Notes: a model not told the origin generated them from the letters alone. A DNA stretch of 64,000 nt from Bacillota bacterium (GCA_023402845.1 JAEYFP010000066.1:5215-69214); one strand, 5' to 3'. Numbered from the stretch's first letter, positions 1-64,000 are shown. A program made the numbers and translations.

Positions 1-1
1 A

Positions 2-154
2 AATTTTAGTGAAGAGCGGGTGAAAGCAAATAGATCACAGTATGACGTTTGCTCGCCGATTCTCTGCAGCTGGATAACAGAAGCTGATAAAATAACTGAG
101 AGAGCTGTAAAGTCAATAAAAGAGGAACAAATCAGCATATTTGATCTGATTTAG
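2..154 (+). CDS. 3' end of an unidentified gene entering from the left edge (partial)
   Basis: Frame 2 is open from the window edge to TAG at 152-154 (...ITERAVKSIKEEQISIFDLI*). No recognisable domain in the 50-codon fragment. Confidence 0.3.
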   Translation, partial: NFSEERVKANRSQYDVCSPILCSWITEADKITERAVKSIKEEQISIFDLI

Positions 155-173
155 AATAATTGTGGAGGGAGAT

Positions 174-224
174 TTTATTGACTCTCTCGCAGCTTTGGTA
201 TCTGCCGCAAGAGAGTCAATAAAT
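174..224. terminator. Long inverted repeat between convergent genes; possible terminator without a clean U-tract
   Basis: TTTATTGACTCTCT (174-187) pairs perfectly with AGAGAGTCAATAAA (211-224), with further GC pairs inside. It lies between the stop at 154 (+) and the mgtA stop at 242 (-). There is no T-run after the stem in either direction. Confidence 0.4.
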
Positions 225-241
225 GCCTCAAGGCAATGCGT

Positions 242-2896
242 TTATAGCCATTGCGTGTATTGCTTGATATAGTGCTTTTTTATGAGCAGAACCGCTAGAC
301 AATATCCGAGCAGAAGCAGGGCAAGCCATGGTGCGAAGGAAATCGGAAGCGGCATCATATCAATGGCGACTGCCAGGCCGCTGAATCCAACCGCGATCGC
401 TACCACTGCGACAATCGCGGTGGATAAGAGAAGCGGCAGTGACGGCTTATTCTCCAGGAAAGGAGTTTTTGCCGTGCGAATCATATGAATGATCAGTACC
501 TGAGACACCGTACCAAACACAAACCATCCGCTTTGAAACAGCGGAGCAAGGTCCGGACGGTCAGCTCCGATTGCCCACCACATAACAGAGAAGCACAGGA
601 GATCAAATATGGAACTTAAAGGCCCCATATAGGCCATGAAGGATCGAATAGAACGAGTCTCCCATTTTCGCGGCTTCTTAATATATTCTTTATCAACACT
701 GTCAAACGGTATGCCCATTTGGGAAAAGTCACACAGCAGGTTTTGCGTCAGGATCTGTACGGGAAGCATTGGCAAAAACGGCAGGAAGATGCTTGCGGCT
801 ATGATCGAAATCATGTTTCCGAAGTTGCCGCTTGCAGCCATTTTAATATATTTTACAATATTTCCGAACGTGCGGCGGCCTTCGATAACACCCTCTTCAA
901 GCACCATTAAATCTTTTTTGAGCAGGATGATATCTGCGGTTTCCTTGGCAATATCCACAGCGCTGTCCACCGAGATCCCGACATCGGCCTGCCTCAGCGG
1001 GGGCGCGTCGTTGATACCGTCGCCCATATAACCGACCGTATGGCCTGCGGTCTGGAACGCTTTTACTACCCGTTCCTTCTGCGACGGTGAAAGTTTTGCA
1101 AATAAATCACAGGTTTTTACTGCATTCAATAGTGCGTTGTCATCCATCTGCTCCAGATCGGGACCTGTTATGAGGCGAGCGGTATTCACGCCAACCTTGC
1201 CGCAAACCTTTAATGCGACGCCCTCACTGTCTCCGGTCAGCACCACGGTGCGTACGCCGTGCTTCAGAAGTGCGTTAATGGCAGTGCCGGCACTCTCCTT
1301 AGGCGGGTCAAGAAACCCTACAAAGCCAATCAAAACCATATCTTTTTCATCAGATACAGTGAAGGCACCGCTTTCGGGAACCCCACTTTTTTGTGCCACG
1401 GCAATCATCCGCAGACCTTCGGTATTATGCTTTTGATAAGTTGCCAGCACGGTATGGCGGGTTTCTTCATCCATGGGCAAAATACATCCGTTTATCTCTG
1501 CAAAAGAGGAGATTGCAATCATTTCCTCAACTGCGCCCTTTGTAATAAGCTGTCTGCATCCGCTTCGATCCGTCAGGACTACGCTCATTCTGCGGCGGGA
1601 GAAGTCAAAAGGAATTTCATCAACCCGATTGTAAGAAGCCAGAATATCCTCCAGCCCATTTTGCATAGCCCGATTGATTATGGCAATGTCTATCAGGTTT
1701 TTAAGTCCTGTCTGAAAATAGCTGTTGAGGTAAGCTTGACGCAGAATCCTGTCGTCGTTCTTGCCATGCACATCCATATATTTTTCCAGCACAATTCTAT
1801 CTTCGGTCAGTGTGCCGGTTTTATCGGTACAAAGCACATCCATTTCTCCGAACGTCTGTATTGCACCAAGGGTGCGGACAATCACCTTATGCTTAGACAT
1901 GGAAACCGCACCCTTTGCGAGAGTAGAAGTCATAATGACGGGCAGCATTTCCGGCGTGAGTCCTACTGCAATGCTCACAGCAAACAGGAGTGCACCGGGC
2001 CAGTCTTTTTTTGCGAAACCGTTAATAAAAAATACGATAGGAACCATGATCAGCATCATGCGGATCAGCAGTTTGCTGACCGAGTCTACGCCGCGTTCAA
2101 AGCTGGTCTTAGCTCTGTCGCCGGACAAAGACTTTGCCATTGAACCCAAATAAGTATTTTTGCCGGTCGCCAGGACAATTGCGGTCGCGCTGCCGCCCAC
2201 AATGTTCGATCCCATAAATCCGATGTTGCACAAATCCGTTAGTGCACGATTCTCCTCGTTCCGGATGCCGCTGAATTTTTCCACCGGGTTGGATTCCCCT
2301 GTCAAAGCCGCCTGAGCGACAAAGGTGTCCTTTGTAGTCAAAAACCGCACATCCGCAGGAACCATATCACCTGCAGAAAGCCGTACAATATCACCGGGGA
2401 CAACTTCGTCCATGGGAATCTCAGTCAGTTGTGCATTCCGCCATACATCGGCTTTATTAGAAATCATTTGAAATAATTCTTCAGCCGCAGCGTTAGAGCG
2501 CTGGCTTTGTATAAAGGCAACCAAACCAGATAAAAAAACGAGCAGTAGAATAATAACTGCGGTGAGATAATCGGGTTCTAATGATGCCACAACATCCGTA
2601 AAGTACGTGACAACCGCCACCAGCAGTAAAATGATGTTGAAAGGATTAATGACTGCTTCACGCAGTCTGTGCAATGTTGTGTTTTTGTTTCCGGTAGCAA
2701 TTATATTTTTTCCATATTCGTCCTGCCTGCTTTTGGCTTCTTCATTTGTAAGTCCTGTCTGCGCAGCAGACAGATGTTCGAACAGCTCCTCTGCTGTTAG
2801 AAGCGCATAGGAACAGAGGATGCGCTCGATTTCGTTTTGATTTCTTTGCAGCTGTCTGCCATAATTTTTTTTGTTCATGATGTTCACTGGAATCAT
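242..2896 (-). CDS. mgtA: Magnesium-translocating P-type ATPase
   Basis: 884-aa ORF with the P-type phosphorylation motif CTDKTGTLTEDR, the hinge motif MGDGINDAPPL, and N- and C-terminal transmembrane blocks typical of MgtA/MgtB. Confidence 0.92.
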   Translation of the reverse strand: MIPVNIMNKKNYGRQLQRNQNEIERILCSYALLTAEELFEHLSAAQTGLTNEEAKSRQDEYGKNIIATGNKNTTLHRLREAVINPFNIILLLVAVVTYFTDVVASLEPDYLTAVIILLLVFLSGLVAFIQSQRSNAAAEELFQMISNKADVWRNAQLTEIPMDEVVPGDIVRLSAGDMVPADVRFLTTKDTFVAQAALTGESNPVEKFSGIRNEENRALTDLCNIGFMGSNIVGGSATAIVLATGKNTYLGSMAKSLSGDRAKTSFERGVDSVSKLLIRMMLIMVPIVFFINGFAKKDWPGALLFAVSIAVGLTPEMLPVIMTSTLAKGAVSMSKHKVIVRTLGAIQTFGEMDVLCTDKTGTLTEDRIVLEKYMDVHGKNDDRILRQAYLNSYFQTGLKNLIDIAIINRAMQNGLEDILASYNRVDEIPFDFSRRRMSVVLTDRSGCRQLITKGAVEEMIAISSFAEINGCILPMDEETRHTVLATYQKHNTEGLRMIAVAQKSGVPESGAFTVSDEKDMVLIGFVGFLDPPKESAGTAINALLKHGVRTVVLTGDSEGVALKVCGKVGVNTARLITGPDLEQMDDNALLNAVKTCDLFAKLSPSQKERVVKAFQTAGHTVGYMGDGINDAPPLRQADVGISVDSAVDIAKETADIILLKKDLMVLEEGVIEGRRTFGNIVKYIKMAASGNFGNMISIIAASIFLPFLPMLPVQILTQNLLCDFSQMGIPFDSVDKEYIKKPRKWETRSIRSFMAYMGPLSSIFDLLCFSVMWWAIGADRPDLAPLFQSGWFVFGTVSQVLIIHMIRTAKTPFLENKPSLPLLLSTAIVAVVAIAVGFSGLAVAIDMMPLPISFAPWLALLLLGYCLAVLLIKKHYIKQYTQWL

Positions 2897-2940
2897 TCCT
2901 TTCTTTTTAAGAATTCCCCGGCGAATATACTTTATTGCAA

Positions 2941-3063
2941 GAACAAAAGTGTGCTTCGCTCACTCTCACGGTCAAATACTCCGGCAGCACAGCTTTTGTT
3001 CCGCGCGCGCAGCTGCCCATTAAATTTTATTATATAGGTAATTCGAAGGAATTTCCTATATAA
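2941..3063 (-). repeat. Family A structured repeat, copy A1 (hairpin H3 + GC palindrome + long hairpin H4), inside the mgtA 5' UTR
   Basis: The reverse complement aligns almost base for base with 13009-13132 and 22108-22228. H3 is TTATATAGG..CCTATATAA; H4 is GAACAAAAGCTGTGCT...AGCACACTTTTGTTC. Confidence 0.85.
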
Positions 3064-3064
3064 C

Positions 3065-3088
3065 AAAAAAGCCGCCCCAATGGACGGC
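3065..3088 (-). terminator. Intrinsic terminator (attenuator) inside the mgtA leader
   Basis: The minus strand reads GCCGTCC-ATT-GGGGCGGC followed by TTTTTT. That is a 7-bp GC-rich stem plus U6, about 170 nt upstream of the mgtA start codon. Confidence 0.7.
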
Positions 3089-3252
3089 AGCAAATACACA
3101 GGCAAGAAACCATTAGCGTAAACGCACAATGGACAACAGACTGTAATATGCAACGGTACATTGGTTAGTATTCCCGCATTGGGGGTTGAAACTGTTTCTG
3201 GGACTTCGGGGTTTACCGTCCATTGTCTCACTTCCTTTCGATTTATAAATGT
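3089..3252 (-). promoter_or_regulatory. Structured 5' leader of mgtA with alternative pairings (candidate Mg2+-responsive attenuator)
   Basis: The minus-strand 10-mer CAATGGACGG (complement of 3216-3225) is complementary both to GTCCATTGT (complement of 3126-3134) and to CCGTCCATTG, which includes the 5' arm of the terminator (complement of 3078-3087). Confidence 0.5.
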
Positions 3253-3258
3253 GACATC

Positions 3259-3287
3259 ATTGTAACAGTATAATAAGAAAAGGTCAA
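3259..3287 (-). promoter_or_regulatory. Sigma-A type promoter for the mgtA leader
   Basis: The minus strand reads TTGACC (3287-3282), a 17-nt spacer, then TACAAT (3264-3259). Confidence 0.6.
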
Positions 3288-3329
3288 TCATATCATACAG
3301 AATCTTTTTACTGATACATAAAAAATACG

Positions 3330-4931
3330 TTACCTATATTTGGACGGTGACACGCCAAACCTCTTTTTGAAGCATTTGCTGAAATAAAGAGGATCGGAAA
3401 AGCCTGCCATCTGAGCGACCTGCTGCAGGTTTTGATAGCCGCTGTCCAGATAGTTTTTTGCGGTTTCCAACTTTTTTGAAATCATATATTGAATCAATGG
3501 AATATGAATTTCCTTATGAAATTGACGACTCAAATAGTTATCATTGACATAGAGCTGAGCAGCAAGCCATTTGACGTTCAGCTCTGGGTTTGAGATGTTC
3601 TGCTCAATCAATTCCATGGTACGTTCGGCAAGCCGCCTGCCTGAGGAGATTTTTCCGGAGCGGAGATAAGTTAAAATTTTTGTATAGAAATCCAGAATAA
3701 AGCGGGTGCATTCGGCAGGCTGCATGCATTCCATGATTTCGGAAAGCGGATCAAAATATTTGCCAAACACATCGGTAAGGGAGATTTTTGTTTCATGAAG
3801 AAACATCATTCCCGTCATAATAAAATCAATTTTGAGCATATTGAAATTTTCAGCATTCATATTGGCTAGGGAATAATCGGAAAAAATTTTCTGTACATAA
3901 CCGGTAAGGGCAGGCAGAGCGTCCGTGCGAAGCAGCTTCAATAGCTGTGAACGGATACTGTCCAGATCAATGGTAGGATTTTTTGAGGTCTGCATATATT
4001 CTTCATACGAAATGATTCCTTTTTCAATGACGGACTCTGTAAATTTAGATAAAAATTTTGTATCATAATAGCAGCGGTAAATATTCTGATATCCTTTATA
4101 GGAACGGCTGTAAAATAAAGTGACCGGTAAATTAAGGTTAAACAGAAGGCTGTCGCGGATACTTTGGCAGATGGAATATGCATTGGGAGAAAAAGAGGTT
4201 TTTTCGGGCTGAATTCCGATCAGGATGTTGAGATTATAAAACCGGTCACTGAATACAACACAATCGGGATAGCTGCAGAGAGCATCCTCAATATGCTTTG
4301 TGACATTTCGTAAAAGGTCCTCAATATTATGCTTCTCTAAAATAAATTCCTGCATTGGATTGATATGGACAGAGATGATCTGAAATTCCTTCGCATGCAT
4401 GGGAAGCCGGTAAAAATCAAATTTTTCTGTCAATTGTTCCTCAGAGAGCGGCTGGCGGCCGGAAACCACCCAGTTTAAAAATTGATCCCGAATCATTTTT
4501 TCACTGAGGAGTGCTTTACTGTATAGATTAGACACATATTGGTCCTGTTCTCTGTTTTCCTCCAGCTGTGTAAGGATTTTCTGAATGAGCTCTTCAATTT
4601 TAGCGGGAATAATCGGTTTTAAAAGATAGTGGCCAACACCAATATTAAGTGCCTGCTGGGCACAGCCAAAGCTGTCATTAACGGTAAGAATAATGCAATG
4701 CATTGAGGGATACTTTTCTCTTGCCTTTTTGGCAAGTGACAGACCGTCCATGTTCGGCATATTGATATCGCAGATCATCACGTCCGGCTGATAAGCTTCC
4801 AGTTTTTGCAGTGCGGATATCCCATCCGGAGAATCGGGGAGAATTGTAAAATGGTAATTCTCCCAGTCCAGAATTTGATGAAGTCTGCGAAGAATCAGGG
4901 GATCATCGTCTACAAACATAATTTGATACAT
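3330..4931 (-). CDS. Two-component response regulator, receiver + AraC-type HTH (YesN-like)
   Basis: The N-terminal receiver is MFVDDDPLILRRL...DVMICDINMPNMDGL. The C-terminal AraC HTH is ...QVAQMAGFSDPLYFSKCFKKRFGVSPSKYR. I moved the start to the ATG at 4931, which follows AAAGGAG; the ORF track extends to 4988. Confidence 0.88.
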   Translation of the reverse strand: MYQIMFVDDDPLILRRLHQILDWENYHFTILPDSPDGISALQKLEAYQPDVMICDINMPNMDGLSLAKKAREKYPSMHCIILTVNDSFGCAQQALNIGVGHYLLKPIIPAKIEELIQKILTQLEENREQDQYVSNLYSKALLSEKMIRDQFLNWVVSGRQPLSEEQLTEKFDFYRLPMHAKEFQIISVHINPMQEFILEKHNIEDLLRNVTKHIEDALCSYPDCVVFSDRFYNLNILIGIQPEKTSFSPNAYSICQSIRDSLLFNLNLPVTLFYSRSYKGYQNIYRCYYDTKFLSKFTESVIEKGIISYEEYMQTSKNPTIDLDSIRSQLLKLLRTDALPALTGYVQKIFSDYSLANMNAENFNMLKIDFIMTGMMFLHETKISLTDVFGKYFDPLSEIMECMQPAECTRFILDFYTKILTYLRSGKISSGRRLAERTMELIEQNISNPELNVKWLAAQLYVNDNYLSRQFHKEIHIPLIQYMISKKLETAKNYLDSGYQNLQQVAQMAGFSDPLYFSKCFKKRFGVSPSKYR

Positions 4932-4945
4932 AAGAAGACTCCTTT

Positions 4946-6694
4946 TTAATAGGTTTTCGGAAACCGGATCATAACGGTTGTTCCGCATCCCTGCTTTGAT
5001 AATACTTGAAGACCGTATTCCTCTCCGAATTTCAGACGGATACGATTATGCACGTTTTGCAGTCCGAAATGTTTGGGGACGGAAATAGAACTTGGCGTAG
5101 TCAGCAGGTTTTCGATCATCTCGCCGGGGATGCCTCTTCCGTCATCAGTAATTTTAATGATGATTGTATTTTCACATGAACCGGCATCAATGGCAATCTG
5201 ACCGGGTACCGTAAGTCCCGAAAATCCATGGACAATCGTATTCTCAACAATCGGCTGCAAGAGCATCTTCAATATTTTCATCTGCTTCAGCTCCTCCTCT
5301 GCCCGGATCGTATAAGTAAAAAGCGCCGGTGTTTTAATCAGTTGGATTTCTAAGTAATCCTGAATCATCTGCAGCTCTTCCTGTATAGTGATCAGATTTC
5401 TTCCCTTGCTTAAAATCCCACGATAGTAACAGCCAAGGTGGTAAATCATCTGAAGGGCGGTCTCATTCCGGTTGTCTGTAACCAGGCTGCTGATGCTGTC
5501 CATACAATTGTATAGAAAATGAGGATTAATTTGCGCCTGCATGAGATTGAGTTCATATTCCCGCTTTTGGTTTTGCTCACTGTAAATCCGGTTTGTCAGT
5601 TCGTTAATATTATGATTCATAAGCTCAAACCGATTTGCCAAAAACCCGATTTCATCGTTGGAATGGATTGCAATGGTGAGTCCGAGATTGCCGTTTCCCG
5701 TCGCATCGGCATAGTCTGCCAGTTGAATAATCGGTCTGATTAGGCTGTTTGCAAGCAGCCTTGCAAGTAAAGCAGTGATAAACAGGACAACCATGCCGAC
5801 ACTTAATAATAAAATTGTCAGGTTGAGTGCTGTTTTATAAATATTGGAATACTGCGTGAAATAAACAACGTAGAAGTTTTCGGTCTCCGTGCTGCGTGTG
5901 AGCAGCAGATTTTTTTCATTCTCAGAAGAAAAGACGGAGGAGACACTGTTTGCGCCGATAATTTGCGCCCACATTTCAGAATCAATTGTTGTCTGTAAAA
6001 GGGAGCGGTCCTGCGAGGAAATGATATTTCCGCCACTGTCCGCAATCAAAAATGCTTCGGTATTCCCGTCTGTGACATTACGATACGCATCATAAAACAG
6101 CTCCTCTTTAATTTCAAAGGAAAGAATGCCAAGACACGCTCCGGTATCAATGTCAATCAGTGATTTCGATAGATGAAAGGCAGCAAGCCCGTCATTGTTT
6201 TTAGGAGGTCCCAGAAGAATTTTTCCATGCTGGGATGTGACTTCTTCATACAGGGCGTTCATTTCCTCAGTTGGCTTAGAAACCTTGTTCGTATTAAGGT
6301 GATAGACCTGTCCGTTGCAGGTCTGGATATATCCGCTGGAAATCAGACTGCTGATATCAATGATGTTGTAGATGGCGGCATGCATGGCGGTGGAAAACAG
6401 ATAGCTTCCGTAAGTGTTATCCGGATAGTCTGTGTTAATGGCATTTTGCAGAGCGGAGCTTGTAGAAAATGCCTTGATATTATATTTTACGTTACTGATG
6501 ATACGATCCGTCTGGTCGCTCACTAAGATCAGCTTGTCCATGGCATTCTGCATCATTTCTTCCTTTCCGTTGTGAACAATCAGCGAACTGGAAAGAATTA
6601 ATATCACAAGAATAGATAAAATATTTAACGGTAAGAAAAGCAGCAGGACTTTCTTTTTAAGAGTTAACGATTTCCAAAGCTTGTGGCGCTCCAT
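4946..6694 (-). CDS. Sensor histidine kinase, YesM-like (two TM segments, HAMP, His_kinase, HATPase)
   Basis: H-box INPHFLYNCMD and ATPase region DDGRGIPGE. The N-terminal TM is followed by an extracytoplasmic domain and a second TM. The start at 6694 follows AAAGGAG. Confidence 0.88.
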   Translation of the reverse strand: MERHKLWKSLTLKKKVLLLFLPLNILSILVILILSSSLIVHNGKEEMMQNAMDKLILVSDQTDRIISNVKYNIKAFSTSSALQNAINTDYPDNTYGSYLFSTAMHAAIYNIIDISSLISSGYIQTCNGQVYHLNTNKVSKPTEEMNALYEEVTSQHGKILLGPPKNNDGLAAFHLSKSLIDIDTGACLGILSFEIKEELFYDAYRNVTDGNTEAFLIADSGGNIISSQDRSLLQTTIDSEMWAQIIGANSVSSVFSSENEKNLLLTRSTETENFYVVYFTQYSNIYKTALNLTILLLSVGMVVLFITALLARLLANSLIRPIIQLADYADATGNGNLGLTIAIHSNDEIGFLANRFELMNHNINELTNRIYSEQNQKREYELNLMQAQINPHFLYNCMDSISSLVTDNRNETALQMIYHLGCYYRGILSKGRNLITIQEELQMIQDYLEIQLIKTPALFTYTIRAEEELKQMKILKMLLQPIVENTIVHGFSGLTVPGQIAIDAGSCENTIIIKITDDGRGIPGEMIENLLTTPSSISVPKHFGLQNVHNRIRLKFGEEYGLQVLSKQGCGTTVMIRFPKTY

Positions 6695-6886
6695 ATCGGC
6701 TCCTTTAAATGTTACTGTTTTTTGGATAACTATATTATATAATAGAATCGCATAAAAAAACACAGAGGAACAGTAAGCGTTTTGTTTTTTCCATACCAGG
6801 TCTTAAAATTCCATTCCGCCGGAGAGAAAAATGGAATAGGATACAGTTATCAGCTCTGCATGGCAGAAAAAGGAGGAAAAGAAACT

Positions 6887-8275
6887 ATGATTAAGTTGAA
6901 AAAAGGAGTATCTGTTTCGTTGGCGCTGGCAATGGTGTTATCGCTAACGGCTTGTGGAAACGGCAAAAGTCAGGCTGCGGATGACAAAACAACAGAGCCG
7001 CAGGCGCAGGAGGAAGTGCAGGAGGGCGTCGCATCCGAGACTCAGGAGGCATCCGGAGAAAAGGTGAAGCTGAACATGCTGTTCAATGATACGGATGAAA
7101 ATGTTCAGGCGGAAATGGCATATGTGATGGAGCAGCTCCCGACGGTGCTGCCAAATGTGGAAGTGGAATTAGAAATGGTGCCGGGAGATGCACAGACCTA
7201 TGAAACAAAAATCAGGACGATGATTTCCGCAGGCGGTGAAGGCCTGGATGTCTGGTGGGAGCGCGGCGGAAGCTGGGCAAGTCCGATTCTTCAGTCCGGC
7301 AGCGCATTGGCGCTGGACAGCTACCTGGAGGAAAGCGGATACTGGGATAAAGTAATTCCTTCCGCAAAGCTTCCGGCATCGGACGGACATACCTATGCAA
7401 TCCCCTTTGAAGATATTTCTTATGAAATCGTACTTTATAATAAGCAAATATTTGCTGATAATAATCTTGAGGTGCCAAAGACTGTCAGCGAACTGAAGAC
7501 GGTTGTGGAAGCATTGGCTAAAACTGATATTGTACCAATTTCCGTAGGAGCGAAGGATGGCTGGTGTGCGGCAATGATGGTGGAAGGCTTTGCTTATTCT
7601 CTTGATCCTCAGATTACAAAGAAAATCGTGGATGGAGAAGCAAAATTCTCGGATGAGCCCTATACGAAGGCATCAGAGGTTATGAAGGAATTAATGGATA
7701 TGGGCGCATTTTCCAAGAATGTGGCGCTGACAGGAATTGATGAGGCACTGCCGCTATTTGAAACAGGAAAGGCAGCAATGATGGCAAACGGTTCCTGGGC
7801 AGTTGCGTCCTGTGCCGATAAAATGGGTGAAGATTTTGGGTTTTTCTACTATCCGGTAATTAATGACAGTGATGCTGCGCTGTATGGTAAGAATTGTGCG
7901 GGCGGAGTAAAACAAAATTCCGGCATGATGGTATACGCCGGAACAGAGCATCCTGATGAGGCGGCGGCTCTGTGTCAGGCTGTGGCGGAGCTTAGATGCA
8001 AATATGTATTCGAGGAAAAAGGAAATCCATTCACGGTTTATAAGTCGGATGTGATGGGTTGGAGCAATGAGAAAGAATTTGCGGAGCCGGTAGCGCAGCT
8101 GGCTGCGGATATGCAGAGCTTTGAGTTTGTATACGGCCTGGTGCAGGATGTGATGCCTACAGCTGCCGCTTCCTCAGGAGTGATGCAGTCTACGAGCAAG
8201 TTTATGACAAATACTTCGGATTACACGGTTGCCGATTATCTGGCAGATATGGATAAGGCTGCTTTAGAAGAATAA
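6887..8275 (+). CDS. ABC transporter extracellular solute-binding lipoprotein (CUT1 sugar family)
   Basis: Signal peptide with lipobox LSLTAC-G after the start at 6887 (RBS AAAGGAGGA). Length and composition fit family 1 solute-binding proteins. It is divergent from the kinase/regulator pair. Confidence 0.85.
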   Translation: MIKLKKGVSVSLALAMVLSLTACGNGKSQAADDKTTEPQAQEEVQEGVASETQEASGEKVKLNMLFNDTDENVQAEMAYVMEQLPTVLPNVEVELEMVPGDAQTYETKIRTMISAGGEGLDVWWERGGSWASPILQSGSALALDSYLEESGYWDKVIPSAKLPASDGHTYAIPFEDISYEIVLYNKQIFADNNLEVPKTVSELKTVVEALAKTDIVPISVGAKDGWCAAMMVEGFAYSLDPQITKKIVDGEAKFSDEPYTKASEVMKELMDMGAFSKNVALTGIDEALPLFETGKAAMMANGSWAVASCADKMGEDFGFFYYPVINDSDAALYGKNCAGGVKQNSGMMVYAGTEHPDEAAALCQAVAELRCKYVFEEKGNPFTVYKSDVMGWSNEKEFAEPVAQLAADMQSFEFVYGLVQDVMPTAAASSGVMQSTSKFMTNTSDYTVADYLADMDKAALEE

Positions 8276-8289
8276 AGATTATTTTATGA

Positions 8290-8331
8290 AAAAAGCCGAG
8301 GGAAAGAGTTGTTTTCCCAAAGGCTTTTTTC
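8290..8331 (+). terminator. Intra-operon hairpin with T-run between the binding-protein and permease genes
   Basis: AAAAAAGCCGAGGGAAA...TTTTCCCAAAGGCTTTTTT. This layout is typical of partial terminators that raise the binding-protein to permease ratio. Confidence 0.55.
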
Positions 8332-8356
8332 ATAAAAAGGACAGGGGTCAATTAAC

Positions 8357-9247
8357 ATGAAAAAAGTTCTGGGAAATAAAAAAACAATATTGCTGCTGTG
8401 CTTTCCAGCCCTGCTTTTGCTTGCCGGATTTGTATTTTATCCGATCATTAATATTTTTATGATGTCACTGCAAAAGACGGACGGTCTGACACCGGCCAAA
8501 TTTATCGGATTGAAAAATTTTGTACAGCTTTTTACAGATGAGGCATTTATCAGGGCAAACACAGCCTCTTTAGGCTTATGTCTGCTGGCGGTGCTTTGCA
8601 ATGCGCTGCTGGCAATTGCGGTTTCAATTCTGCTCTGTACGCTGAATGTGCGGATTCAGAAGCTTTTGAGAACAGCGTTTGTCATTCCTCTTGTATTATC
8701 TATTTCTGTCATATCCCAGCTTTGGCTGACAATTTATCATGCAGATTGGGGAATGCTGAATACTTTTTTGGAAAAAACAGGACTTGGTTTTTTGCAGAAT
8801 GAGTGGCTGATTAATCCTAAAACAGCAATGATCTGCATTGCAATTGTAGGAATGTGGTGGATGTTTGGAATGGATCTCTTATTTTCCTATTCGGGTATTA
8901 AGGCGATTCCGGAAAGCTATTTTGAGGCGGCCCAGCTGGATGGTGCAAATTTCTGGCAGACTGTGTGGTATATTACGCTTCCGCTGCTAAGGGATGTTGC
9001 CAAAATGTGTGTGACGATTTCGGCAATAGGCGGCTTATTTACATTTCCGCAGGTATATATTATGACAGGCGGCGGTCCGGGAGATCTGACACAAACGGTG
9101 ATGATGTATATGTACCGGCAGGCATTTTCCAATCAGAGATATGGCCTGGCGGCGGCGGTCGGGATCATAGTCATACTGGAAACCTGCCTGGTGCTCGGGG
9201 TAATTGAAAGACTGTTCCAAAAAGAGAGGAGTGAGGATTTATCATGA
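8357..9247 (+). CDS. Sugar ABC transporter permease (MalF/UgpA-like)
   Basis: Six predicted TM segments and the EAA loop EAAQLDGANFWQTVWYITLPLL. Confidence 0.88.
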   Translation: MKKVLGNKKTILLLCFPALLLLAGFVFYPIINIFMMSLQKTDGLTPAKFIGLKNFVQLFTDEAFIRANTASLGLCLLAVLCNALLAIAVSILLCTLNVRIQKLLRTAFVIPLVLSISVISQLWLTIYHADWGMLNTFLEKTGLGFLQNEWLINPKTAMICIAIVGMWWMFGMDLLFSYSGIKAIPESYFEAAQLDGANFWQTVWYITLPLLRDVAKMCVTISAIGGLFTFPQVYIMTGGGPGDLTQTVMMYMYRQAFSNQRYGLAAAVGIIVILETCLVLGVIERLFQKERSEDLS

Positions 9248-10080
9248 GAATACAACATCGATGGATCAGAATTGTATTGACCGTCTTATTCGGTATTTGT
9301 GCGCTTACTTCGGTTTATCCGCTGTTTTGGATGTTTCTCAACTCCTTTAAGGATACGGCGGAAATTATGACGGGAAGCTCCTTTGGACTGCCGTCCTTTT
9401 GGAAGCTTGAGAATTATACGGATGCACTATTTAATAGAAACATCCTGAAATATTTTATGAACAGCATTCTTGTTACCGGCTTTACGCTGCTTTTGACTGT
9501 TGTTTCGTCAACGATGCTGGCTTATGCACTGACAAGAATGCGTTGGAAATGGGCGGGTAAAATCAACCGTCTGGTCGCGCTTGGAATTCTTCTGCCGTCC
9601 CAGATTGTCATTGTTCCTATTTTTATGATGCTCAGAAGCCTGCATTTAATTAATAGTCCGATTTCTCTCATTCTTACGATATCGGCATTTAATATTGCGA
9701 TGGCAACGCTGATGGCCTGCAGCTTTATGAAAGGAATTCCATATGAGATGGAGGAAGCGGCGGTTATGGACGGCGCAGGAATTTTTACGATTCTGTTTAA
9801 AATTATTGTACCGATCATACGTCCGGCTATTGCGACGATGTGTATCAACACCTTTATTAACAGCTGGAATGAATTCATTTATGCCCTGGTGTTAGTGAAC
9901 GGGGATCAGAACAAAACGCTGCCGATTGCATTGATGAATTACTCTTCTGGGAAATACGGAACAGATTATGGCGGAATGTTTGCGGCAATGGTGATTACGA
10001 GTATTCTTCCGATTTTGCTGTTTGTATTTTTCAGTAATCAGGTAGAAAAGACTTTTTCGGCAGGGGCAATTTTAAAATAG
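9244..10080 (+). CDS. Sugar ABC transporter permease (MalG/UgpE-like)
   Basis: EAA loop EEAAVMDGAGIFTILFKIIVPIIRP. A 4-nt ATGA overlap couples it to the upstream permease. Confidence 0.88.
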   Translation: MRIQHRWIRIVLTVLFGICALTSVYPLFWMFLNSFKDTAEIMTGSSFGLPSFWKLENYTDALFNRNILKYFMNSILVTGFTLLLTVVSSTMLAYALTRMRWKWAGKINRLVALGILLPSQIVIVPIFMMLRSLHLINSPISLILTISAFNIAMATLMACSFMKGIPYEMEEAAVMDGAGIFTILFKIIVPIIRPAIATMCINTFINSWNEFIYALVLVNGDQNKTLPIALMNYSSGKYGTDYGGMFAAMVITSILPILLFVFFSNQVEKTFSAGAILK

Positions 10081-10098
10081 ACAGGAGGCTGTTAAGAT

Positions 10099-12000
10099 AT
10101 GCAGATAACGTATCAGAATTATTTGGATAAAGTGTATGGGGGCTGGCTGGGTAAATGTCTGGGAGGAGCCGCCGGAGCTCCGGTGGAAGGATTTAAGAAA
10201 TTGATCTCCTATGAGCATTACAGTCAGGTGATCAGGACGGATCTTCCGAATGACGATTTGGATTTACAGCTTTTATGGCTGGAAGTCCTGAAAAAAAAGG
10301 GACCTTATATCAGCTCGAAGGATTTGGCGGATGCATGGAATGCGCAGTGCTGGTATCCATTCAGCGAATACGGCATCTTTTTAAAGAATTATGAAAGAGG
10401 GATTATGCCGCCCTACAGCGGTTCCTTTAACAATCCTGTTTTTCAGGAGGGAGAGGGCTGTCCGATCCGGTCTGAAATCTGGGGAATGGTTTTTCCGGGC
10501 GAACCCGGTCTTGCCTCCCAATATGCACATATGGATGCGGTAGTTGACCATGCAAAGGCATCCGACTGGATTGAACAATATTACTCGGCAATGGAGGCGG
10601 AAGCATTTTTTACGGAGGATGTGCAAGCCCTGATTACAGACCAGCTTCCCTATCTTCCGGCAGGTACCGATGCGAGGAATTGTGTGGAATTGATGCTGTC
10701 TGTTTATCGGGAGGATCAACATGACTGGAAGCGGGCAAGAAAGAAATTAATGAGAAAATTCGCTCATTTTGATTTTACCAATGCAATTACCAATCTTGGG
10801 ATTGTCATTTTGGCTCTTTTGTATGGAAACGGAGATCTGGATCATACAATTAATATTGCATTTCGATGCGGGTATGACACGGACTGCACCTGCGCTACGG
10901 CAGGAGCGCTCCTTGGCATTGTATTGGGGGCCGGAATGATTCCGGATGAATTAAAGCAGATGGCCGGTTCCGATTTTGTAATCGGTATTGCGGTTGACCG
11001 AAAAAATAATTCCATTTATGAGCTTGCAAAGGAAACCTGTCAGGTTGGATTAGGAATTGATCGATTAAATGGAAGGCGGATTATTCAAATCCCGGAAACT
11101 ATAGAGATTTTGGACTACATACAAAAAAGAGAAGCAATTACTATTACCGCAGACTATCAGGGAAAGCCGTCAATCGGAGCAGATGACTGCTGCAAAATAA
11201 AAATTACAGTAAAAAACAATACGGACAGCAGAGCAGAAGAGCGGCTGATCATCAGTGGTCTTCCGGAGGGCTTTTTGCTTTCCGATAATCACGTGCTTGT
11301 GATGCTGCCTGCAGGAGAAGAGCGTGCAGTGGAATTTACCTTCAGAACAGGGGAGGAGCTAAAGACCTTGGCAGAAAAAAATATTCTGAGGGTGTCGTTT
11401 GGCCAGGCGTCGGCCGGATTTGGAATTGCCGGGGCTGGCATATGGGAAGCGGTTGGGCCATATTTTGAGGCTCTGGAAAAGAAAGATCCGGAAGGGATGC
11501 CCTCTCCCCATGGAGCAGGCTGTGATCTGCCCACATTGGAATGCATGGTGAATAATGCCGTTTATTTAGATAAAACCTATCTGAATGAAGAAAATTTTTC
11601 GGCTGCATTTGCTGAGGAAGACAAAGAGCTGATAAATGCCTATGAGGATCTGATGCCCTTGGATGAAGTGTTCACCTTTAAAGGCCAGGGCTGCCTCTAT
11701 TTAAAGCAGACGCTCAAAGTAAAAGAAAATCGTGACGTGTGGGTCGTAATTGGCAATAATGACGGCTTTGCACTTTGGATCAATCAAGAGCAGGTAATGC
11801 AAAAGGATGAAATCCGTTTGTGGACACCGTACAATAATTATAAAATTGTACACCTGAACAAGGGAGATAATGAAATTGTGCTCAAGCTTCTTCGAAGGAC
11901 GGAAAGCCTGAAATTCAGTATTGGATTCCGGAAGTTTGAAGGCGAACATTTTCATAGAAAAAGATGGTATACGGATATGGAATATGTTGTTAAAAAATAA
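10099..12000 (+). CDS. ADP-ribosylglycohydrolase-family protein with ~300-aa C-terminal extension
   Basis: N-terminal half has YGGWLGKCLGGAAGAPVEG, DDLDLQLLWL and GYDTDCTCATAGALLGIVLGA, which are the ARH-fold metal-binding signature regions. The C-terminal half looks beta-rich (…NDGFALWINQEQV…GDNEIVLKLL…). Confidence 0.75.
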   Translation: MQITYQNYLDKVYGGWLGKCLGGAAGAPVEGFKKLISYEHYSQVIRTDLPNDDLDLQLLWLEVLKKKGPYISSKDLADAWNAQCWYPFSEYGIFLKNYERGIMPPYSGSFNNPVFQEGEGCPIRSEIWGMVFPGEPGLASQYAHMDAVVDHAKASDWIEQYYSAMEAEAFFTEDVQALITDQLPYLPAGTDARNCVELMLSVYREDQHDWKRARKKLMRKFAHFDFTNAITNLGIVILALLYGNGDLDHTINIAFRCGYDTDCTCATAGALLGIVLGAGMIPDELKQMAGSDFVIGIAVDRKNNSIYELAKETCQVGLGIDRLNGRRIIQIPETIEILDYIQKREAITITADYQGKPSIGADDCCKIKITVKNNTDSRAEERLIISGLPEGFLLSDNHVLVMLPAGEERAVEFTFRTGEELKTLAEKNILRVSFGQASAGFGIAGAGIWEAVGPYFEALEKKDPEGMPSPHGAGCDLPTLECMVNNAVYLDKTYLNEENFSAAFAEEDKELINAYEDLMPLDEVFTFKGQGCLYLKQTLKVKENRDVWVVIGNNDGFALWINQEQVMQKDEIRLWTPYNNYKIVHLNKGDNEIVLKLLRRTESLKFSIGFRKFEGEHFHRKRWYTDMEYVVKK

Positions 12001-12059
12001 TGTAAAAACTACTTGCTACCGGCAAACAGATGGGTTATCCTAATACAAGGGTGATTATC

Positions 12060-12533
12060 ATGGAGTCATGTAATGTAAAAGTCGTAGAGGGAAGCCCCTA
12101 TACGGAGGAAATCAAGCAGCTGATTACAGAATATACGAAGTTTCTGAATAGGGATCTTAACTTTCAGCATTTGCAGGAGGAATTGTCGGATCTGAAAATG
12201 AAATATACAAAACCAAACGGGGCGCTGTTTGCCGCGGTGGCTGAAAATGGAGAGGTGGCCGGTTGTGTGGCATTCTATCATCACAGCACTGTTCGATGCG
12301 AAATGAAGCGGCTTTATGTGAAGCCTGAATTTCGCAAGGCAAACATCGGACGGCGGCTGATTGAAGCTATTATTTTGGCTGCAAGACAGGATGGCTATCA
12401 GGAAATGGTGCTCGATACGATCAAGCCGCTCAGGAGTGCCATTCATTTGTATCGGGAGTATGGATTTGAGGAAATTCCGGCCTACTATCATAATCCGATG
12501 GAGGACGTGGTCTACATGAAGCTGGATGTATAG
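12060..12533 (+). CDS. GNAT family N-acetyltransferase
   Basis: Acetyl-CoA binding segment LYVKPEFRKANIGRRLIEAII. The start could be 12030 (ORF track) or 12060; I prefer 12060 because AGGGTG lies 5 nt upstream. Confidence 0.8.
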   Translation: MESCNVKVVEGSPYTEEIKQLITEYTKFLNRDLNFQHLQEELSDLKMKYTKPNGALFAAVAENGEVAGCVAFYHHSTVRCEMKRLYVKPEFRKANIGRRLIEAIILAARQDGYQEMVLDTIKPLRSAIHLYREYGFEEIPAYYHNPMEDVVYMKLDV

Positions 12534-12601
12534 AATCACTTATCAATAATAAAAGAAATCCGGTATTCGGTAGAGTGGTATCGGCAAAAAGGAGGAACAG
12601 T

Positions 12602-12892
12602 ATGATCAGACATATTGTAATGTGGAAATTCAAAGAGAACACAAAAAAGGAAATGCAGGAATTTTTGGACGGCTTGATGGGACTTAAGGGGCAGATCGAA
12701 GTGATTCGTCATATGGAGACGGGGGTCAGCGTAAACAGCGATAACAGCTATGATGCCGTGCTTGTCTGCGATTTTGATTCAACAGAGGATTTGAAGAGCT
12801 ACCAAAATGATCCCAGACATTTAAAGGTTGCCGGTTTGTGCAAGGAAATCCGCATATCCAGAGCCGATGTCGACTATGAAATAGAAGGCTAG
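12602..12892 (+). CDS. Dabb (stress-responsive alpha-beta barrel) domain protein
   Basis: MIRHIVMWKFKE...VLVCDFDSTEDLKSYQNDPRH is typical of the Dabb family. RBS AAAAGGAGGA precedes the ATG at 12602. Confidence 0.8.
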   Translation: MIRHIVMWKFKENTKKEMQEFLDGLMGLKGQIEVIRHMETGVSVNSDNSYDAVLVCDFDSTEDLKSYQNDPRHLKVAGLCKEIRISRADVDYEIEG

Positions 12893-12962
12893 TATATGAC
12901 AATTATAATCTGCTAAGTTGACAAATGTCAGGTTGTAAACAGAGAAAGACTGGATTAAAATT

Positions 12963-13008
12963 TAGATAGCTTCCTGTGCCGTATGGCCGGGGGCTGTCTA
13001 ATTTTTTT
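12963..13008 (+). terminator. Intrinsic terminator after the Dabb gene
   Basis: The stem TAGATAGCTTCC...GGGGGCTGTCTA has an inner GCC/GGC pairing and is followed by ATTTTTTT. Confidence 0.55.
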
Positions 13009-13132
13009 GTTATATAGGAAATTCCTTCGGATTTCCTATATAACAAAATATTATGCGCAGCTACGCGCGCGGAACAAAAGCTGCGCTGTCGGAGTAAATG
13101 ATCGCGAGAGTGGGCGAAGCACACTTTTGTTC
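13009..13132 (+). repeat. Family A structured repeat, copy A2
   Basis: H3 is TTATATAGGAAATTCC-TTCG-GATTTCCTATATAA (13010-13042). Then comes the palindrome GCGCAGCT(A)CGCGCGC. H4 is GAACAAAAGCTGCGCT...AGCACACTTTTGTTC (13072-13132). Confidence 0.85.
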
Positions 13133-13181
13133 TGTAGGATGCAAAATGTCAAGGATGTTCTATCATATGGGGGATGGGCGA

Positions 13182-14120
13182 ATGGGAGAGCGATTCAGGA
13201 AACATAAGGTTCTATTTGCAGCGTTGTATGCAGTGCTGCTGTTTGTGCTGTGGCATGGTTTTCAAAAAATAAAAAATACGTCAGATCTTATGGTCTATAC
13301 AGAAACGCAGACGGAGGAAAGCGCGGATGCAGACGAAAAGGTGAAATTTACAGGGAATAGCGGGATTGAATTTGACATTGGGAATACGGTGGAAAAGAAG
13401 CTTTGGACGCAGACGACAATTTATCCTAATAATATTCCGGATACATTTGTTATTGACGTATGTCTGCCGGAGGATTATGACGAACGCATTTCCTATCCGG
13501 TCGTGTACCTGACAGATTGTTATTGGCGCCGGGAGGATTATAAAAAAATCAGGAACCTGTATCAATCGGGGAAAACAAAAGAATTTATTTTAGTAGGGAT
13601 CGGATATCCCGACGATTATGATTTTGATACAATCAGGTCCCGTGAGTTGATTGATGATCCGGACAGCTTCCTTTCCTTGATTGTTAACGGGATTATGCCC
13701 TATGCGGAAAGCAGTTATAACATTGATGCTGCGGACAGAACGTTCTGCGGAGCTTCCTACGGCGGCTATTTTATGCTATACAGTCTGTTTCAGAGTGACG
13801 GCATTACAGAGGATGTCTTTAAGAATTATATACTTGCCAGCCCGACTTTTCAGAAAAAGAGCTACGGACAGTATCTGGCTGCTTATGAAGAAGATTACCG
13901 AAACCGCGGAAACACTGATCTAAATGCGAATGTCTATATGACTGTAGGCGCAGAAGAGAGTTTTTATTTTGTCGAGTCCTTCGGTGATTTTATTGAACAG
14001 CTTGATAGCCGGGATTACAGCGGACTGAATGTGACCTCCAAAGTTTACGAGGGAAAGGAGCATTACACGGTCTGGGTACCGACGCTGCTGGAAGGACTTG
14101 AAATGTATCTTTCTAAATAA
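13182..14120 (+). CDS. Alpha/beta hydrolase, putative esterase family, N-terminally membrane anchored
   Basis: GASYGG nucleophile elbow, and a YPVVYLTDCYW block typical of the putative-esterase (enterochelin esterase-like) family. I chose the start at 13182 (GGGGGA RBS, then MGERFRKHKVLFAALYAVLLFVLW anchor). The ORF is open from 13098, but that stretch lies within repeat A2. Confidence 0.75.
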   Translation: MGERFRKHKVLFAALYAVLLFVLWHGFQKIKNTSDLMVYTETQTEESADADEKVKFTGNSGIEFDIGNTVEKKLWTQTTIYPNNIPDTFVIDVCLPEDYDERISYPVVYLTDCYWRREDYKKIRNLYQSGKTKEFILVGIGYPDDYDFDTIRSRELIDDPDSFLSLIVNGIMPYAESSYNIDAADRTFCGASYGGYFMLYSLFQSDGITEDVFKNYILASPTFQKKSYGQYLAAYEEDYRNRGNTDLNANVYMTVGAEESFYFVESFGDFIEQLDSRDYSGLNVTSKVYEGKEHYTVWVPTLLEGLEMYLSK

Positions 14121-14176
14121 TTATACAGATTTTAACTATACAAAATCGAGATTCTTGTGCTATACTCATAGATAAG

Positions 14177-14208
14177 CGCAAACAGGCAGGGGTGACTGTC
14201 TGTTTGCG
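14177..14208 (+). promoter_or_regulatory. Hairpin in the azlC upstream region (terminator of the esterase gene or leader attenuator)
   Basis: CGCAAACAG (14177-14185) pairs with CTGTTTGCG (14200-14208) and is followed by TTATATTT. It lies downstream of an extended -10 (TGcTATACT at 14158-14166). Confidence 0.35.
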
Positions 14209-14242
14209 TTATATTTACGAAGGAAATTGGAGCAATGATGCA

Positions 14243-14956
14243 ATGAGCAAACGAAGAAAAACGGCGACACAGGCACTTAAAGCGGCGTTCCCATATACAA
14301 TCCCGATTTTTGCTGGCTTTTGGTTTTTGGGACTGACCTACGGAATCTATATGCATGCTTCCGGCTTCAGCTTTTTATATCCGATGTTTATGAGCGTACT
14401 TATTTTTGGCGGTTCTCTGGAATTTGTAGCGGTGAACCTGCTTCTGGGTGCATTCAATCCTCTGCAGGCGTTTACGATGACATTGATGATCCAGGCGCGT
14501 CATCTGTTTTACGGGATTTCCATGCTGGATAAATTTAAGGATACGGGCTGGAAAAAGCCATACTTGATTTTTGGCATGTGCGACGAGAGCTTTTCAATTA
14601 ATTACACGGCAGAAATACCGGAAAATATCGATCCGGGCTGGTTTATGTTCTGGGTCACGGCGCTTAATCATTTTTATTGGTTTTTCGGCTCGACTCTCGG
14701 CGGGGTACTAGGTCAATTTTTAAAATTCAATACAGATGGTCTGGAATTTGTTATGACTGCGATGTTTACCGTGATTTTTCTCGAACAGTGGATGAAGGAA
14801 AAAAAACATTTTTCGGCGCTGATCGGAATTGGCTGTGCACTGCTTTGCCTGATTCTGTTTGATTCGGAAGATTTCATGATCCCGACGATGGTTGCAATAC
14901 TTGGGTTTCTGACGGTCTGCAGGAAGCCGATTGAAAAGGGAGGTGGCGCCGCATGA
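14243..14956 (+). CDS. azlC: AzlC family branched-chain amino acid transport protein
   Basis: Multi-TM protein starting [23 protein letters not shown]. It is paired with a downstream AzlD-like gene through a 4-nt overlap. Confidence 0.82.
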
Positions 14957-15288
14957 CGACGATGACATTGACACAGCAGATCATAACTATCGCAGTCTGT
15001 ATTTTAGGGACGATGCTGACGCGGTTTCTCCCATTTTTCATCTTTTCAGGGAAAAAACCGGCGCCCTCCTATGTGCAGTATCTCGGGAAGGCGCTGCCGT
15101 CTGCAATTTTTGGTATGCTGATTATTTATTGCTTAAAGGATGTCAGTGTGTTTACGGGTACGCGTGCCGTTCCTGAACTGATTTCGATCGCAGTTGTTGT
15201 GGGGCTGCACCTTTGGAGAAGACAGATGCTTTTGTCCATTGCAGGCGGAACGGTATGCTATATGCTGCTGATACAATTTTTGTTCTAA
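14953..15288 (+). CDS. azlD: AzlD family branched-chain amino acid transport protein
   Basis: 111-aa hydrophobic protein, translationally coupled to azlC. Confidence 0.78.
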
Positions 15289-15312
15289 ATTGAAATAGGA
15301 AAGGGGTACCTG

Positions 15313-16041
15313 ATGAAAAATGCAATCGAAATAAAAGGACTGGGTAAAAACTATCGGGATTTTTCGCTGAAGGATATCAGTTTCAGTTTGCCGGAGGGAA
15401 GCATTCTGGGGCTTGTCGGGGAAAACGGTGCAGGAAAAAGCACGACGATCAATCTGATCATGAATGCAATTTCCCGTGACAGCGGTACGGTTACTGTGCT
15501 TGGAACAGATAATCAATCGAAGGACTTTTTGCAGGTGAAGGAGGATATTGGCGTTGTACTGGATGAGGCCTATTTTCCGGCGGTCATTTCTGCCGCAAAC
15601 GTCAACTCGATCATGAAATATACCTATCGAAACTGGAATGAGCAGGAATACTTTTTATATCTGAAAAAATTTGATCTGCCGCAAAAGAAGATGTTTAAGG
15701 ACTATTCCAGAGGAATGAAAATGAAGCTGGCGATTGCTGTGGCCTTATCACACGGTTCGCGGCTTTTGGTGTTGGATGAGGCAACAAGCGGACTGGACCC
15801 AATTGTTCGGGAAGAGATACTGGATATTTTCAAGGAGTTTTCCGCAAATGCGGAACACTCTATTCTGCTGTCCTCCCACATCGTCAGCGACCTGGAGAAG
15901 CTCTGTGACTATATCGCATTTATCCACAAGGGAAAGCTGCTGTTCTGTGAGAAAAAGGAAAAGCTGCTCGAGGATTATGCGCTGTCGGAGCATACGACGC
16001 TCGAGGATATTATTCTGTTTATGGCAAGGAAAGGAGAATAG
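15313..16041 (+). CDS. ABC transporter ATP-binding protein (ABC-2 subfamily)
   Basis: Walker A GENGAGKST, signature YSRGMKMKL, Walker B LLVLDEATSGLD. Confidence 0.9.
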   Translation: MKNAIEIKGLGKNYRDFSLKDISFSLPEGSILGLVGENGAGKSTTINLIMNAISRDSGTVTVLGTDNQSKDFLQVKEDIGVVLDEAYFPAVISAANVNSIMKYTYRNWNEQEYFLYLKKFDLPQKKMFKDYSRGMKMKLAIAVALSHGSRLLVLDEATSGLDPIVREEILDIFKEFSANAEHSILLSSHIVSDLEKLCDYIAFIHKGKLLFCEKKEKLLEDYALSEHTTLEDIILFMARKGE

Positions 16042-16042
16042 C

Positions 16043-16669
16043 ATGAAGGCGTTATTAATTAAGGACTTCTATATGTTGATTAAGCAGATGAAGACTTTTA
16101 TCATCCTCATTCTGGTCTTTGCGATTATGCCCGGCACCTCTGTGACGGCATTTGCAATCGTCTACTCCGCAATGATTCCTATGACGGCAATTGCTTATGA
16201 CGAGGGATGCAAATGGAACCGGTTTGCAGCGATGATGCCCTATTCCGTAAAAATTCTTGTATTTGAAAAATATTTATTCGGCTATATCATGGTCGTTCTT
16301 GCGGCGATTCTTTCCGCGCTGTCGGAGTTGATTTCGGGTCTTGTGACAGGAGAAGGATTCAGCGTCGAAAAGCTCACGGTCATCATGGCGGTTGTTTGTG
16401 TTGCCTTGATCATGCAGGCTTTGAATCTTCCGTTTATTTATAAGCTTGGTGTGGAAAAGGGCCGTTTTGTATATCTGGCATTTTTTGTTCTTGTATTCGC
16501 TGTTCTGGGATTGTTCGAAATAAATACGGTGCCTGTGATCGGTATGCTGCCGAATATTCAAATCAGCATTCTGCTTTTGGGACTGCTTCTTTTGGCTGTG
16601 ACAATTATTTGTAATGTGGGCTCCGTTTTGTTGTCCGCACGGTTTTATGAAAAGAAAAACTACCAATAA
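16043..16669 (+). CDS. ABC-2 type transporter permease
   Basis: Starts MKALLIKDFYMLIKQMK at 16043, 1 nt after the ATPase stop, with six hydrophobic segments. The longer ORF from 15734 runs out of frame through the ATPase gene. Confidence 0.78.
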   Translation: MKALLIKDFYMLIKQMKTFIILILVFAIMPGTSVTAFAIVYSAMIPMTAIAYDEGCKWNRFAAMMPYSVKILVFEKYLFGYIMVVLAAILSALSELISGLVTGEGFSVEKLTVIMAVVCVALIMQALNLPFIYKLGVEKGRFVYLAFFVLVFAVLGLFEINTVPVIGMLPNIQISILLLGLLLLAVTIICNVGSVLLSARFYEKKNYQ

Positions 16670-16687
16670 TACAGTTGCGGGAGGAAA

Positions 16688-17314
16688 GTGCTTTTGAATG
16701 CAGTGACAATCGTTTTATTGGCGGTCGGCCTTGCGATGGACGCATTTGCGGTAGCTGTCTGCAAAGGGCTTGCCATGCAGAAGATTACGGTGAGAAAATG
16801 TCTGGTCGTCGGCGCATGGTTTGGTATTTTTCAGGCGCTGATGCCATTTACCGGCTATCTGCTGGGTACCCGGTTTGAACGGCTTATCGTGACCGCAGCA
16901 CCCTGGGCGGCGTTTGGACTGCTCGGATTCATCGGAGCAATGATGATTTGGGAGGCTCTGAGTGAAAAAGAGGAATGCGGTTGTGAGTGCGGCTCCCTGC
17001 AGAATGAGAGCGATATTCTTTCCATAAAAGAAATGTTTATGCTGGCCGTAGCAACGAGTATCGATGCGATGGCGGTAGGGGTGACGTTTGCGTGTGTACC
17101 GGTTACCATCGTGCGTGAGGGTGCCCGTCTGACCAATACGCTGCTGGCCTGCGGGACGATCGGTGTGATCACGTGTCTGCTCTCGATCCTCGGCGTGAAG
17201 ATTGGAAATGTGTTTGGTACAAAATATCAAAAGCGCGCAGTGCTTTCGGGCGGAATTCTGCTTGTGCTGCTTGGAATTAAAACATTGTTCGAGAGTATTC
17301 CCGGTTTTTTTTAA
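16688..17314 (+). CDS. mntP: Manganese efflux pump MntP
   Basis: Two repeated DAFAV/DAMAV motifs (LAMDAFAVAVCKG and SIDAMAVGVTFA) in a 6-TM protein. GTG start after GGGAGG. Confidence 0.85.
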   Translation: MLLNAVTIVLLAVGLAMDAFAVAVCKGLAMQKITVRKCLVVGAWFGIFQALMPFTGYLLGTRFERLIVTAAPWAAFGLLGFIGAMMIWEALSEKEECGCECGSLQNESDILSIKEMFMLAVATSIDAMAVGVTFACVPVTIVREGARLTNTLLACGTIGVITCLLSILGVKIGNVFGTKYQKRAVLSGGILLVLLGIKTLFESIPGFF

Positions 17315-17337
17315 GGCTGTGAAAGGAGGATAAACAT

Positions 17338-18204
17338 ATGCATGAGATTATGGCGAAGGGAATCCTGTCGGCACAAAACGGAATGAATGTTTATCGCGGC
17401 TGTCAGCATGGCTGTATTTATTGCGATGCAAGAAGCACCTGCTATCAGATGCGGCATGCTTTCGAGGATATCGAGGTTAAGAAAAATGCGCCCGAGCTGT
17501 TAGAGGATGCGCTTAGACGGAAAAGAAAAAAATGTATGATTTCCACCGGTGCAATGACAGACCCATATATTCCGCTGGAAACAGAGCTTTGTATAACAAG
17601 GAAATGCCTGGAAATTATTGACCGTTATGGATTTGGCGTGGCAATTCAGACAAAATCAAATCGAATTATGCGGGATATAGACCTGCTCAAAAGTATTCAT
17701 CAGAAATCCAAATGTGTTGTAGAAATGACATTGACGACTTACTCAGAGGAGCTGTGTAAAATCGTGGAACCGCATGTCTGCACGACGAAGGAACGGTTTG
17801 AGGTACTGAAGGCTATGCAGGCAGAGGGCATTCCTACTGTTGTGTGGCTGAGTCCGATCTTACCTTATATTAATGATACGATGGAAAACATAGAAGGAAT
17901 TCTGGATTATTGTGTCAAAGCAGGTGTCAAGGCGATCCTCTGCTTTGGAATCGGACTGACACTGCGGGAAGGGGACAGGGAATATTATTACACAATGCTG
18001 GACAGGCACTTTCCGGGGCTGAAGGAGCGGTATATCCAAAACTACGGAAATGCTTATGAACTGAATTGCCCGGACAGTGAAGTACTGATGCGGCGCGTAA
18101 GGGATACCTGCAGGGAGCATGGAATTATGCTCGGTGTAGAGAATGTCTTTTCTTATCTGCATACATACGAGGGAAAAGGCTATGAACAGATGTCCTTGTT
18201 TTGA
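17338..18204 (+). CDS. Radical SAM protein (COG1533 / SPL-like family)
   Basis: CQHGCIYC is a CX3CX2C cluster motif near the N-terminus. The 288-aa length is typical of this family. Confidence 0.75.
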   Translation: MHEIMAKGILSAQNGMNVYRGCQHGCIYCDARSTCYQMRHAFEDIEVKKNAPELLEDALRRKRKKCMISTGAMTDPYIPLETELCITRKCLEIIDRYGFGVAIQTKSNRIMRDIDLLKSIHQKSKCVVEMTLTTYSEELCKIVEPHVCTTKERFEVLKAMQAEGIPTVVWLSPILPYINDTMENIEGILDYCVKAGVKAILCFGIGLTLREGDREYYYTMLDRHFPGLKERYIQNYGNAYELNCPDSEVLMRRVRDTCREHGIMLGVENVFSYLHTYEGKGYEQMSLF

Positions 18205-18229
18205 TTTTAATTAAAATTGAGCAGACTCT

Positions 18230-18952
18230 TTAAATCCACCCGCCGTCTAATTGGATGATCTGGCCGGTAAGGTAAGTATTTCCCGTGCAGAGCTGCAGGA
18301 CAAGTGCAGCGGCTTCCTCGGGCCTTCCCATACGGTCTGCCGGTATTTCGGAAACAATTTGGGAGAGATCCTCCTCTGAAAAATTGCGGTTCATATCGGT
18401 ATCCATCATGCCGCAGGCGATTGCATTGACCTGAATTCCGCTTGGTGCCAGTTCCTTGGCGAGCGCGCGTGTGAAAGCATTCAGTCCGCCTTTGGAGGCG
18501 GAGTAGGCAACTTCCATGGAAGCACCGCAGCTTCCCCATACGGAAGAAATATTGATGATTTTTCCTGATTTTTTCTGAAGCATAAGTGGAATTGCGAGTT
18601 TTGAGCAGTAAAAGGCGGCATTTAAGTTTGTACCGATAACGGAATCCCAGCTTTCCGGAGGCATTTCGGAAAGCAGCCCGACATAGGAAATCCCCGCATT
18701 GTTCACAAGAACATCAAGCTCCGTGATTTCTTTAAACAGCAGTATGACAGCTTCATAATCGGAAAGATCGCCGATAAAAGTCTGACAGGAAATCCTGCAG
18801 TCTTTTTTTAATTCCTCCGCAAGTATGGTCAGCTCTGTTTCGGAATGTCTGCAGGCGAGTATCAAATCATAGCCCTGTGCGGCAAATACCTTTGCGATGG
18901 CTTTTCCGATACCGCGTGATGCACCGGTGACAAGGGCAGTTCGTTTTTTCAT
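18230..18952 (-). CDS. SDR family oxidoreductase (FabG-like)
   Basis: TGASRGIGKAIA cofactor motif, NNAG, and the YSASK catalytic motif. The start at 18952 follows GGAGGA. Confidence 0.85.
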   Translation of the reverse strand: MKKRTALVTGASRGIGKAIAKVFAAQGYDLILACRHSETELTILAEELKKDCRISCQTFIGDLSDYEAVILLFKEITELDVLVNNAGISYVGLLSEMPPESWDSVIGTNLNAAFYCSKLAIPLMLQKKSGKIINISSVWGSCGASMEVAYSASKGGLNAFTRALAKELAPSGIQVNAIACGMMDTDMNRNFSEEDLSQIVSEIPADRMGRPEEAAALVLQLCTGNTYLTGQIIQLDGGWI

Positions 18953-19169
18953 GTTAATTCCTCCGCAATGATAAAAAATCAATCAATTACAACTGTCAAT
19001 CATAAAAGAGTACGAGCTTAGTATACTATTATATATAGAAGAAATGCAATACAAAGCAGGGGAAGCAATTGAAATAACAGAAAATTAATGGTAAACTGAA
19101 TTCGTATCCGCTGTTTGAGGGAAAATGGGAGATAGTATTTAAAACGGAGAAAACAGGAGGAAAAGAAAA

Positions 19170-20090
19170 ATGGGAGAATTATATGATGTAATCATTGTAG
19201 GTTCCGGCCCTGCGGGAATGACGGCAGCAATCTATTCCAAAAGAGCGGAATTGAAGACATTGCTGATAGAGAAAAATTATATGGGCGGGGGACAGGTACT
19301 GAACACGTATGAAGTGGATAATTTTCCGGGCTTTCCGGGAATCAATGGCTTTGACCTGGGGATGAAATTTTCGGAGCATGTAGATAAAATGGGAGTGGAA
19401 CGGCTGGAAACGGAAGTTCTGGGGATGGATCTTTCGGGGGCTGTCAAGATAATCGAGACGGAGAAGGGCACCTTTGAAACGAAGACAGTCATTCTGACGA
19501 GCGGCAATTCCCCGCGCAAGCTTGCCGTGCCGGGTGAGGAACAGTTTGCGGGGATGGGTGTTTCCTACTGTGCGACATGTGACGGTGCATTTTTTAAAAA
19601 CAAGGTAACGGTCGTGGCCGGCGGAGGAGACGTGGCCGTGGAGGATGCAATATTTTTGGCACGCGGTTGTACGAAGGTCTATTTGATACATCGCCGGAAT
19701 GAGCTCAGAGCGGCAAGGATTTTACAGAAGTCTCTATTTGAGACCCCTAATATTGAAGTAATCTGGGACAGTGTGGTGACGGAAATCCGGGGCGGCAATA
19801 AGGTGGAGGAAATCGTCATCAAGAATGTGAAGGATCAAACCGAGCGTATAATTAAGACAGACGGAATTTTTGTTGCTGTTGGCAATGAACCGAATGCTTC
19901 CTATATTGATATGGTAGAAACAGACAGGGGCGGTTATGTGACCGCGGCAGAGGATTGCAAGACAAGCGTGCCGGGTGTATTTGCAGCAGGTGATATCAGA
20001 AGTAAGCGCCTGCGCCAGATTACAACGGCTGTGGGCGACGGCGCAAATGCTGTCATGTCGGTACAGGATTATTTAATCGATATGGTATAA
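19170..20090 (+). CDS. trxB: Thioredoxin-disulfide reductase
   Basis: GSGPAGMTAAIY FAD motif, redox-active CATCDG, and a second dinucleotide motif VAGGGDVAVEDA. Confidence 0.92.
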   Translation: MGELYDVIIVGSGPAGMTAAIYSKRAELKTLLIEKNYMGGGQVLNTYEVDNFPGFPGINGFDLGMKFSEHVDKMGVERLETEVLGMDLSGAVKIIETEKGTFETKTVILTSGNSPRKLAVPGEEQFAGMGVSYCATCDGAFFKNKVTVVAGGGDVAVEDAIFLARGCTKVYLIHRRNELRAARILQKSLFETPNIEVIWDSVVTEIRGGNKVEEIVIKNVKDQTERIIKTDGIFVAVGNEPNASYIDMVETDRGGYVTAAEDCKTSVPGVFAAGDIRSKRLRQITTAVGDGANAVMSVQDYLIDMV

Positions 20091-20130
20091 ATTTACAAAC
20101 GGTTCTACCTGTTATTTTCCCATATATTTG

Positions 20131-20159
20131 GTTGACAAACATAGGTCAGTATGCTATAT
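20131..20159 (+). promoter_or_regulatory. Sigma-A promoter of the NlpC/P60 gene
   Basis: TTGACA (20131-20136), 17-nt spacer, TATATT (20154-20159). Confidence 0.6.
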
Positions 20160-20230
20160 TTTATTACAGATGTAACAAATTTGTAATAAATGCAGTTGCG
20201 TTCAGGGTATAAATATTTGGAGGTCAATTA

Positions 20231-21736
20231 ATGAGGAAAGGTGTAACGAAGGTTGCAGCATGCTGTATAGTAAGCGCGTTGGCGATGACAAGCTTTCCGG
20301 CTGTCTCGGTGGATGCGTCTTCCTTCTTTTCTTCTATTTTGCCGGCAGCAGGGGGAGCGTTGGCAACGGGAGAAGGTGTCTCAGTACGGGATATTAAGGC
20401 TGGGATTGCAAGAAGTGCGGCAAAGCAGACAGCGGCGGCAACTCATTCAGTAATCACGGGTACGAACGGTACAAGCGGTGCTGCGCTCCAGATTGGAGCA
20501 AGCTCTGTTGTAAATATACCAGAAAAGGCGGAGACGCCGGCTTCAAAGGCTGTCAGCCAGTCAGCGACAGTAAACGGTACATCCGTAGTAGGCAGTGCAT
20601 CGGAGGGAGCTCCAATCGCTGTTACGACAAATGTGGAAGCTGCAACAGCAGCCTCTGCTCCTGCGTCAGCAACAGATTCTATTTCGGAGAATAGTGCGGA
20701 AAAATCTGCGCCGGATGCGACAGTTTCGCAGAACGGAGTTTCACAGAATGCGGTTCCGTCAATCGAAATAAAACCTGAAGCGGCAGATGTGGCTGAAGGT
20801 GAAGAAGATTTATCGGGTACGATCATCGCACAGGTCAGCAATTATGTTAATGTAAGGGCAACGGCCAGCGAGGAAGGCGAAGTTGTTGGTAAACTGTATA
20901 ACAATTCCGCCGGTGAATGGTTAGGAAAAGAAGGCGACTGGTATAAAATTAAATCCGGCAACGTCGTTGGTTATGTAAAAGGCGAATATGTTGTTACGGG
21001 ACAGGCTGCGATTGAGTTGGCGGCAAAGGTAGGACATCGGGTCGCTGTAGTTGCGACAACGACATTGAAGGTTCGCGAGGAGCCCAGTATAGATGCTGCG
21101 GTTTTGGGTCTCGTGCCGAATGAAGACCGGCTGACCGTACTTGAGGAAACCGATGAGTGGTTAAAGGTATCCATTGAAGAAGGTGACGGATTTGTTTCCA
21201 AGGAATTTGTTTCTGTTACGACGGAATTTGTACAGGCTGAATCTACAGCAGAAGAGGAAGCACGTTTAAAGAAGGAAGATGACGATAGGAAGAAAGCGAA
21301 TGCAGCTGCCGCACAGGCACAGAAGAAGAACAGCAGCAGTAGCTCATCCTCATCATCGGGCAAGAGTTCTTCCTATTCCGTATCGGGAAGCGGTACAGGA
21401 TCATCGGTCGCAAATTATGCACTCCAGTTTGTAGGTAATCCGTATGTCTATGGCGGAACGAGTCTGACAAACGGAACGGACTGCTCCGGCTTTACAATGA
21501 GTGTTTATAAAAACTTTGGTGTATCTCTGCCGCACTCTTCGGGTGCACAGAGAAGTATAGGATATGATGTAGGCGGAATTCAGAATGCACAGCCGGGCGA
21601 TCTTGTATGTTATTCAGGCCATGTGGCGATGTATATCGGAAACGGTCAGATCGTACACGCAAGTACAGCTGCAACCGGCATCAAAATATCCAATGCAAGC
21701 TACCGCCAAATCCTGGCAGTCAGAAGAATTTTCTAA
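20231..21736 (+). CDS. Secreted NlpC/P60 peptidoglycan endopeptidase with SH3-type domains
   Basis: Signal peptide, Ala/Ser/Thr-rich linker, two SH3b-like repeats (VNVRATASEEGEVVGKLY and LKVREEPSIDAAVLGLV), a serine run, and a C-terminal NlpC/P60 core with DCSGFTMSVYKNFG and GHVAMYIG. Confidence 0.9.
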   Translation: MRKGVTKVAACCIVSALAMTSFPAVSVDASSFFSSILPAAGGALATGEGVSVRDIKAGIARSAAKQTAAATHSVITGTNGTSGAALQIGASSVVNIPEKAETPASKAVSQSATVNGTSVVGSASEGAPIAVTTNVEAATAASAPASATDSISENSAEKSAPDATVSQNGVSQNAVPSIEIKPEAADVAEGEEDLSGTIIAQVSNYVNVRATASEEGEVVGKLYNNSAGEWLGKEGDWYKIKSGNVVGYVKGEYVVTGQAAIELAAKVGHRVAVVATTTLKVREEPSIDAAVLGLVPNEDRLTVLEETDEWLKVSIEEGDGFVSKEFVSVTTEFVQAESTAEEEARLKKEDDDRKKANAAAAQAQKKNSSSSSSSSSGKSSSYSVSGSGTGSSVANYALQFVGNPYVYGGTSLTNGTDCSGFTMSVYKNFGVSLPHSSGAQRSIGYDVGGIQNAQPGDLVCYSGHVAMYIGNGQIVHASTAATGIKISNASYRQILAVRRIF

Positions 21737-21771
21737 AACTAAGCAGTTATCTGCGAATCCATAAAATAAAC

Positions 21772-21810
21772 GACGTCCTGAATGCTTGCATTCAAGGGCG
21801 TCATTTATTA
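21772..21810 (+). terminator. Probable terminator of the NlpC/P60 gene
   Basis: GACGTCCTGAATGC..GCATTCAAGGGCGTC is an imperfect stem followed by ATTTATTA. Confidence 0.5.
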
Positions 21811-21840
21811 TCTGTAATAGGAAAGTGTTCCTATTACAGA
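21811..21840. repeat. Perfect 13-bp stem hairpin
   Basis: TCTGTAATAGGAA-AGTG-TTCCTATTACAGA. Confidence 0.8.
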
Positions 21841-21880
21841 TAAACACTCCGTGCAGGATGCACACTCGCGCGTATAGTAG

Positions 21881-21940
21881 GATGTTGACTTTGTCAACCG
21901 CGCTCGGCGCTAGAGTTTGCCAAAGCAAACTCTTTATTCT
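21881..21940 (+). repeat. Family C modular hairpin repeat, copy C1
   Basis: GATGTTGACTTTGTCAAC-CGCGCTCGGCGC-TAGAGTTTGCCAAAGCAAACTCTTTATTCT. It is nearly identical to 22048-22107. Confidence 0.85.
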
Positions 21941-22047
21941 AGATTCATAGGAATGCAAAACAGACCGAAGCCGGCGCAGCCGGTTGAGGTGTCCTCTGAT
22001 TTGCATTCGCAGATAACTGCGAACTCCCGCCAAGAAATAAATGGTAC

Positions 22048-22228
22048 GATGTTGACTTTGTCAACCGCGCTCAGCGCGAAAAGTCTGCCAAAGCAAACTC
22101 TTTATTCTTATATAGAAATTCCTGCGGATTTTCTATATAAGAAAATTTTATGCGTAGCTGCGCGCGCGGAATAGAAGCTGTGCTGCCGAAGTATTTGGCC
22201 GAGAGAGAGCACGAAGCACACTTTTATT
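22048..22228 (+). repeat. Composite repeat: family C copy C2 fused to family A copy A3
   Basis: C2 is 22048-22107. A3 H3 is TTATATAGAAATTCC-TGCG-GATTTTCTATATAA (22108-22140). The palindrome GCGTAGCTGCGCGCGC follows. H4 is GAATAGAAGCTGTGCT...AGCACACTTTTATT (22169-22228). Confidence 0.85.
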
Positions 22229-22362
22229 TTGCATTCGCAGATAGCGGATGTTTCAATAAAAATCCCAATTTTCTCCTTGACAAATTTATCATTAGGCATC
22301 ATGCACAAAACCTAAAAAAATCTCTCAGAAAATCGAAAAAAAGGAATCTTAAATGAAAAAAG

Positions 22363-22433
22363 ATATCCACAATTTTAAAAATGGAAGAGACCGAAAAATG
22401 GACTTATACACGAAGTTGTGCACATTATCCACA
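22363..22433 (+). promoter_or_regulatory. Cluster of four co-oriented DnaA-box-like 9-mers in an AT-rich tract
   Basis: ATATCCACA (22363-22371), TTATACACG (22404-22412), TTGTGCACA (22416-22424) and a perfect TTATCCACA (22425-22433). The consensus is TTATNCACA. Confidence 0.3.
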
Positions 22434-22605
22434 TAAAAATGAAAAAAATTAAGAAATATTTTGAACAAATGTTTTGGCGAAAAATAATAAAAAGCATAAT
22501 TTGTAAAAAAATTAAAAAAAGACCATTGACAAACGCCGTCGAAATATGCTAGAGGATTTTTGGAAAACCCGCGTTTCTGAGAACGGAGTGAACAGGAACA
22601 TACCC

Positions 22606-22780
22606 GGTTACTGTTCACGGGTGACATACACGACGTGTTTTTTGTGAGTGAAGCGAAGCGAAAGTCACAGAAAACCGGAGAATTGCAGCGCCAAAACGCT
22701 ATCTTTGCGTTTTGTGTGCATTGCATAGCGTATCGCTGGTCGCGGAACTGCTGTATTTTACAGTGGAGTGAACAGTAACC
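22606..22780 (-). mobile_element. Family B MITE-like element, copy B1 (inverted relative to B2 and B3)
   Basis: Perfect 13-bp terminal inverted repeats: GGTTACTGTTCAC (22606-22618) and GTGAACAGTAACC (22768-22780). The direct repeat CATACCCG lies at both borders (22599-22606 and 22780-22787). The interior is nearly identical to 24840-25012 and 47586-47759. Confidence 0.6.
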
Positions 22781-22819
22781 ATACCCGCCCGCAAAATACG
22801 GAAATTCAGTGTAATATAA

Positions 22820-22849
22820 TTGCAAATAACTCCGGAATTGTGGTATACT
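22820..22849 (+). promoter_or_regulatory. Sigma-A promoter of hpf (extended -10)
   Basis: TTGCAA (22820-22825), 18-nt spacer ending in TGG, TATACT (22844-22849). Confidence 0.5.
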
Positions 22850-22922
22850 ATATTTACATAAAAAATGCGCGGGTTGTGTTGATTTTTAACGGACAAGCGC
22901 AGGAATGAAAGGAGTGACTGGC

Positions 22923-23450
22923 ATGGAATTTATTATTGTCGGTAAGAATATTGATGTAACGGATGGTCTTAGAAGCGCTGTAGAAGATAAAATAGGGAAG
23001 TTGGAGCGTTATTTCACACCGGATACAGAAATTCACGTAACGCTGAGTGTAGAAAAAGACAGACAGAAGATAGAGGTAACAATTCCGGTAAAGGGCAGCA
23101 TCATTCGTTCCGAGCAGGTCAGCAATGATATGTATGTATCTATAGACCTTGTCGAGGAAATCATCGAAAGACAGCTTAAGAAATATAAGAATAAGCTTGT
23201 TGACAGCAAGCATGGTGCCGGTAATTTCAAACAGGATTTCATTGATCGGGAGTACCAGGATGACGATGAGATTAAAATCGTCCGCTCCAAGAAATTTGAC
23301 ATTAAACCGATGTACCCGGAGGATGCCTGTGTACAGATGGAGCTTTTGGGACACAGCTTTTTCGTATTCTGCAATGCGGAGACGGATCAGGTCAATGTCG
23401 TATATAAGAGAAAAGGTAATACTTACGGCCTGATTGAGCCTGAATTATAA
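22923..23450 (+). CDS. hpf: Ribosome hibernation promoting factor, long form
   Basis: MEFIIVGKNIDVTDGLRSAVEDKIGKLERYF is the S30AE N-domain. The C-terminal dimerisation domain is ...MELLGHSFFVFCNAETDQVNVVYKRKGNTYGLIEPE. The start at 22923 follows a GGAG RBS. Confidence 0.9.
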   Translation: MEFIIVGKNIDVTDGLRSAVEDKIGKLERYFTPDTEIHVTLSVEKDRQKIEVTIPVKGSIIRSEQVSNDMYVSIDLVEEIIERQLKKYKNKLVDSKHGAGNFKQDFIDREYQDDDEIKIVRSKKFDIKPMYPEDACVQMELLGHSFFVFCNAETDQVNVVYKRKGNTYGLIEPEL

Positions 23451-23464
23451 GAATGACAGAAGGA

Positions 23465-23502
23465 CATGCTCCTGTGCCGAAGCTGGCATAGGAGCATTTT
23501 TG
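23465..23502 (+). terminator. Intrinsic terminator of hpf
   Basis: ATGCTCCTGTGCC-GAAGCT-GGCATAGGAGCAT followed by TTTTT. Confidence 0.8.
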
Positions 23503-23512
23503 AGCCATCAGC

Positions 23513-23546
23513 TCAAAAATGCAAATGCGCACTCGCACACAAGGAA
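23513..23546 (+). repeat. Family E direct repeat, copy 1
   Basis: TCAAAAATGCAAATGCGCACTCGCACACAAGGAA. A second copy lies at 23632-23666. Confidence 0.7.
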
Positions 23547-23631
23547 TAGGGCAGCAATGCTGCCTGTGCTCGGCGCCCAGAAAATTCAGAGGAATTTTCT
23601 GATATGAGCCAATTTATCGGGGCCCGATCGT

Positions 23632-23666
23632 TCAAAAATGCAAATAAGCACTCGCTACACAAGGAA
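23632..23666 (+). repeat. Family E direct repeat, copy 2 (supplies the mtnA ribosome-binding site)
   Basis: TCAAAAATGCAAATAAGCACTCGCTACACAAGGAA. The AAGGAAAGGA tail sits about 10 nt before the mtnA ATG. Confidence 0.7.
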
Positions 23667-23679
23667 AGGACGATAAGCT

Positions 23680-24774
23680 ATGGACAACAAAAAAAGTATT
23701 ATGGATTACGAGACGGTGGCACTTGATGAGGAAAAATGCGCCCTTGTCATTATCGACCAGACGAAACTGCCATATGAGACAGTGATGCTCACACTTACGG
23801 AGCTTAATGATATCTGGAATGCTATCTATCTGCTTCAGGTACGGGGAGCGCCGGCGATCGGCGTCGCAGCTGCCATCGGCATCTATCTGGAAGCGAAGAA
23901 AATCCAGACTGAAGATTACAAAGATTTTTACAGGCAGTTTAAAAAGGCGAAGGAGTATTTGGATACGGCACGTCCGACGGCTGTAAATTTGTCGTGGGCG
24001 TTGAACAGGATGGAACAGATTTGTATCAGGAACCGGGAAAAGCCCGTTGCACAGATTAAAGAAGCGCTTCATCAGGAGGCGCTTGAAATCAAACAGGAAG
24101 ACACCTGGGTTTGCAAAATGATCGGAGAATACGGACTCTCCCTTGTAAAGCCCGGGGATGGGCTGTTAACGCACTGCAATGCGGGACAGCTGGCGACAAC
24201 CAAATATGGAACGGCAACTGCGCCGATGTATCTTGGGCAGGAGCGGGGTTATCATTTTAAAATTTTTGCGGACGAGACAAGGCCGCTTTTGCAGGGGGCC
24301 AGGCTGACCGCTTACGAACTGAAGGAGGCGGGGCTTGATGTGACGCTGATCTGTGATAATATGTCGGCTGCCGTTATGAAAAATGGCTGGGTAAATGCAG
24401 TGTTCGTAGGCTGTGATCGTGTGGCGGCAAACGGTGACGCAGCGAACAAGATCGGCACCTCGGTTGTAGCGGCTGTCGCAAACTATTATCATATTCCGGT
24501 TTATGTCTGTGCGCCGACATCGACAATCGATTTAAGTCTCACTGACGGCAGTCTGATCCCGATTGAGCAGCGTCCGGAGGAGGAAATCACGGAGATGTGG
24601 TATGAAAGACGCATGGCGCCGGAGGGAGTCAAGGTTTTTAATCCGAGCTTTGATGTAACGGATCATGAATTGATTTCTGCCATTATCACAGAATATGGGA
24701 TTGCGCGTGCGCCTTATGAGGATTCCTTTAAGAAAATCTTTGAAAAGAAAGTGGACGCAGAAATTAACTCTTGA
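23680..24774 (+). CDS. mtnA: S-methyl-5-thioribose-1-phosphate isomerase (eIF-2B alpha/beta/delta-like family)
   Basis: 364 aa with VRGAPAIGVAAA, TRPLLQGARLTAYEL and GCDRVAANGD(A)ANKIGT blocks characteristic of MtnA. Confidence 0.88.
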   Translation: MDNKKSIMDYETVALDEEKCALVIIDQTKLPYETVMLTLTELNDIWNAIYLLQVRGAPAIGVAAAIGIYLEAKKIQTEDYKDFYRQFKKAKEYLDTARPTAVNLSWALNRMEQICIRNREKPVAQIKEALHQEALEIKQEDTWVCKMIGEYGLSLVKPGDGLLTHCNAGQLATTKYGTATAPMYLGQERGYHFKIFADETRPLLQGARLTAYELKEAGLDVTLICDNMSAAVMKNGWVNAVFVGCDRVAANGDAANKIGTSVVAAVANYYHIPVYVCAPTSTIDLSLTDGSLIPIEQRPEEEITEMWYERRMAPEGVKVFNPSFDVTDHELISAIITEYGIARAPYEDSFKKIFEKKVDAEINS

Positions 24775-24839
24775 ATCAGGTTCTTACGCAGTTTAACAGC
24801 AAGTGCTAAGCTGCGTAAGAACGGTAACGTTTTTCCTAT

Positions 24840-25012
24840 GTTACTGTTCACTCCACTGCAAAATACAGCAGTTTTGCGACCAGCAACACGCTATGCGATG
24901 CACACAAAACGCAAAGATAGCGTTTTGGCACTGCAATTCTCCGGTTTTCTGTGACTTTCGCTTCACTTCACTCACAAAAAACACGTCGCATATGTCACCT
25001 GTGAACGGTAAC
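24840..25012 (+). mobile_element. Family B MITE-like element, copy B2
   Basis: GTTACTGTTCAC (24840-24851) and GTGAACGGTAAC (25001-25012). It is flanked by the near-identical direct repeats GTTTTTCCTAT and GTTTTCCTAT. Confidence 0.6.
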
Positions 25013-25052
25013 GTTTTCCTATCATTTTTTGTAGAATCCATAGATATAGTTG

Positions 25053-25081
25053 TTGCAAATGCACATCTGCTGTGATAAAAT
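25053..25081 (+). promoter_or_regulatory. Sigma-A promoter of the butyryl-CoA operon (extended -10)
   Basis: TTGCAA (25053-25058), 17-nt spacer ending TGa, TAAAAT (25076-25081). Confidence 0.6.
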
Positions 25082-25167
25082 TATGAATGGCAACAATGAC
25101 AAAAAAATAACAATCACTGCAAAGTCCCAATTTATGGGACTTCAAACAATTTCATGGAGGTATGAAT

Positions 25168-26346
25168 ATGTCAAAAAAGGTAGTATTGGCAGGTGCCTGC
25201 CGTACCGCGATCGGTACTATGGGTGGCGCATTAAGCAAGACACCGGCTGCGGAGCTCGGTGCAATTGTAATTAAAGAAGCATTGAACAGGGCGGGAGTTG
25301 CACCGGAGGCAGTTGATCAGGTATATATGGGCTGCGTAATCCAGGCAGGTCTTGGTCAGAACGTAGCACGTCAGGCTTCCATTAAAGCGGGGCTTCCGAT
25401 TGAAGTACCGGCAGTTACGATGAATGTTGTATGCGGTTCGGGTCTGAACTGTGTGAATCAGGCTGCACAGATGATTATGGCAGGGGATGCCGATATCGTT
25501 GTAGCGGGTGGTATGGAGAATATGTCTTTGGCTCCGTATACGGTTCCTCAGGCTCGATTTGGATATAGAATGAATAACGCTACATTGGTAGATACGATGG
25601 TAAACGATGCATTATGGGATGCCTTTAACAACTACCATATGATTACAACGGCCGATAATATTTGCCGTGAATGGAATCTGACACGCGAAGAGCTTGATGA
25701 ATTTGCTCTTGATAGCCAGCAGAAGGCTTGTGCGGCACAGGAAAACGGTGCATTTGATAAGGAAATTGTACCGGTACCAGTAAAGGTTAAGAAGGAAACC
25801 GTACTGTTTACAAAGGACGAGGGTCCCCGTTCCGGTTCTACAATAGAAGGTCTTGCAAAGCTTCGCGCAATTAATCCGGACGGCTTCGTTACAGCGGGCA
25901 ATGCTTCCGGTATCAACGATGGCGCGGCAGCCATTGTCGTGATGAGCGAAGAAAAGGCAAAGGAGCTCGGCGTGAAGCCGATGGCAACCTTTACAGCAGG
26001 CGCACTTGCGGGTGTCAGACCAGAGGTTATGGGTATCGGACCTGTTGCAGCCACGCAGAAGGTATGTGCGAAAGCAGGCATGAAGGTAGAAGATTTTGAT
26101 CTGATTGAAGCAAACGAGGCATTTGCGGCACAGTCTGTCGCAGTTGGAAAGGATCTTGGTTTTGATCTGAGCAAGCTGAATGTCAATGGCGGAGCCATTG
26201 CGCTCGGACATCCGGTAGGTGCATCGGGCTGCCGTATTCTTGTTACACTGCTTCATGCAATGGAGGCGCGTGATGCAAAGAAGGGGCTTGCGACACTTTG
26301 TATCGGCGGTGGCATGGGCTGCGCGACGATCGTAGAAAGAGACTAA
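25168..26346 (+). CDS. thl: Acetyl-CoA C-acetyltransferase (thiolase)
   Basis: Active-site regions [21 protein letters not shown] and CIGGGMG. The start at 25168 is 7 nt after GGAGG. Confidence 0.93.
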
Positions 26347-26397
26347 TTTACTGTTTTGCATAAAACAGCAAATAGAACAATAAAAAGGAGAAAACGC

Positions 26398-27183
26398 ATG
26401 GAATTTGTATTGTATGAGCAGAAGGGTGCGGTAGGTAAGATTACCATCAGTCGTGAAAAGGCGCTGAACGCATTGAATTCGGCAGTTCTTGAGGAACTGG
26501 ATCAGACACTTGATGCAGTGGATTTGCAGGAAGTGAGATGCTTGATTCTGACAGGCGCAGGACAGAAGTCTTTCGTAGCCGGTGCGGATATCGGTGAGAT
26601 GAGCACGCTGACAAAGGCCGAGGGAGAGACGTTCGGCAAGAAGGGCAACGATGTGTTCCGCAAACTGGAAACATTTCCGATCCCTGTTATCGCGGCAATC
26701 AACGGATTTGCGCTTGGCGGCGGCTGTGAGATTTCCATGAGCTGTGATATCAGGATTTGTTCTGATAATGCCGTATTCGGACAGCCTGAGGTGGGCCTTG
26801 GAATTACACCCGGCTTTGGCGGTACTCAGAGACTTGCGCGTATTGTAGGCGTGGGCATGGCAAAGCAGATGATTTATACGGCGCGCAACATTAAGGCTGA
26901 CGAGGCATACAGGATTGGTCTTGTCAATGCGGTATATACGCAGGAAGAATTACTGCCGGCGGCAGAGAAGATGGCGGCAGGTATCGCAAAGAACGCGCCG
27001 ATCGCTGTTCGCAACAGTAAGAAGGCAATCAATGATGGACTTCAGGTAGATATGGACGTCGCAATTGTGGTTGAAGAGAAGCTGTTCGGTAATTGTTTCG
27101 AAACAGCAGATCAGAAATACGGAATGGAATTTTTCCTTGATAAAAATAAGGAAAAAGTAAAGGAAGCATTCAAGAACTGCTAA
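26398..27183 (+). CDS. crt: Short-chain enoyl-CoA hydratase (crotonase)
   Basis: MEFVLYEQKGAVGKITISREKALNAL..., FVAGADIGEM and AAINGFALGGGCE are crotonase-fold signatures. The start at 26398 follows AAAAGGAG. Confidence 0.9.
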   Translation: MEFVLYEQKGAVGKITISREKALNALNSAVLEELDQTLDAVDLQEVRCLILTGAGQKSFVAGADIGEMSTLTKAEGETFGKKGNDVFRKLETFPIPVIAAINGFALGGGCEISMSCDIRICSDNAVFGQPEVGLGITPGFGGTQRLARIVGVGMAKQMIYTARNIKADEAYRIGLVNAVYTQEELLPAAEKMAAGIAKNAPIAVRNSKKAINDGLQVDMDVAIVVEEKLFGNCFETADQKYGMEFFLDKNKEKVKEAFKNC

Positions 27184-27252
27184 AAAAATAATGGCGGCGG
27201 CAGAAATGCCGCCGACTATCATGAGGAAAATAAGTCTAAGGAGGACAATAGA

Positions 27253-28092
27253 ATGAAGGTTGGAGTGATCGGTGCAGGAACGATGGGTTCCGGTATTGCA
27301 CAGGCATTTGTTATGACAGACGGTTATGAAGTATGTCTTTGTGACATTAAGACGGAGTATGCAGAAGGCGGAAAGGCTAAAATCCAGAAAAATATGGATT
27401 TTCTTGTAAGCAAGGAAAAGATTGCAAAAGAAAAAGCGGATGAAATTATGAGCAGGATTTCGACAGGCTTAAACGGCATCTGCACGGACTGCGATTTGAT
27501 CATTGAGGTTGCTCTTGAGAAACTGGAAATCAAGCAGAGCATTTTCAAAGAGCTGATGGGAATTGTAAAGAAGGACTGTATGTTTGCATCCAATACATCT
27601 TCTCTTTCCATTACAAAAATCGGCGAAGGACTTGACCGGCCGATGATTGGTATGCATTTCTTTAATCCTGCAGACAGAATGAAGCTTGTTGAGGTAATCA
27701 AGGGCGAGAACACGCCGCAGGAAATGGTAGATAAGATCAAGGCGATTTCTGTTGAAATCGGAAAGACTCCTGTAGAAGTAAAGGAAGCTCCCGGTTTTGT
27801 TGTAAACAGGATTCTCATTCCGATGATCAACGAAGCAATCGGTGTATTTGCCGCAGGAACAGCATCCGCAGAGGATATTGACATCGCGATGCAGCTTGGT
27901 GCATCTCACCCGATGGGACCTCTTCACTTGGGAGATTTGGTAGGTCTTGATATCTGCCTTGCAATTATGGAAGTACTTTACACGGAGACAAAGGATGAGA
28001 AGTATGCGCCGCAGCCTCTTTTGAAGAAGATGGTAGAGGAGAAGAAACTTGGCAGAAAGACAGGCATCGGTTTCTTTGACTATTCCAAATAA
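27253..28092 (+). CDS. hbd: 3-hydroxybutyryl-CoA dehydrogenase
   Basis: VIGAGTMGSGIAQ Rossmann motif, SNTSSLSIT, and a C-terminal 3HCDH domain. Confidence 0.92.
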   Translation: MKVGVIGAGTMGSGIAQAFVMTDGYEVCLCDIKTEYAEGGKAKIQKNMDFLVSKEKIAKEKADEIMSRISTGLNGICTDCDLIIEVALEKLEIKQSIFKELMGIVKKDCMFASNTSSLSITKIGEGLDRPMIGMHFFNPADRMKLVEVIKGENTPQEMVDKIKAISVEIGKTPVEVKEAPGFVVNRILIPMINEAIGVFAAGTASAEDIDIAMQLGASHPMGPLHLGDLVGLDICLAIMEVLYTETKDEKYAPQPLLKKMVEEKKLGRKTGIGFFDYSK

Positions 28093-28157
28093 GCGGTATT
28101 GCTCTTTAACAGATCTATAACAATAAAACATATCAATTAATACGGAGGAATTAGATC

Positions 28158-29306
28158 ATGGATTTTGCATTAAGTAAAGAACATGAAATGGCCAGGACTC
28201 TTTTCAGGGATTTTGCCCAGAAGGAAGTGAAGCCATTGGCTCAGGAAGTGGATGAGACAGAAGTGTTCCCGAGAGGAACCGTTGAAAAAATGGCTAAGGC
28301 AGGATTTCTTGGAATTCCTGTACCGAAGGAGTACGGCGGACAAGGCTGTGATCCTTTGGCATACGCGATGTGCGTAGAGGAGCTTTCGAAGGTCTGCGGT
28401 ACGACAGGCGTTATTGTATCCGCACATACATCGCTTTGCTGCGATCCGATCATGGCTTACGGAACGGAAGAACAGAAGCAGAAATATTTGCCGTCTCTTG
28501 CAAAGGGTGAGAAAATCGGCGCTTTCGGCTTGACAGAACCGGGTGCCGGAACAGATGCACAAGGACAGCAGACAAAGGCTGTACTTGACGGTGATGAGTG
28601 GGTAGTCAACGGCTCCAAAATTTTTATCACAAACGGTAAAGAAGCCGATGTTTATGTTATTTTTGCCGTAACGGGAACGATTGAAAAGCGCGGCAAACTT
28701 ATTAAGGAAATCTCTGCTTTTATTGTAGAAAAGGGCACACCCGGTTTTTCCTTTGGTACAAAGGAAAAGAAGATGGGTATCCGCGGTTCTTCTACTTATG
28801 AACTTATTTTTACGGATTGCAGAATTCCGAAGGGAAATCTTCTTGGAAAAGAAGGAAAGGGCTTCGGTATTGCAATGCATACACTGGACGGTGGCCGTAT
28901 CGGTATTGCCGCACAGGCACTCGGTCTTGCTGAAGGCGCTCTTGAGAATACAATTGCATACGTAAAAGAAAGAAAGCAGTTTGGCAAGCCGATCGGCGCA
29001 TTCCAGAACACACAGTTCCAGATTGCGGATATGGCTACAAAGGTACAGGCTGCACAGCTTCTTGTATATAAGGCAGCGCTGGCAAAGGCTACACAGAAGT
29101 CTTACTCGCTTGAAGCAGCGATGGCAAAGCTTTATGCCGCAGAGGTTGCGATGGAAGTGACGACAAAGGCTGTTCAGCTTCACGGCGGTTACGGCTACAC
29201 GAGAGAGTACGACGTAGAGCGCATGATGCGTGATGCGAAGATCACGGAAATCTACGAGGGCACAAGTGAAGTGCAGAGAATGGTTATTTCAGCAAACATC
29301 ATGTAG
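28158..29306 (+). CDS. bcd: Butyryl-CoA dehydrogenase (short-chain acyl-CoA dehydrogenase)
   Basis: 382-aa ACAD with GLTEPGAGTD, QLHGGYGYTREY and EIYEGTSEVQ. It is followed by etfB and etfA. Confidence 0.92.
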   Translation: MDFALSKEHEMARTLFRDFAQKEVKPLAQEVDETEVFPRGTVEKMAKAGFLGIPVPKEYGGQGCDPLAYAMCVEELSKVCGTTGVIVSAHTSLCCDPIMAYGTEEQKQKYLPSLAKGEKIGAFGLTEPGAGTDAQGQQTKAVLDGDEWVVNGSKIFITNGKEADVYVIFAVTGTIEKRGKLIKEISAFIVEKGTPGFSFGTKEKKMGIRGSSTYELIFTDCRIPKGNLLGKEGKGFGIAMHTLDGGRIGIAAQALGLAEGALENTIAYVKERKQFGKPIGAFQNTQFQIADMATKVQAAQLLVYKAALAKATQKSYSLEAAMAKLYAAEVAMEVTTKAVQLHGGYGYTREYDVERMMRDAKITEIYEGTSEVQRMVISANIM

Positions 29307-29360
29307 GTTCAGAGGTAAATTTGAAATAGCAAACCAAACTATAAAAGGAGAGATTATACA

Positions 29361-30143
29361 ATGAAAATTGTTGTTTGTATTAAACAGGTACCTGATACAA
29401 AGGGTGGTGTCAAGTTTAATCCAGATGGAACGCTTGACAGAGCCGCTATGCTTACCATCATGAACCCTGATGACAAGGCAGGACTGGAAGCAGCACTTAG
29501 ATTAAAGGATCAGTACGGCGCAGAAGTAACTGTTGTTACGATGGGACTTCCAAAAGCAGAGGAAGTGCTTCGTGAGGCTATGGCGATGGGCGCTGATAAA
29601 GGGGTTCTTGTGACCGATCGTGTTCTCGGCGGTGCAGATACATGGGCAACATCCCAGACGATCGCGGGAGCAATCCGCAATCTGGAATATGATTTGATTA
29701 TCACGGGCCGTCAGGCAATCGATGGTGATACGGCACAGGTTGGACCGCAGATTTCCGAGCATTTGGGAATTCCGGTAATTTCCTATGCACAGAATATCAA
29801 AATCGAGGGTGACAGTGTTGTCGTAGAGCGTCAGTTTGACGACAGATATCATGTGTTGAAGGCGAAGATGCCGTGCCTGATTACGGCACTTGCCGAATTA
29901 AACGAGCCGCGTTACATGACGCCGGGCGGAATTGTTGATGCGTACAAGTCAGAAATTACCGTTTGGGGCAGAGCGGACTTAAAGGATGTGGAAGATTCCA
30001 ACCTCGGTCTGAAGGGCTCACCGACGCAGATTGCAAAGGCTTCCGATAAGGTAAGAAAGGGCATCGGTGAAAAGGTTGTTCTCGGTGCTGCGGAGTCAGT
30101 GGATTACATTATTGACAAGTTGAAGGTAAAGCATGTGATATAA
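29361..30143 (+). CDS. etfB: Electron transfer flavoprotein subunit beta
   Basis: MKIVVCIKQVPDT... is the canonical EtfB N-terminus; 260 aa. Confidence 0.92.
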   Translation: MKIVVCIKQVPDTKGGVKFNPDGTLDRAAMLTIMNPDDKAGLEAALRLKDQYGAEVTVVTMGLPKAEEVLREAMAMGADKGVLVTDRVLGGADTWATSQTIAGAIRNLEYDLIITGRQAIDGDTAQVGPQISEHLGIPVISYAQNIKIEGDSVVVERQFDDRYHVLKAKMPCLITALAELNEPRYMTPGGIVDAYKSEITVWGRADLKDVEDSNLGLKGSPTQIAKASDKVRKGIGEKVVLGAAESVDYIIDKLKVKHVI

Positions 30144-30201
30144 GGAAGCAAGGTTTAGATATTGCTTATTGCTGAAAATATAGCGAGGAAAGGTGAATGA
30201 A

Positions 30202-31245
30202 ATGAACTTGGAAGAATATAAAGGCGTATTTGTCTTTGCACAGCAGGTTGACAACAAGTTAAGCGGAATTGCATTGGAGCTTGTTGGCAAGGGCAAGGAT
30301 CTTGCAAAGGATCTGGAAACGGAAGTAACGGCAGTATTGATCGGCGATCAGGTGAAGAACCTTGCAGAGGAGCTTGCACAGTATGGTGCTGACAAGGTCA
30401 TCGTTGTGGATGATCCGGAATTAAAAGAGTACAGAACGGAGCCTTATACACATGCGCTTGCATCTGTGATTGAAAAATACAAGCCTGAAATTATGCTGGT
30501 AGGCGCAACGGCGATCGGCCGTGACTTAGGTCCGAGGGTATCCGCAAGAATTCATACAGGATTGACGGCGGATTGTACGCAGCTTGATATCGGAGATTTT
30601 CCGTTAGTTGCGATAGCGGGCAGAGAGCAGCTTCACAATCAGCTTTTGATGACACGTCCCGCATTTGGCGGAAATACGATTGCAACGATTGCTTGTCCGA
30701 ACTTCCGTCCGCAGATGGCAACGGTTCGTCCGGGCGTTATGCAGAAGGCTGCAAAGAATCCGGATGCCAAGGCTGTTGTAGAGGAATTTAATCCGGGCTT
30801 TGCTCCGAATAACAATTATGTTGAAATTATGGAAATCGTAAAAGCTGTTTCCAACGCTGCCGATATTATGGATGCAAAGGTTCTCGTATCCGGAGGCCGC
30901 GGCGTAGGCTGTACGGAAAATTTCCAGATGCTCAAAGACCTTGCAGACGCGCTCGGCGGCATGGTCAGCTGCTCTCGTGCGGTTGTGGATGCCGGTTGGA
31001 AGCCGAAGGATCTGCAGGTAGGACAGACCGGCAAGACTGTTCGCCCGAACGTATATTTTGCGGTCGGTATTTCCGGTGCAATCCAGCACTTGGCAGGTAT
31101 GGAGGAATCCGATATCATCATCGCAATCAATAAGGATGATACCGCTCCGATTTTTGATGTGGCAGACTATGGCATTGTAGGTGACTTCCATAAAATTGTG
31201 CCGATGCTGACAGAGAAGATTAAAGCTGAAATGGCAGCGAAATAA
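30202..31245 (+). CDS. etfA: Electron transfer flavoprotein subunit alpha
   Basis: C-terminal FAD-binding block YFAVGISGAIQHLAGM. The start is either the GTG at 30193 (ORF track) or the ATG at 30202; I prefer 30202 because of its spacing from GAGGAAAGG. Confidence 0.9.
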   Translation: MNLEEYKGVFVFAQQVDNKLSGIALELVGKGKDLAKDLETEVTAVLIGDQVKNLAEELAQYGADKVIVVDDPELKEYRTEPYTHALASVIEKYKPEIMLVGATAIGRDLGPRVSARIHTGLTADCTQLDIGDFPLVAIAGREQLHNQLLMTRPAFGGNTIATIACPNFRPQMATVRPGVMQKAAKNPDAKAVVEEFNPGFAPNNNYVEIMEIVKAVSNAADIMDAKVLVSGGRGVGCTENFQMLKDLADALGGMVSCSRAVVDAGWKPKDLQVGQTGKTVRPNVYFAVGISGAIQHLAGMEESDIIIAINKDDTAPIFDVADYGIVGDFHKIVPMLTEKIKAEMAAK

Positions 31246-31270
31246 GAAATCAGATACCAATGAAATAAAA

Positions 31271-31312
31271 AGAACGGACAGTACAATGATTTTGGCTGTC
31301 CGTTCTTTTTTT
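31271..31312 (+). terminator. Intrinsic terminator of the butyryl-CoA operon
   Basis: AGAACGGACAG (31271-31281) pairs with CTGTCCGTTCT (31296-31306) and is followed by TTTTTT. Confidence 0.85.
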
Positions 31313-31350
31313 GGTTTTTAAAAAAATACAAAGTCATATGCTCAAATGGA

Positions 31351-31830
31351 TTGCGGGAAGCAGACAATTATGTAATAATAAAGGGGAAAAAGCGGGTGAT
31401 GCCGCAGAAAAGAGGAGCATATCAAGTGGAAAAGGAAGTCGGATGCTTCAAGGTCTGGAAAAATAAGGACGGAAGAAGAATCATTTATTCGAAAGGAAGC
31501 GGAGTCGCAAAGGCTCATGAGATAGAGGGGCTTTATGAGACGATAGCGGAGTTTGCAAAGGAGTGGCAGGATGAAAAGGGGTGGGGTTATATCGCCTTTA
31601 TTGAAGCACTGCACCAGGTAAGTCCGAAGGGAAGTTCCCGTTATGTGAAGCTTCATGAAACGCTGGCCGGCGACGGCTGCAAATACATTGCCTATATTGA
31701 GGGCAACTCTTATGAGGTTTCCGTACAGTCCTCCAAGCATAAACAGATGTCAAATACGCCGGAGACGGAAAACAGATATTTTCCCACGGTTGATGAGGGT
31801 CTTGCTTGGCTTGAGACAAAAGGAATCTAA
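31351..31830 (+). CDS. Hypothetical protein (no recognisable domain)
   Basis: 159-aa ORF bracketed by two strong terminators. An alternative start is MPQKRG at 31399. No motif I can name. Confidence 0.45.
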   Translation: MREADNYVIIKGKKRVMPQKRGAYQVEKEVGCFKVWKNKDGRRIIYSKGSGVAKAHEIEGLYETIAEFAKEWQDEKGWGYIAFIEALHQVSPKGSSRYVKLHETLAGDGCKYIAYIEGNSYEVSVQSSKHKQMSNTPETENRYFPTVDEGLAWLETKGI

Positions 31831-31876
31831 AAAAATCCTTCCCGATGCACAGAAATGCAGGGGAAGGATTTTTTAT
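31831..31876. terminator. Bidirectional intrinsic terminator
   Basis: An A-run, then ATCCTTCCC (31835-31843), then GGGAAGGAT (31861-31869), then TTTTTT. It lies between convergent genes. Confidence 0.8.
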
Positions 31877-31904
31877 TTCATAAAAAAACGTGTATATTTT
31901 CTGT

Positions 31905-32933
31905 TTAAGCTTTCCTTTTCAAAATAAAATGCAGCTCTGAAGAAAACTCGCTTTTATCTAAGGCCAATTGCAGTTCGTCCATAAGAGGGACGAATTTTTC
32001 GGAGAAGAAAGAAGCAAATTCCTGATTGCCGGACTTTGAGAGAGAGACAGTTAAAAAGCGGTATAGATCGTTAATGTCTGAGCCAAACCGCCACTCATAA
32101 GCTATTTCAAAATCCATCTGCTCCGCCAGATAACGGACCGATTCGTTGGAAAACAGATGGGTATGCGTGCCGCCGGTATGTCGGTTGTAGCATTGCTGAT
32201 TGGCTGCCTCGAAAGCACAGCTGAAGGAAAACATAGGGACTGAAGCATATAGATACCGGATGCTTTTGTTGTCTCTGATTGCATCCAGATTTTCCTTCAA
32301 ATTAATCAAATGTTCCAATACGCCGATGGCTGAGACGATGCCGGCGTCTGTTTTCTTGATATAATCAATTGAGTCATGCAGGCCCACATGCTTGAGAATT
32401 GTTTCGCCGGCCATTGCATTGCCGTAGTCGACCTGATTTTTGGAAATCTCCACGCCGTCAGCCTGCATACCGAGCTTTTTTGCCGCAGCAACAAAATAAC
32501 CGCAGCCAGCACCGATATCAAGCAGTTTCAAATCGGAAAGCTGCTCCTGTTCCATACAGGATTTTAAAAATTCTGCCTTCGGAAGATAGATCGCAGTAAG
32601 ACGGCGGTCATATTCCTCCCGGTCCTTGGCACTGTAGTTTCTGGAATAGTCATCTTCAATATAGACCTTGCTTGCGAAGTCGTCGGTATCCTCGAATTCA
32701 CCGTTTAAATGTCCGCATCGGGCACATGGAATGTAGCCGATACCATGGCTTGTAAAAAGCGGTGCGCCGAGCTTTTCTCCGCAGATTTTACAATGGGAGC
32801 GCTTTGGCTGCGCCGAAAAAATTTTTGCCATGTCGTCCGCCATTTTAAGCATCCCATCATTATTCTCAAAAAAATTTGCTTTTAATTTATTCAGATCGCC
32901 AAATGGCTTCCCATAGTTCTTTTTACTACTCAT
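31905..32933 (-). CDS. Class I SAM-dependent methyltransferase with N-terminal zinc ribbon
   Basis: CKICGEKL...CARCGHLN is a Cys4 ribbon. LLDIGAGCGYF is SAM motif I. Confidence 0.78.
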   Translation of the reverse strand: MSSKKNYGKPFGDLNKLKANFFENNDGMLKMADDMAKIFSAQPKRSHCKICGEKLGAPLFTSHGIGYIPCARCGHLNGEFEDTDDFASKVYIEDDYSRNYSAKDREEYDRRLTAIYLPKAEFLKSCMEQEQLSDLKLLDIGAGCGYFVAAAKKLGMQADGVEISKNQVDYGNAMAGETILKHVGLHDSIDYIKKTDAGIVSAIGVLEHLINLKENLDAIRDNKSIRYLYASVPMFSFSCAFEAANQQCYNRHTGGTHTHLFSNESVRYLAEQMDFEIAYEWRFGSDINDLYRFLTVSLSKSGNQEFASFFSEKFVPLMDELQLALDKSEFSSELHFILKRKA

Positions 32934-32951
32934 TTGATATCTCCCTTGAGG

Positions 32952-33368
32952 TCAGTTTGCCTGCAGTGCCAACACTTCCTCTGCGATTTTTGCGGCATCC
33001 TCAATACAGCCGTCACAGGATCGCAAAACGCTGCCGGTTTCGATTCCCTTTAAGACTTTGCAGATGGTCGTTCCGTTTTTCTCCTGAAACTTATCAATGA
33101 TGGCCGAAGAAAGCCGATAAGTCTCAGCCTTTGTGACGGGGTTGTCGAGGGCGCCGCTGCTGTTTTTAAAGCCGGCGACCATGACAGCACCGGAAATGGC
33201 ACCGCAGGTACATTCCATGCCGCCCATGCCGAGTCCAAAGCCTTCCCCTGCCTTGAACATGATCGTCTCGTCAACTCCGACATCTTTGCAGAAAGCGCAG
33301 GCGACAGCCTGACAGCAGTTATATTTTTTTTTATGATTATCAAGTGCCTGTTGTACTCTGTCGCTCAT
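32952..33368 (-). CDS. C_GCAxxG_C_C family protein (putative redox-active protein)
   Basis: YNCCQAVACAF, the CTCGAISGAVMV core (a GCAxxG variant), and C-terminal CDGC. I chose the start at 33368 (MSDRVQQ...). Confidence 0.75.
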   Translation of the reverse strand: MSDRVQQALDNHKKKYNCCQAVACAFCKDVGVDETIMFKAGEGFGLGMGGMECTCGAISGAVMVAGFKNSSGALDNPVTKAETYRLSSAIIDKFQEKNGTTICKVLKGIETGSVLRSCDGCIEDAAKIAEEVLALQAN

Positions 33369-33401
33369 CAATACATTCCCATGCTTTCCTAAAATCAAAA
33401 G

Positions 33402-34469
33402 TTAATAGATCAGTGCTTTTTCCTCACCGTTCATAACACGTAAACCACCCTGTGCGAGGGCAAGCAGCTCGTCCTCACCCGGATATACGGTAAAAGGCGC
33501 AACCCATTCCGTTCTTGCTTTGAGCCCGGCAACGACGGCCTTGTCGTATGCGATGCCGCCGGTGACGATGATCTGATCCACATTTCCATCCAGCACACAA
33601 GCCATTGCACCGATATTCTTAGATACTTGAAGAACGAATGCATCCCTGATTTCCTTCGCATTTTCATCCCCGTCATTTACCATTTTCTCGACATCACGCA
33701 TATCATTCGTACCAAGGTAGGCATTGAAGCCTCCGTTGCCGACAATTTTTCCGTAGACTTCTTTCTCTGAATAATTGCCGGAGAAGCACATTTTAACCAA
33801 TGCGCCGGAAGGAACGCCGCCGGCTCTCTCCGGTGAAAAAGCACCGTCACCGTCAAGCGCGTTGAAAATATCAATTACCTTTCCGTTTTTATGAGGTCCT
33901 ACCGAAACACCGCCGCCCATATGTACGACGATCAGATTCAAATCTTCGTATGCCCGGCCAATTTCCTTGGCATAACGCTTTGCAACCGCCTTCTGATTGA
34001 GTGCATGGAAAATGCTGACACGGGGCAGCTCGGGAACTCCCGAATATCTGGCAATCGGTATCAGTTCATCTACAACAGTGGGATCTACAATATAAGACGG
34101 AGCATTGATGGAATCTGCAATTTCTCTTGCAAGAATGCCTCCGAGGTTAGATGCATGCTGTCCCTGCACACCAATTTTTAAATCTGCAATCAGGGCATCC
34201 GTAACCGCATACGTACCTCCCGGAATCGGCTTCAGCATACCGCCACGGCCGATAACGACATTAAGTGAGCCGATATCAAAGTTTTTCTCTTTTAATAAAT
34301 GAAGGATAATATCTTTTCTGAAATCCTTCTGCGCTACGATGGAATCATATTTTGCGATTTCCTCCGTAGGATGTCTGAGAGTCTCTTCGAACAGTAATTG
34401 TTCGTCCTCAAACACACCGATTTTCGTAGACGTGGAACCTGGGTTGATAATTAAACTCTTGATTGGCAT
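33402..34469 (-). CDS. buk: Butyrate kinase
   Basis: [16 protein letters not shown]-terminus, HASNLGG, and 355-aa acetate/butyrate kinase architecture. It lies immediately downstream of ptb. Confidence 0.92.
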
Positions 34470-34532
34470 TGTAGTTTCTCCTTTTTGTGGATTTATGTTT
34501 TTTTCTGCTGCAATTGTGTCTGTTAATGGTTT

Positions 34533-35453
34533 TTATTGGTTTTTGGACAGTTCTTCTGCCACGATGGCAGCGAGCGCAATCGAATTGACCTTCGTCTCAA
34601 ACGTATCGGAGCGGGAGGTCAGGATGACAGGAGCCTTCGTACCTGTCAAAATACAGCCGTTCTTTACCTTTGCAAGGCGGACAATCGCTTTGTATACGAG
34701 GTTGCCCGCATGGATATCCGGAAACAGAAGGATATCTGCATCACCGACGATCTTGCGGTCAAGTGCTCCCTTATGCTTTGCGGCCTCGGGATCGATTGCG
34801 AGATCAAGGGAAAGCGGTCCGTCCACGATGCAGCCGGTAATTTCACCTGCTTCGTTCATCTTTGTAAGCTGATCGGCCTCAACCGTAACTGGCATTTTGG
34901 GGTTGACAACTTCTACGGCTGCAAGAGGAGCAACCTTCGGACACGGAATACCGCACGCCTTGGCAACATCCTTCGTGTAGTTAATGATCGCAACCTTGTC
35001 CTCCAGAGTCGGATACGGCATAAAGGCAACATCCGTTAAAAACAGAAGCCGGTCGATGCCCTCAATTTCAAATACACATACGTGGGACAACGGATTTCCT
35101 GTACGGAGTCCGACTTCTTTATTCAGCACACTCTTTAAAAACATTTTGCTGTCAGTCAGGCCCTTCATGTACATGTCAGCCTTGCCGTCGTGTACGAGCT
35201 TGACCGCAGTCAGGGCCGCCTGCTCCATGTCCTTTTCGTCAATAATCTCATAGCCAGTCAAGTCTATGCTTAAGGAAGCTGCAATGCTTCGGATTTCTGT
35301 CTCATCACCCACAAGGATCGCATCCGCAATGCCGCGTGCTTTCGCTTCGCTGACAGCCTCGAGAATGGGGGCATCCTGCGCCGCTGCAACAGCAACTTTC
35401 TTTTTGCTGCACTCGGACAGCTTCTTAAGTAAATCGTCAAATGTTCTTGTCAT
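34533..35453 (-). CDS. ptb: Phosphate butyryltransferase
   Basis: ~300-aa PTA_PTB family protein (…VAVAAAQDAPILEAV…, …SRSD…). I chose the start ATG at 35453, which follows AGAGG; a GTG at 35462 is also possible. Confidence 0.9.
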   Translation of the reverse strand: MTRTFDDLLKKLSECSKKKVAVAAAQDAPILEAVSEAKARGIADAILVGDETEIRSIAASLSIDLTGYEIIDEKDMEQAALTAVKLVHDGKADMYMKGLTDSKMFLKSVLNKEVGLRTGNPLSHVCVFEIEGIDRLLFLTDVAFMPYPTLEDKVAIINYTKDVAKACGIPCPKVAPLAAVEVVNPKMPVTVEADQLTKMNEAGEITGCIVDGPLSLDLAIDPEAAKHKGALDRKIVGDADILLFPDIHAGNLVYKAIVRLAKVKNGCILTGTKAPVILTSRSDTFETKVNSIALAAIVAEELSKNQ

Positions 35454-35575
35454 CTTACGCACCTCTGATATTGTTATAAATTTTTCCCAAAACGGAATTC
35501 GTTAAAATAATAACACTTTTTAATAGGAAAATCAATTATAACTGCATTATTTACTGATTTTTAACAGAAAGGGAG

Positions 35576-35604
35576 TTGAATCCCTGTTTTAATTCTGTTA
35601 CAAT
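35576..35604 (+). promoter_or_regulatory. Sigma-A promoter of secA
   Basis: TTGAAT (35576-35581), 17-nt spacer, TACAAT (35599-35604). Confidence 0.6.
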
Positions 35605-35660
35605 ACAATTTGAGCTTTTTATAGTGGGAATCTTTCTATTTGAAAACAGGAGCGAAAAAA

Positions 35661-38225
35661 ATGAAAATTATTGATAAAATATTTGGAACTCACAGTGAAC
35701 GCGAGCTTAAGCTGATTGAGTCGCTCGTTGATAAGGTTGAGTCGCTTCGTCCCGATATGATGGCATTATCGGACGGCGCACTCAGGGATAAAACGAAGGA
35801 ATTTAAAAAGCGATACGCCGACGGAGAAACTCTGGATGATCTGTTGCCGGAGGCTTTTGCAACAGTGAGGGAAGCAGCCAGGCGGGCACTCAATATGGAG
35901 CATTACCGCGTACAGATTATCGGAGGCATCATTCTGCATCAGGGACGTATTGCAGAAATGAAAACGGGAGAAGGAAAAACACTTGTTTCGACGCTGCCGG
36001 CTTATTTGAATGCGATTGCAGGGCGTGGTGTCCATATCGTAACGGTCAACGACTATCTGGCAAAGCGTGATGCCGAGTGGATGGGACAGGTGCATGAATT
36101 TATCGGACTGACAGTCGGTGTGGTACTCAATGAAATGACTGCTGAGGAAAGAAGAACCGCTTACAATTGTGACATTACATATGTGACAAATAATGAGCTG
36201 GGCTTCGATTATCTGCGTGACAATATGGTTATTTACAAGGAGCAGCTTGTGCTGCGCGATCTGGCATATGCGATTATCGATGAGGTCGACTCCGTGCTGA
36301 TTGACGAGGCACGTACACCATTGATCATTTCCGGACAGAGCGGCAAGTCTACAAAGCTGTATGAGGTTTGCGATATTCTGGCGAGGCAGCTGAAGCGGGG
36401 CGAGGATGTCGAGGATTTGTCCAAAATGGATGCGATTATGGGTATCGAGCAAAAAGAGACCGGAGATTTCCTTGTTAATGAGAAAGACAAATTTGTGACC
36501 CTGACGGCGGAGGGTGTGGAAAAGGTTGAGAAGTTTTTCCAGATCGAAAACCTCGCGGATCCGGAGAATATCGATGTCCAGAATAATATGATCCTTGCGC
36601 TGCGTGCGCATAATCTGATGTTCCGGGATCAGGACTATGTTGTAAAGGATGATCAGGTGCTGATCGTCGATGAGTTTACGGGACGTATTATGCCGGGGCG
36701 CCGCTATTCGGACGGTCTGCATCAGGCGATTGAAGCAAAGGAGCATGTTAAGGTTAAGCGCGAGAGCAAAACGCTTGCGACGATTACGTTCCAGAACTTC
36801 TTTAATAAATTCGAGAAAAAATGCGGCATGACCGGTACGGCCCTGACGGAGGAAAAGGAATTTCGTGATATTTACGGCATGGACGTTATCGAAATCCCGA
36901 CGAATCAGCCGATTGCGAGAGTGGATTTACAGGATGCCGTTTACAAGACCAAAAAAGAAAAATTGTCTGCAATTGTGGATGAGATCGAAAAGGCCCATGA
37001 GGGCGGACAGCCGATTCTTGTCGGTACAATCACAATTGAAGCTTCCGAGGAGCTGAGTGCAATGTTAAAGCGCCGGGGAATTCCTCATAAGGTATTGAAC
37101 GCAAAATTCCATGAACTCGAGGCGGAAATTGTCGCGGATGCAGGTATTCATGGTGCAGTGACAATCGCTACGAACATGGCAGGCCGTGGTACGGATATCA
37201 AGCTCGACGAGGAATCACGGACGGCGGGCGGGTTAAAGATTATCGGTACGGAGCGCCATGAATCAAGACGTATTGACAATCAGCTGAGAGGACGTTCCGG
37301 CCGTCAGGGAGATCCGGGTGAATCCCGCTTCTTTATTTCCCTGGAGGATGATTTGATGCGTCTGTTCGGCTCCGACAGGCTGATGGAGGTATTTAATACG
37401 CTGGGTGTGCCGGAAAATGAGCAGATCGAGCATAAGATGCTCACGGGTGCGATCGAAAAGGCACAGATGAAGATAGAAAACAATAACTTCGGGATCAGAA
37501 AGAATCTGTTGGAGTATGACCAGGTCATGAACGAGCAGAGAGAGATCATTTATGCTGAAAGGCGACGTGTGCTGGACGGTGAAAGTATGCGTGACGTGAT
37601 CTTTAAGATGGCGACGGATTTTGTGGAAAATACGGTAGATATGTGTATTGGTGACGATGCAGATACGGACGAATGGGATATCCCGGAAATGAACCAGCAT
37701 CTTTTGGCGACAGTGCCCGCGCAGGAAATCAAGACACCGGATGTCCGCGGTTTAAAGAAAAATGAATTAAAGCATAAATTAAAAGAAGAGGTTGTTAAGC
37801 TTTACGAAGCAAAAGAAGCAGAATTTCCGATGCCTGAGCAGCTCAGGGAGTTGGAGCGTGTTGTTTTGCTCAAATCGATCGATAAAAAATGGATGGATCA
37901 TATCGACGATATGGAACAGCTTCGTCAGGGAATCGGCCTGCAGGCATACGGACAGCGTGATCCGCTCGTGGAGTATAAGATGACGGGCTATGATATGTTT
38001 AATTCGATGACAGACAGCATCAGTGAGGAAACGGTCCGCGTCCTGTTCCATATTCGCATCGAGCAGAAGGTGGAGCGTGAGGAAGTTGCAAAGGTGACAG
38101 GCACGAATAAGGACGAATCTCTTGGAAAGAAACCGCAGAAGCGGGAAACCGACAAGGTTTATCCGAATGATCCGTGTCCGTGCGGCAGCGGTAAGAAGTA
38201 TAAGCAGTGCTGTGGCAGGAAGTAA
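35661..38225 (+). CDS. secA: Preprotein translocase ATPase SecA
   Basis: MKTGEGKT Walker [31 protein letters not shown], and the C-terminal zinc finger [14 protein letters not shown]. The start at 35661 follows GGAG. Confidence 0.95.
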
Positions 38226-38243
38226 CAGGATAGGAGAAATTGT

Positions 38244-39371
38244 GTGGTAGAATTAGATCAGGTCAAAACCGAGTTGCTGACATATGAAGAGCCGCTGAAG
38301 GAGGTCAAGGCTTCCCTTTCACTGGCGGATAAGGAGCAGCGTGTCGAGGAGCTGGAGCGTGAGATGGAGGCGTCCGGCTTTTGGGATGATCCCGAGCGCT
38401 CTCAGAAATATGTGAAGGAGCTGAAAAATTTTAAGGATACGATTTCTCTTGTTTCCGGTCTGGAGCAGCAGTATGAGGACATCCGTATGCTTTTGCAAAT
38501 GGCCTATGAAGAAAACGATCCGGCACTCGTACCCGATATTCAGCAGGAGTTTCAGGAATTTAAAGAAACACTCGAAACGCTTCGGATCGGCACCCTGCTT
38601 TCGGGAGAATATGATAAAAATAATGCGATTTTAAGGTTAAATGCCGGCGCAGGCGGCACGGAGAGCTGCGATTGGGCCGGGATGCTGTACCGGATGTATT
38701 CACGCTGGGCGGAAAAGAAGGGTTTTTCGGTCGAAGTGCTGGACTATCTGGATGGCGATGAAGCGGGAATTAAGTCTGTTACGTTTCAGGTGAACGGTGA
38801 AAACGCCTATGGATATTTGAAATCGGAAAAGGGAGTGCACAGGCTTGTGCGAATTTCTCCGTTCAACGCACAGGGAAAACGGCAGACATCATTTGTTTCG
38901 CTGGACGTTATGCCGGATATCGAAGAGGATTTGGATATTGAGATCAACGACGATGATCTGCGTATTGATACGTACCGCAGCTCCGGTGCGGGCGGACAGC
39001 ATATTAACAAAACATCGTCCGCGATCCGTATTACGCATCTGCCGACCGGTATTGTCGTGCAGTGCCAGAATGAGCGCTCACAGCACATGAACAAGGATAA
39101 GGCAATGCAGATGCTGAAAGCAAAGCTGTATCTGCTGAAGCAGGAGGAAAATGCGGAAAAGCTGTCCGACATCCGGGGAGATATTAAGGACATTGGATGG
39201 GGCAACCAGATTCGCTCCTATGTCATGCAGCCTTATACCCTCGTCAAGGATCATCGGACAAATACGGAGGTTGCACAGACGGACAGCGTTATGGACGGAA
39301 ATATCGATCCATTTATCAATGCATATTTGAAATGGCTGAATACGGGCGGCGGTGCCCGTCAGCAGAATTAA
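38244..39371 (+). CDS. prfB: Peptide chain release factor 2 (single uninterrupted ORF)
   Basis: SPF tripeptide (ISPFNAQ) and GGQ motif (SGAGGQHINKT). GTG start 7 nt after GGAG. There is no in-frame TGA at the usual frameshift position. Confidence 0.92.
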   Translation: MVELDQVKTELLTYEEPLKEVKASLSLADKEQRVEELEREMEASGFWDDPERSQKYVKELKNFKDTISLVSGLEQQYEDIRMLLQMAYEENDPALVPDIQQEFQEFKETLETLRIGTLLSGEYDKNNAILRLNAGAGGTESCDWAGMLYRMYSRWAEKKGFSVEVLDYLDGDEAGIKSVTFQVNGENAYGYLKSEKGVHRLVRISPFNAQGKRQTSFVSLDVMPDIEEDLDIEINDDDLRIDTYRSSGAGGQHINKTSSAIRITHLPTGIVVQCQNERSQHMNKDKAMQMLKAKLYLLKQEENAEKLSDIRGDIKDIGWGNQIRSYVMQPYTLVKDHRTNTEVAQTDSVMDGNIDPFINAYLKWLNTGGGARQQN

Positions 39372-39390
39372 CAGGAAAACAGGCAGAAAT

Positions 39391-39443
39391 AATACATGTT
39401 ATGGTTACTTTGGCAAAAAGAAATCATAGCATGTATTTTTTTA
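39391..39443 (+). terminator. Probable terminator of secA-prfB
   Basis: AATACATGTTATG...CATAGCATGTAT is an imperfect stem with a long loop, followed by TTTTTTT. Confidence 0.5.
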
Positions 39444-39560
39444 TAGAACCACTTGCTTTTTTATGCGCATTATGTTACGATATCTCTCAGCGAAAGACAT
39501 GTGTACGCAGCGTGAGTACAATCAAAAACAAGTGTGTACCACATGGAGACAGGTGATGAT

Positions 39561-40004
39561 ATGACAGAGACAAGCGCGTATTATATCGTGAAGCAGAAGG
39601 CGCTTCCCGAAGTGCTTTTAAAGGTAGTCGAGGCAAAGACGATGCTGGACTCCGAGCAGGCAATGACGGTGCAGGAAGCCACGGAGCGTGTCGGAATCAG
39701 CAGAAGTTCCTTTTATAAGTATAAGGACGATATTTTTCAATTTCATGATAACACGCAGGGAAAGACGATCACACTGACATTCCAAATGGATGATAAGCCG
39801 GGATTGCTTGCGGATCTGCTGAAAATTATCGCGTCGTACGGCGCGAATATTTTAACGATTCATCAGAGTATCCCCATCAACGCCGTTGCATCTTTGAGTA
39901 TCAGCGTACAGGTGTTGCCGACGACAGGCGATGTTTCTAAAATGATCGAGAGTATGGAGCAGCAGGCAGGCGTCCATCACGTAAAGATACTTGCAAAGGA
40001 ATAG
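39561..40004 (+). CDS. ACT domain-containing protein (UPF0735 / PheB-like)
   Basis: N-terminal HTH-like segment, then an ACT fold (ITLTFQMDDKPGLLADLLKIIASYGANILTIHQ). It sits directly upstream of hom. Confidence 0.8.
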   Translation: MTETSAYYIVKQKALPEVLLKVVEAKTMLDSEQAMTVQEATERVGISRSSFYKYKDDIFQFHDNTQGKTITLTFQMDDKPGLLADLLKIIASYGANILTIHQSIPINAVASLSISVQVLPTTGDVSKMIESMEQQAGVHHVKILAKE

Positions 40005-40032
40005 AGAAAAAGAAAGAGAAAGAGGTAGGAAC

Positions 40033-41250
40033 ATGGTAAATATTGCGGTGCTAGGATATGGTACGGTCGGTTCGGGAGTTGCGGAAGTAATCCGCACAAA
40101 TCAGGACAGCATTAATAAGAAGGCGGGAAATGAGATCAACATCAAATATGTCCTTGATTTAAGAGAATTTCCGGGTGATCCCGTGCAGGATATTCTCGTT
40201 CATGATTTTGACACAATCTTAAATGATCCTGAAGTGAAGATCGTCGTGGAAGTCATGGGGGGTGTGGAACCGGCATACACATTTGTCAAAAAATCGCTGC
40301 TCGCGGGCAAGAGCGTCTGTACCTCCAACAAGGAGCTTGTTGCAAAGCACGGTCCGGAGCTGCTGCAGATCGCACGAGACGAAAATATTAATTTTTTGTT
40401 TGAAGCGAGCGTCGGCGGAGGCATTCCGATTATCCGCCCTTTGAATTCCTCGCTGACCGCGGATGAAATTCGTGAAATTACCGGTATTTTAAACGGAACG
40501 ACCAACTATATTATGAGCAAGATGTCGGATGAGGGCTGGGAATTTGAAGATGCCTTAAAGAAGGCACAGGAGCTTGGCTACGCGGAGCGCAACCCCGAGG
40601 CCGATGTGGAAGGCTATGATGCCTGCCGCAAAATTGCGATTCTATCGTCACTTGCTTTTGGCAATCATGTTGATTTTGAAGATATTTATACGGAAGGCAT
40701 CACAAAAATTACGGCGAAGGATATCGCCTATGCGAAAAAGCTCGACCGCGCGGTGAAGCTGCTGGCTTCCAGCAAGCGCGAGGGAGACAATTTTTATGCG
40801 ATGGTCGCACCGTTTCTGCTTCCGAAATCACACCCGCTGTTCAGCGTAAACGGCGTGTTTAATGCGATTTTCGTAAATGGAAATGTGCTTGGGGATGTAA
40901 TGTTTTACGGAAGCGGTGCAGGAAAGCTGCCGACTGCCAGCGCGGTCGTGTCGGATGTTGTCGATGCGACAAAGCATTTAAATAAAAATATTATGTCATT
41001 TTGGAGCAGCAGGAAGCTGGAATTGACAAGCGTAGAAAACGCGGTTAGAAGCTTCTTTGTAAGGATCAGCGGAACACCCGAACAACGCCTTTTAGAGGTG
41101 GAAGGGATTTTTGGAAAGGTAGAGCCTCTCGTACTTGAGGGAGATTCGGAGGAATTCGGGTTTGTGACGGAAAAAATGAGTGAGAAGGCATTCTCACAGG
41201 CGCTCGGAAAGCTTGACGGAGTGATTGGAAGGATTCGTTTGGAGGGCTGA
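40033..41250 (+). CDS. hom: Homoserine dehydrogenase
   Basis: NIAVLGYGTVGSGV Rossmann motif, the TSNKELVA catalytic region, and a C-terminal ACT-like domain. Confidence 0.9.
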   Translation: MVNIAVLGYGTVGSGVAEVIRTNQDSINKKAGNEINIKYVLDLREFPGDPVQDILVHDFDTILNDPEVKIVVEVMGGVEPAYTFVKKSLLAGKSVCTSNKELVAKHGPELLQIARDENINFLFEASVGGGIPIIRPLNSSLTADEIREITGILNGTTNYIMSKMSDEGWEFEDALKKAQELGYAERNPEADVEGYDACRKIAILSSLAFGNHVDFEDIYTEGITKITAKDIAYAKKLDRAVKLLASSKREGDNFYAMVAPFLLPKSHPLFSVNGVFNAIFVNGNVLGDVMFYGSGAGKLPTASAVVSDVVDATKHLNKNIMSFWSSRKLELTSVENAVRSFFVRISGTPEQRLLEVEGIFGKVEPLVLEGDSEEFGFVTEKMSEKAFSQALGKLDGVIGRIRLEG

Positions 41251-41296
41251 GCTGTTAGAGAACTACTATCAAAAAATCAGGAAGAGGATGAAGAAG

Positions 41297-42499
41297 ATGA
41301 AATATATCATTGTACTGGGCGACGGTATGGCAGATGAGCCGCTTGCAGAGCTTGGAAACAAAACACCGCTTGACTACGCGAATACACCGGCGCTCGACGC
41401 ACTTTCAAAGCTGTCCGAGCTGGGGATGGCTCATACGATACCCGAGGGCATGAAGCCGGGTTCGGATACGGCCAATTTGGCAGTACTGGGCTATGACCCG
41501 AAAAAATATTATTCAGGACGCTCTCCGCTTGAAGCATTGAGCATCGGTGCGCCGATGAAGGATACAGATATTGCGCTGCGCTGCAACATTGTGACGATTT
41601 CCGATGAGGAGCCTGTTTTTGAAGAAAAGACGATTATCGATCACAGCTCAGGAGAAATCAGCACGGAGGATGCGGCGGTTCTGCTCAATGAGGTAAGGAA
41701 GGTATTGGAAAATGAAACTTACCGATTTTATGTCGGAACGAGTTACCGTCATTGTCTGATTTGGGATCACGGAAGTGTCATAGAGCTGACGCAGCCGCAT
41801 GATGTGCTGACACAGAAAATCGGACAGTATCTGCCGAAGGATGCGCAGTTGAATGCGATGATGAGAAAAAGCTATGAAATTTTGAAGGATCATCCGATCA
41901 ATATCGAACGAAAAAAACAAGGATTAAATCCGGCCAATTGCTGTTGGTTCTGGGGTGCAGGTACAAAGCCGCTGCTTTCTTCTTTTGAAGAGAAAAATCA
42001 TAAAAGAGGAGTTATGATTTCCGCAGTGGATCTGTTAAAGGGAATCGCGATCGGCGCCGGCATGGAGGTACTTCATGTGGAGGGAGCAAACGGAGGACTG
42101 CATACGAACTACGAGGGAAAAGCAGACGCAGCCGTACAGGCTCTCTTAAAGGATGGATTTGATTTTGCCTATATCCACGTGGAAGCTCCGGATGAAATGG
42201 GACATCAGGGCAGTATAGAAAAAAAAGTGCAGGCAATTGAGTATCTGGATGAGCGGGTCATCAGGCGCGTCAGAGAGCAGATGGATGCTTCCGGCGCGGA
42301 TTACCGTCTGCTTATCATGCCGGACCATCCGACACCGATCAGGCTCAGAACCCACACGTCCAATCCGGTTCCTTATCTGCTATACGACAGTACGGCACCT
42401 CTGACAAAGAGCTGGAATTATAACGAGGCAGAAGCAGAACAGTCAGGAAATGATGTGCCGCAGGGCTATCGTCTGATTGATCATCTGTTTGAGAATTGA
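41297..42499 (+). CDS. Cofactor-independent phosphoglycerate mutase-like metalloenzyme (ApgM family); candidate non-canonical homoserine kinase
   Basis: MKYIIVLGDGMADEP... N-terminus, with GSDTANL and HVEAPDEMGH metal-site blocks of the archaeal-type iPGM family. It is wedged between hom and lysC. Confidence 0.8.
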   Translation: MKYIIVLGDGMADEPLAELGNKTPLDYANTPALDALSKLSELGMAHTIPEGMKPGSDTANLAVLGYDPKKYYSGRSPLEALSIGAPMKDTDIALRCNIVTISDEEPVFEEKTIIDHSSGEISTEDAAVLLNEVRKVLENETYRFYVGTSYRHCLIWDHGSVIELTQPHDVLTQKIGQYLPKDAQLNAMMRKSYEILKDHPINIERKKQGLNPANCCWFWGAGTKPLLSSFEEKNHKRGVMISAVDLLKGIAIGAGMEVLHVEGANGGLHTNYEGKADAAVQALLKDGFDFAYIHVEAPDEMGHQGSIEKKVQAIEYLDERVIRRVREQMDASGADYRLLIMPDHPTPIRLRTHTSNPVPYLLYDSTAPLTKSWNYNEAEAEQSGNDVPQGYRLIDHLFEN

Positions 42500-42526
42500 T
42501 TTTAATAAGGAAATGAGGAGGCAACT

Positions 42527-43735
42527 ATGCTGGTAGTAAAAAAATTCGGAGGTACATCCGTAGCAAATAAAGAAAGAATCATGAATGTGGCCAATCGCTG
42601 CATCAGGGATTACAAGGAAGGGAAAGATGTCGTTGTCGTGCTTTCTGCGATGGGAAAACAGACGGATGTTCTGATTGAGATGGCAAAGGAGATCAACCCG
42701 GCTCCGTCCAGAAGAGAAATGGATATGCTTTTGACAACAGGTGAGCAGACCTCGGTCGCCCTGATGGCGATGGCGATGGACTGCCTTGGTGTGGCGGCAG
42801 TATCGCTGAACGCCTATCAGGTGGCAATGCATACGACGAGCGCGTATAGCAATGCAAGGTTAAAAAGGATCGATACGGAGCGGATCCGCCATGAACTGGA
42901 CCAGAGAAAAATTGTTATCGTGACCGGCTTCCAGGGTGTCAATAAATATGATGATTATACGACACTCGGACGCGGCGGCTCAGATACAACGGCGGTCGCA
43001 CTTGCGGCAGCGCTTCATGCGGATTCGTGTGAAATCTTTACGGATGTGGACGGCGTTTACACGGCGGATCCGCGCATCGTGAAGAATGCGCGTAAGATGA
43101 AGGAAATTACCTATGATGAGATGCTGGATTTGGCGACACTCGGAGCAGGCGTTTTACACAACCGCTCTGTGGAGCTTGCAAAGAAATACGGGGTGCAGTT
43201 AGTAGTACGTTCAAGTTTGTCAGAAGCAGAAGGAACAGTTGTTAAGGAGGATGTAAAAGTGGAAAGAATGTTAGTGAGCGGTGTTGCAGCCGATAAAAAT
43301 GTAACAAGAATTTCAGTAGTGGGACTTGATGATAAACCGGGTGTTGCGTTTCGAATGTTTGATGCGCTTGCAAGAGCAAATATCAATGTCGATATGATCC
43401 TGCAATCTATCGGACGAGACAATTCCAAGGATATTACGTTTACCATTCCGCGTGATATGACCGACGAAGCGATGAAGGTACTCGAGGAGAAAAAGGATGT
43501 TCTCGGCGCACAGGCTGTCAAGTGCAGCACGGATGTGGCAAAGGTATCGGTAGTCGGTGCAGGGATGATGTCTAACCCCGGCGTTGCAGCAAAGATGTTC
43601 GAATGTCTTTACAATGCAAACATCAATATTAATATGATCTCCACCTCAGAAATCAGGGTGACGGTTCTGATCGATGAAAAGGAAGTTGAGAAAGCGATGA
43701 ATGCTGTCCATGATATTTTCGGCTTGGAGGATTAA
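42527..43735 (+). CDS. lysC: Aspartate kinase
   Basis: VVKKFGGTSV N-terminus, GRGGSDTTAVALAA, and two C-terminal ACT domains. Confidence 0.92.
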   Translation: MLVVKKFGGTSVANKERIMNVANRCIRDYKEGKDVVVVLSAMGKQTDVLIEMAKEINPAPSRREMDMLLTTGEQTSVALMAMAMDCLGVAAVSLNAYQVAMHTTSAYSNARLKRIDTERIRHELDQRKIVIVTGFQGVNKYDDYTTLGRGGSDTTAVALAAALHADSCEIFTDVDGVYTADPRIVKNARKMKEITYDEMLDLATLGAGVLHNRSVELAKKYGVQLVVRSSLSEAEGTVVKEDVKVERMLVSGVAADKNVTRISVVGLDDKPGVAFRMFDALARANINVDMILQSIGRDNSKDITFTIPRDMTDEAMKVLEEKKDVLGAQAVKCSTDVAKVSVVGAGMMSNPGVAAKMFECLYNANININMISTSEIRVTVLIDEKEVEKAMNAVHDIFGLED

Positions 43736-43740
43736 AAATC

Positions 43741-43758
43741 GAACGGAGTGAACAGTAA
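43741..43758 (-). repeat. Solo end of family B element
   Basis: GAACGGAGTGAACAGTAA is the complement of the B-element left end TTACTGTTCACTCC. An identical solo end occurs at 22581-22595. Confidence 0.6.
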
Positions 43759-43766
43759 TGCTTGGA

Positions 43767-43807
43767 AAACAGCAGTATGTATTTTTGTATACTGCTGTTT
43801 GTTTTTT
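43767..43807 (+). terminator. Intrinsic terminator of the hom-lysC operon
   Basis: AAACAGCAGTAT (43767-43778) pairs with ATACTGCTGTTT (43789-43800) and is followed by GTTTTTT. Confidence 0.8.
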
Positions 43808-43865
43808 GCGTATAATTATGGTATACTTTTCAAAATGGGCAGGGCATCCCAGGAAAGGCAGATAA

Positions 43866-44318
43866 ATGGACGAAAATCAATTTTATAATCAAAATATGCC
43901 GGAGAACAGCGAGGCGCAAACAAAGTCAAGGGCAGCAGAGGGACTGGCCAAGGCGTCAATGGTTCTGGGTATCCTGTCGATAGCGGGAGCATTTTGCTGT
44001 ATGCCGTTTGTATTCAGCGGGATCGGAATCACACTTGCGATTCTTTCAAAGGGTGCGTCAAGCTATTACTCCAGACATGCCAGAACAGGCTTGATTTGCT
44101 CTATTATCGGGCTTGTGACCTCGTTTGTTCTGACGGTTTTTATTATCGTGGTAGAAATTGTCATGCTGTTTTCCATGGCGGGTTCGGACGGTGACTTTTG
44201 GCAGAAAATCAGAAGTCAGTACGAACAGCAATATGAGGAAATGTATGGACAGGAGCTGCCTGAGGAAGTAGAAGATCTTTTTGACGGGCTGGAAGACGGC
44301 TTTCAGAATGAATTTTAG
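43866..44318 (+). CDS. DUF4190-like small membrane protein
   Basis: Two hydrophobic segments (MVLGILSIAGAFCCMPFVFSGIGITLAIL and LICSIIGLVTSFVLTVFIIVVEIV) with an acidic C-terminal tail. Confidence 0.6.
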   Translation: MDENQFYNQNMPENSEAQTKSRAAEGLAKASMVLGILSIAGAFCCMPFVFSGIGITLAILSKGASSYYSRHARTGLICSIIGLVTSFVLTVFIIVVEIVMLFSMAGSDGDFWQKIRSQYEQQYEEMYGQELPEEVEDLFDGLEDGFQNEF

Positions 44319-44371
44319 CAGTCAATATTGCTGTTATGTGCCGAATGCATCAATATAATGGGGAGAAGAAA

Positions 44372-45211
44372 ATGAAAAAGCGGAAAACATCATCGCAATT
44401 AAAATCGATGGCAAAGGAACAGTTACTCGGCAATTATGGTGTGGCAGCAGGCGCCTTTGCTATTTTATATGGAATTATTCTTGCTGTCATGATTCTCGTA
44501 TATACGGCAATATTTACGACCATCATTGCAGGAATGCTGGAGACCGGAGCGTCTGCCGCTGCAGACGAATCTATGATTTTGACGAATGGATTTACATCTC
44601 CATTGTACTATGTGGCGGTTTATGCGATTACCGCTGTGTTGAGCGCCTTGATGGGTACGCTGTTCGTCGGCTTCAGCAATGTCTGCCTGAAGATTGCACG
44701 CGGGCAGAGGCCCCGGATCTCAGACCTGTTTTATTGTTATTCCCATCATCCTGATAAAGTGATTATCATTTATCTGATCATGTATGCAGTCAGTTTAGTA
44801 CTTATGATTCCAGCGGAATTAACGAGCTACTTTACGTTTGATAACGGCGGATATACGGGAATGTCCTTTTTGCTCTGGTCGGTTTTATATATTGTCGGAC
44901 TGGTGCTTTCTGTGATATTCAGTATGATGGTATCTCAGGTCTGCTTTTTGTATCTGGACGATTCGCAGACGTCCTCTATTGACTTTTTCAAGCAAAGCGT
45001 GGAACTTATGAAGGGAAATAAGGGACGGTTGTTTTATATAACGCTGAGCCTGTTTGGGTGGTACCTGCTTGTGCTTGTTTCATGCGGGATTGCCGCGTTT
45101 TGGGTGATGCCCTATCAAAACGTTATATTAGCTGATTTTTACCGCGATCTAAAGGGCGAATTTGAAGAGCCGCAAAATAAAATAGAACCGGAAGTAGACT
45201 ATAGAATATAA
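44372..45211 (+). CDS. DUF975-like integral membrane protein
   Basis: MKKRKTSSQLKSMAKEQLLGNYG start is typical of DUF975, with multiple TM segments. The start at 44372 follows GGGGAGAAG. Confidence 0.6.
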   Translation: MKKRKTSSQLKSMAKEQLLGNYGVAAGAFAILYGIILAVMILVYTAIFTTIIAGMLETGASAAADESMILTNGFTSPLYYVAVYAITAVLSALMGTLFVGFSNVCLKIARGQRPRISDLFYCYSHHPDKVIIIYLIMYAVSLVLMIPAELTSYFTFDNGGYTGMSFLLWSVLYIVGLVLSVIFSMMVSQVCFLYLDDSQTSSIDFFKQSVELMKGNKGRLFYITLSLFGWYLLVLVSCGIAAFWVMPYQNVILADFYRDLKGEFEEPQNKIEPEVDYRI

Positions 45212-45233
45212 AAAGGAACAGGATTAGGAAAGA

Positions 45234-47576
45234 ATGGACATTATTGCAAGGCTGAAGGAAGAATTACATGTAGAAAAATGGCAGGTGGAGGCAGCTGTCA
45301 ATTTGATTGATGAGGGGAATACAATTCCGTTTATTTCCCGTTACAGAAAGGAAGTGACAGGCTCCTTAAATGATGAAGTGCTGAGAAACTTAAATGAGCG
45401 GCTGACCTATTTGAGGAATCTTGAAGAAAAAAAGGCACAGGTTCTGTCCAGTATCGGAGAGCAGGGCAAGCTGACGGAGGAATTAAAGGCACAGATACTT
45501 GCGGCTGAAACACTTGTTGTCGTGGATGATCTGTACAGGCCGTATCGCCCAAAGAGAAGAACGCGTGCAACGATTGCAAAAGAAAAGGGTCTGGAGCCGC
45601 TTGCAGAGCTGATTTATGCACAGGAAACGGGAGTGTCCGTAGAGGAAAGTGCCAAAGAATATATCAGCCAGGAAAATGGGGTTGGGACAGCAGAAGAAGC
45701 GATCGCAGGGGCAAAGGATATCATTGCGGAAATCGTTTCAGATGAAGCTGATTACAGAAGCTATATCCGTCAGGCGACGTTTGAAGCCGGAAAAATTATT
45801 TCCACTGCGAAAAATGAAAAGCAGGAATCTGTTTATGAAATGTATTATCAATTTGAGGAACCGGTCAAAAAGATCGCAGGACACCGTGTGCTCGCTTTAA
45901 ACCGCGGGGAGGCGGAGAAACTGCTCACAGTCAAGTTGGAGGCTCCCGTTGATCAGATTTTGATGTATCTGACTAAAAAGGTAATCACAAAGGATAATGA
46001 ATATACGACGCCGATTTTAAAAGAAGCAGTAGCCGATAGCTATGATCGTCTGATTGCACCCGCGATTGAGCGTGAAATCAGAAACGACTTGACGGAAAAA
46101 GCAGAAGATGGAGCCATTACTGTATTCGGAAAGAATCTGGAGCAGCTTTTGCTTCAGCCGCCGATTGCCGGTCAGGTTGTGCTTGGCTGGGATCCGGCCT
46201 TTCGTACGGGCTGCAAGCTGGCAATTGTGGATGCAACGGGAAAGGTTCTCGATACAAAGATTATTTATCCTACAGCACCCCAGTTTAAGGTTAACGAGGC
46301 AAAGACAGAATTAAAGAAGCTGATTAATAAATATCACGTCACATTGATTTCGGTTGGAAACGGGACGGCTTCCAGAGAGTCGGAAATGATCATTGTGGAG
46401 CTGCTGAAGGAGATCGATGCAAAGGTACAGTATGTGATCGTCAATGAAGCGGGGGCCTCGGTTTATTCAGCGAGTAAGCTGGCGACAGAGGAATTTCCTA
46501 ATTTTGATGTCGGACAGAGAAGCGCGGCATCGATCGCACGCCGTATTCAGGACCCGCTCGCGGAGCTTGTGAAAATCGATCCCAAATCTATCGGCGTCGG
46601 ACAGTATCAGCATGATATGAATCAGAAGAAGCTATCCGATGCACTGCAGGGCGTTGTGGAGGACAGTGTAAACAAGGTCGGTGTTGATTTGAATACGGCT
46701 TCCGCTTCGCTGCTTGAATATATTTCCGGTGTCTCCAAGGCCATTGCGAAAAATATCGTTGATTACAGGGAAAAGAACGGCCGGTTTACAAACCGTGCCC
46801 AGCTTTTAAAAGTAGCCAAGCTCGGCCCGAAGGCTTATGAGCAGGCTGCCGGATTTATGCGTATTCTGGACGGAGAGAATCCGCTGGACGGGACAAGCGT
46901 ACACCCGGAGTCCTATGAGGCGGCAAAAAAGCTGCTCGAAAAACTCGGCCTTACAATGGAGGATGTCAGGGCGGCGCAGGCACAAGCTGCAAGAGATAAA
47001 TCGGCGGCGAAAAAGATTCCTGTGAAGGAGAATCCCAAACCCGCACCAAAGCAGACCGTAATCAGAAATCAGAATACCGCAATGGGACAGGCGCTCGCGG
47101 CTGTGATGGGAACAGGCGCATTTTCGGCTGAGGAAGTACCGGTAAGAAACAATACAGCAGCATTAAATGGCAGTTCAGCCATCGGTACGCTTGAAAAGAA
47201 AATTACAAATAAGAAGATGCTTGCTCAGGAACTTGGTATCGGTGAAATTACCCTGACAGATATTCTAAGGGAGCTGGAAAAGCCTGCACGCGATCCGCGT
47301 GACAATATGCCCAAGCCGATTCTGCGCTCGGATGTGCTCGAAATGAAGGACTTAACGCCGGGCATGGTATTAAAAGGAACCGTGCGCAATGTCATTGATT
47401 TCGGTGTATTCGTAGATATCGGCGTGCATCAGGATGGGCTTGTGCATATTTCTCAGATTACCGAAAAATATATCAAGCATCCGTTAGAGGCGGTAGCGGT
47501 CGGTGATATTGTGGAAGTAAAGGTGCTGAGTGTTGATGTTCCCAAAAAGAGGATCGCACTGACAATGAAACTGTAA
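45234..47576 (+). CDS. tex: Tex-like transcription accessory protein with C-terminal S1 domain
   Basis: The N-terminal Tex block is IPFISRYRKEVTG, followed by YqgF/RuvC-like and HhH regions. The C-terminal S1 fold is GMVLKGTVRNVIDFGVFVDIGVHQDGLVHISQ. Confidence 0.9.
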   Translation: MDIIARLKEELHVEKWQVEAAVNLIDEGNTIPFISRYRKEVTGSLNDEVLRNLNERLTYLRNLEEKKAQVLSSIGEQGKLTEELKAQILAAETLVVVDDLYRPYRPKRRTRATIAKEKGLEPLAELIYAQETGVSVEESAKEYISQENGVGTAEEAIAGAKDIIAEIVSDEADYRSYIRQATFEAGKIISTAKNEKQESVYEMYYQFEEPVKKIAGHRVLALNRGEAEKLLTVKLEAPVDQILMYLTKKVITKDNEYTTPILKEAVADSYDRLIAPAIEREIRNDLTEKAEDGAITVFGKNLEQLLLQPPIAGQVVLGWDPAFRTGCKLAIVDATGKVLDTKIIYPTAPQFKVNEAKTELKKLINKYHVTLISVGNGTASRESEMIIVELLKEIDAKVQYVIVNEAGASVYSASKLATEEFPNFDVGQRSAASIARRIQDPLAELVKIDPKSIGVGQYQHDMNQKKLSDALQGVVEDSVNKVGVDLNTASASLLEYISGVSKAIAKNIVDYREKNGRFTNRAQLLKVAKLGPKAYEQAAGFMRILDGENPLDGTSVHPESYEAAKKLLEKLGLTMEDVRAAQAQAARDKSAAKKIPVKENPKPAPKQTVIRNQNTAMGQALAAVMGTGAFSAEEVPVRNNTAALNGSSAIGTLEKKITNKKMLAQELGIGEITLTDILRELEKPARDPRDNMPKPILRSDVLEMKDLTPGMVLKGTVRNVIDFGVFVDIGVHQDGLVHISQITEKYIKHPLEAVAVGDIVEVKVLSVDVPKKRIALTMKL

Positions 47577-47585
47577 ATCACGTAA

Positions 47586-47759
47586 GGTTACTGTTCACTC
47601 CACTGCTAAATACAGCAGTTCCGCGACCAGCAACACGCTATGCGATGCACACAAAACGCAAAGATAGCGTTTTGGCGCTGCAATTCTCCGGTTTTCTGTG
47701 ACTTTCGCTTCGCTTCACTCACAAAAAACACGTCGCATATGTCACCAGTGAACAGTAAT
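47586..47759 (+). mobile_element. Family B MITE-like element, copy B3
   Basis: GGTTACTGTTCAC (47586-47598) and GTGAACAGTAAT (47748-47759). It starts 10 nt after the tex stop codon. Confidence 0.6.
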
Positions 47760-47797
47760 CAAGTAAGAACGTGAAAAAAATATACTGAAAATGATAC

Positions 47798-47826
47798 TTG
47801 ACAAAATGTTAACAATGCAGTATGTT
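47798..47826 (+). promoter_or_regulatory. Sigma-A promoter of the FMN riboswitch-ribU transcript
   Basis: TTGACA (47798-47803), 17-nt spacer, TATGTT (47821-47826). Confidence 0.55.
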
Positions 47827-47857
47827 AATTACGAACAGGTACCGTTCAAAATTAAAT

Positions 47858-48040
47858 AAGGAAAATTCTTCGGGGTAGGTGTAATTCCTAGCCGGTGGTG
47901 AAGACGAAATGAGAAGCTGCTTTAAAAGCAGAGACTCATAGGCGTACAAGTCCGCGACCCGTATGTGCCAGAAAGGTGCACACGGTTGATTTGGTACAAT
48001 CCAAAACCGACAGTAAAGTCTGGATGAAAGAAGAAATGCG
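47858..48040 (+). promoter_or_regulatory. FMN riboswitch (RFN element)
   Basis: Conserved RFN blocks are present: TTCTTCGGGGTAGGTGTAATTCCTAGCCGGTGGT, AGTCCGCGACCCG, GATTTGGTACAATCCAAAACCGACAGTAAAGTCTGGATG, and a closing AGAAGAA. It lies upstream of a riboflavin transporter gene. Confidence 0.88.
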
Positions 48041-48085
48041 AACAGGCAGCGGTAGCAAAGTCACTAGTCTTTTCGAACGATTATT

Positions 48086-48118
48086 CCCCGAACATTGATT
48101 GATGTTCGGGGTTTTTTA
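48086..48118 (+). terminator. Expression-platform terminator of the FMN riboswitch
   Basis: CCCCGAACAT (48086-48095) pairs with ATGTTCGGGG (48102-48111) and is followed by TTTTTTAT. Confidence 0.85.
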
Positions 48119-48193
48119 TGCGCATCTATACATATCGAACAGGGCGTTGTATTGTCCGTGTTCGACACATTAAGAAGGAAAAGAGGAAAAAAG

Positions 48194-48949
48194 ATGAAAT
48201 TAGCAGAATTATTTGTTTCGGCAAAGGATAATCTGGCTTTTTTGGGAGTCAGTCTTGTTGTGATAATAGCGGTGTCTGCCCTTGCCGCCATATCGGAAAA
48301 TCTGATCGGGTTTAAGAGGGATGAGCGTACAAGGACGAGAAGGATCGCCTTTATCGGTATTTTCTCTGCGATAGCAGCTGTGCTTATGTACTTGGAAATT
48401 CCGCTTTGGTTTGCGCCGCCGTTTTATGAAATTGATTTCAGCGAAGTGCCGGTACTGATTTGTGCTTTTGCATACGGTCCGGTCGCCGGCGTTATCGCAG
48501 AATTTTTGAAAATTGTTCTAAAGCTGTTTTTGAAAGGAACATCGACCGCCTTTGTCGGTGATCTGGCCAATTTTATTATCGGTTGCACTATGATTCTTCC
48601 GTCTTCTATTATTTATCACGTAAAAAAGACGAGAAGAACCGCTCTTGCGGGAATGACGGCCGGCACAGCGATCATGACCGTGTTTGGAAGTGTGTTCAAT
48701 GCGGTTTATCTGCTTCCTACCTTTGCGAAGCTTTACGGAATGCCTTTGGAGGCGATCATTGGCATGGGAACGGCAGTAAACGCGGGAATTACGAACGTTA
48801 CGACGCTTGTGCTGTTTGCGGTCGTGCCGTTTAACCTGCTGAAGGGTGCAGCTGTATCCGGTATCACATTTTTGCTTTACAAAAAAATCAGTCCGGTCAT
48901 TCATGCACAGCATGAAGAAGCATTGCGCCGGCATACCGCCGAATCATAG
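48194..48949 (+). CDS. ribU: ECF transporter S component for riboflavin
   Basis: Starts MKLAELFVS... at 48194 after AAGAGGAAAA. It has a multi-TM ECF-S architecture with YLEIPLWFAPPFYEIDFSEVPVLI and is under an FMN riboswitch. Confidence 0.85.
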   Translation: MKLAELFVSAKDNLAFLGVSLVVIIAVSALAAISENLIGFKRDERTRTRRIAFIGIFSAIAAVLMYLEIPLWFAPPFYEIDFSEVPVLICAFAYGPVAGVIAEFLKIVLKLFLKGTSTAFVGDLANFIIGCTMILPSSIIYHVKKTRRTALAGMTAGTAIMTVFGSVFNAVYLLPTFAKLYGMPLEAIIGMGTAVNAGITNVTTLVLFAVVPFNLLKGAAVSGITFLLYKKISPVIHAQHEEALRRHTAES

Positions 48950-49058
48950 CAGCATCGGCTTGCAGCTCAGCCTTAAGGTGAAAATATCTTGCGGCTGGGC
49001 TGTTATGTGATTCGGAATTAATGGAAATGTGTCCTTGTGAACAGAGTCAAAATGTGCT

Positions 49059-49101
49059 AAAATATCGTCAGGCTTAGTGTTAAGTGCCGACGATATTTTT
49101 T
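49059..49101 (+). terminator. Intrinsic terminator after ribU
   Basis: AAATATCGTC (49060-49069) pairs with GACGATATTT (49089-49098), running into TTTTTT. Confidence 0.6.
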
Positions 49102-49145
49102 GAATGGATCAGAAACAGCAAAAGCTGTGGCGCAGGGTGGCCGAA

Positions 49146-49589
49146 ATGATGACAGAAACATACAGCAGAGAAGAAACTTTTGCACTTGGAAAATCGCTTG
49201 GCCTGAAAGCAAAGCCGGGCAGTATTTATACATTGACAGGTGATTTGGGGGTCGGAAAGACTGTTTTTACGCAGGGCTTTGCGGCAGGGCTTGGTATCAC
49301 AGAGCCGGTCAGCAGCCCCACATTCACGATTTTGCAGGTTTATGGGGAGGGCCGTCTTCCGTTTTATCATTTTGATGTGTATCGCATCGGCGACCTCGAT
49401 GAAATGGATGAAATCGGTTATGAGGATTGCTTCTATGGAGAGGGAGCCTGTATGATTGAATGGGCCGAATTGATTAAGGAGCTGATACCCGAGCATGCCC
49501 ATAGGATTAAAATTGAAAAAAATCTGAGTATAGGTTTGGATTACCGTTTGATCAAGATTGATGAAGAGCCGTTCGGCTACCTTCCATAA
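49146..49589 (+). CDS. tsaE: tRNA t6A37 biosynthesis ATPase TsaE
   Basis: P-loop GDLGVGKT and SPTFTI. I prefer the start at 49146 (AGGGTGG RBS) over the ORF-track start at 49104, which has no RBS and abuts the terminator T-run. Confidence 0.85.
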   Translation: MMTETYSREETFALGKSLGLKAKPGSIYTLTGDLGVGKTVFTQGFAAGLGITEPVSSPTFTILQVYGEGRLPFYHFDVYRIGDLDEMDEIGYEDCFYGEGACMIEWAELIKELIPEHAHRIKIEKNLSIGLDYRLIKIDEEPFGYLP

Positions 49590-49611
49590 AACAGAATGCG
49601 GAAAGGAAATC

Positions 49612-50316
49612 ATGAAATTACTAGCAATAGACAGCTCCGGACTTGTGGCGACTGTCGCGGTCATTGAAGAGGAGCAGATGCTTGCCGAGTATACGGTGAA
49701 TTTTAAAAAGACGCATTCTCAGACGCTCGTTCCGATGCTGAATGAGATCACACAGATGATCGAACTGGATTTATCATCGATAGATGCGATTGCGGTGGCA
49801 AAAGGCCCGGGATCCTTTACCGGACTTCGAATCGGTTCGGCGACGGCAAAAGGACTGGGATTGGCTCTTGAGAAACCGATTGTTGCGGTGCCCACGGTCG
49901 ATGCACTCAGCTATAATGTGTGGGGAACCGACATGCTCGTATGTCCGCTGATGGATGCGAGACGGGGGCAGGTATATACCGGGATTTATGCATTTGAAGA
50001 TGGAAAACATCATATTATTAAGGAACAATGTGCGATTGCGGTCGAGGAACTGTGCGAGGAATTGAATATACGTGGAAGAAAGACACTGTTTCTCGGGGAT
50101 GGCGTTCCGGTCTATCGGGAAACACTTGCAGCGCTGCTGACCGTTCCCTATGAATTTGCACCGGCCCATATGGCGAGACAGCGGGCAGGCGCGCTGGGCA
50201 TCCTTGCGATGGATTATCTAAAAGCCGGCAAAACAGAAACGGCTGCAGAACATAAGCCGGATTATCTGCGGCTTTCGCAGGCAGAGAGGGAACGAGCACA
50301 AAAACAGGGGACCTAG
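49612..50316 (+). CDS. tsaB: tRNA t6A37 biosynthesis protein TsaB
   Basis: MKLLAIDSSG..., GPGSFTGLRIG. The position between tsaE and rimI is the conserved arrangement. Confidence 0.88.
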   Translation: MKLLAIDSSGLVATVAVIEEEQMLAEYTVNFKKTHSQTLVPMLNEITQMIELDLSSIDAIAVAKGPGSFTGLRIGSATAKGLGLALEKPIVAVPTVDALSYNVWGTDMLVCPLMDARRGQVYTGIYAFEDGKHHIIKEQCAIAVEELCEELNIRGRKTLFLGDGVPVYRETLAALLTVPYEFAPAHMARQRAGALGILAMDYLKAGKTETAAEHKPDYLRLSQAERERAQKQGT

Positions 50317-50328
50317 CCAGTCTGCTAC

Positions 50329-50356
50329 AGATGCTGACTTTGTCAAACTCTTTGCT
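50329..50356 (+). repeat. Family C repeat, internally deleted copy C3
   Basis: GATGCTGACTTTGTCAA|ACTCTTTGCTC joins the first 17 nt of family C directly to its ACTCTTT end. Confidence 0.5.
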
Positions 50357-50371
50357 CGATAGGAAAATGAA

Positions 50372-50806
50372 ATGGTAAAAATAAGAGAAATGCTGGAGTG
50401 CGATGTCTCGGATGTCGCCAGGATAGAAGAAGAATCGTTTTCTATGCCATGGTCGGAAAGTGCGTTTCGTGAAATGCTTTTAAAGGATCAGATGTCCTAT
50501 CTGGTGGCAGATCTGGGCGGTCAGATTATCGGCGGCGCCGGCATCCGCAATATACTCGGCGACGCGGAGATTACAAACGTCGTTATCAAGGAAGCCTACA
50601 GACGGCACGGTTATGGAAAGCTTTTGCTGAAAACAATTATTGAAAAAGGTTTTCAGATGGGCGCAGAAGCTTTTACGCTTGAAGTACGCAAAAGCAACCT
50701 GCCGGCGATCATGCTGTATAGGAAGCTTGGTTTTACCGAGGAGGGTACCCGTAAGAATTTCTACGAAAGACCGCAGGAGGATGCCTTGATCATGTGGAAG
50801 AGATAG
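50372..50806 (+). CDS. rimI: Ribosomal-protein-alanine N-acetyltransferase
   Basis: 144-aa GNAT with RRHGYGKLLL, in conserved tsaB-rimI linkage. Confidence 0.85.
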   Translation: MVKIREMLECDVSDVARIEEESFSMPWSESAFREMLLKDQMSYLVADLGGQIIGGAGIRNILGDAEITNVVIKEAYRRHGYGKLLLKTIIEKGFQMGAEAFTLEVRKSNLPAIMLYRKLGFTEEGTRKNFYERPQEDALIMWKR

Positions 50807-50889
50807 GCACTCGATGGAGTAATTACCACTATTCAACGGAGCAGCCTGCTTGTATAATAAAAGTGACTGCTTTACAAGGAGGATAGTGT

Positions 50890-51138
50890 ATGAGAAAATA
50901 TAAGGATGATAAAAAAACAGAGCTTGCACATGTATTTTGCAATTGCTGCAAAAAAGAACTTCGCCTTGAAAATGGAATTATCAAAGAAGGCATTTATGCG
51001 GGAAATCAGGAATTCAGTTATTTTTCCAATAAGGACGGAGAACTTCATTTTTTTGATTTGTGCGAGGACTGCTACGATAAAATAACCGCGCAGTTTGAAA
51101 TTCCGATAGAAATTTTTGAAAAGAAGGAGCTGCTTTAA
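50890..51138 (+). CDS. Small zinc-ribbon protein (hypothetical)
   Basis: 82 aa with CNCC...CEDC Cys pairs. RBS AAGGAGGA lies upstream. Confidence 0.55.
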   Translation: MRKYKDDKKTELAHVFCNCCKKELRLENGIIKEGIYAGNQEFSYFSNKDGELHFFDLCEDCYDKITAQFEIPIEIFEKKELL

Positions 51139-51165
51139 ACTGTCCGCGGATAGCGAGGACTTGGA

Positions 51166-52077
51166 ATGCTGGATGTTTGTTTGCTGGGAACCGGCGGCAT
51201 GATGCCCCTGCCTTATCGATGGCTGACATCTCTTATGATGCGCTATCAGGGGGGTAGTATTTTAATTGATTGCGGGGAAGGTACGCAGATTGCCATGAAA
51301 GAAAAAGGCTGGAGTGCCAAACCGATCGATATTATCTGTTTCACCCATTATCATGCGGATCACATCGGCGGCTTGCCGGGCTTGCTGCTGACGATGGGGA
51401 ATGCAGAGAGAACAGAACCCTTGACGATGATAGGTCCCAAGGGTTTGGTTCGCGTTGTGACGGCGCTTCGCACAATCGCGCCGGAGCTTCCGTTTCCGAT
51501 CAATTTTATTGAGTTGTCGGAATCGGAGCAGACGATTTCTTTTGACGGTTTTCGGATAGAAGCCTTCCGTGTGAACCACAATATGGTCTGCTATGGTTAT
51601 AGTATGCTCATCGAGCGCGCCGGTAAGTTCAGCGTCGAGAGTGCAAAAGAGAAAAATGTTCCGCTGCAGCTTTGGAACAGGCTGCAAAAGGGAGAGAGCA
51701 TCGAACATGAGGACAGGCTTTTTACGCCGGATATGGTGTTAGGGCCGGAGAGAAAAGGTATAAAACTGACCTATTGCACCGATTCCAGACCAACGGAGCT
51801 GATTGTAAAAAGTGCGGCGAATGCGGATCTGTTCATTTGCGAAGGCATGTACGGGGAGCCGGATATGGAGCAGAAGGCAAAGGAGCATAAGCATATGACT
51901 TTTTGCGAAGCGGCGGATATGGCAAAACGCGCAAACGTGCGTGAACTTTGGCTGACGCACTACAGTCCGTCTTTAACTTATCCGAAGGAATATGTCGGAC
52001 GTGCACGGGAGATTTTTAAGGCCACACATACGGCGAAGGACGGCAGGACGACGGAACTCGACTTTGAAGAGGAGTAG
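51166..52077 (+). CDS. rnz: Ribonuclease Z
   Basis: MBL-fold motif HYHADHIGG and the N-terminus MLDVCLLGTGGMMP; 303 aa. Confidence 0.9.
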   Translation: MLDVCLLGTGGMMPLPYRWLTSLMMRYQGGSILIDCGEGTQIAMKEKGWSAKPIDIICFTHYHADHIGGLPGLLLTMGNAERTEPLTMIGPKGLVRVVTALRTIAPELPFPINFIELSESEQTISFDGFRIEAFRVNHNMVCYGYSMLIERAGKFSVESAKEKNVPLQLWNRLQKGESIEHEDRLFTPDMVLGPERKGIKLTYCTDSRPTELIVKSAANADLFICEGMYGEPDMEQKAKEHKHMTFCEAADMAKRANVRELWLTHYSPSLTYPKEYVGRAREIFKATHTAKDGRTTELDFEEE

Positions 52078-52121
52078 AATCGGTTTTTGATTCAGGTAAG
52101 AATACAGGAGGATAAAAGGAT

Positions 52122-52700
52122 TTGAAAAAGCAGAGTATCAAAAATTTTATTATATTGCTGATTGTTGCGCTGCTGATCGTTGCCAGCTTTGCTTATCTGT
52201 CCAATAGAGACCGGGTCGCCGATGAAGAAGCGGATCAGATGACGGCGGTGCAGGAAGTGCTGGCAAGAGATTTGTCTTCAAATTATCCGCCTACTCCGAA
52301 GGAAGTGCTGAAGTATTACAGTGAGATCACAAGATGCTTTTACAGTGAAGAATATTCCGGGGAGGAGCTTGTTAAGCTTGCGGAAAAATCAAGACAATTA
52401 TTTGATGAAGAGCTTCAGTCAACTCAGACGGAGGAAGAATATTTAGCAGATCTAAAAAATGAGATTACTATTTTTAAAGATGCGGATCGCTCCATTTCAA
52501 GTTATTCTGTGGCAGGCAGCGCAAACGTGGATTATTATCAATATGAGGGTGACGAGTGGGCAAAGCTTAATTGTATTTATTCCATACGCACGGAGGGAAA
52601 AATCAAACCCACCCAAGAAGAATTTCTGCTGAGAAAGGATGCGGACGGCTATTGGAAAATATTTGGCTGGAAGCTTGCCGGGGAAGAAGCAAATGAATAA
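52122..52700 (+). CDS. Hypothetical membrane-anchored protein
   Basis: TTG start after AGGAGG, an N-terminal TM ([17 protein letters not shown]), then a soluble domain. Its stop overlaps the tsaD start (ATGAATAA). Confidence 0.5.
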
Positions 52701-53715
52701 GGATATACTGATACTTGGGATTGAAAGCTCCTGTGATGAGACGGCAGCCGCGGTCATCAAAAACGGAAGGAGTGTTCTTTCGAATGTCATTTCATCGCAG
52801 ATTGACCTTCATACCTTATATGGCGGTGTCGTACCGGAAATTGCTTCGAGAAAGCATATAGAAAAGATCAATCAGGTAATTGAAGAAGCATTAAAAGAGG
52901 CCGGTATTGCTCTGCACGATTTGGATGCGATAGCAGTCACCTATGGCCCCGGACTTGTCGGTGCCCTGCTTGTCGGTGTTGCGGAGGCAAAGGCGCTCAG
53001 CTTCGCATCGGGAATTCCGCTTATTGGTGTACATCATATCGAAGGCCATATTTGTGCGAATTATATTGAGCATCCGGAGCTTAAGCCGCCGTTTCTGTCG
53101 CTTGTCGTTTCGGGCGGACATACGCATCTTGTCAAGGTGGCGGATTACGGCATTTATGAAATTCTGGGCAGGACAAGAGACGATGCGGCCGGAGAAGCGT
53201 TTGACAAGGTTGCGCGGGCGATTGGTTTAGGGTATCCTGGCGGACCGAAAATAGACCGGGTGTCCAGGGAAGGCAATCCTGAGGCGATCCATTTTCCGAG
53301 GGCAAAAGTTGAAGATAGTTTATATGATTTCAGTTTCAGCGGCTTGAAATCAGCGGTACTCAACTATTTGAACTCTTGCGAGATGAAAGGAGAGCCGATT
53401 GTCGTAAAGGATGTTGCCGCTTCATTTCAAAAGGCGGTGACCGATGTACTTGTCGGGCATTCCATTGCGGCTGTTAAAGCAAACGGTTTTCGCAAATTTG
53501 CGATTGCGGGAGGCGTTGCTTCTAATACTGCACTGCGTGCCGCAATGAAAGAAGCATGCGAAAAAGAGCAGATTACGTTTTATTATCCGTCGCCTGTTTA
53601 CTGTACCGATAATGCTGCCATGATCGGGGTTGCGGGTTATTATGAATTTATAAAAGGTGTCAGAAGCGGACTGGACCTGAATGCGGTGCCAAATTTGAAA
53701 CTGGGTGAACGATAG
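52693..53715 (+). CDS. tsaD: tRNA N6-adenosine threonylcarbamoyltransferase TsaD
   Basis: [21 protein letters not shown] metal site, GGVASN. Confidence 0.93.
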
Positions 53716-53741
53716 TTTTTAGATTGTCGAGGCTTGTCTCT

Positions 53742-54461
53742 ATGATAGAAAAAAAGAAATGTGTTGCCGTCATACTGGCGGGAGGAAAAGGAAAACGAAT
53801 GCATGCGGATACTGCGAAGCAGTATCTTTTGCTTTCCGGAAAACCGGTTTTATACTATTCCCTGAAGGCTTTCGAGGATAGCTTTATAGATGAGATCGTC
53901 CTAGTGACGGGCAAAGGAGAAGTTTCCTACTGCAGGAAGGAAATTGTGGAACGGTATGGTCTGTCCAAGGTAACGATGGTTGTGGAAGGCGGAAGGGAGC
54001 GCTATCATTCCGTCGCCGCAGGACTTTGCGCAATTACAGACTGCGACTATGTGTTTATTCATGACGGGGCGCGCCCGTTTGTGGCAGAGGAAATCCTTAT
54101 GCGCGCTTATGAGGCGGTGCAGCGCTGGGGAACCGCAATTGCGGCAATGCCTGTAAAGGATACGATCAAAATAGCAGATCATGAGGGGTTTGTGAAGGAA
54201 ACACCCAACAGAAGCAGTGTCTGGATGATGCAGACTCCGCAGGTTTTTTCTTTTTCCTCTATTAGGAAAGCATATGAAGCATTGCTTGCAAAGGAAGAGG
54301 AGCTTATGGACAACGGAATACAGATCACGGACGACGCAATGGTCATGGAAACGTTCGGTGGGGGCAGGGTCAAGCTTGTGGAGGGCAGCTATCGAAATAT
54401 CAAAATAACAACGCCGGAGGATCTTGCCATAGCGGAAGCCCTGCTTTTGAAAATACGTTAA
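53742..54461 (+). CDS. ispD: 2-C-methyl-D-erythritol 4-phosphate cytidylyltransferase
   Basis: VILAGGKGKRM, VFIHDGARPF, and TPQVF blocks. Confidence 0.9.
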   Translation: MIEKKKCVAVILAGGKGKRMHADTAKQYLLLSGKPVLYYSLKAFEDSFIDEIVLVTGKGEVSYCRKEIVERYGLSKVTMVVEGGRERYHSVAAGLCAITDCDYVFIHDGARPFVAEEILMRAYEAVQRWGTAIAAMPVKDTIKIADHEGFVKETPNRSSVWMMQTPQVFSFSSIRKAYEALLAKEEELMDNGIQITDDAMVMETFGGGRVKLVEGSYRNIKITTPEDLAIAEALLLKIR

Positions 54462-54511
54462 TTTGTGAATGTCGCCGAGATGCCAGTGAGTGAATAATTA
54501 AGGAGAAGAAA

Positions 54512-54907
54512 ATGCTGCGTGAAGGGATAAAAGGAGAAATAAGAAAAGTTGTAACAAAAGATGATACCGCAGTAGTTTATAAAAGCGGCGAGGCGGAAGT
54601 GCTTGCAACCCCCGCGATGGCAGCGCTGATGGAGGAAACAGCATGGATGAGCATTAAGCCTTATCTTGACGAGAGCGAAAGCAGCGTGGGAACAAGGCTT
54701 TGTATTACACATATCTCACCGACCCCGATTGGGATGAGCGTTGTATGCCAATCGCATCTGGTTACTATGGAAGGGAAAAAATTAGTATTTGAATTAAGGG
54801 TTGAGGATGAAAAGGGTTTGATAGGAGAAGGAACACATGAACGGGTGATTGTTGAAAAGGAAAAGTTTCAAACGAAAGCCAATAAAAAGGCGGAATCTAT
54901 AAAATGA
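54512..54907 (+). CDS. Hotdog-fold thioesterase family protein
   Basis: 131 aa. VLATPAMAALMEETAW...VGTRLCITHISPTPIG matches the pattern of the small FlK-like thioesterases. Confidence 0.7.
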   Translation: MLREGIKGEIRKVVTKDDTAVVYKSGEAEVLATPAMAALMEETAWMSIKPYLDESESSVGTRLCITHISPTPIGMSVVCQSHLVTMEGKKLVFELRVEDEKGLIGEGTHERVIVEKEKFQTKANKKAESIK

Positions 54908-54919
54908 TTCTATTTTGAA

Positions 54920-54947
54920 GGGTAGTGCATGGGCACTGCCTTTTTTA
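54920..54947 (+). terminator. Intrinsic terminator of the thioesterase gene
   Basis: GGTAGTGC-ATGG-GCACTGCC followed by TTTTTT. Confidence 0.7.
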
Positions 54948-54983
54948 TTATATAGAAAATTCCTCCGAATTTTTTATATAATA
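54948..54983 (+). repeat. Family A repeat, partial copy A4 (H3 hairpin only)
   Basis: ATTATATAGAAAATTC-CTCC-GAATTTTTTATATAAT, immediately after the terminator T-run. Confidence 0.65.
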
Positions 54984-55237
54984 AAATGCAAAAATGCAAC
55001 AAATGGATTTTAAAAGCTGAAAAGAATAAAAAATAAAAATAGATACAAGCATAATACACAAAAGAATGCAACAAATGATAAAAAATATCAATACAATTTG
55101 TGCAAAATTGCAGAAATATGCATATAAATCATCTTACTATTGTAAATGTGGCATAAATATGATATATATAATATATAAAATGCAAATATGCATTTAAACT
55201 ATTATATGTTCCAATTATGGAAAAAGGAGATGTTGTT

Positions 55238-56689
55238 ATGGCTTTACTAACGGGCGAAGAGTATATTGAGAGTATTCGCAAGATCAAAATGGAAGTCTAC
55301 ATGTTTGGAGAAAGGATTGAGAATCCGGTTGACGATCCGATTCTCAGACCATCATTAAATTCCGTCAGAATGACGTATGATCTTGCACAGGATCCTCAAT
55401 ATGCGGATCTGATGACGGTAATTTCTCCGTTCACAGGAGAAAGGATTAATCGATTTACACATATTCATCAGAACACGGAAGATTTGAAAAACAAGGTTAA
55501 GATGCAAAGGCTTTGCGGACAAAAGACGGCTGCATGCTTTCAGAGATGTGTTGGTATGGACGCATTTAATGCAGTATTTTCTACGACATTTGAAATTGAT
55601 AAAAAATACGGAACGAGTTATCATGACAATTTCAAAAAATTTATGAATTACTGTGCAACAAATGATCTTACGGTAGACGGGGCAATGACCGATCCCAAAG
55701 GAGATCGCTCCAAGGCTCCGCATGCGCAGGAAGATCCGGATATGTATTTGCGTGTTGTGGAAGTGCGTGAGGACGGTATTGTAGTTCGGGGAGCAAAGGC
55801 CCATCAGACGGGGATGTTAAACTCCCATGAAGTAATTGTAATGCCGACTATCTCAATGGGACCCGATGATAAGGAATATGCGGTTTCCTTTGCGGTTCCG
55901 CTTGATGCAAAGGGACTCTTTATGATAATCGGGCGCCAATCCTGTGATACGAGAAAGCTGGAAGGATCCCAAATGGATGTCGGGAATGCGGAATTTGGAG
56001 GCGTGGAGGCACTTACTATTTTTGATGATGTATTTGTACCGAATGACAGAATTTTTATGAATGGCGAGACAGAATTTGCCGGCATGCTTGTTGAGCGGTT
56101 TGCGGGATATCATCGCCAGTCATACGGCGGCTGCAAAGTTGGAGTTGGTGATGTTCTGATTGGCGCGGCTGCAGTTGCAGCCGAATATAACGGAGCGGCT
56201 AAGGCATCTGCTGTAAAAGATAAGCTTATTGAGATGACACACCTGAATGAAACGTTATACTGCTGCGGTATCGCTTGTTCAACAGAAGGCTATCCTACAG
56301 ACTCGGGCGCGTATATGATTGATTTGCTTCTGGCCAATGTCTGCAAGCAGAACGTAACCAGATTCCCGTATGAGATTGTGCGTCTTGCAGAGGATATTGC
56401 GGGAGGACTTATGGTTACCGCACCTTCCGAGAAGGATCTAAGAGATGAGAAGCTGGGAAAATACATAGACAAATATTTGCGTGGTGTTGCTGAAGTATCC
56501 ACTGAAAATCGTCTGCGTATTCTCAGGCTTATTGAAAACCTTGCATTGGGAACGGCGGCAGTCGGGTACCGGACAGAATCAATGCATGGGGCAGGCTCTC
56601 CGCAGGCGCAAAGGATTATGATTGCAAGGCAGGGCAACCTTGGTCTTAAAAAGGAGCTTGCAAAAAAAATAGCACATATTACGGAATGA
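55238..56689 (+). CDS. abfD: 4-hydroxybutyryl-CoA dehydratase / vinylacetyl-CoA delta-isomerase
   Basis: MALLTGEEYIESIRK... The HpaB-like fold carries an AbfD-type Fe-S ligand pattern: C-X3-C (CFQRC) and H-X6-C (HRQSYGGC). The start at 55238 follows AAAAGGAG. Confidence 0.85.
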   Translation: MALLTGEEYIESIRKIKMEVYMFGERIENPVDDPILRPSLNSVRMTYDLAQDPQYADLMTVISPFTGERINRFTHIHQNTEDLKNKVKMQRLCGQKTAACFQRCVGMDAFNAVFSTTFEIDKKYGTSYHDNFKKFMNYCATNDLTVDGAMTDPKGDRSKAPHAQEDPDMYLRVVEVREDGIVVRGAKAHQTGMLNSHEVIVMPTISMGPDDKEYAVSFAVPLDAKGLFMIIGRQSCDTRKLEGSQMDVGNAEFGGVEALTIFDDVFVPNDRIFMNGETEFAGMLVERFAGYHRQSYGGCKVGVGDVLIGAAAVAAEYNGAAKASAVKDKLIEMTHLNETLYCCGIACSTEGYPTDSGAYMIDLLLANVCKQNVTRFPYEIVRLAEDIAGGLMVTAPSEKDLRDEKLGKYIDKYLRGVAEVSTENRLRILRLIENLALGTAAVGYRTESMHGAGSPQAQRIMIARQGNLGLKKELAKKIAHITE

Positions 56690-56707
56690 TTTTTGGAGGT
56701 TGTCTCT

Positions 56708-57001
56708 ATGACAGAAATAGTTTTAAAAGAAATAGAAGAAGTATTGGACAAAAATGTAAGGCCTAATCTGGCTATGCATGGCGGCAACATCCGGGTGGTC
56801 AGTCTGGAAGAAGAAAAACTTTATTTACGTATGGTCGGGCAATGCAGCGGGTGTCCGTCGGCAAACTTAACAATGGAAAATCTGGTTAATACTGAACTTA
56901 CGGAGGCATTTCCTAAGTTGAAACAGGTGTCTTTGGTAACGGGAGTCAGCGATGCTCTGCTTTTAGAAGCAAGAGAACTGCTGAAGAAGAGAAGAAACTG
57001 A
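56708..57001 (+). CDS. NifU-like Fe-S cluster domain protein
   Basis: LDKNVRPNLAMHGGNIRVVSLEE...GQCSGCPSA is the NifU C-terminal domain CXXC signature. Confidence 0.8.
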   Translation: MTEIVLKEIEEVLDKNVRPNLAMHGGNIRVVSLEEEKLYLRMVGQCSGCPSANLTMENLVNTELTEAFPKLKQVSLVTGVSDALLLEARELLKKRRN

Positions 57002-57092
57002 AAGCCTTTGTTAAGTGCCGCGGCGCTGCTTGCGTTCGGATCGGATCATTATATTAATCAGGCAAAAGACCTGAAAAAAGTGAGGAATCGTT

Positions 57093-58397
57093 ATGAATTG
57101 GAAAGTTGAGTATGCCGATAAGCTCTGTACAGCGGATGAAGCAGTTTCCCATATCAAATCGGGGGATCGTGTTGTTGTGGCACATGCGTGCGGGGAACCG
57201 GTAATTCTTACCGACGCAATGGTTGCCGGCGCCGAGAAATATGATTTTAAGAATATTGAAGTCGTTCATATGGTTGCGATGGGAAAGGCCGGTTACTGCG
57301 CCCCGGAAATGTCAAATCGTTTCAGACATAACGGACTGTTTTTGGGGGGAACATCAAGGGCTGCGGTTGAGGAAGGAAGAGGAGATTTTACTCCTGTATT
57401 CTTTTCTGATATTCCGGAATTGTTTAGAAGCAGCCTGAAAGCGGATGTGATTTTGTTTCAGGTGAGCGAACCGGATGAGCATGGATATTGTTCTTACGGA
57501 ATATCGTGTGATTATACGAAGCCATGTGCGGAAACTGCGAAATACAGAGTGGCACAGATTAATAGAAATATGCCAAGGGTGCTGGGAGATAATTTTATTC
57601 ATATCAGTGAATTGGATTATATTGTGGCTGAGGATACGGATCTGATTCAGCTTGTGCCTCCTCAAATAGGAGAGGTCGAGAGGAAAATAGGAGAAAACAT
57701 CGCTTCGCTTGTCAGGGATGGGGATTGTCTGCAGTTGGGCATTGGTGCGATTCCGGATGCGGTACTGCTGTTTCTGAAAGGAAAGAAGAATCTGGGTATT
57801 CACTCGGAAATGATTTCGGATGGAGTAGTGGAACTGATTAATGCCGGGGTTGTCACCAATAAATGCAAACAAATTGACAAAGGACAAAGCGTAGTGACAT
57901 TTTTGATGGGAACCAAAAAACTATATGACTATGTAAGAGATAATCCAACCGTAAAAATGCTTCCGGTTGATGTAGTAAATGATCCCAGGATCATCTGCCA
58001 AAATGATAATGTGGTTTCCATTAACTCCTGTGTGGAAGTGGACTTGATGGGGCAGGTTTGCTCGGAGTCAATTGGGTTAAAACAAATTTCCGGAATCGGG
58101 GGCCAGGTCGACTTTGTTCGCGGAGCGAATATGTCAAGAGGAGGCCGTACAATCATGGCGATGCCCGCCACGGCCGCAAAGGGTAAGATTTCCAAAATTG
58201 TTCCTTTCCTGACGGAGGGCGCTACGGTAACAACTTCGCGCTGTGACGTAAATTATGTGGTGACAGAATATGGGGTTGCGCAGTTACACGGTAAAACTCT
58301 GAAGGAGCGTGCAAAGCAATTGACGGAAATTGCGGCACCGCAATTCAAGGAAAAATTAATTGAAGAATATGAAAGACGTTTCCGCTGTAACTATTAA
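57093..58397 (+). CDS. 4-hydroxybutyrate CoA-transferase (acetyl-CoA hydrolase/transferase family)
   Basis: 434 aa with LQLGIGAIPDAV, the SE.IGLKQISGIGGQVDF block and a C-terminal transferase domain. It is adjacent to abfD. Confidence 0.82.
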   Translation: MNWKVEYADKLCTADEAVSHIKSGDRVVVAHACGEPVILTDAMVAGAEKYDFKNIEVVHMVAMGKAGYCAPEMSNRFRHNGLFLGGTSRAAVEEGRGDFTPVFFSDIPELFRSSLKADVILFQVSEPDEHGYCSYGISCDYTKPCAETAKYRVAQINRNMPRVLGDNFIHISELDYIVAEDTDLIQLVPPQIGEVERKIGENIASLVRDGDCLQLGIGAIPDAVLLFLKGKKNLGIHSEMISDGVVELINAGVVTNKCKQIDKGQSVVTFLMGTKKLYDYVRDNPTVKMLPVDVVNDPRIICQNDNVVSINSCVEVDLMGQVCSESIGLKQISGIGGQVDFVRGANMSRGGRTIMAMPATAAKGKISKIVPFLTEGATVTTSRCDVNYVVTEYGVAQLHGKTLKERAKQLTEIAAPQFKEKLIEEYERRFRCNY

Positions 58398-58433
58398 AAA
58401 ATGCACCTATGTGCGTGAGAAGGAGGATTTCTA

Positions 58434-59234
58434 ATGAAACTATATATTCTTAATACAGGGTACTTGGAAACAGATAAAAATGCAGTTGTAGCATGCAGTG
58501 TAGTGGGGACAAGAAGCAATCCGAATGTCCAGAATAAATGGATTAAACTGCCGGTTATGGCATTTCTGATTGACACCGGTGATGGTTATATTTTGTATGA
58601 TACAGGAAGCAATCCGGAAGCGATGAACGGTTATTGGCAAAACCTGATGCAGGAAATTTATCCGTTATATCAAAAGGATGAAGAGAGACTTGAAAATCAA
58701 CTTGCGCTGTGCGGCGTAAAACCGGAAGATATTAAAACGGTAGTTCTTTCCCATATGCATTTGGATCATGCGGGAAATCTGCAGTTATTCCCGCACGCAG
58801 ATGTTTATGTTCCGAAGGCTGATTATTTGAATGCATTGGCTGCCGTTCATATGAATCCTGATCCTGAGACACATGGAGGGTATATTAAAGGAGATCTGGA
58901 GAGACCGGCTAAGCAATATCATCTTGTAACAGAAGATTTTGAGTTGGCTCCCGGTGTTGAAATTGTCAATTTGCCGGGACATACGGAGGGACTTCTGGGT
59001 CTGGTGCTTCATTTGGAGGGAGGAACCTTCATTATTCCTCAGGACTGTGTATATACAAGCGAAATTTATGGTCCGCCTGCAAAGGTTTCCGGCTTGTTAT
59101 TCGATTCGGTGAATTTTCTTAAGTCAATTGAAAAGGTTCGCAGCTTGGAAAAGAAATATAATGCAAAGGTCATTTTTGCGCACGATTATGAATTTTTCCA
59201 GACACTTCAACTGGCACCAAAGTTTTACGAATAG
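58434..59234 (+). CDS. MBL-fold lactonase (AiiA / N-acyl homoserine lactonase-like)
   Basis: HMHLDHAGN is an HXHXDH motif. GHTEG is present, as is a D-x-x-Y pair (QDCVYT) like the lactone-binding Asp/Tyr of AiiA, and C-terminal FAHD. Confidence 0.75.
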   Translation: MKLYILNTGYLETDKNAVVACSVVGTRSNPNVQNKWIKLPVMAFLIDTGDGYILYDTGSNPEAMNGYWQNLMQEIYPLYQKDEERLENQLALCGVKPEDIKTVVLSHMHLDHAGNLQLFPHADVYVPKADYLNALAAVHMNPDPETHGGYIKGDLERPAKQYHLVTEDFELAPGVEIVNLPGHTEGLLGLVLHLEGGTFIIPQDCVYTSEIYGPPAKVSGLLFDSVNFLKSIEKVRSLEKKYNAKVIFAHDYEFFQTLQLAPKFYE

Positions 59235-59249
59235 TTTGCAGTGACTTTT

Positions 59250-59288
59250 AATAAGCCGATTTCTTACCGGAAATCGGCTTATTATTTA
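59250..59288. terminator. Bidirectional hairpin terminator between convergent genes
   Basis: AATAAGCCGATTTC (59250-59263) pairs with GAAATCGGCTTATT (59270-59283), with A/T-rich flanks. Confidence 0.7.
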
Positions 59289-59305
59289 ACAGCTGCTGTT
59301 ACTAT

Positions 59306-59734
59306 TTATTTCAGGATAAGTGTGATGGAACCGGAAACTGCTTTTTTTTCGCAGACGGCTGATGAAACACTGAATTCATACAGCTGACTTCCGGGAGAAG
59401 AAATCAAGACCGCAGAGGTGGTTAATGTATCGCCGGGATATACGGCACGAATGAACCGCATCCGCTGAATTTGAAAGAGGAGCGGGAGACGATCTCTGTT
59501 TTCCGGTATTTCCATAAGAAGCAATGCGGCGGCCTGCGCCATGCATTCCGTGAGAAGGACGCCGGGCATGACGGGCTGTGCGGGGAAGTGGCCCCGGAAA
59601 ATATCCCAATCCGGATTGATGAAGGTGTTTGTTGTAATGGAACTCTCCGGGATCAACTCGGATACGGTATCCAGTAAGAGCATCGGTTCGCGGTGAGGCA
59701 GTTTTTTTTTGATTTCTTCTTGATTCATAATCAT
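59306..59734 (-). CDS. FabZ-like 3-hydroxyacyl-carrier-protein dehydratase
   Basis: LPHREPMLLLD and FRGHFPAQPVMPGVLLTECMAQAA are the hotdog dehydratase active-site block. Confidence 0.82.
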   Translation of the reverse strand: MIMNQEEIKKKLPHREPMLLLDTVSELIPESSITTNTFINPDWDIFRGHFPAQPVMPGVLLTECMAQAAALLLMEIPENRDRLPLLFQIQRMRFIRAVYPGDTLTTSAVLISSPGSQLYEFSVSSAVCEKKAVSGSITLILK

Positions 59735-59832
59735 GGGATATTCCTCGCTTTTATCAGATAAAATCAGTATAATATATTTTGATGATTTAGAAAAGAATGA
59801 ATGGACATATTATTAGTTTTGGAGGAAGCGGC

Positions 59833-60081
59833 ATGACAAATTTGGAAAAATACAAAAAAGTTTTAAAGAGTAATTTAGGTGCTTCGGAAGAGGAATTAAA
59901 TGATAATGACCTTGTGTATAACCGGTTTCCCAGATGGGACTCTGTCAGACATTTTGAAATCATAGCAGAGCTGGAAGAGAAATTTAGCGTTATGTTTGAA
60001 ACTCTGGATATTACCACATTCAGCAAATACAGCAAGGGAATTGAAATATTGGAGAAGCTTGGAGTTGATATGAGTCTGTAA
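59833..60081 (+). CDS. Acyl carrier protein-like protein
   Basis: 82 aa from the ATG at 59833 (RBS GGAGGAAG). A WDSV segment with Ser sits at the expected phosphopantetheine position, followed by an amphipathic helix (HFEIIAELEEKF). Confidence 0.7.
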   Translation: MTNLEKYKKVLKSNLGASEEELNDNDLVYNRFPRWDSVRHFEIIAELEEKFSVMFETLDITTFSKYSKGIEILEKLGVDMSL

Positions 60082-60140
60082 GCTTTCGGTTTATATCGTG
60101 AGGAACATAGTTAAAAGAATTAGAAGGGAGGAGAAGCCCC

Positions 60141-61553
60141 ATGATTTTTGCCATGGAAAAAAAACCTTTCGACAAAATTGCCGTATATGAAGATGCGGGC
60201 AATTTTGTTACCTATCATCAGTTATGTGAAGGGGTAACATGGTTTAAGGAGAAGGTCAGAGGCAGGAGCCTGATTTTTTGCTTGTGTCAAAACAGGGTGG
60301 GCTCTCTGATAGGATATCTTGGCGGTGTCGGCGGCGGGCATGTCGTTATAATGCTTGATTCTGAAATAGACACAAGTATGCTGGAAAATTTGTTTGATAG
60401 CTATCATCCGGATTATCTATGGGTTCCTTCCGGTAAAACGGAGCAGCTAAATGCGTTTTCATATGAAATCATATCTATGGCGTTTGGATACAGTCTTCTT
60501 TTAACAAACTGCAAAAGCTGTGACATGCATAAGGATTTGAGCTTGCTGCTGACAACATCGGGAAGTATCGGAAATCCGAAGCTTGTACGTACCAGCAAAA
60601 AAAACATAGAAGCAAATGCGGCTTCTATTGCAAATTATTTAAAATTGGGTGAAGGGGAGCGGCCTATTATGACACTTCCTATGCAATATTCTTATGGACT
60701 ATCCGTGATTAACAGTCATTTGCTGGCCGGTGCGACTCTCCTGATGACGGAAAGGAGCGTGGTGCAGCAGGAATTTTGGGATTTTCTCTCGGAAAGGCAG
60801 GCAACGAGCTTTGCGGGGGTTCCCTATACTTATGAAATGCTGAGAAGAATGAGGATAACAGAGAAAAGACTTCCGAGTGTTACATCCATGACCCAGGCCG
60901 GAGGCAAAATGCCGGAGCTGCTGCAGAAGGAGTTTGGACTGTGGGCAAAGAATCAGGGAATTCGGTTTTATATAATGTACGGACAGACGGAAGCGACGGC
61001 GCGGATGAGCTATCTTCCGTACGAGAAATGCCTTGAAAAGATTGGAAGCATCGGAATTTCGATTCCGGGCGGACGCTTTTTTATCCGGGATGAAAAAGGA
61101 AATAGAGTTGAAGAGCCGGGAGCAGATGGTGAGCTTGTTTACGAAGGAAAAAATGTTGGGTTGGGCTATGCGCAGACAAAAGAGGATTTCAATAGAGGGG
61201 ACGATTGGAAGGGAGTGCTTGCAACAGGAGATATTGCAAGGCAAGACGAGGACGGCTATTATTATATAGTAGGGAGAAAAAAGAGATTTATAAAAATTTA
61301 TGGAGTTCGGGTGGGGTTGGACGAATGTGAACAATTACTGCGAAAGCAGTATGAAGGACGGGAATTTGCATGTACCGGAAAAGATGACCACCTGGCGGTC
61401 TACACAAATGACAGAATCATACCGGAAGCGGTATGCGAAGCTCTGTCGAAAATGCTGCGCATAAGCAAAAGAGCCGTCTCCTGCGATTATATCGATGAAA
61501 TACCAAGAAATGCCGCGGGTAAAATACAATATGGTTTATTAGAAGAAAAGTGA
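60141..61553 (+). CDS. AMP-dependent synthetase/ligase (adenylating enzyme)
   Basis: Core motifs LLLTTSGSIGNPKLV (A3), YGQTEA (A5), TGDIARQDEDGYYYIVGRKKRFIKIYG (A7/A8) and PRNAAGKIQY (A10). Confidence 0.88.
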   Translation: MIFAMEKKPFDKIAVYEDAGNFVTYHQLCEGVTWFKEKVRGRSLIFCLCQNRVGSLIGYLGGVGGGHVVIMLDSEIDTSMLENLFDSYHPDYLWVPSGKTEQLNAFSYEIISMAFGYSLLLTNCKSCDMHKDLSLLLTTSGSIGNPKLVRTSKKNIEANAASIANYLKLGEGERPIMTLPMQYSYGLSVINSHLLAGATLLMTERSVVQQEFWDFLSERQATSFAGVPYTYEMLRRMRITEKRLPSVTSMTQAGGKMPELLQKEFGLWAKNQGIRFYIMYGQTEATARMSYLPYEKCLEKIGSIGISIPGGRFFIRDEKGNRVEEPGADGELVYEGKNVGLGYAQTKEDFNRGDDWKGVLATGDIARQDEDGYYYIVGRKKRFIKIYGVRVGLDECEQLLRKQYEGREFACTGKDDHLAVYTNDRIIPEAVCEALSKMLRISKRAVSCDYIDEIPRNAAGKIQYGLLEEK

Positions 61554-61572
61554 TTTATCTAAGGAGTGAAAA

Positions 61573-62664
61573 ATGTCCCCATTTGATATAAATTTTGACA
61601 GGCCGCCCTATCAGGCGCAGAAAAGAGAAAAAGACGAAACATTAACAAGACAGCTGTTGATGCTGACACAATATCATCGGGAACGCTGTGGGCAATATGA
61701 TGGGATTTTGTCGGCCTATCGATATGATGATGAAAAAGTAACTCATTACAGCGAGCTGCCCTTTTTGCCGTCCGGCCTTTTTAAGCGACTTACCCTGAGC
61801 AGTATTTCAGAAGAAGAAAGCGGGCTGAAGACTGTAACGTCATCCGGAACGACGGGGCAGCAGGTTTCAAAAATTGTTCTGGACGGAGAAACAAGAACCT
61901 TGCAGCAGCGGGCGCTTGTTTCGATAGGCAATGATTTTATAGGAAAACAGCGTATTCCCATGCTTGTCATCGACTGTGAAAAAACCGCAAAGGGGAAGAC
62001 CCATTTTTCGGCAAGAACCTCCGCCGTGCTTGGCTTTTCCCTGTTTGGGAAAAACAGAAGCTTTGCACTGGATGATCGGATGGAATTGGATATTCCCGCT
62101 ATAGAGAGATTTGTAGAATTGTATGGAAGAGAAAGGTTTCTGATTTTCGGCTTTACTTATTTGATATGGAGCTGCGTCTGTCTTGAACTGGAAACAAGAG
62201 GATTGCATATGGATCTGTCCAATGCAATCCTGATTCATGGCGGGGGCTGGAAGAAATTGCAGGCGGAAAATATTACAAGAGAGCAATTTAGGGAGAAACT
62301 ATACAAAACCTGTAATATTACGCGCGTGCATGATTATTATGGGATGGCGGAGCAGACGGGAAGCATTTTCATGGAATGTGAATATGGGCATATGCACTGC
62401 TCGGATTATTCGGGAGTTCTGCTGCGCAGGGCAAAAGATTTTACTTTATGCGAAAAAGGAGAAGCGGGTTTAATCCAGACTCTCTCGGTGCTGCCGTTAA
62501 GCTATCCCGGTCATAATATTCTGACAGAGGACGAGGGTGTTTTGCTTGGAGAGGATGATTGTAAGTGCGGAAGAAAAGGAGTCTATTTCAAGGTGCTTGG
62601 AAGAACTCGGCATGCAGAAATCAGGGGGTGCAGTGATACCTATGAAGAATCTGGAGAAAATTGA
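61573..62664 (+). CDS. LuxE-like acyl-protein synthetase
   Basis: 363 aa. LPFLPSGLFKRL and TSSGTTGQQVSKIVLD blocks plus C-terminal CxCG resemble the LuxE family as I recall it. Confidence 0.7.
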   Translation: MSPFDINFDRPPYQAQKREKDETLTRQLLMLTQYHRERCGQYDGILSAYRYDDEKVTHYSELPFLPSGLFKRLTLSSISEEESGLKTVTSSGTTGQQVSKIVLDGETRTLQQRALVSIGNDFIGKQRIPMLVIDCEKTAKGKTHFSARTSAVLGFSLFGKNRSFALDDRMELDIPAIERFVELYGRERFLIFGFTYLIWSCVCLELETRGLHMDLSNAILIHGGGWKKLQAENITREQFREKLYKTCNITRVHDYYGMAEQTGSIFMECEYGHMHCSDYSGVLLRRAKDFTLCEKGEAGLIQTLSVLPLSYPGHNILTEDEGVLLGEDDCKCGRKGVYFKVLGRTRHAEIRGCSDTYEESGEN

Positions 62665-63841
62665 ATTTATTTTTGGAAACGAAGAAATACTTTACAAGAT
62701 GGCCGAACAAAAACCGATGAAGCCGTTTTCGGATGAAGCACTTCTGTTTTTGGACAGTTTATCTGCAAGGATTCGGAGCTGTCTCGGGACAAAGGAAATG
62801 GCAGATGTCGCTGCTTTTGGATTTTGGTGCAGAAGGGCGGGAGTGATACAGAAAAAAGAGAGCTATGAAAGGCATATTGATTACAGGTTGGGAAGGGGAA
62901 TCGCACTTCATTTTGTTCCATCCAACCTGCCGGTGCTGTTCGCTTTTAGCATGGCTGCTTCTATATTGGCGGGCAATTGTGTAATTATGAGAATTCCTTC
63001 AAGGCGAAGCAGACAGGCGGAGGCCATTCTTCATTGTCTGGAGGATGTGCTGCTTGCGCTTCCCGAATGGTCCTTAAGAATCGTTTTTCTTAGATATGGG
63101 CATGAGAAGGCAATTACGGACATGTTGTCAGGGATGTGTGATATTCGGGTGATTTTGGGAGGGGATGCCTCGGTTACGGAGATAAGGAAATCGGCATTGC
63201 CGCCAAGAGCCGTTGAACTGACATTTGCCAATCGGAGTTCCGCTGCGGTTATAAAGGCATCGGAGGTCATAAAGAATTTGGATTTGGCGGATCTGTCAAG
63301 GAAATTTTATAATGATACTTATTTAAATGATCAGAATGCCTGTTCCTCTCCCGGGATTATTTACTGGCTGGGCACAAAAGGGGAGATTGAGTCCGCAAAG
63401 GAAATGTTTTGGAATGCGGTTTATGAATACGGCAGTAAAAGATATGAGGTAACACCTGTTCTGGCGATTAAAAAGTGGGAGCAGGCGGCTTGTATCGGAG
63501 CGACTGTCTGCAATACACAAATTTTTAATAATGAAAATCTGATTGTCAGAGCGGATGTTCCGATGTTGTCTGAAGAAGATTGGAATTATTTATCGCCGGG
63601 TGGCTTTTTTATAGAATCGGGAGGAGAAAGTTTGCAGGGTATTCTGCCGGTTTTGACTGAGAGGTGCCAGACCGTTACCTGCTATGGAATCTCCTGCTTG
63701 GAAATCGGAGGATTTTTTGCGGAAAATCGGGTAAGCGGAGCAGATCGTATTGTGGAATTCGGGCATGCACTGGATTTCTCTTTAATTTGGGATGGTTTTG
63801 ATCTGATCGCTTCAATGAGCAGGATGATCTCCTTTATGTGA
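62642..63841 (+). CDS. LuxC-like acyl-CoA (acyl-protein) reductase
   Basis: ~400 aa from the ATG at 62642. HFVPSNLPVLFAFSMAASILAGNCVIMRIPS and DQNACSSPG blocks resemble the LuxC family. It overlaps the luxE-like stop by 23 nt. Confidence 0.68.
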   Translation: MKNLEKIEFIFGNEEILYKMAEQKPMKPFSDEALLFLDSLSARIRSCLGTKEMADVAAFGFWCRRAGVIQKKESYERHIDYRLGRGIALHFVPSNLPVLFAFSMAASILAGNCVIMRIPSRRSRQAEAILHCLEDVLLALPEWSLRIVFLRYGHEKAITDMLSGMCDIRVILGGDASVTEIRKSALPPRAVELTFANRSSAAVIKASEVIKNLDLADLSRKFYNDTYLNDQNACSSPGIIYWLGTKGEIESAKEMFWNAVYEYGSKRYEVTPVLAIKKWEQAACIGATVCNTQIFNNENLIVRADVPMLSEEDWNYLSPGGFFIESGGESLQGILPVLTERCQTVTCYGISCLEIGGFFAENRVSGADRIVEFGHALDFSLIWDGFDLIASMSRMISFM

Positions 63842-63882
63842 CACGGTGGTGCTTTGAATTTCATGATAGGCGGAGACGATTA

Positions 63883-64000
63883 TGGAAAATATAACGATAG
63901 GAAATGATAGCTGCCTGTATTATAAAATAGAAGGGAATGGGCCGTTGTTATTATTGATCCATGGAGTGGCTTGTGACAGTAATTATTTTGACAGTGCGGT
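63883..64000 (+). CDS. Alpha/beta hydrolase (5' part only, runs off the window)
   Basis: MENITIGNDSCLYYKIEGNGPLLLLIHGVACDSNYF is a typical alpha/beta-hydrolase N-terminus with an HG oxyanion motif. A GGAG RBS lies upstream. Confidence 0.6.

Follow-up and report, generated by a model that had tools for sequence, protein, structure and literature searches.

The window, a 64,000-nt stretch of DNA from a Bacillota bacterium, carries at its right end six closely spaced genes, which encode a FabZ-type dehydratase, an acyl carrier protein (ACP), an adenylate-forming ligase, LuxE- and LuxC-family proteins, and the beginning of an alpha/beta hydrolase (Table 1). To the left they are joined by abfD, nifU, abfT and an optional lactonase gene, and to the right by a PAS/sigma-54 activator gene. 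Together with fabZ, acp, the ligase gene, luxE, luxC and the hydrolase gene, these form a conserved unit of about ten genes, whose right half holds the six and which represents, in Lachnospiraceae, the 'XanR' regulon predicted for clostridia. Gene families were scored with Pfam and NCBIfam models, the catalytic motifs of the ligase were read from the translation, and the ENA record of the window's own contig (L001) was used to read beyond the right edge. All six genes were open reading frames where the first-pass annotation had placed them, and the 23-nt overlap of luxE and luxC was reproduced; the sole correction is the hydrolase ATG, at 63882 and not 63883. The LuxC start is the same in NCBI's 399-aa call for a 94%-identical MAG, and the ENA call begins 30 nt earlier. 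Where the lactonase and FabZ genes converge, the intervening hairpin has a folding energy of -29.1 kcal/mol (z = -7.7 against shuffles). The locus is bordered by tsaD/ispD on one side and by tRNA/rRNA genes on the other. The earlier description of the host as an apparent anaerobe fits: among genome records the closest is a Lachnospiraceae MAG, and an AbfD of the oxygen-sensitive type adjoins the cassette.

Table 1. Genes and sequence features of the locus, with window positions unless the contig record L001 is named.
Feature	Position	Strand	Evidence
Three TGCA-N4-TGCA palindromes	54987-54998, 55101-55112, 55181-55192 (span 54987..55192)	no strand	Pattern search; intergenic, upstream of abfD
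AbfD, 4-hydroxybutyryl-CoA dehydratase / vinylacetyl-CoA isomerase	55238..56689	+	1U8V match; HpaB_N and HpaB domains
NifU-like Fe-S protein, after abfD	56693..57001	+	PF01106, 79.5 bits
4-hydroxybutyrate CoA-transferase (AbfT/Cat2 type)	57093..58397	+	3EH7 and 3GK7 matches
Metallo-beta-lactamase-fold lactonase-like protein, accessory	58434..59234	+	AhlS-family and 4-pyridoxolactonase models
Perfect 16-bp hairpin, likely bidirectional terminator	59249..59284	no strand	Folding against shuffles
FabZ-type (R)-3-hydroxyacyl-ACP dehydratase, dedicated to the locus	59306..59734	-	FabA-like and FabZ models; motif
Dedicated acyl carrier protein	59833..60081	+	Profile search; W-D-S serine
Adenylate-forming ligase, presumed acid-ACP ligase	60141..61553	+	AMP-binding, 124.5 bits
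LuxE-family acyl-protein synthetase	61573..62664	+	PF04443; alignment to 7XC6 chain E
LuxC-family acyl-thioester reductase	62642..63841	+	PF05893; profile match to 7XC6 chain A
Alpha/beta hydrolase N-terminus, cut by the window edge (282 aa whole)	63882..64000	+	L001 12310-13158; GCSAG
PAS/sigma-54 activator, beyond the window, 3' of the hydrolase gene	L001 13260-14702		Same contig

LuxC and LuxE are textbook enzymes of bioluminescence. The HMM test of the two family assignments, set beforehand, was passed by both proteins. LuxE matched PF04443 with 153.5 bits (cut-off 24.9) over residues 5-358 of 363, and LuxC matched PF05893 with 73 bits (cut-off 21), a match limited to residues 81-285. In the full-length alignment, LuxE Cys353 (RGCSD) fell on the acylated Cys364 (KGCSL) of 7XC6 chain E, the residue that carries the acyl thioester in Photobacterium phosphoreum LuxE (PMC12041015). 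LuxC found no PDB match as a single sequence; the sole PDB match of a 24-sequence profile was 7XC6 chain A (5e-15). LuxC Cys234 (DQNACSSP) is invariant in this profile and aligns with the cysteine of DQQAC in chain A. The overlap of luxE and luxC, together with a LuxE-LuxC fusion in one relative (L020), is consistent with a complex. Neither protein reached its NCBIfam equivalog, with 61 vs 550 bits for LuxE (NF052244) and 32.9 vs 750 bits for LuxC (NF052251). The cassette had been described as lacking luciferase, and no luciferase family appeared in the Pfam tables of the seven abfD-linked loci with 8-10 kb on each side.

The ACP alone matched no Pfam or NCBIfam model. A 21-sequence profile retrieved only acyl carrier proteins from the PDB (best 2LML, 2e-7) and showed W35-D36-S37, whose serine is the phosphopantetheine site, to be invariant; this bears out the initial call of an ACP-like protein. 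The ligase has the core adenylation motifs TSGSIGNPK, YGQTE, TGD, GRKKRFIK and a C-terminal GK, as reported at first. Among solved structures it comes closest to oxalate-CoA ligase (6e-23), MenE and malonyl-CoA synthetase; these relatives, acting on oxalate, o-succinylbenzoate and malonate, give a weak hint that the substrate may be a short dicarboxylate. The FabZ-like protein scored 66.6 bits with the FabA-like Pfam model and 111.8 bits with the FabZ equivalog (cut-off 113), and the FabZ-type His/Glu motif GHFP...E..AQ is real, reading GHFPAQPVMPGVL...ECMAQ in the translation. The hydrolase matched Abhydrolase_1, Abhydrolase_6 and Hydrolase_4 in Pfam; its scores with the best models, those for enol-lactonase, RutD and BioH types, fell well short of the cut-offs. 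A role as LuxD was rejected, the matches being to enol-lactonase/BioH-type models and not to the LuxD family. The lactonase-like protein scored 205 bits with the AhlS-family model (cut-off 475) and 113 bits with the 4-pyridoxolactonase model (NCBIfam).

The left half of the unit had been overlooked, as had the regulator. The abfD product matched C. aminobutyricum AbfD (1U8V) over its full length with 799 bits (E=1e-239), and the CoA-transferase matched two 4-hydroxybutyrate CoA-transferases, 3EH7 with 539 bits and 3GK7 with 490 bits. No gene for 4-hydroxybutyrate supply (4HbD with SucD, or GABA transaminase) was found at 50000-64000 or on the remainder of the contig. An aldehyde-to-alcohol reductase is likewise not encoded in the window locus; among the abfD-linked loci, only L036 has an Fe-ADH, together with a non-acylating ALDH.

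The ten-gene set was found in seven divergent Clostridia genomes with the gene order shuffled. The relatives with the same gene set (L002, L003, L035, L036, L037 and L020) have LuxE proteins of 47-64% identity. FabZ is relocated in L037, the lactonase gene has moved in L036, and the activator gene lies either upstream or downstream. The NifU-like gene is kept in all abfD-linked loci, and a hot-dog dehydratase is present in seven of seven, being of the MaoC type in place of FabZ in L020. In the latter, which carries the fused LuxE-LuxC, the cassette sits between abfD/abfT and thl-crt-hbd. The lactonase is found in three to four of the seven (L035 and L036 as well as the window), with a partial match in L008. 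The abfD-linked LuxE proteins are monophyletic and stand apart from the LuxE proteins of glycan-type cassettes in polysaccharide or flagellin-glycan loci. Co-localisation within one clade is, however, equally expected from shared descent alone. Relatives of the cassette carriers recur in many metagenome assemblies.

The pairing is less novel than had been assumed, since the gene set and its association with abfD were listed in 2019 as a predicted XanR sigma-54 regulon of Clostridium, comprising abfD-nifU-ach and acp-caiC-luxEC (Nie et al., BMC Genomics 20:565, PMC6615313). The abfD operon takes the forms abfD-nifU-(hyp)-ach(-golB / -cat1-sucD-4hbD), and XanR sites and sigma-54 promoters were predicted before both operons in C. 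kluyveri and C. tyrobutyricum (PMC6615313). The published regulon is a computational prediction. Both its gene content and the adjacent PAS/sigma-54 activator are found here, the activator on the same contig outside the window. The upstream-activator motif is GTTGCA-N4-TGCAAC (Table S3 of PMC6615313). The exact pattern TGCAANNNTGCA gave four strand matches at three sites in the 64-kb window vs 1.27 expected, and all three sites match the XanR motif and fall in one intergenic region, upstream of abfD. A XanR-like palindrome also lies upstream of abfD in four other loci (L002, L003, L035 and L037). The activator gene likewise has such a palindrome upstream in L001 (one site), L035 and L037. Before the ACP gene, a perfect site is present in L037, and the window's 98-bp FabZ/ACP intergenic region has no XanR-like site. 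In none of the Lachnospiraceae loci was a convincing -24/-12 promoter (TTGGCAT-N5-TTGCT) seen in front of either abfD or the ACP gene. The only candidates in the window were TGGCATAAATATGATA at 55148, whose -12 element is poor, and TGGGATATTCCTCGCT at 59734, and sigma-54 promoter matches across the whole window were not commoner than in shuffles.

The cassette is fixed beside the enzymes that take 4-hydroxybutyrate to butyrate and beside a sigma-54 regulator, and so resembles a branch of short-chain acid metabolism not yet characterised, rather than light, lipid or sugar-coat chemistry. The general chemistry proposed in the first-pass annotation, in which an acid is activated on a dedicated carrier, may be dehydrated and is reduced to an aldehyde, is still the reading we consider best. 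We favour, with a probability of roughly 0.55, an ACP-dependent module that uses ATP and NAD(P)H to reduce a short carboxylic acid at the node of 4-hydroxybutyrate and crotonyl-CoA, where the adjacent AbfT and AbfD act. The protein families and catalytic residues are those given above; from these we infer the order of steps and the substrate. The AMP-ligase would charge the dedicated ACP with a short carboxylic acid of about four carbons, and the FabZ-type enzyme would hydrate or dehydrate the tethered 2-enoyl/3-hydroxyacyl thioester. LuxE may then adenylate a free carboxyl, acylate its own C-terminal Cys353 and pass the acyl group to LuxC Cys234, and LuxC would reduce the thioester to the aldehyde with NAD(P)H. 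Finally, the alpha/beta hydrolase may free the product or edit the ACP. As the neighbours act on C4 acids, the chain is probably short.

The presence of two adenylating enzymes points to one of two arrangements. The two ends of a dicarboxylate could be handled separately, as in the conversion of malate to 2,4-dihydroxybutanoyl proposed for V. cholerae; alternatively, the acid could be loaded, modified, released and activated again, as with LuxD and LuxE. Our preferred substrate is a C4 dicarboxylate, e.g. succinate, which would be brought to the 4-oxo-/4-hydroxybutyrate level and then yield crotonyl-CoA and butyrate. Against succinate, FabZ has no obvious role there. Against the favoured reading as a whole, activation that splits ATP to AMP is costly in a fermentation. 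The lack of an aldehyde-to-alcohol reductase in the window locus, of a XanR-like site before the window's ACP gene and of a convincing sigma-54 promoter also counts against it. In C. kluyveri, moreover, cat1-sucD-4hbD belong to the same XanR regulon (PMC6615313), and therefore the cassette cannot simply replace those genes. The more specific proposal, that the cassette is an unrecognised carrier-protein-dependent ATP/NAD(P)H route from succinate or another C4 dicarboxylate to the 4-oxo-/4-hydroxybutyrate level, is put forward as a rather unlikely one. If it were true, gut Lachnospiraceae without Cat1/SucD/4HbD could turn cross-fed succinate into butyrate, and the 4-hydroxy-acyl groups of bacterial surface sugars would arise by the same chemistry.

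A less likely alternative is that the cassette has an unrelated product, a small aldehyde or alcohol, for example a signal or a solvent such as butanal/butanol from butyrate, and has only its regulator or its neighbourhood in common with abfD/abfT, no intermediates being exchanged. An aldehyde is the end point of LuxE/LuxC chemistry, and, in a loose assignment, Nie et al. listed the regulon under 'Butyrate/Butanol synthesis' (PMC6615313). In the window, the terminator and the oppositely oriented FabZ gene part the two operons, and the missing XanR-like site before the ACP gene also fits separate functions. However, the linkage survives several rearrangements across Clostridiaceae and Lachnospiraceae, the L020 cassette is flanked on both sides by C4 genes (abfD/abfT and thl-crt-hbd), and a common regulator normally means a common pathway.

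RfbN of V. cholerae O1 is LuxC/LuxE-like. The parallel drawn at first with the V. cholerae rfb region is reasonable, as RfbL reportedly activates 2,4-dihydroxybutanoate by joining it to CoA or to the carrier RfbK (PMC12208996), and an ACP/ligase/LuxE/LuxC set is reported from the group II polar-flagellin glycosylation islands of Aeromonas (PMC7874193). This four-gene core is present in the window. Our LuxE is 40-53% identical to those of glycan-type cassettes, which occur in many phyla, and the ligase is mostly 40-49% identical to the corresponding ligases (46-49% for most, from Clostridia, Bacteroidota, Lentisphaeria and Zixibacteria). In the glycan-type loci L005-7 and L038, the core lies among genes for glycosyltransferases, SDRs, transketolases, PglD-like proteins and Acyl_transf_3. 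The cassette could thus supply a hydroxy-acyl-ACP donor for an amino sugar in a glycan or other surface structure, its adjacency to abfD being incidental. Tailoring or transfer genes had been expected past the right edge, but the full contig has only the hydrolase and sigma-54 activator genes, tRNAs and 16S rRNA there, and no glycan genes. By Pfam and contig annotation, the window locus, set between tsaD/ispD and tRNA/rRNA genes, has no glycosyltransferase, sugar-nucleotide or acyltransferase genes around the cassette. The seven abfD-linked loci have neither a glycosyltransferase nor an acyltransferase within 8-10 kb, except for an unrelated Acyl_transf_3 at the far edge of L035, and the SDR or ADH usual in glycan-type loci is missing from them; their LuxE proteins form their own clade. 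Because of the AbfD/NifU/AbfT and regulator context, a glycan or lipid product, as suggested originally, is unlikely at this locus, and we consider the incidental adjacency of a glycan cassette quite improbable.

A true lux-like fatty acid reductase making long-chain fatty aldehydes or alcohols for the membrane lipids of an anaerobe, which the two Pfam matches, the retained catalytic cysteines and a downstream alpha/beta hydrolase reminiscent of LuxD would suit, is very unlikely in view of the low equivalog scores (61 vs 550 and 33 vs 750 bits), a hydrolase outside the LuxD family, conserved partners that are C4 enzymes, and a private ACP and ligase that would be superfluous if acyl-ACP came from fatty acid synthesis.

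The locus is of wider interest for its distinct clade of Lux enzymes, fixed beside the last two 4-hydroxybutyrate-to-butyrate enzymes in strict anaerobes. If the cassette feeds or drains this node, it would be a new step in the butyrate metabolism of Clostridia and would provide a first foothold in the function of a four-gene cassette found across many phyla, from SAR11 and SAR86 to Bacteroidota and Aeromonas, for which no product has been defined to date. Cultured carriers (Anaeromicropila populeti, C. kluyveri and C. tyrobutyricum) make a direct test of the question possible.

Among known systems, the XanR regulon shares with our locus the gene content, the adjacent PAS/sigma-54 activator and TGCA-N4-TGCA sites upstream of abfD and the activator gene. 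The window differs in its Lachnospiraceae host, in three further members of the unit (FabZ-type dehydratase, alpha/beta hydrolase and metallo-beta-lactamase-fold lactonase), and in having neither the canonical TTGGCAT-N5-TTGCT promoter nor an activator site before the ACP gene. The 4-aminobutyrate/succinate-to-butyrate pathway of C. aminobutyricum and C. kluyveri (AbfD, AbfT, 4HbD, SucD, Cat1) provides close orthologues of AbfD and AbfT, whereas SucD, 4HbD and GABA transaminase are missing from the window locus and the Lux cassette stands in that position.

The Lux fatty acid reductase LuxC-LuxE(-LuxD), known from cryo-EM (7XC6), has homologous LuxE and LuxC with both thioester cysteines kept; in the window the two genes overlap, and in L020 they are fused, as would suit a complex. 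In contrast to the Lux system, the window locus lacks both luciferase and a LuxD-family transferase, brings an ACP, a ligase and a dehydratase of its own, encodes LuxE and LuxC far under the equivalog cut-offs, and belongs to an anaerobe. The glycan cassettes of the Aeromonas islands and of V. cholerae O1 (rfbKLMNO, 2,4-dihydroxybutanoyl/tetronate) have the same four-gene core, and the V. cholerae product too is a 4-hydroxy C4 acid; the window cassette differs in being free of glycosyltransferase, acyltransferase, SDR and ADH genes, in its separate LuxE clade, and in its coupling to AbfD/AbfT and a sigma-54 activator. Finally, in the TabQ/TabJ/TabE pathway to the tail of tambjamine BE-18591, a LuxC-cluster enzyme was shown biochemically to reduce acyl-ACP, with an ACP and an editing thioesterase (bioRxiv 10.1101/2025.08.11.669332). 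It resembles our cassette in its discrete ACP, its hydrolase/thioesterase and a LuxC-cluster reductase that converts an acyl thioester to an aldehyde. The Tab reduction, however, is ATP-independent, proceeds without LuxE on a C12 chain and is followed by a transaminase, within an actinomycete secondary-metabolite cluster.

The locus is the form that a conserved unit takes in Lachnospiraceae; in it, a LuxE/LuxC-ACP acid-reducing module is joined to 4-hydroxybutyrate/crotonyl-CoA metabolism. The observation of the first-pass annotation was confirmed in this analysis, and its interpretation was supported in part. The ORF list reproduced the coordinates of the six cassette genes, apart from one: the hydrolase frame runs off the window edge as described, and its start, placed by that annotation at 63883, lies one base earlier.

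Genes of the cassette in the window
Gene	Position	Strand	Product length	Assignment or remark
FabZ-like	59306-59734	minus	142 aa	Pfam FabA-like
ACP	59833-60081	plus	82 aa	profile search
AMP-ligase	60141-61553	plus	470 aa	Pfam AMP-binding
LuxE	61573-62664	plus	363 aa	Pfam PF04443
LuxC	62642 (ATG)-63841	plus		Pfam PF05893; 23-nt overlap with LuxE gene
Hydrolase	from 63882, past window edge	plus		open frame

The Pfam models assigned both LuxE (153.5 bits against PF04443, cut-off 24.9) and LuxC (73 bits against PF05893, cut-off 21) to the families first proposed for them. The FabZ-like protein fell 1.2 bits short of the FabZ equivalog cut-off (NCBIfam) and carries the FabZ His/Glu motif. Searched singly, the 82-aa ACP had no match among the Pfam and NCBIfam models. 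With 21 homologues combined into a profile, the only PDB matches were acyl carrier proteins, in agreement with the initial ACP-like call, and Trp-Asp-Ser was invariant at the position of the phosphopantetheine. The adenylation motifs claimed for the ligase were found in its translation (TSGSIGNPK, YGQTE, TGD, GRKKRFIK and a C-terminal GK). The ligase and FabZ had weak NCBIfam matches to AmcH and AmcE, two cispentacin enzymes, with scores far under the cut-offs and weaker than those of the generic matches; we did not count them in favour of 2-oxoglutarate as the substrate. In a megablast search of PLSDB for a plasmid origin, 59306-64000 had no match.

The alignment of LuxE with its counterpart in 7XC6, the LuxC-LuxE complex solved by cryo-EM, was full-length and placed Cys353 (RGCSD) of the window protein on Cys364, the carrier of the acyl thioester (PMC12041015). 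LuxC had no match in the PDB as a single sequence. The profile of 24 cassette LuxCs had 7XC6 LuxC as its sole match (E=5e-15), with the invariant Cys234 (DQNACSSP) aligned with the cysteine of DQQAC. We regard the cassette as genuine, with its catalytic equipment intact. The LuxE and LuxC scores were far under the NCBI equivalog cut-offs for luminescence enzymes (NCBIfam), and both are family members, not orthologues of the long-chain system.

The telling neighbours are on the left, where four genes lie upstream of the divergent FabZ gene. The first encodes AbfD (799 bits against the Clostridium aminobutyricum 4-hydroxybutyryl-CoA dehydratase 1U8V), with a NifU-like protein encoded in the same operon (Pfam). 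AbfT scored 490-539 bits against solved 4-hydroxybutyrate CoA-transferases, and an MBL-fold lactonase-like protein is the fourth gene of the operon left of FabZ (NCBIfam). A perfect 16-bp hairpin lies between the abfD operon and the FabZ gene. An FlK/4HBT-like hot-dog thioesterase gene (54512-54907) stands just upstream of abfD and recurs in the loci L035 and L008; another locus, L036, has a PaaI-like thioesterase gene after its activator. We left the FlK/4HBT-like thioesterase out of the unit because a strong terminator with a 12-bp stem (54917-54944) separates it from abfD. Over nearly all of the window, GC skew was strongly positive (about +0.12 to +0.29); only at 32-36 kb (32001-36000) did it fall to about -0.11 to 0, which probably marks a block of opposite-strand genes.

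The right boundary was read from L001, a 72-kb ENA contig that encodes an identical LuxE. In full length, the gene cut by the window edge encodes an alpha/beta hydrolase of 282 aa whose nucleophile elbow is GCSAG, followed by a 480-aa PAS/sigma-54 activator. The activator gene is followed in turn by two tRNA-like sequences and the 5' part of a 16S rRNA gene (L001 14702-15425), indicating that the locus abuts an rRNA operon. This gene order places the end of the cluster there, and the tailoring or transfer genes that, according to the first-pass annotation, might follow past the edge were not found. No glycosyltransferase, aminotransferase or exporter gene was found after the cassette on L001. 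We do not read the cassette as the beginning of a cluster for glycans or lipids. The hydrolase does not belong to the LuxD family; its best models were those for enol-lactonase, RutD and BioH, and its scores against all of them were far under the cut-offs. A 94%-identical locus is present in a Lachnospiraceae MAG.

AbfD, NifU, AbfT, a hot-dog dehydratase, ACP, ligase, LuxE and LuxC are shared by the window and six further abfD-linked loci: L002 (in a 3.3-Mb genome), L003 (Anaeromicropila populeti), L035, L036, L037 and L020 (Candidatus Enterocloster faecavium). The hydrolase was found in five of the seven and the PAS/sigma-54 activator in six. LuxE identity is 47-64% for the six, and every abfD-linked LuxE fell into one clade of a neighbour-joining tree. 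The gene order varies. The activator is upstream in L002 and L003 and downstream in the others, the FabZ gene is relocated behind the activator in L037, and the lactonase gene sits before abfD in L036. In L020, LuxE and LuxC are fused in that order into one 759-aa protein (9983-12262), a MaoC-type hydratase takes the place of FabZ, the ligase gene follows LuxC, and the cassette lies between abfD/abfT/nifU/MaoC and thiolase-crotonase-Hbd (3-hydroxybutyryl-CoA dehydrogenase) genes. An acetolactate-synthase-like TPP enzyme gene accompanies the latter. In L002 and L037, the hydrolase is followed by a protein with RCC1/WD40-like repeats, about 650-690 aa long (13119-15065 and 11101-13182, respectively), and a 451-467-aa protein without a family match is encoded between abfT and the ACP/FabZ genes. 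An ALDH in L036 was ruled out as a SucD-type CoA-acylating enzyme.

Nie et al. reconstructed sigma-54 regulons in Clostridiales in 2019 and paired the abfD and luxEC operons (PMC6615313). For C. kluyveri and C. tyrobutyricum, their Table S3 lists sigma-54 promoters and GTTGCA-N4-TGCAAC activator sites before each of the two operons, and the C. kluyveri abfD operon runs on into cat1-sucD-4hbD (PMC6615313). A pattern search of the window gave three TGCA-N4-TGCA sites, all upstream of abfD (54987-55192). In a relaxed scan, four other loci had motifs like those of this predicted XanR regulon upstream of abfD; L001, L035 and L037 had the motif in front of the activator gene, and L037 had it in front of the ACP gene too. 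Sigma-54 pattern searches with up to two mismatches gave matches no commoner than in shuffles, and none of the Lachnospiraceae loci examined had a convincing -24/-12 promoter before abfD or the ACP gene. We therefore do not claim sigma-54 dependence for the window; our claim is limited to the activator next to it and to sites of the activator type. TGGCA-like -24 elements with a degenerate -12 occur at 55148-55163 and 59734-59749 and in the FabZ/ACP intergenic regions of L002 and L003, in places that compare with those of the reported Clostridium sigma-54 promoters; none of them is canonical. The conserved locus is probably co-regulated. The abfD-luxEC pairing was thus already catalogued computationally in 2019; our literature searches, which covered C. 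kluyveri CKL_3020 and CKL_3026-3030 and LuxE/LuxC with tetronate, perosamine or 4-hydroxybutyrate, found no functional study or experiment on the cassette.

The ACP/ligase/LuxE/LuxC core also occurs in other Clostridia, Bacteroidota, Lentisphaeria, SAR86, Pelagibacteraceae, Alteromonas, Campylobacterota, Brevibacillus and Zixibacteria, at a LuxE identity of 40-53%. In four SAR11 loci of Pelagibacteraceae (L021, L028, L029 and L031), a FabZ-like gene directly follows LuxC and the ACP lies several kb off; the dehydratase is thus a recurrent cassette partner outside Clostridia. Among the non-abfD loci with Pfam annotation, the neighbours are of polysaccharide type: PglD-like, SDR, split transketolase, GT2, ManC, Acyl_transf_3 and thioesterase genes and a second LuxE-LuxC pair. 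Two glycan-type loci, L005 (179-12299) and L038 (5002-16735), have two LuxE-LuxC pairs, each beside an SDR and a split transketolase, which looks like a repeated module that turns an acid into an aldehyde and then adds a C2 unit. The ligases of abfD-linked and most glycan-type cassettes (Clostridia, Bacteroidota, Lentisphaeria and Zixibacteria) are 46-49% identical, so the common metabolite used by the two types is probably the same or similar.

Family membership was observed here, as were both thioester cysteines, the serine of the ACP, the adenylation motifs, the His/Glu motif of FabZ and the conserved linkage to AbfD/AbfT and the activator, and we infer the steps of a LuxE/LuxC-ACP mechanism as follows. 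The ligase would charge the ACP with a short acid. The FabZ or MaoC enzyme would interconvert a 2-enoyl and an (R)-3-hydroxyacyl thioester. LuxE would adenylate a carboxyl, acylate itself and pass the acyl group to LuxC for reduction to an aldehyde, and the hydrolase would release the product or edit the ACP. A LuxC-cluster enzyme beside an ACP and an editing thioesterase reduces acyl-ACP in vitro (bioRxiv 10.1101/2025.08.11.669332). The two adenylating enzymes could serve a dicarboxylate attached by one end to the ACP and reduced at the other, as has been proposed for the route from malate to 2,4-dihydroxybutanoyl. Alternatively, the acid might be loaded, modified, released and re-activated, which resembles LuxD then LuxE; the thioesterase gene between ligase and LuxE in L005 fits this order. 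The conserved cassette partners in the abfD-linked loci are all C4 enzymes. 4-Hydroxybutanoyl is an N-acyl group of nonulosonic acids. Given these two points and the 4-hydroxy C4 product in Vibrio cholerae, we prefer a version in which a C4 dicarboxylate would be reduced to 4-oxo- or 4-hydroxybutyrate, and AbfT and AbfD would carry it to crotonyl-CoA. However, FabZ would have no role if the substrate is succinate, the locus has no gene for an aldehyde reductase, the cost in ATP is high, and C. kluyveri also has the classical enzymes. An unrecognised succinate-to-butyrate route is unlikely, with about one chance in five.

Among known systems, the Aeromonas polar-flagellin glycosylation islands contain ACP, 3-oxoacyl-ACP reductase, AMP-dependent synthetase, luxE and luxC (PMC7874193) and match the polysaccharide-type LuxE/LuxC loci seen here. 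The Shewanella flagellin-modification operon sfmABCDE was set aside, as its own paper shows that it is not a LuxCE cassette. The V. cholerae O1 locus, in which RfbL is said to load 2,4-dihydroxybutanoate on CoA or the carrier RfbK (PMC12208996), likewise matches the polysaccharide-type loci, and its product is a 4-hydroxy C4 acid. The parallel to V. cholerae O1 drawn in the first-pass annotation was therefore a fair lead, but it describes the sister type of cassette, not the one in the window.
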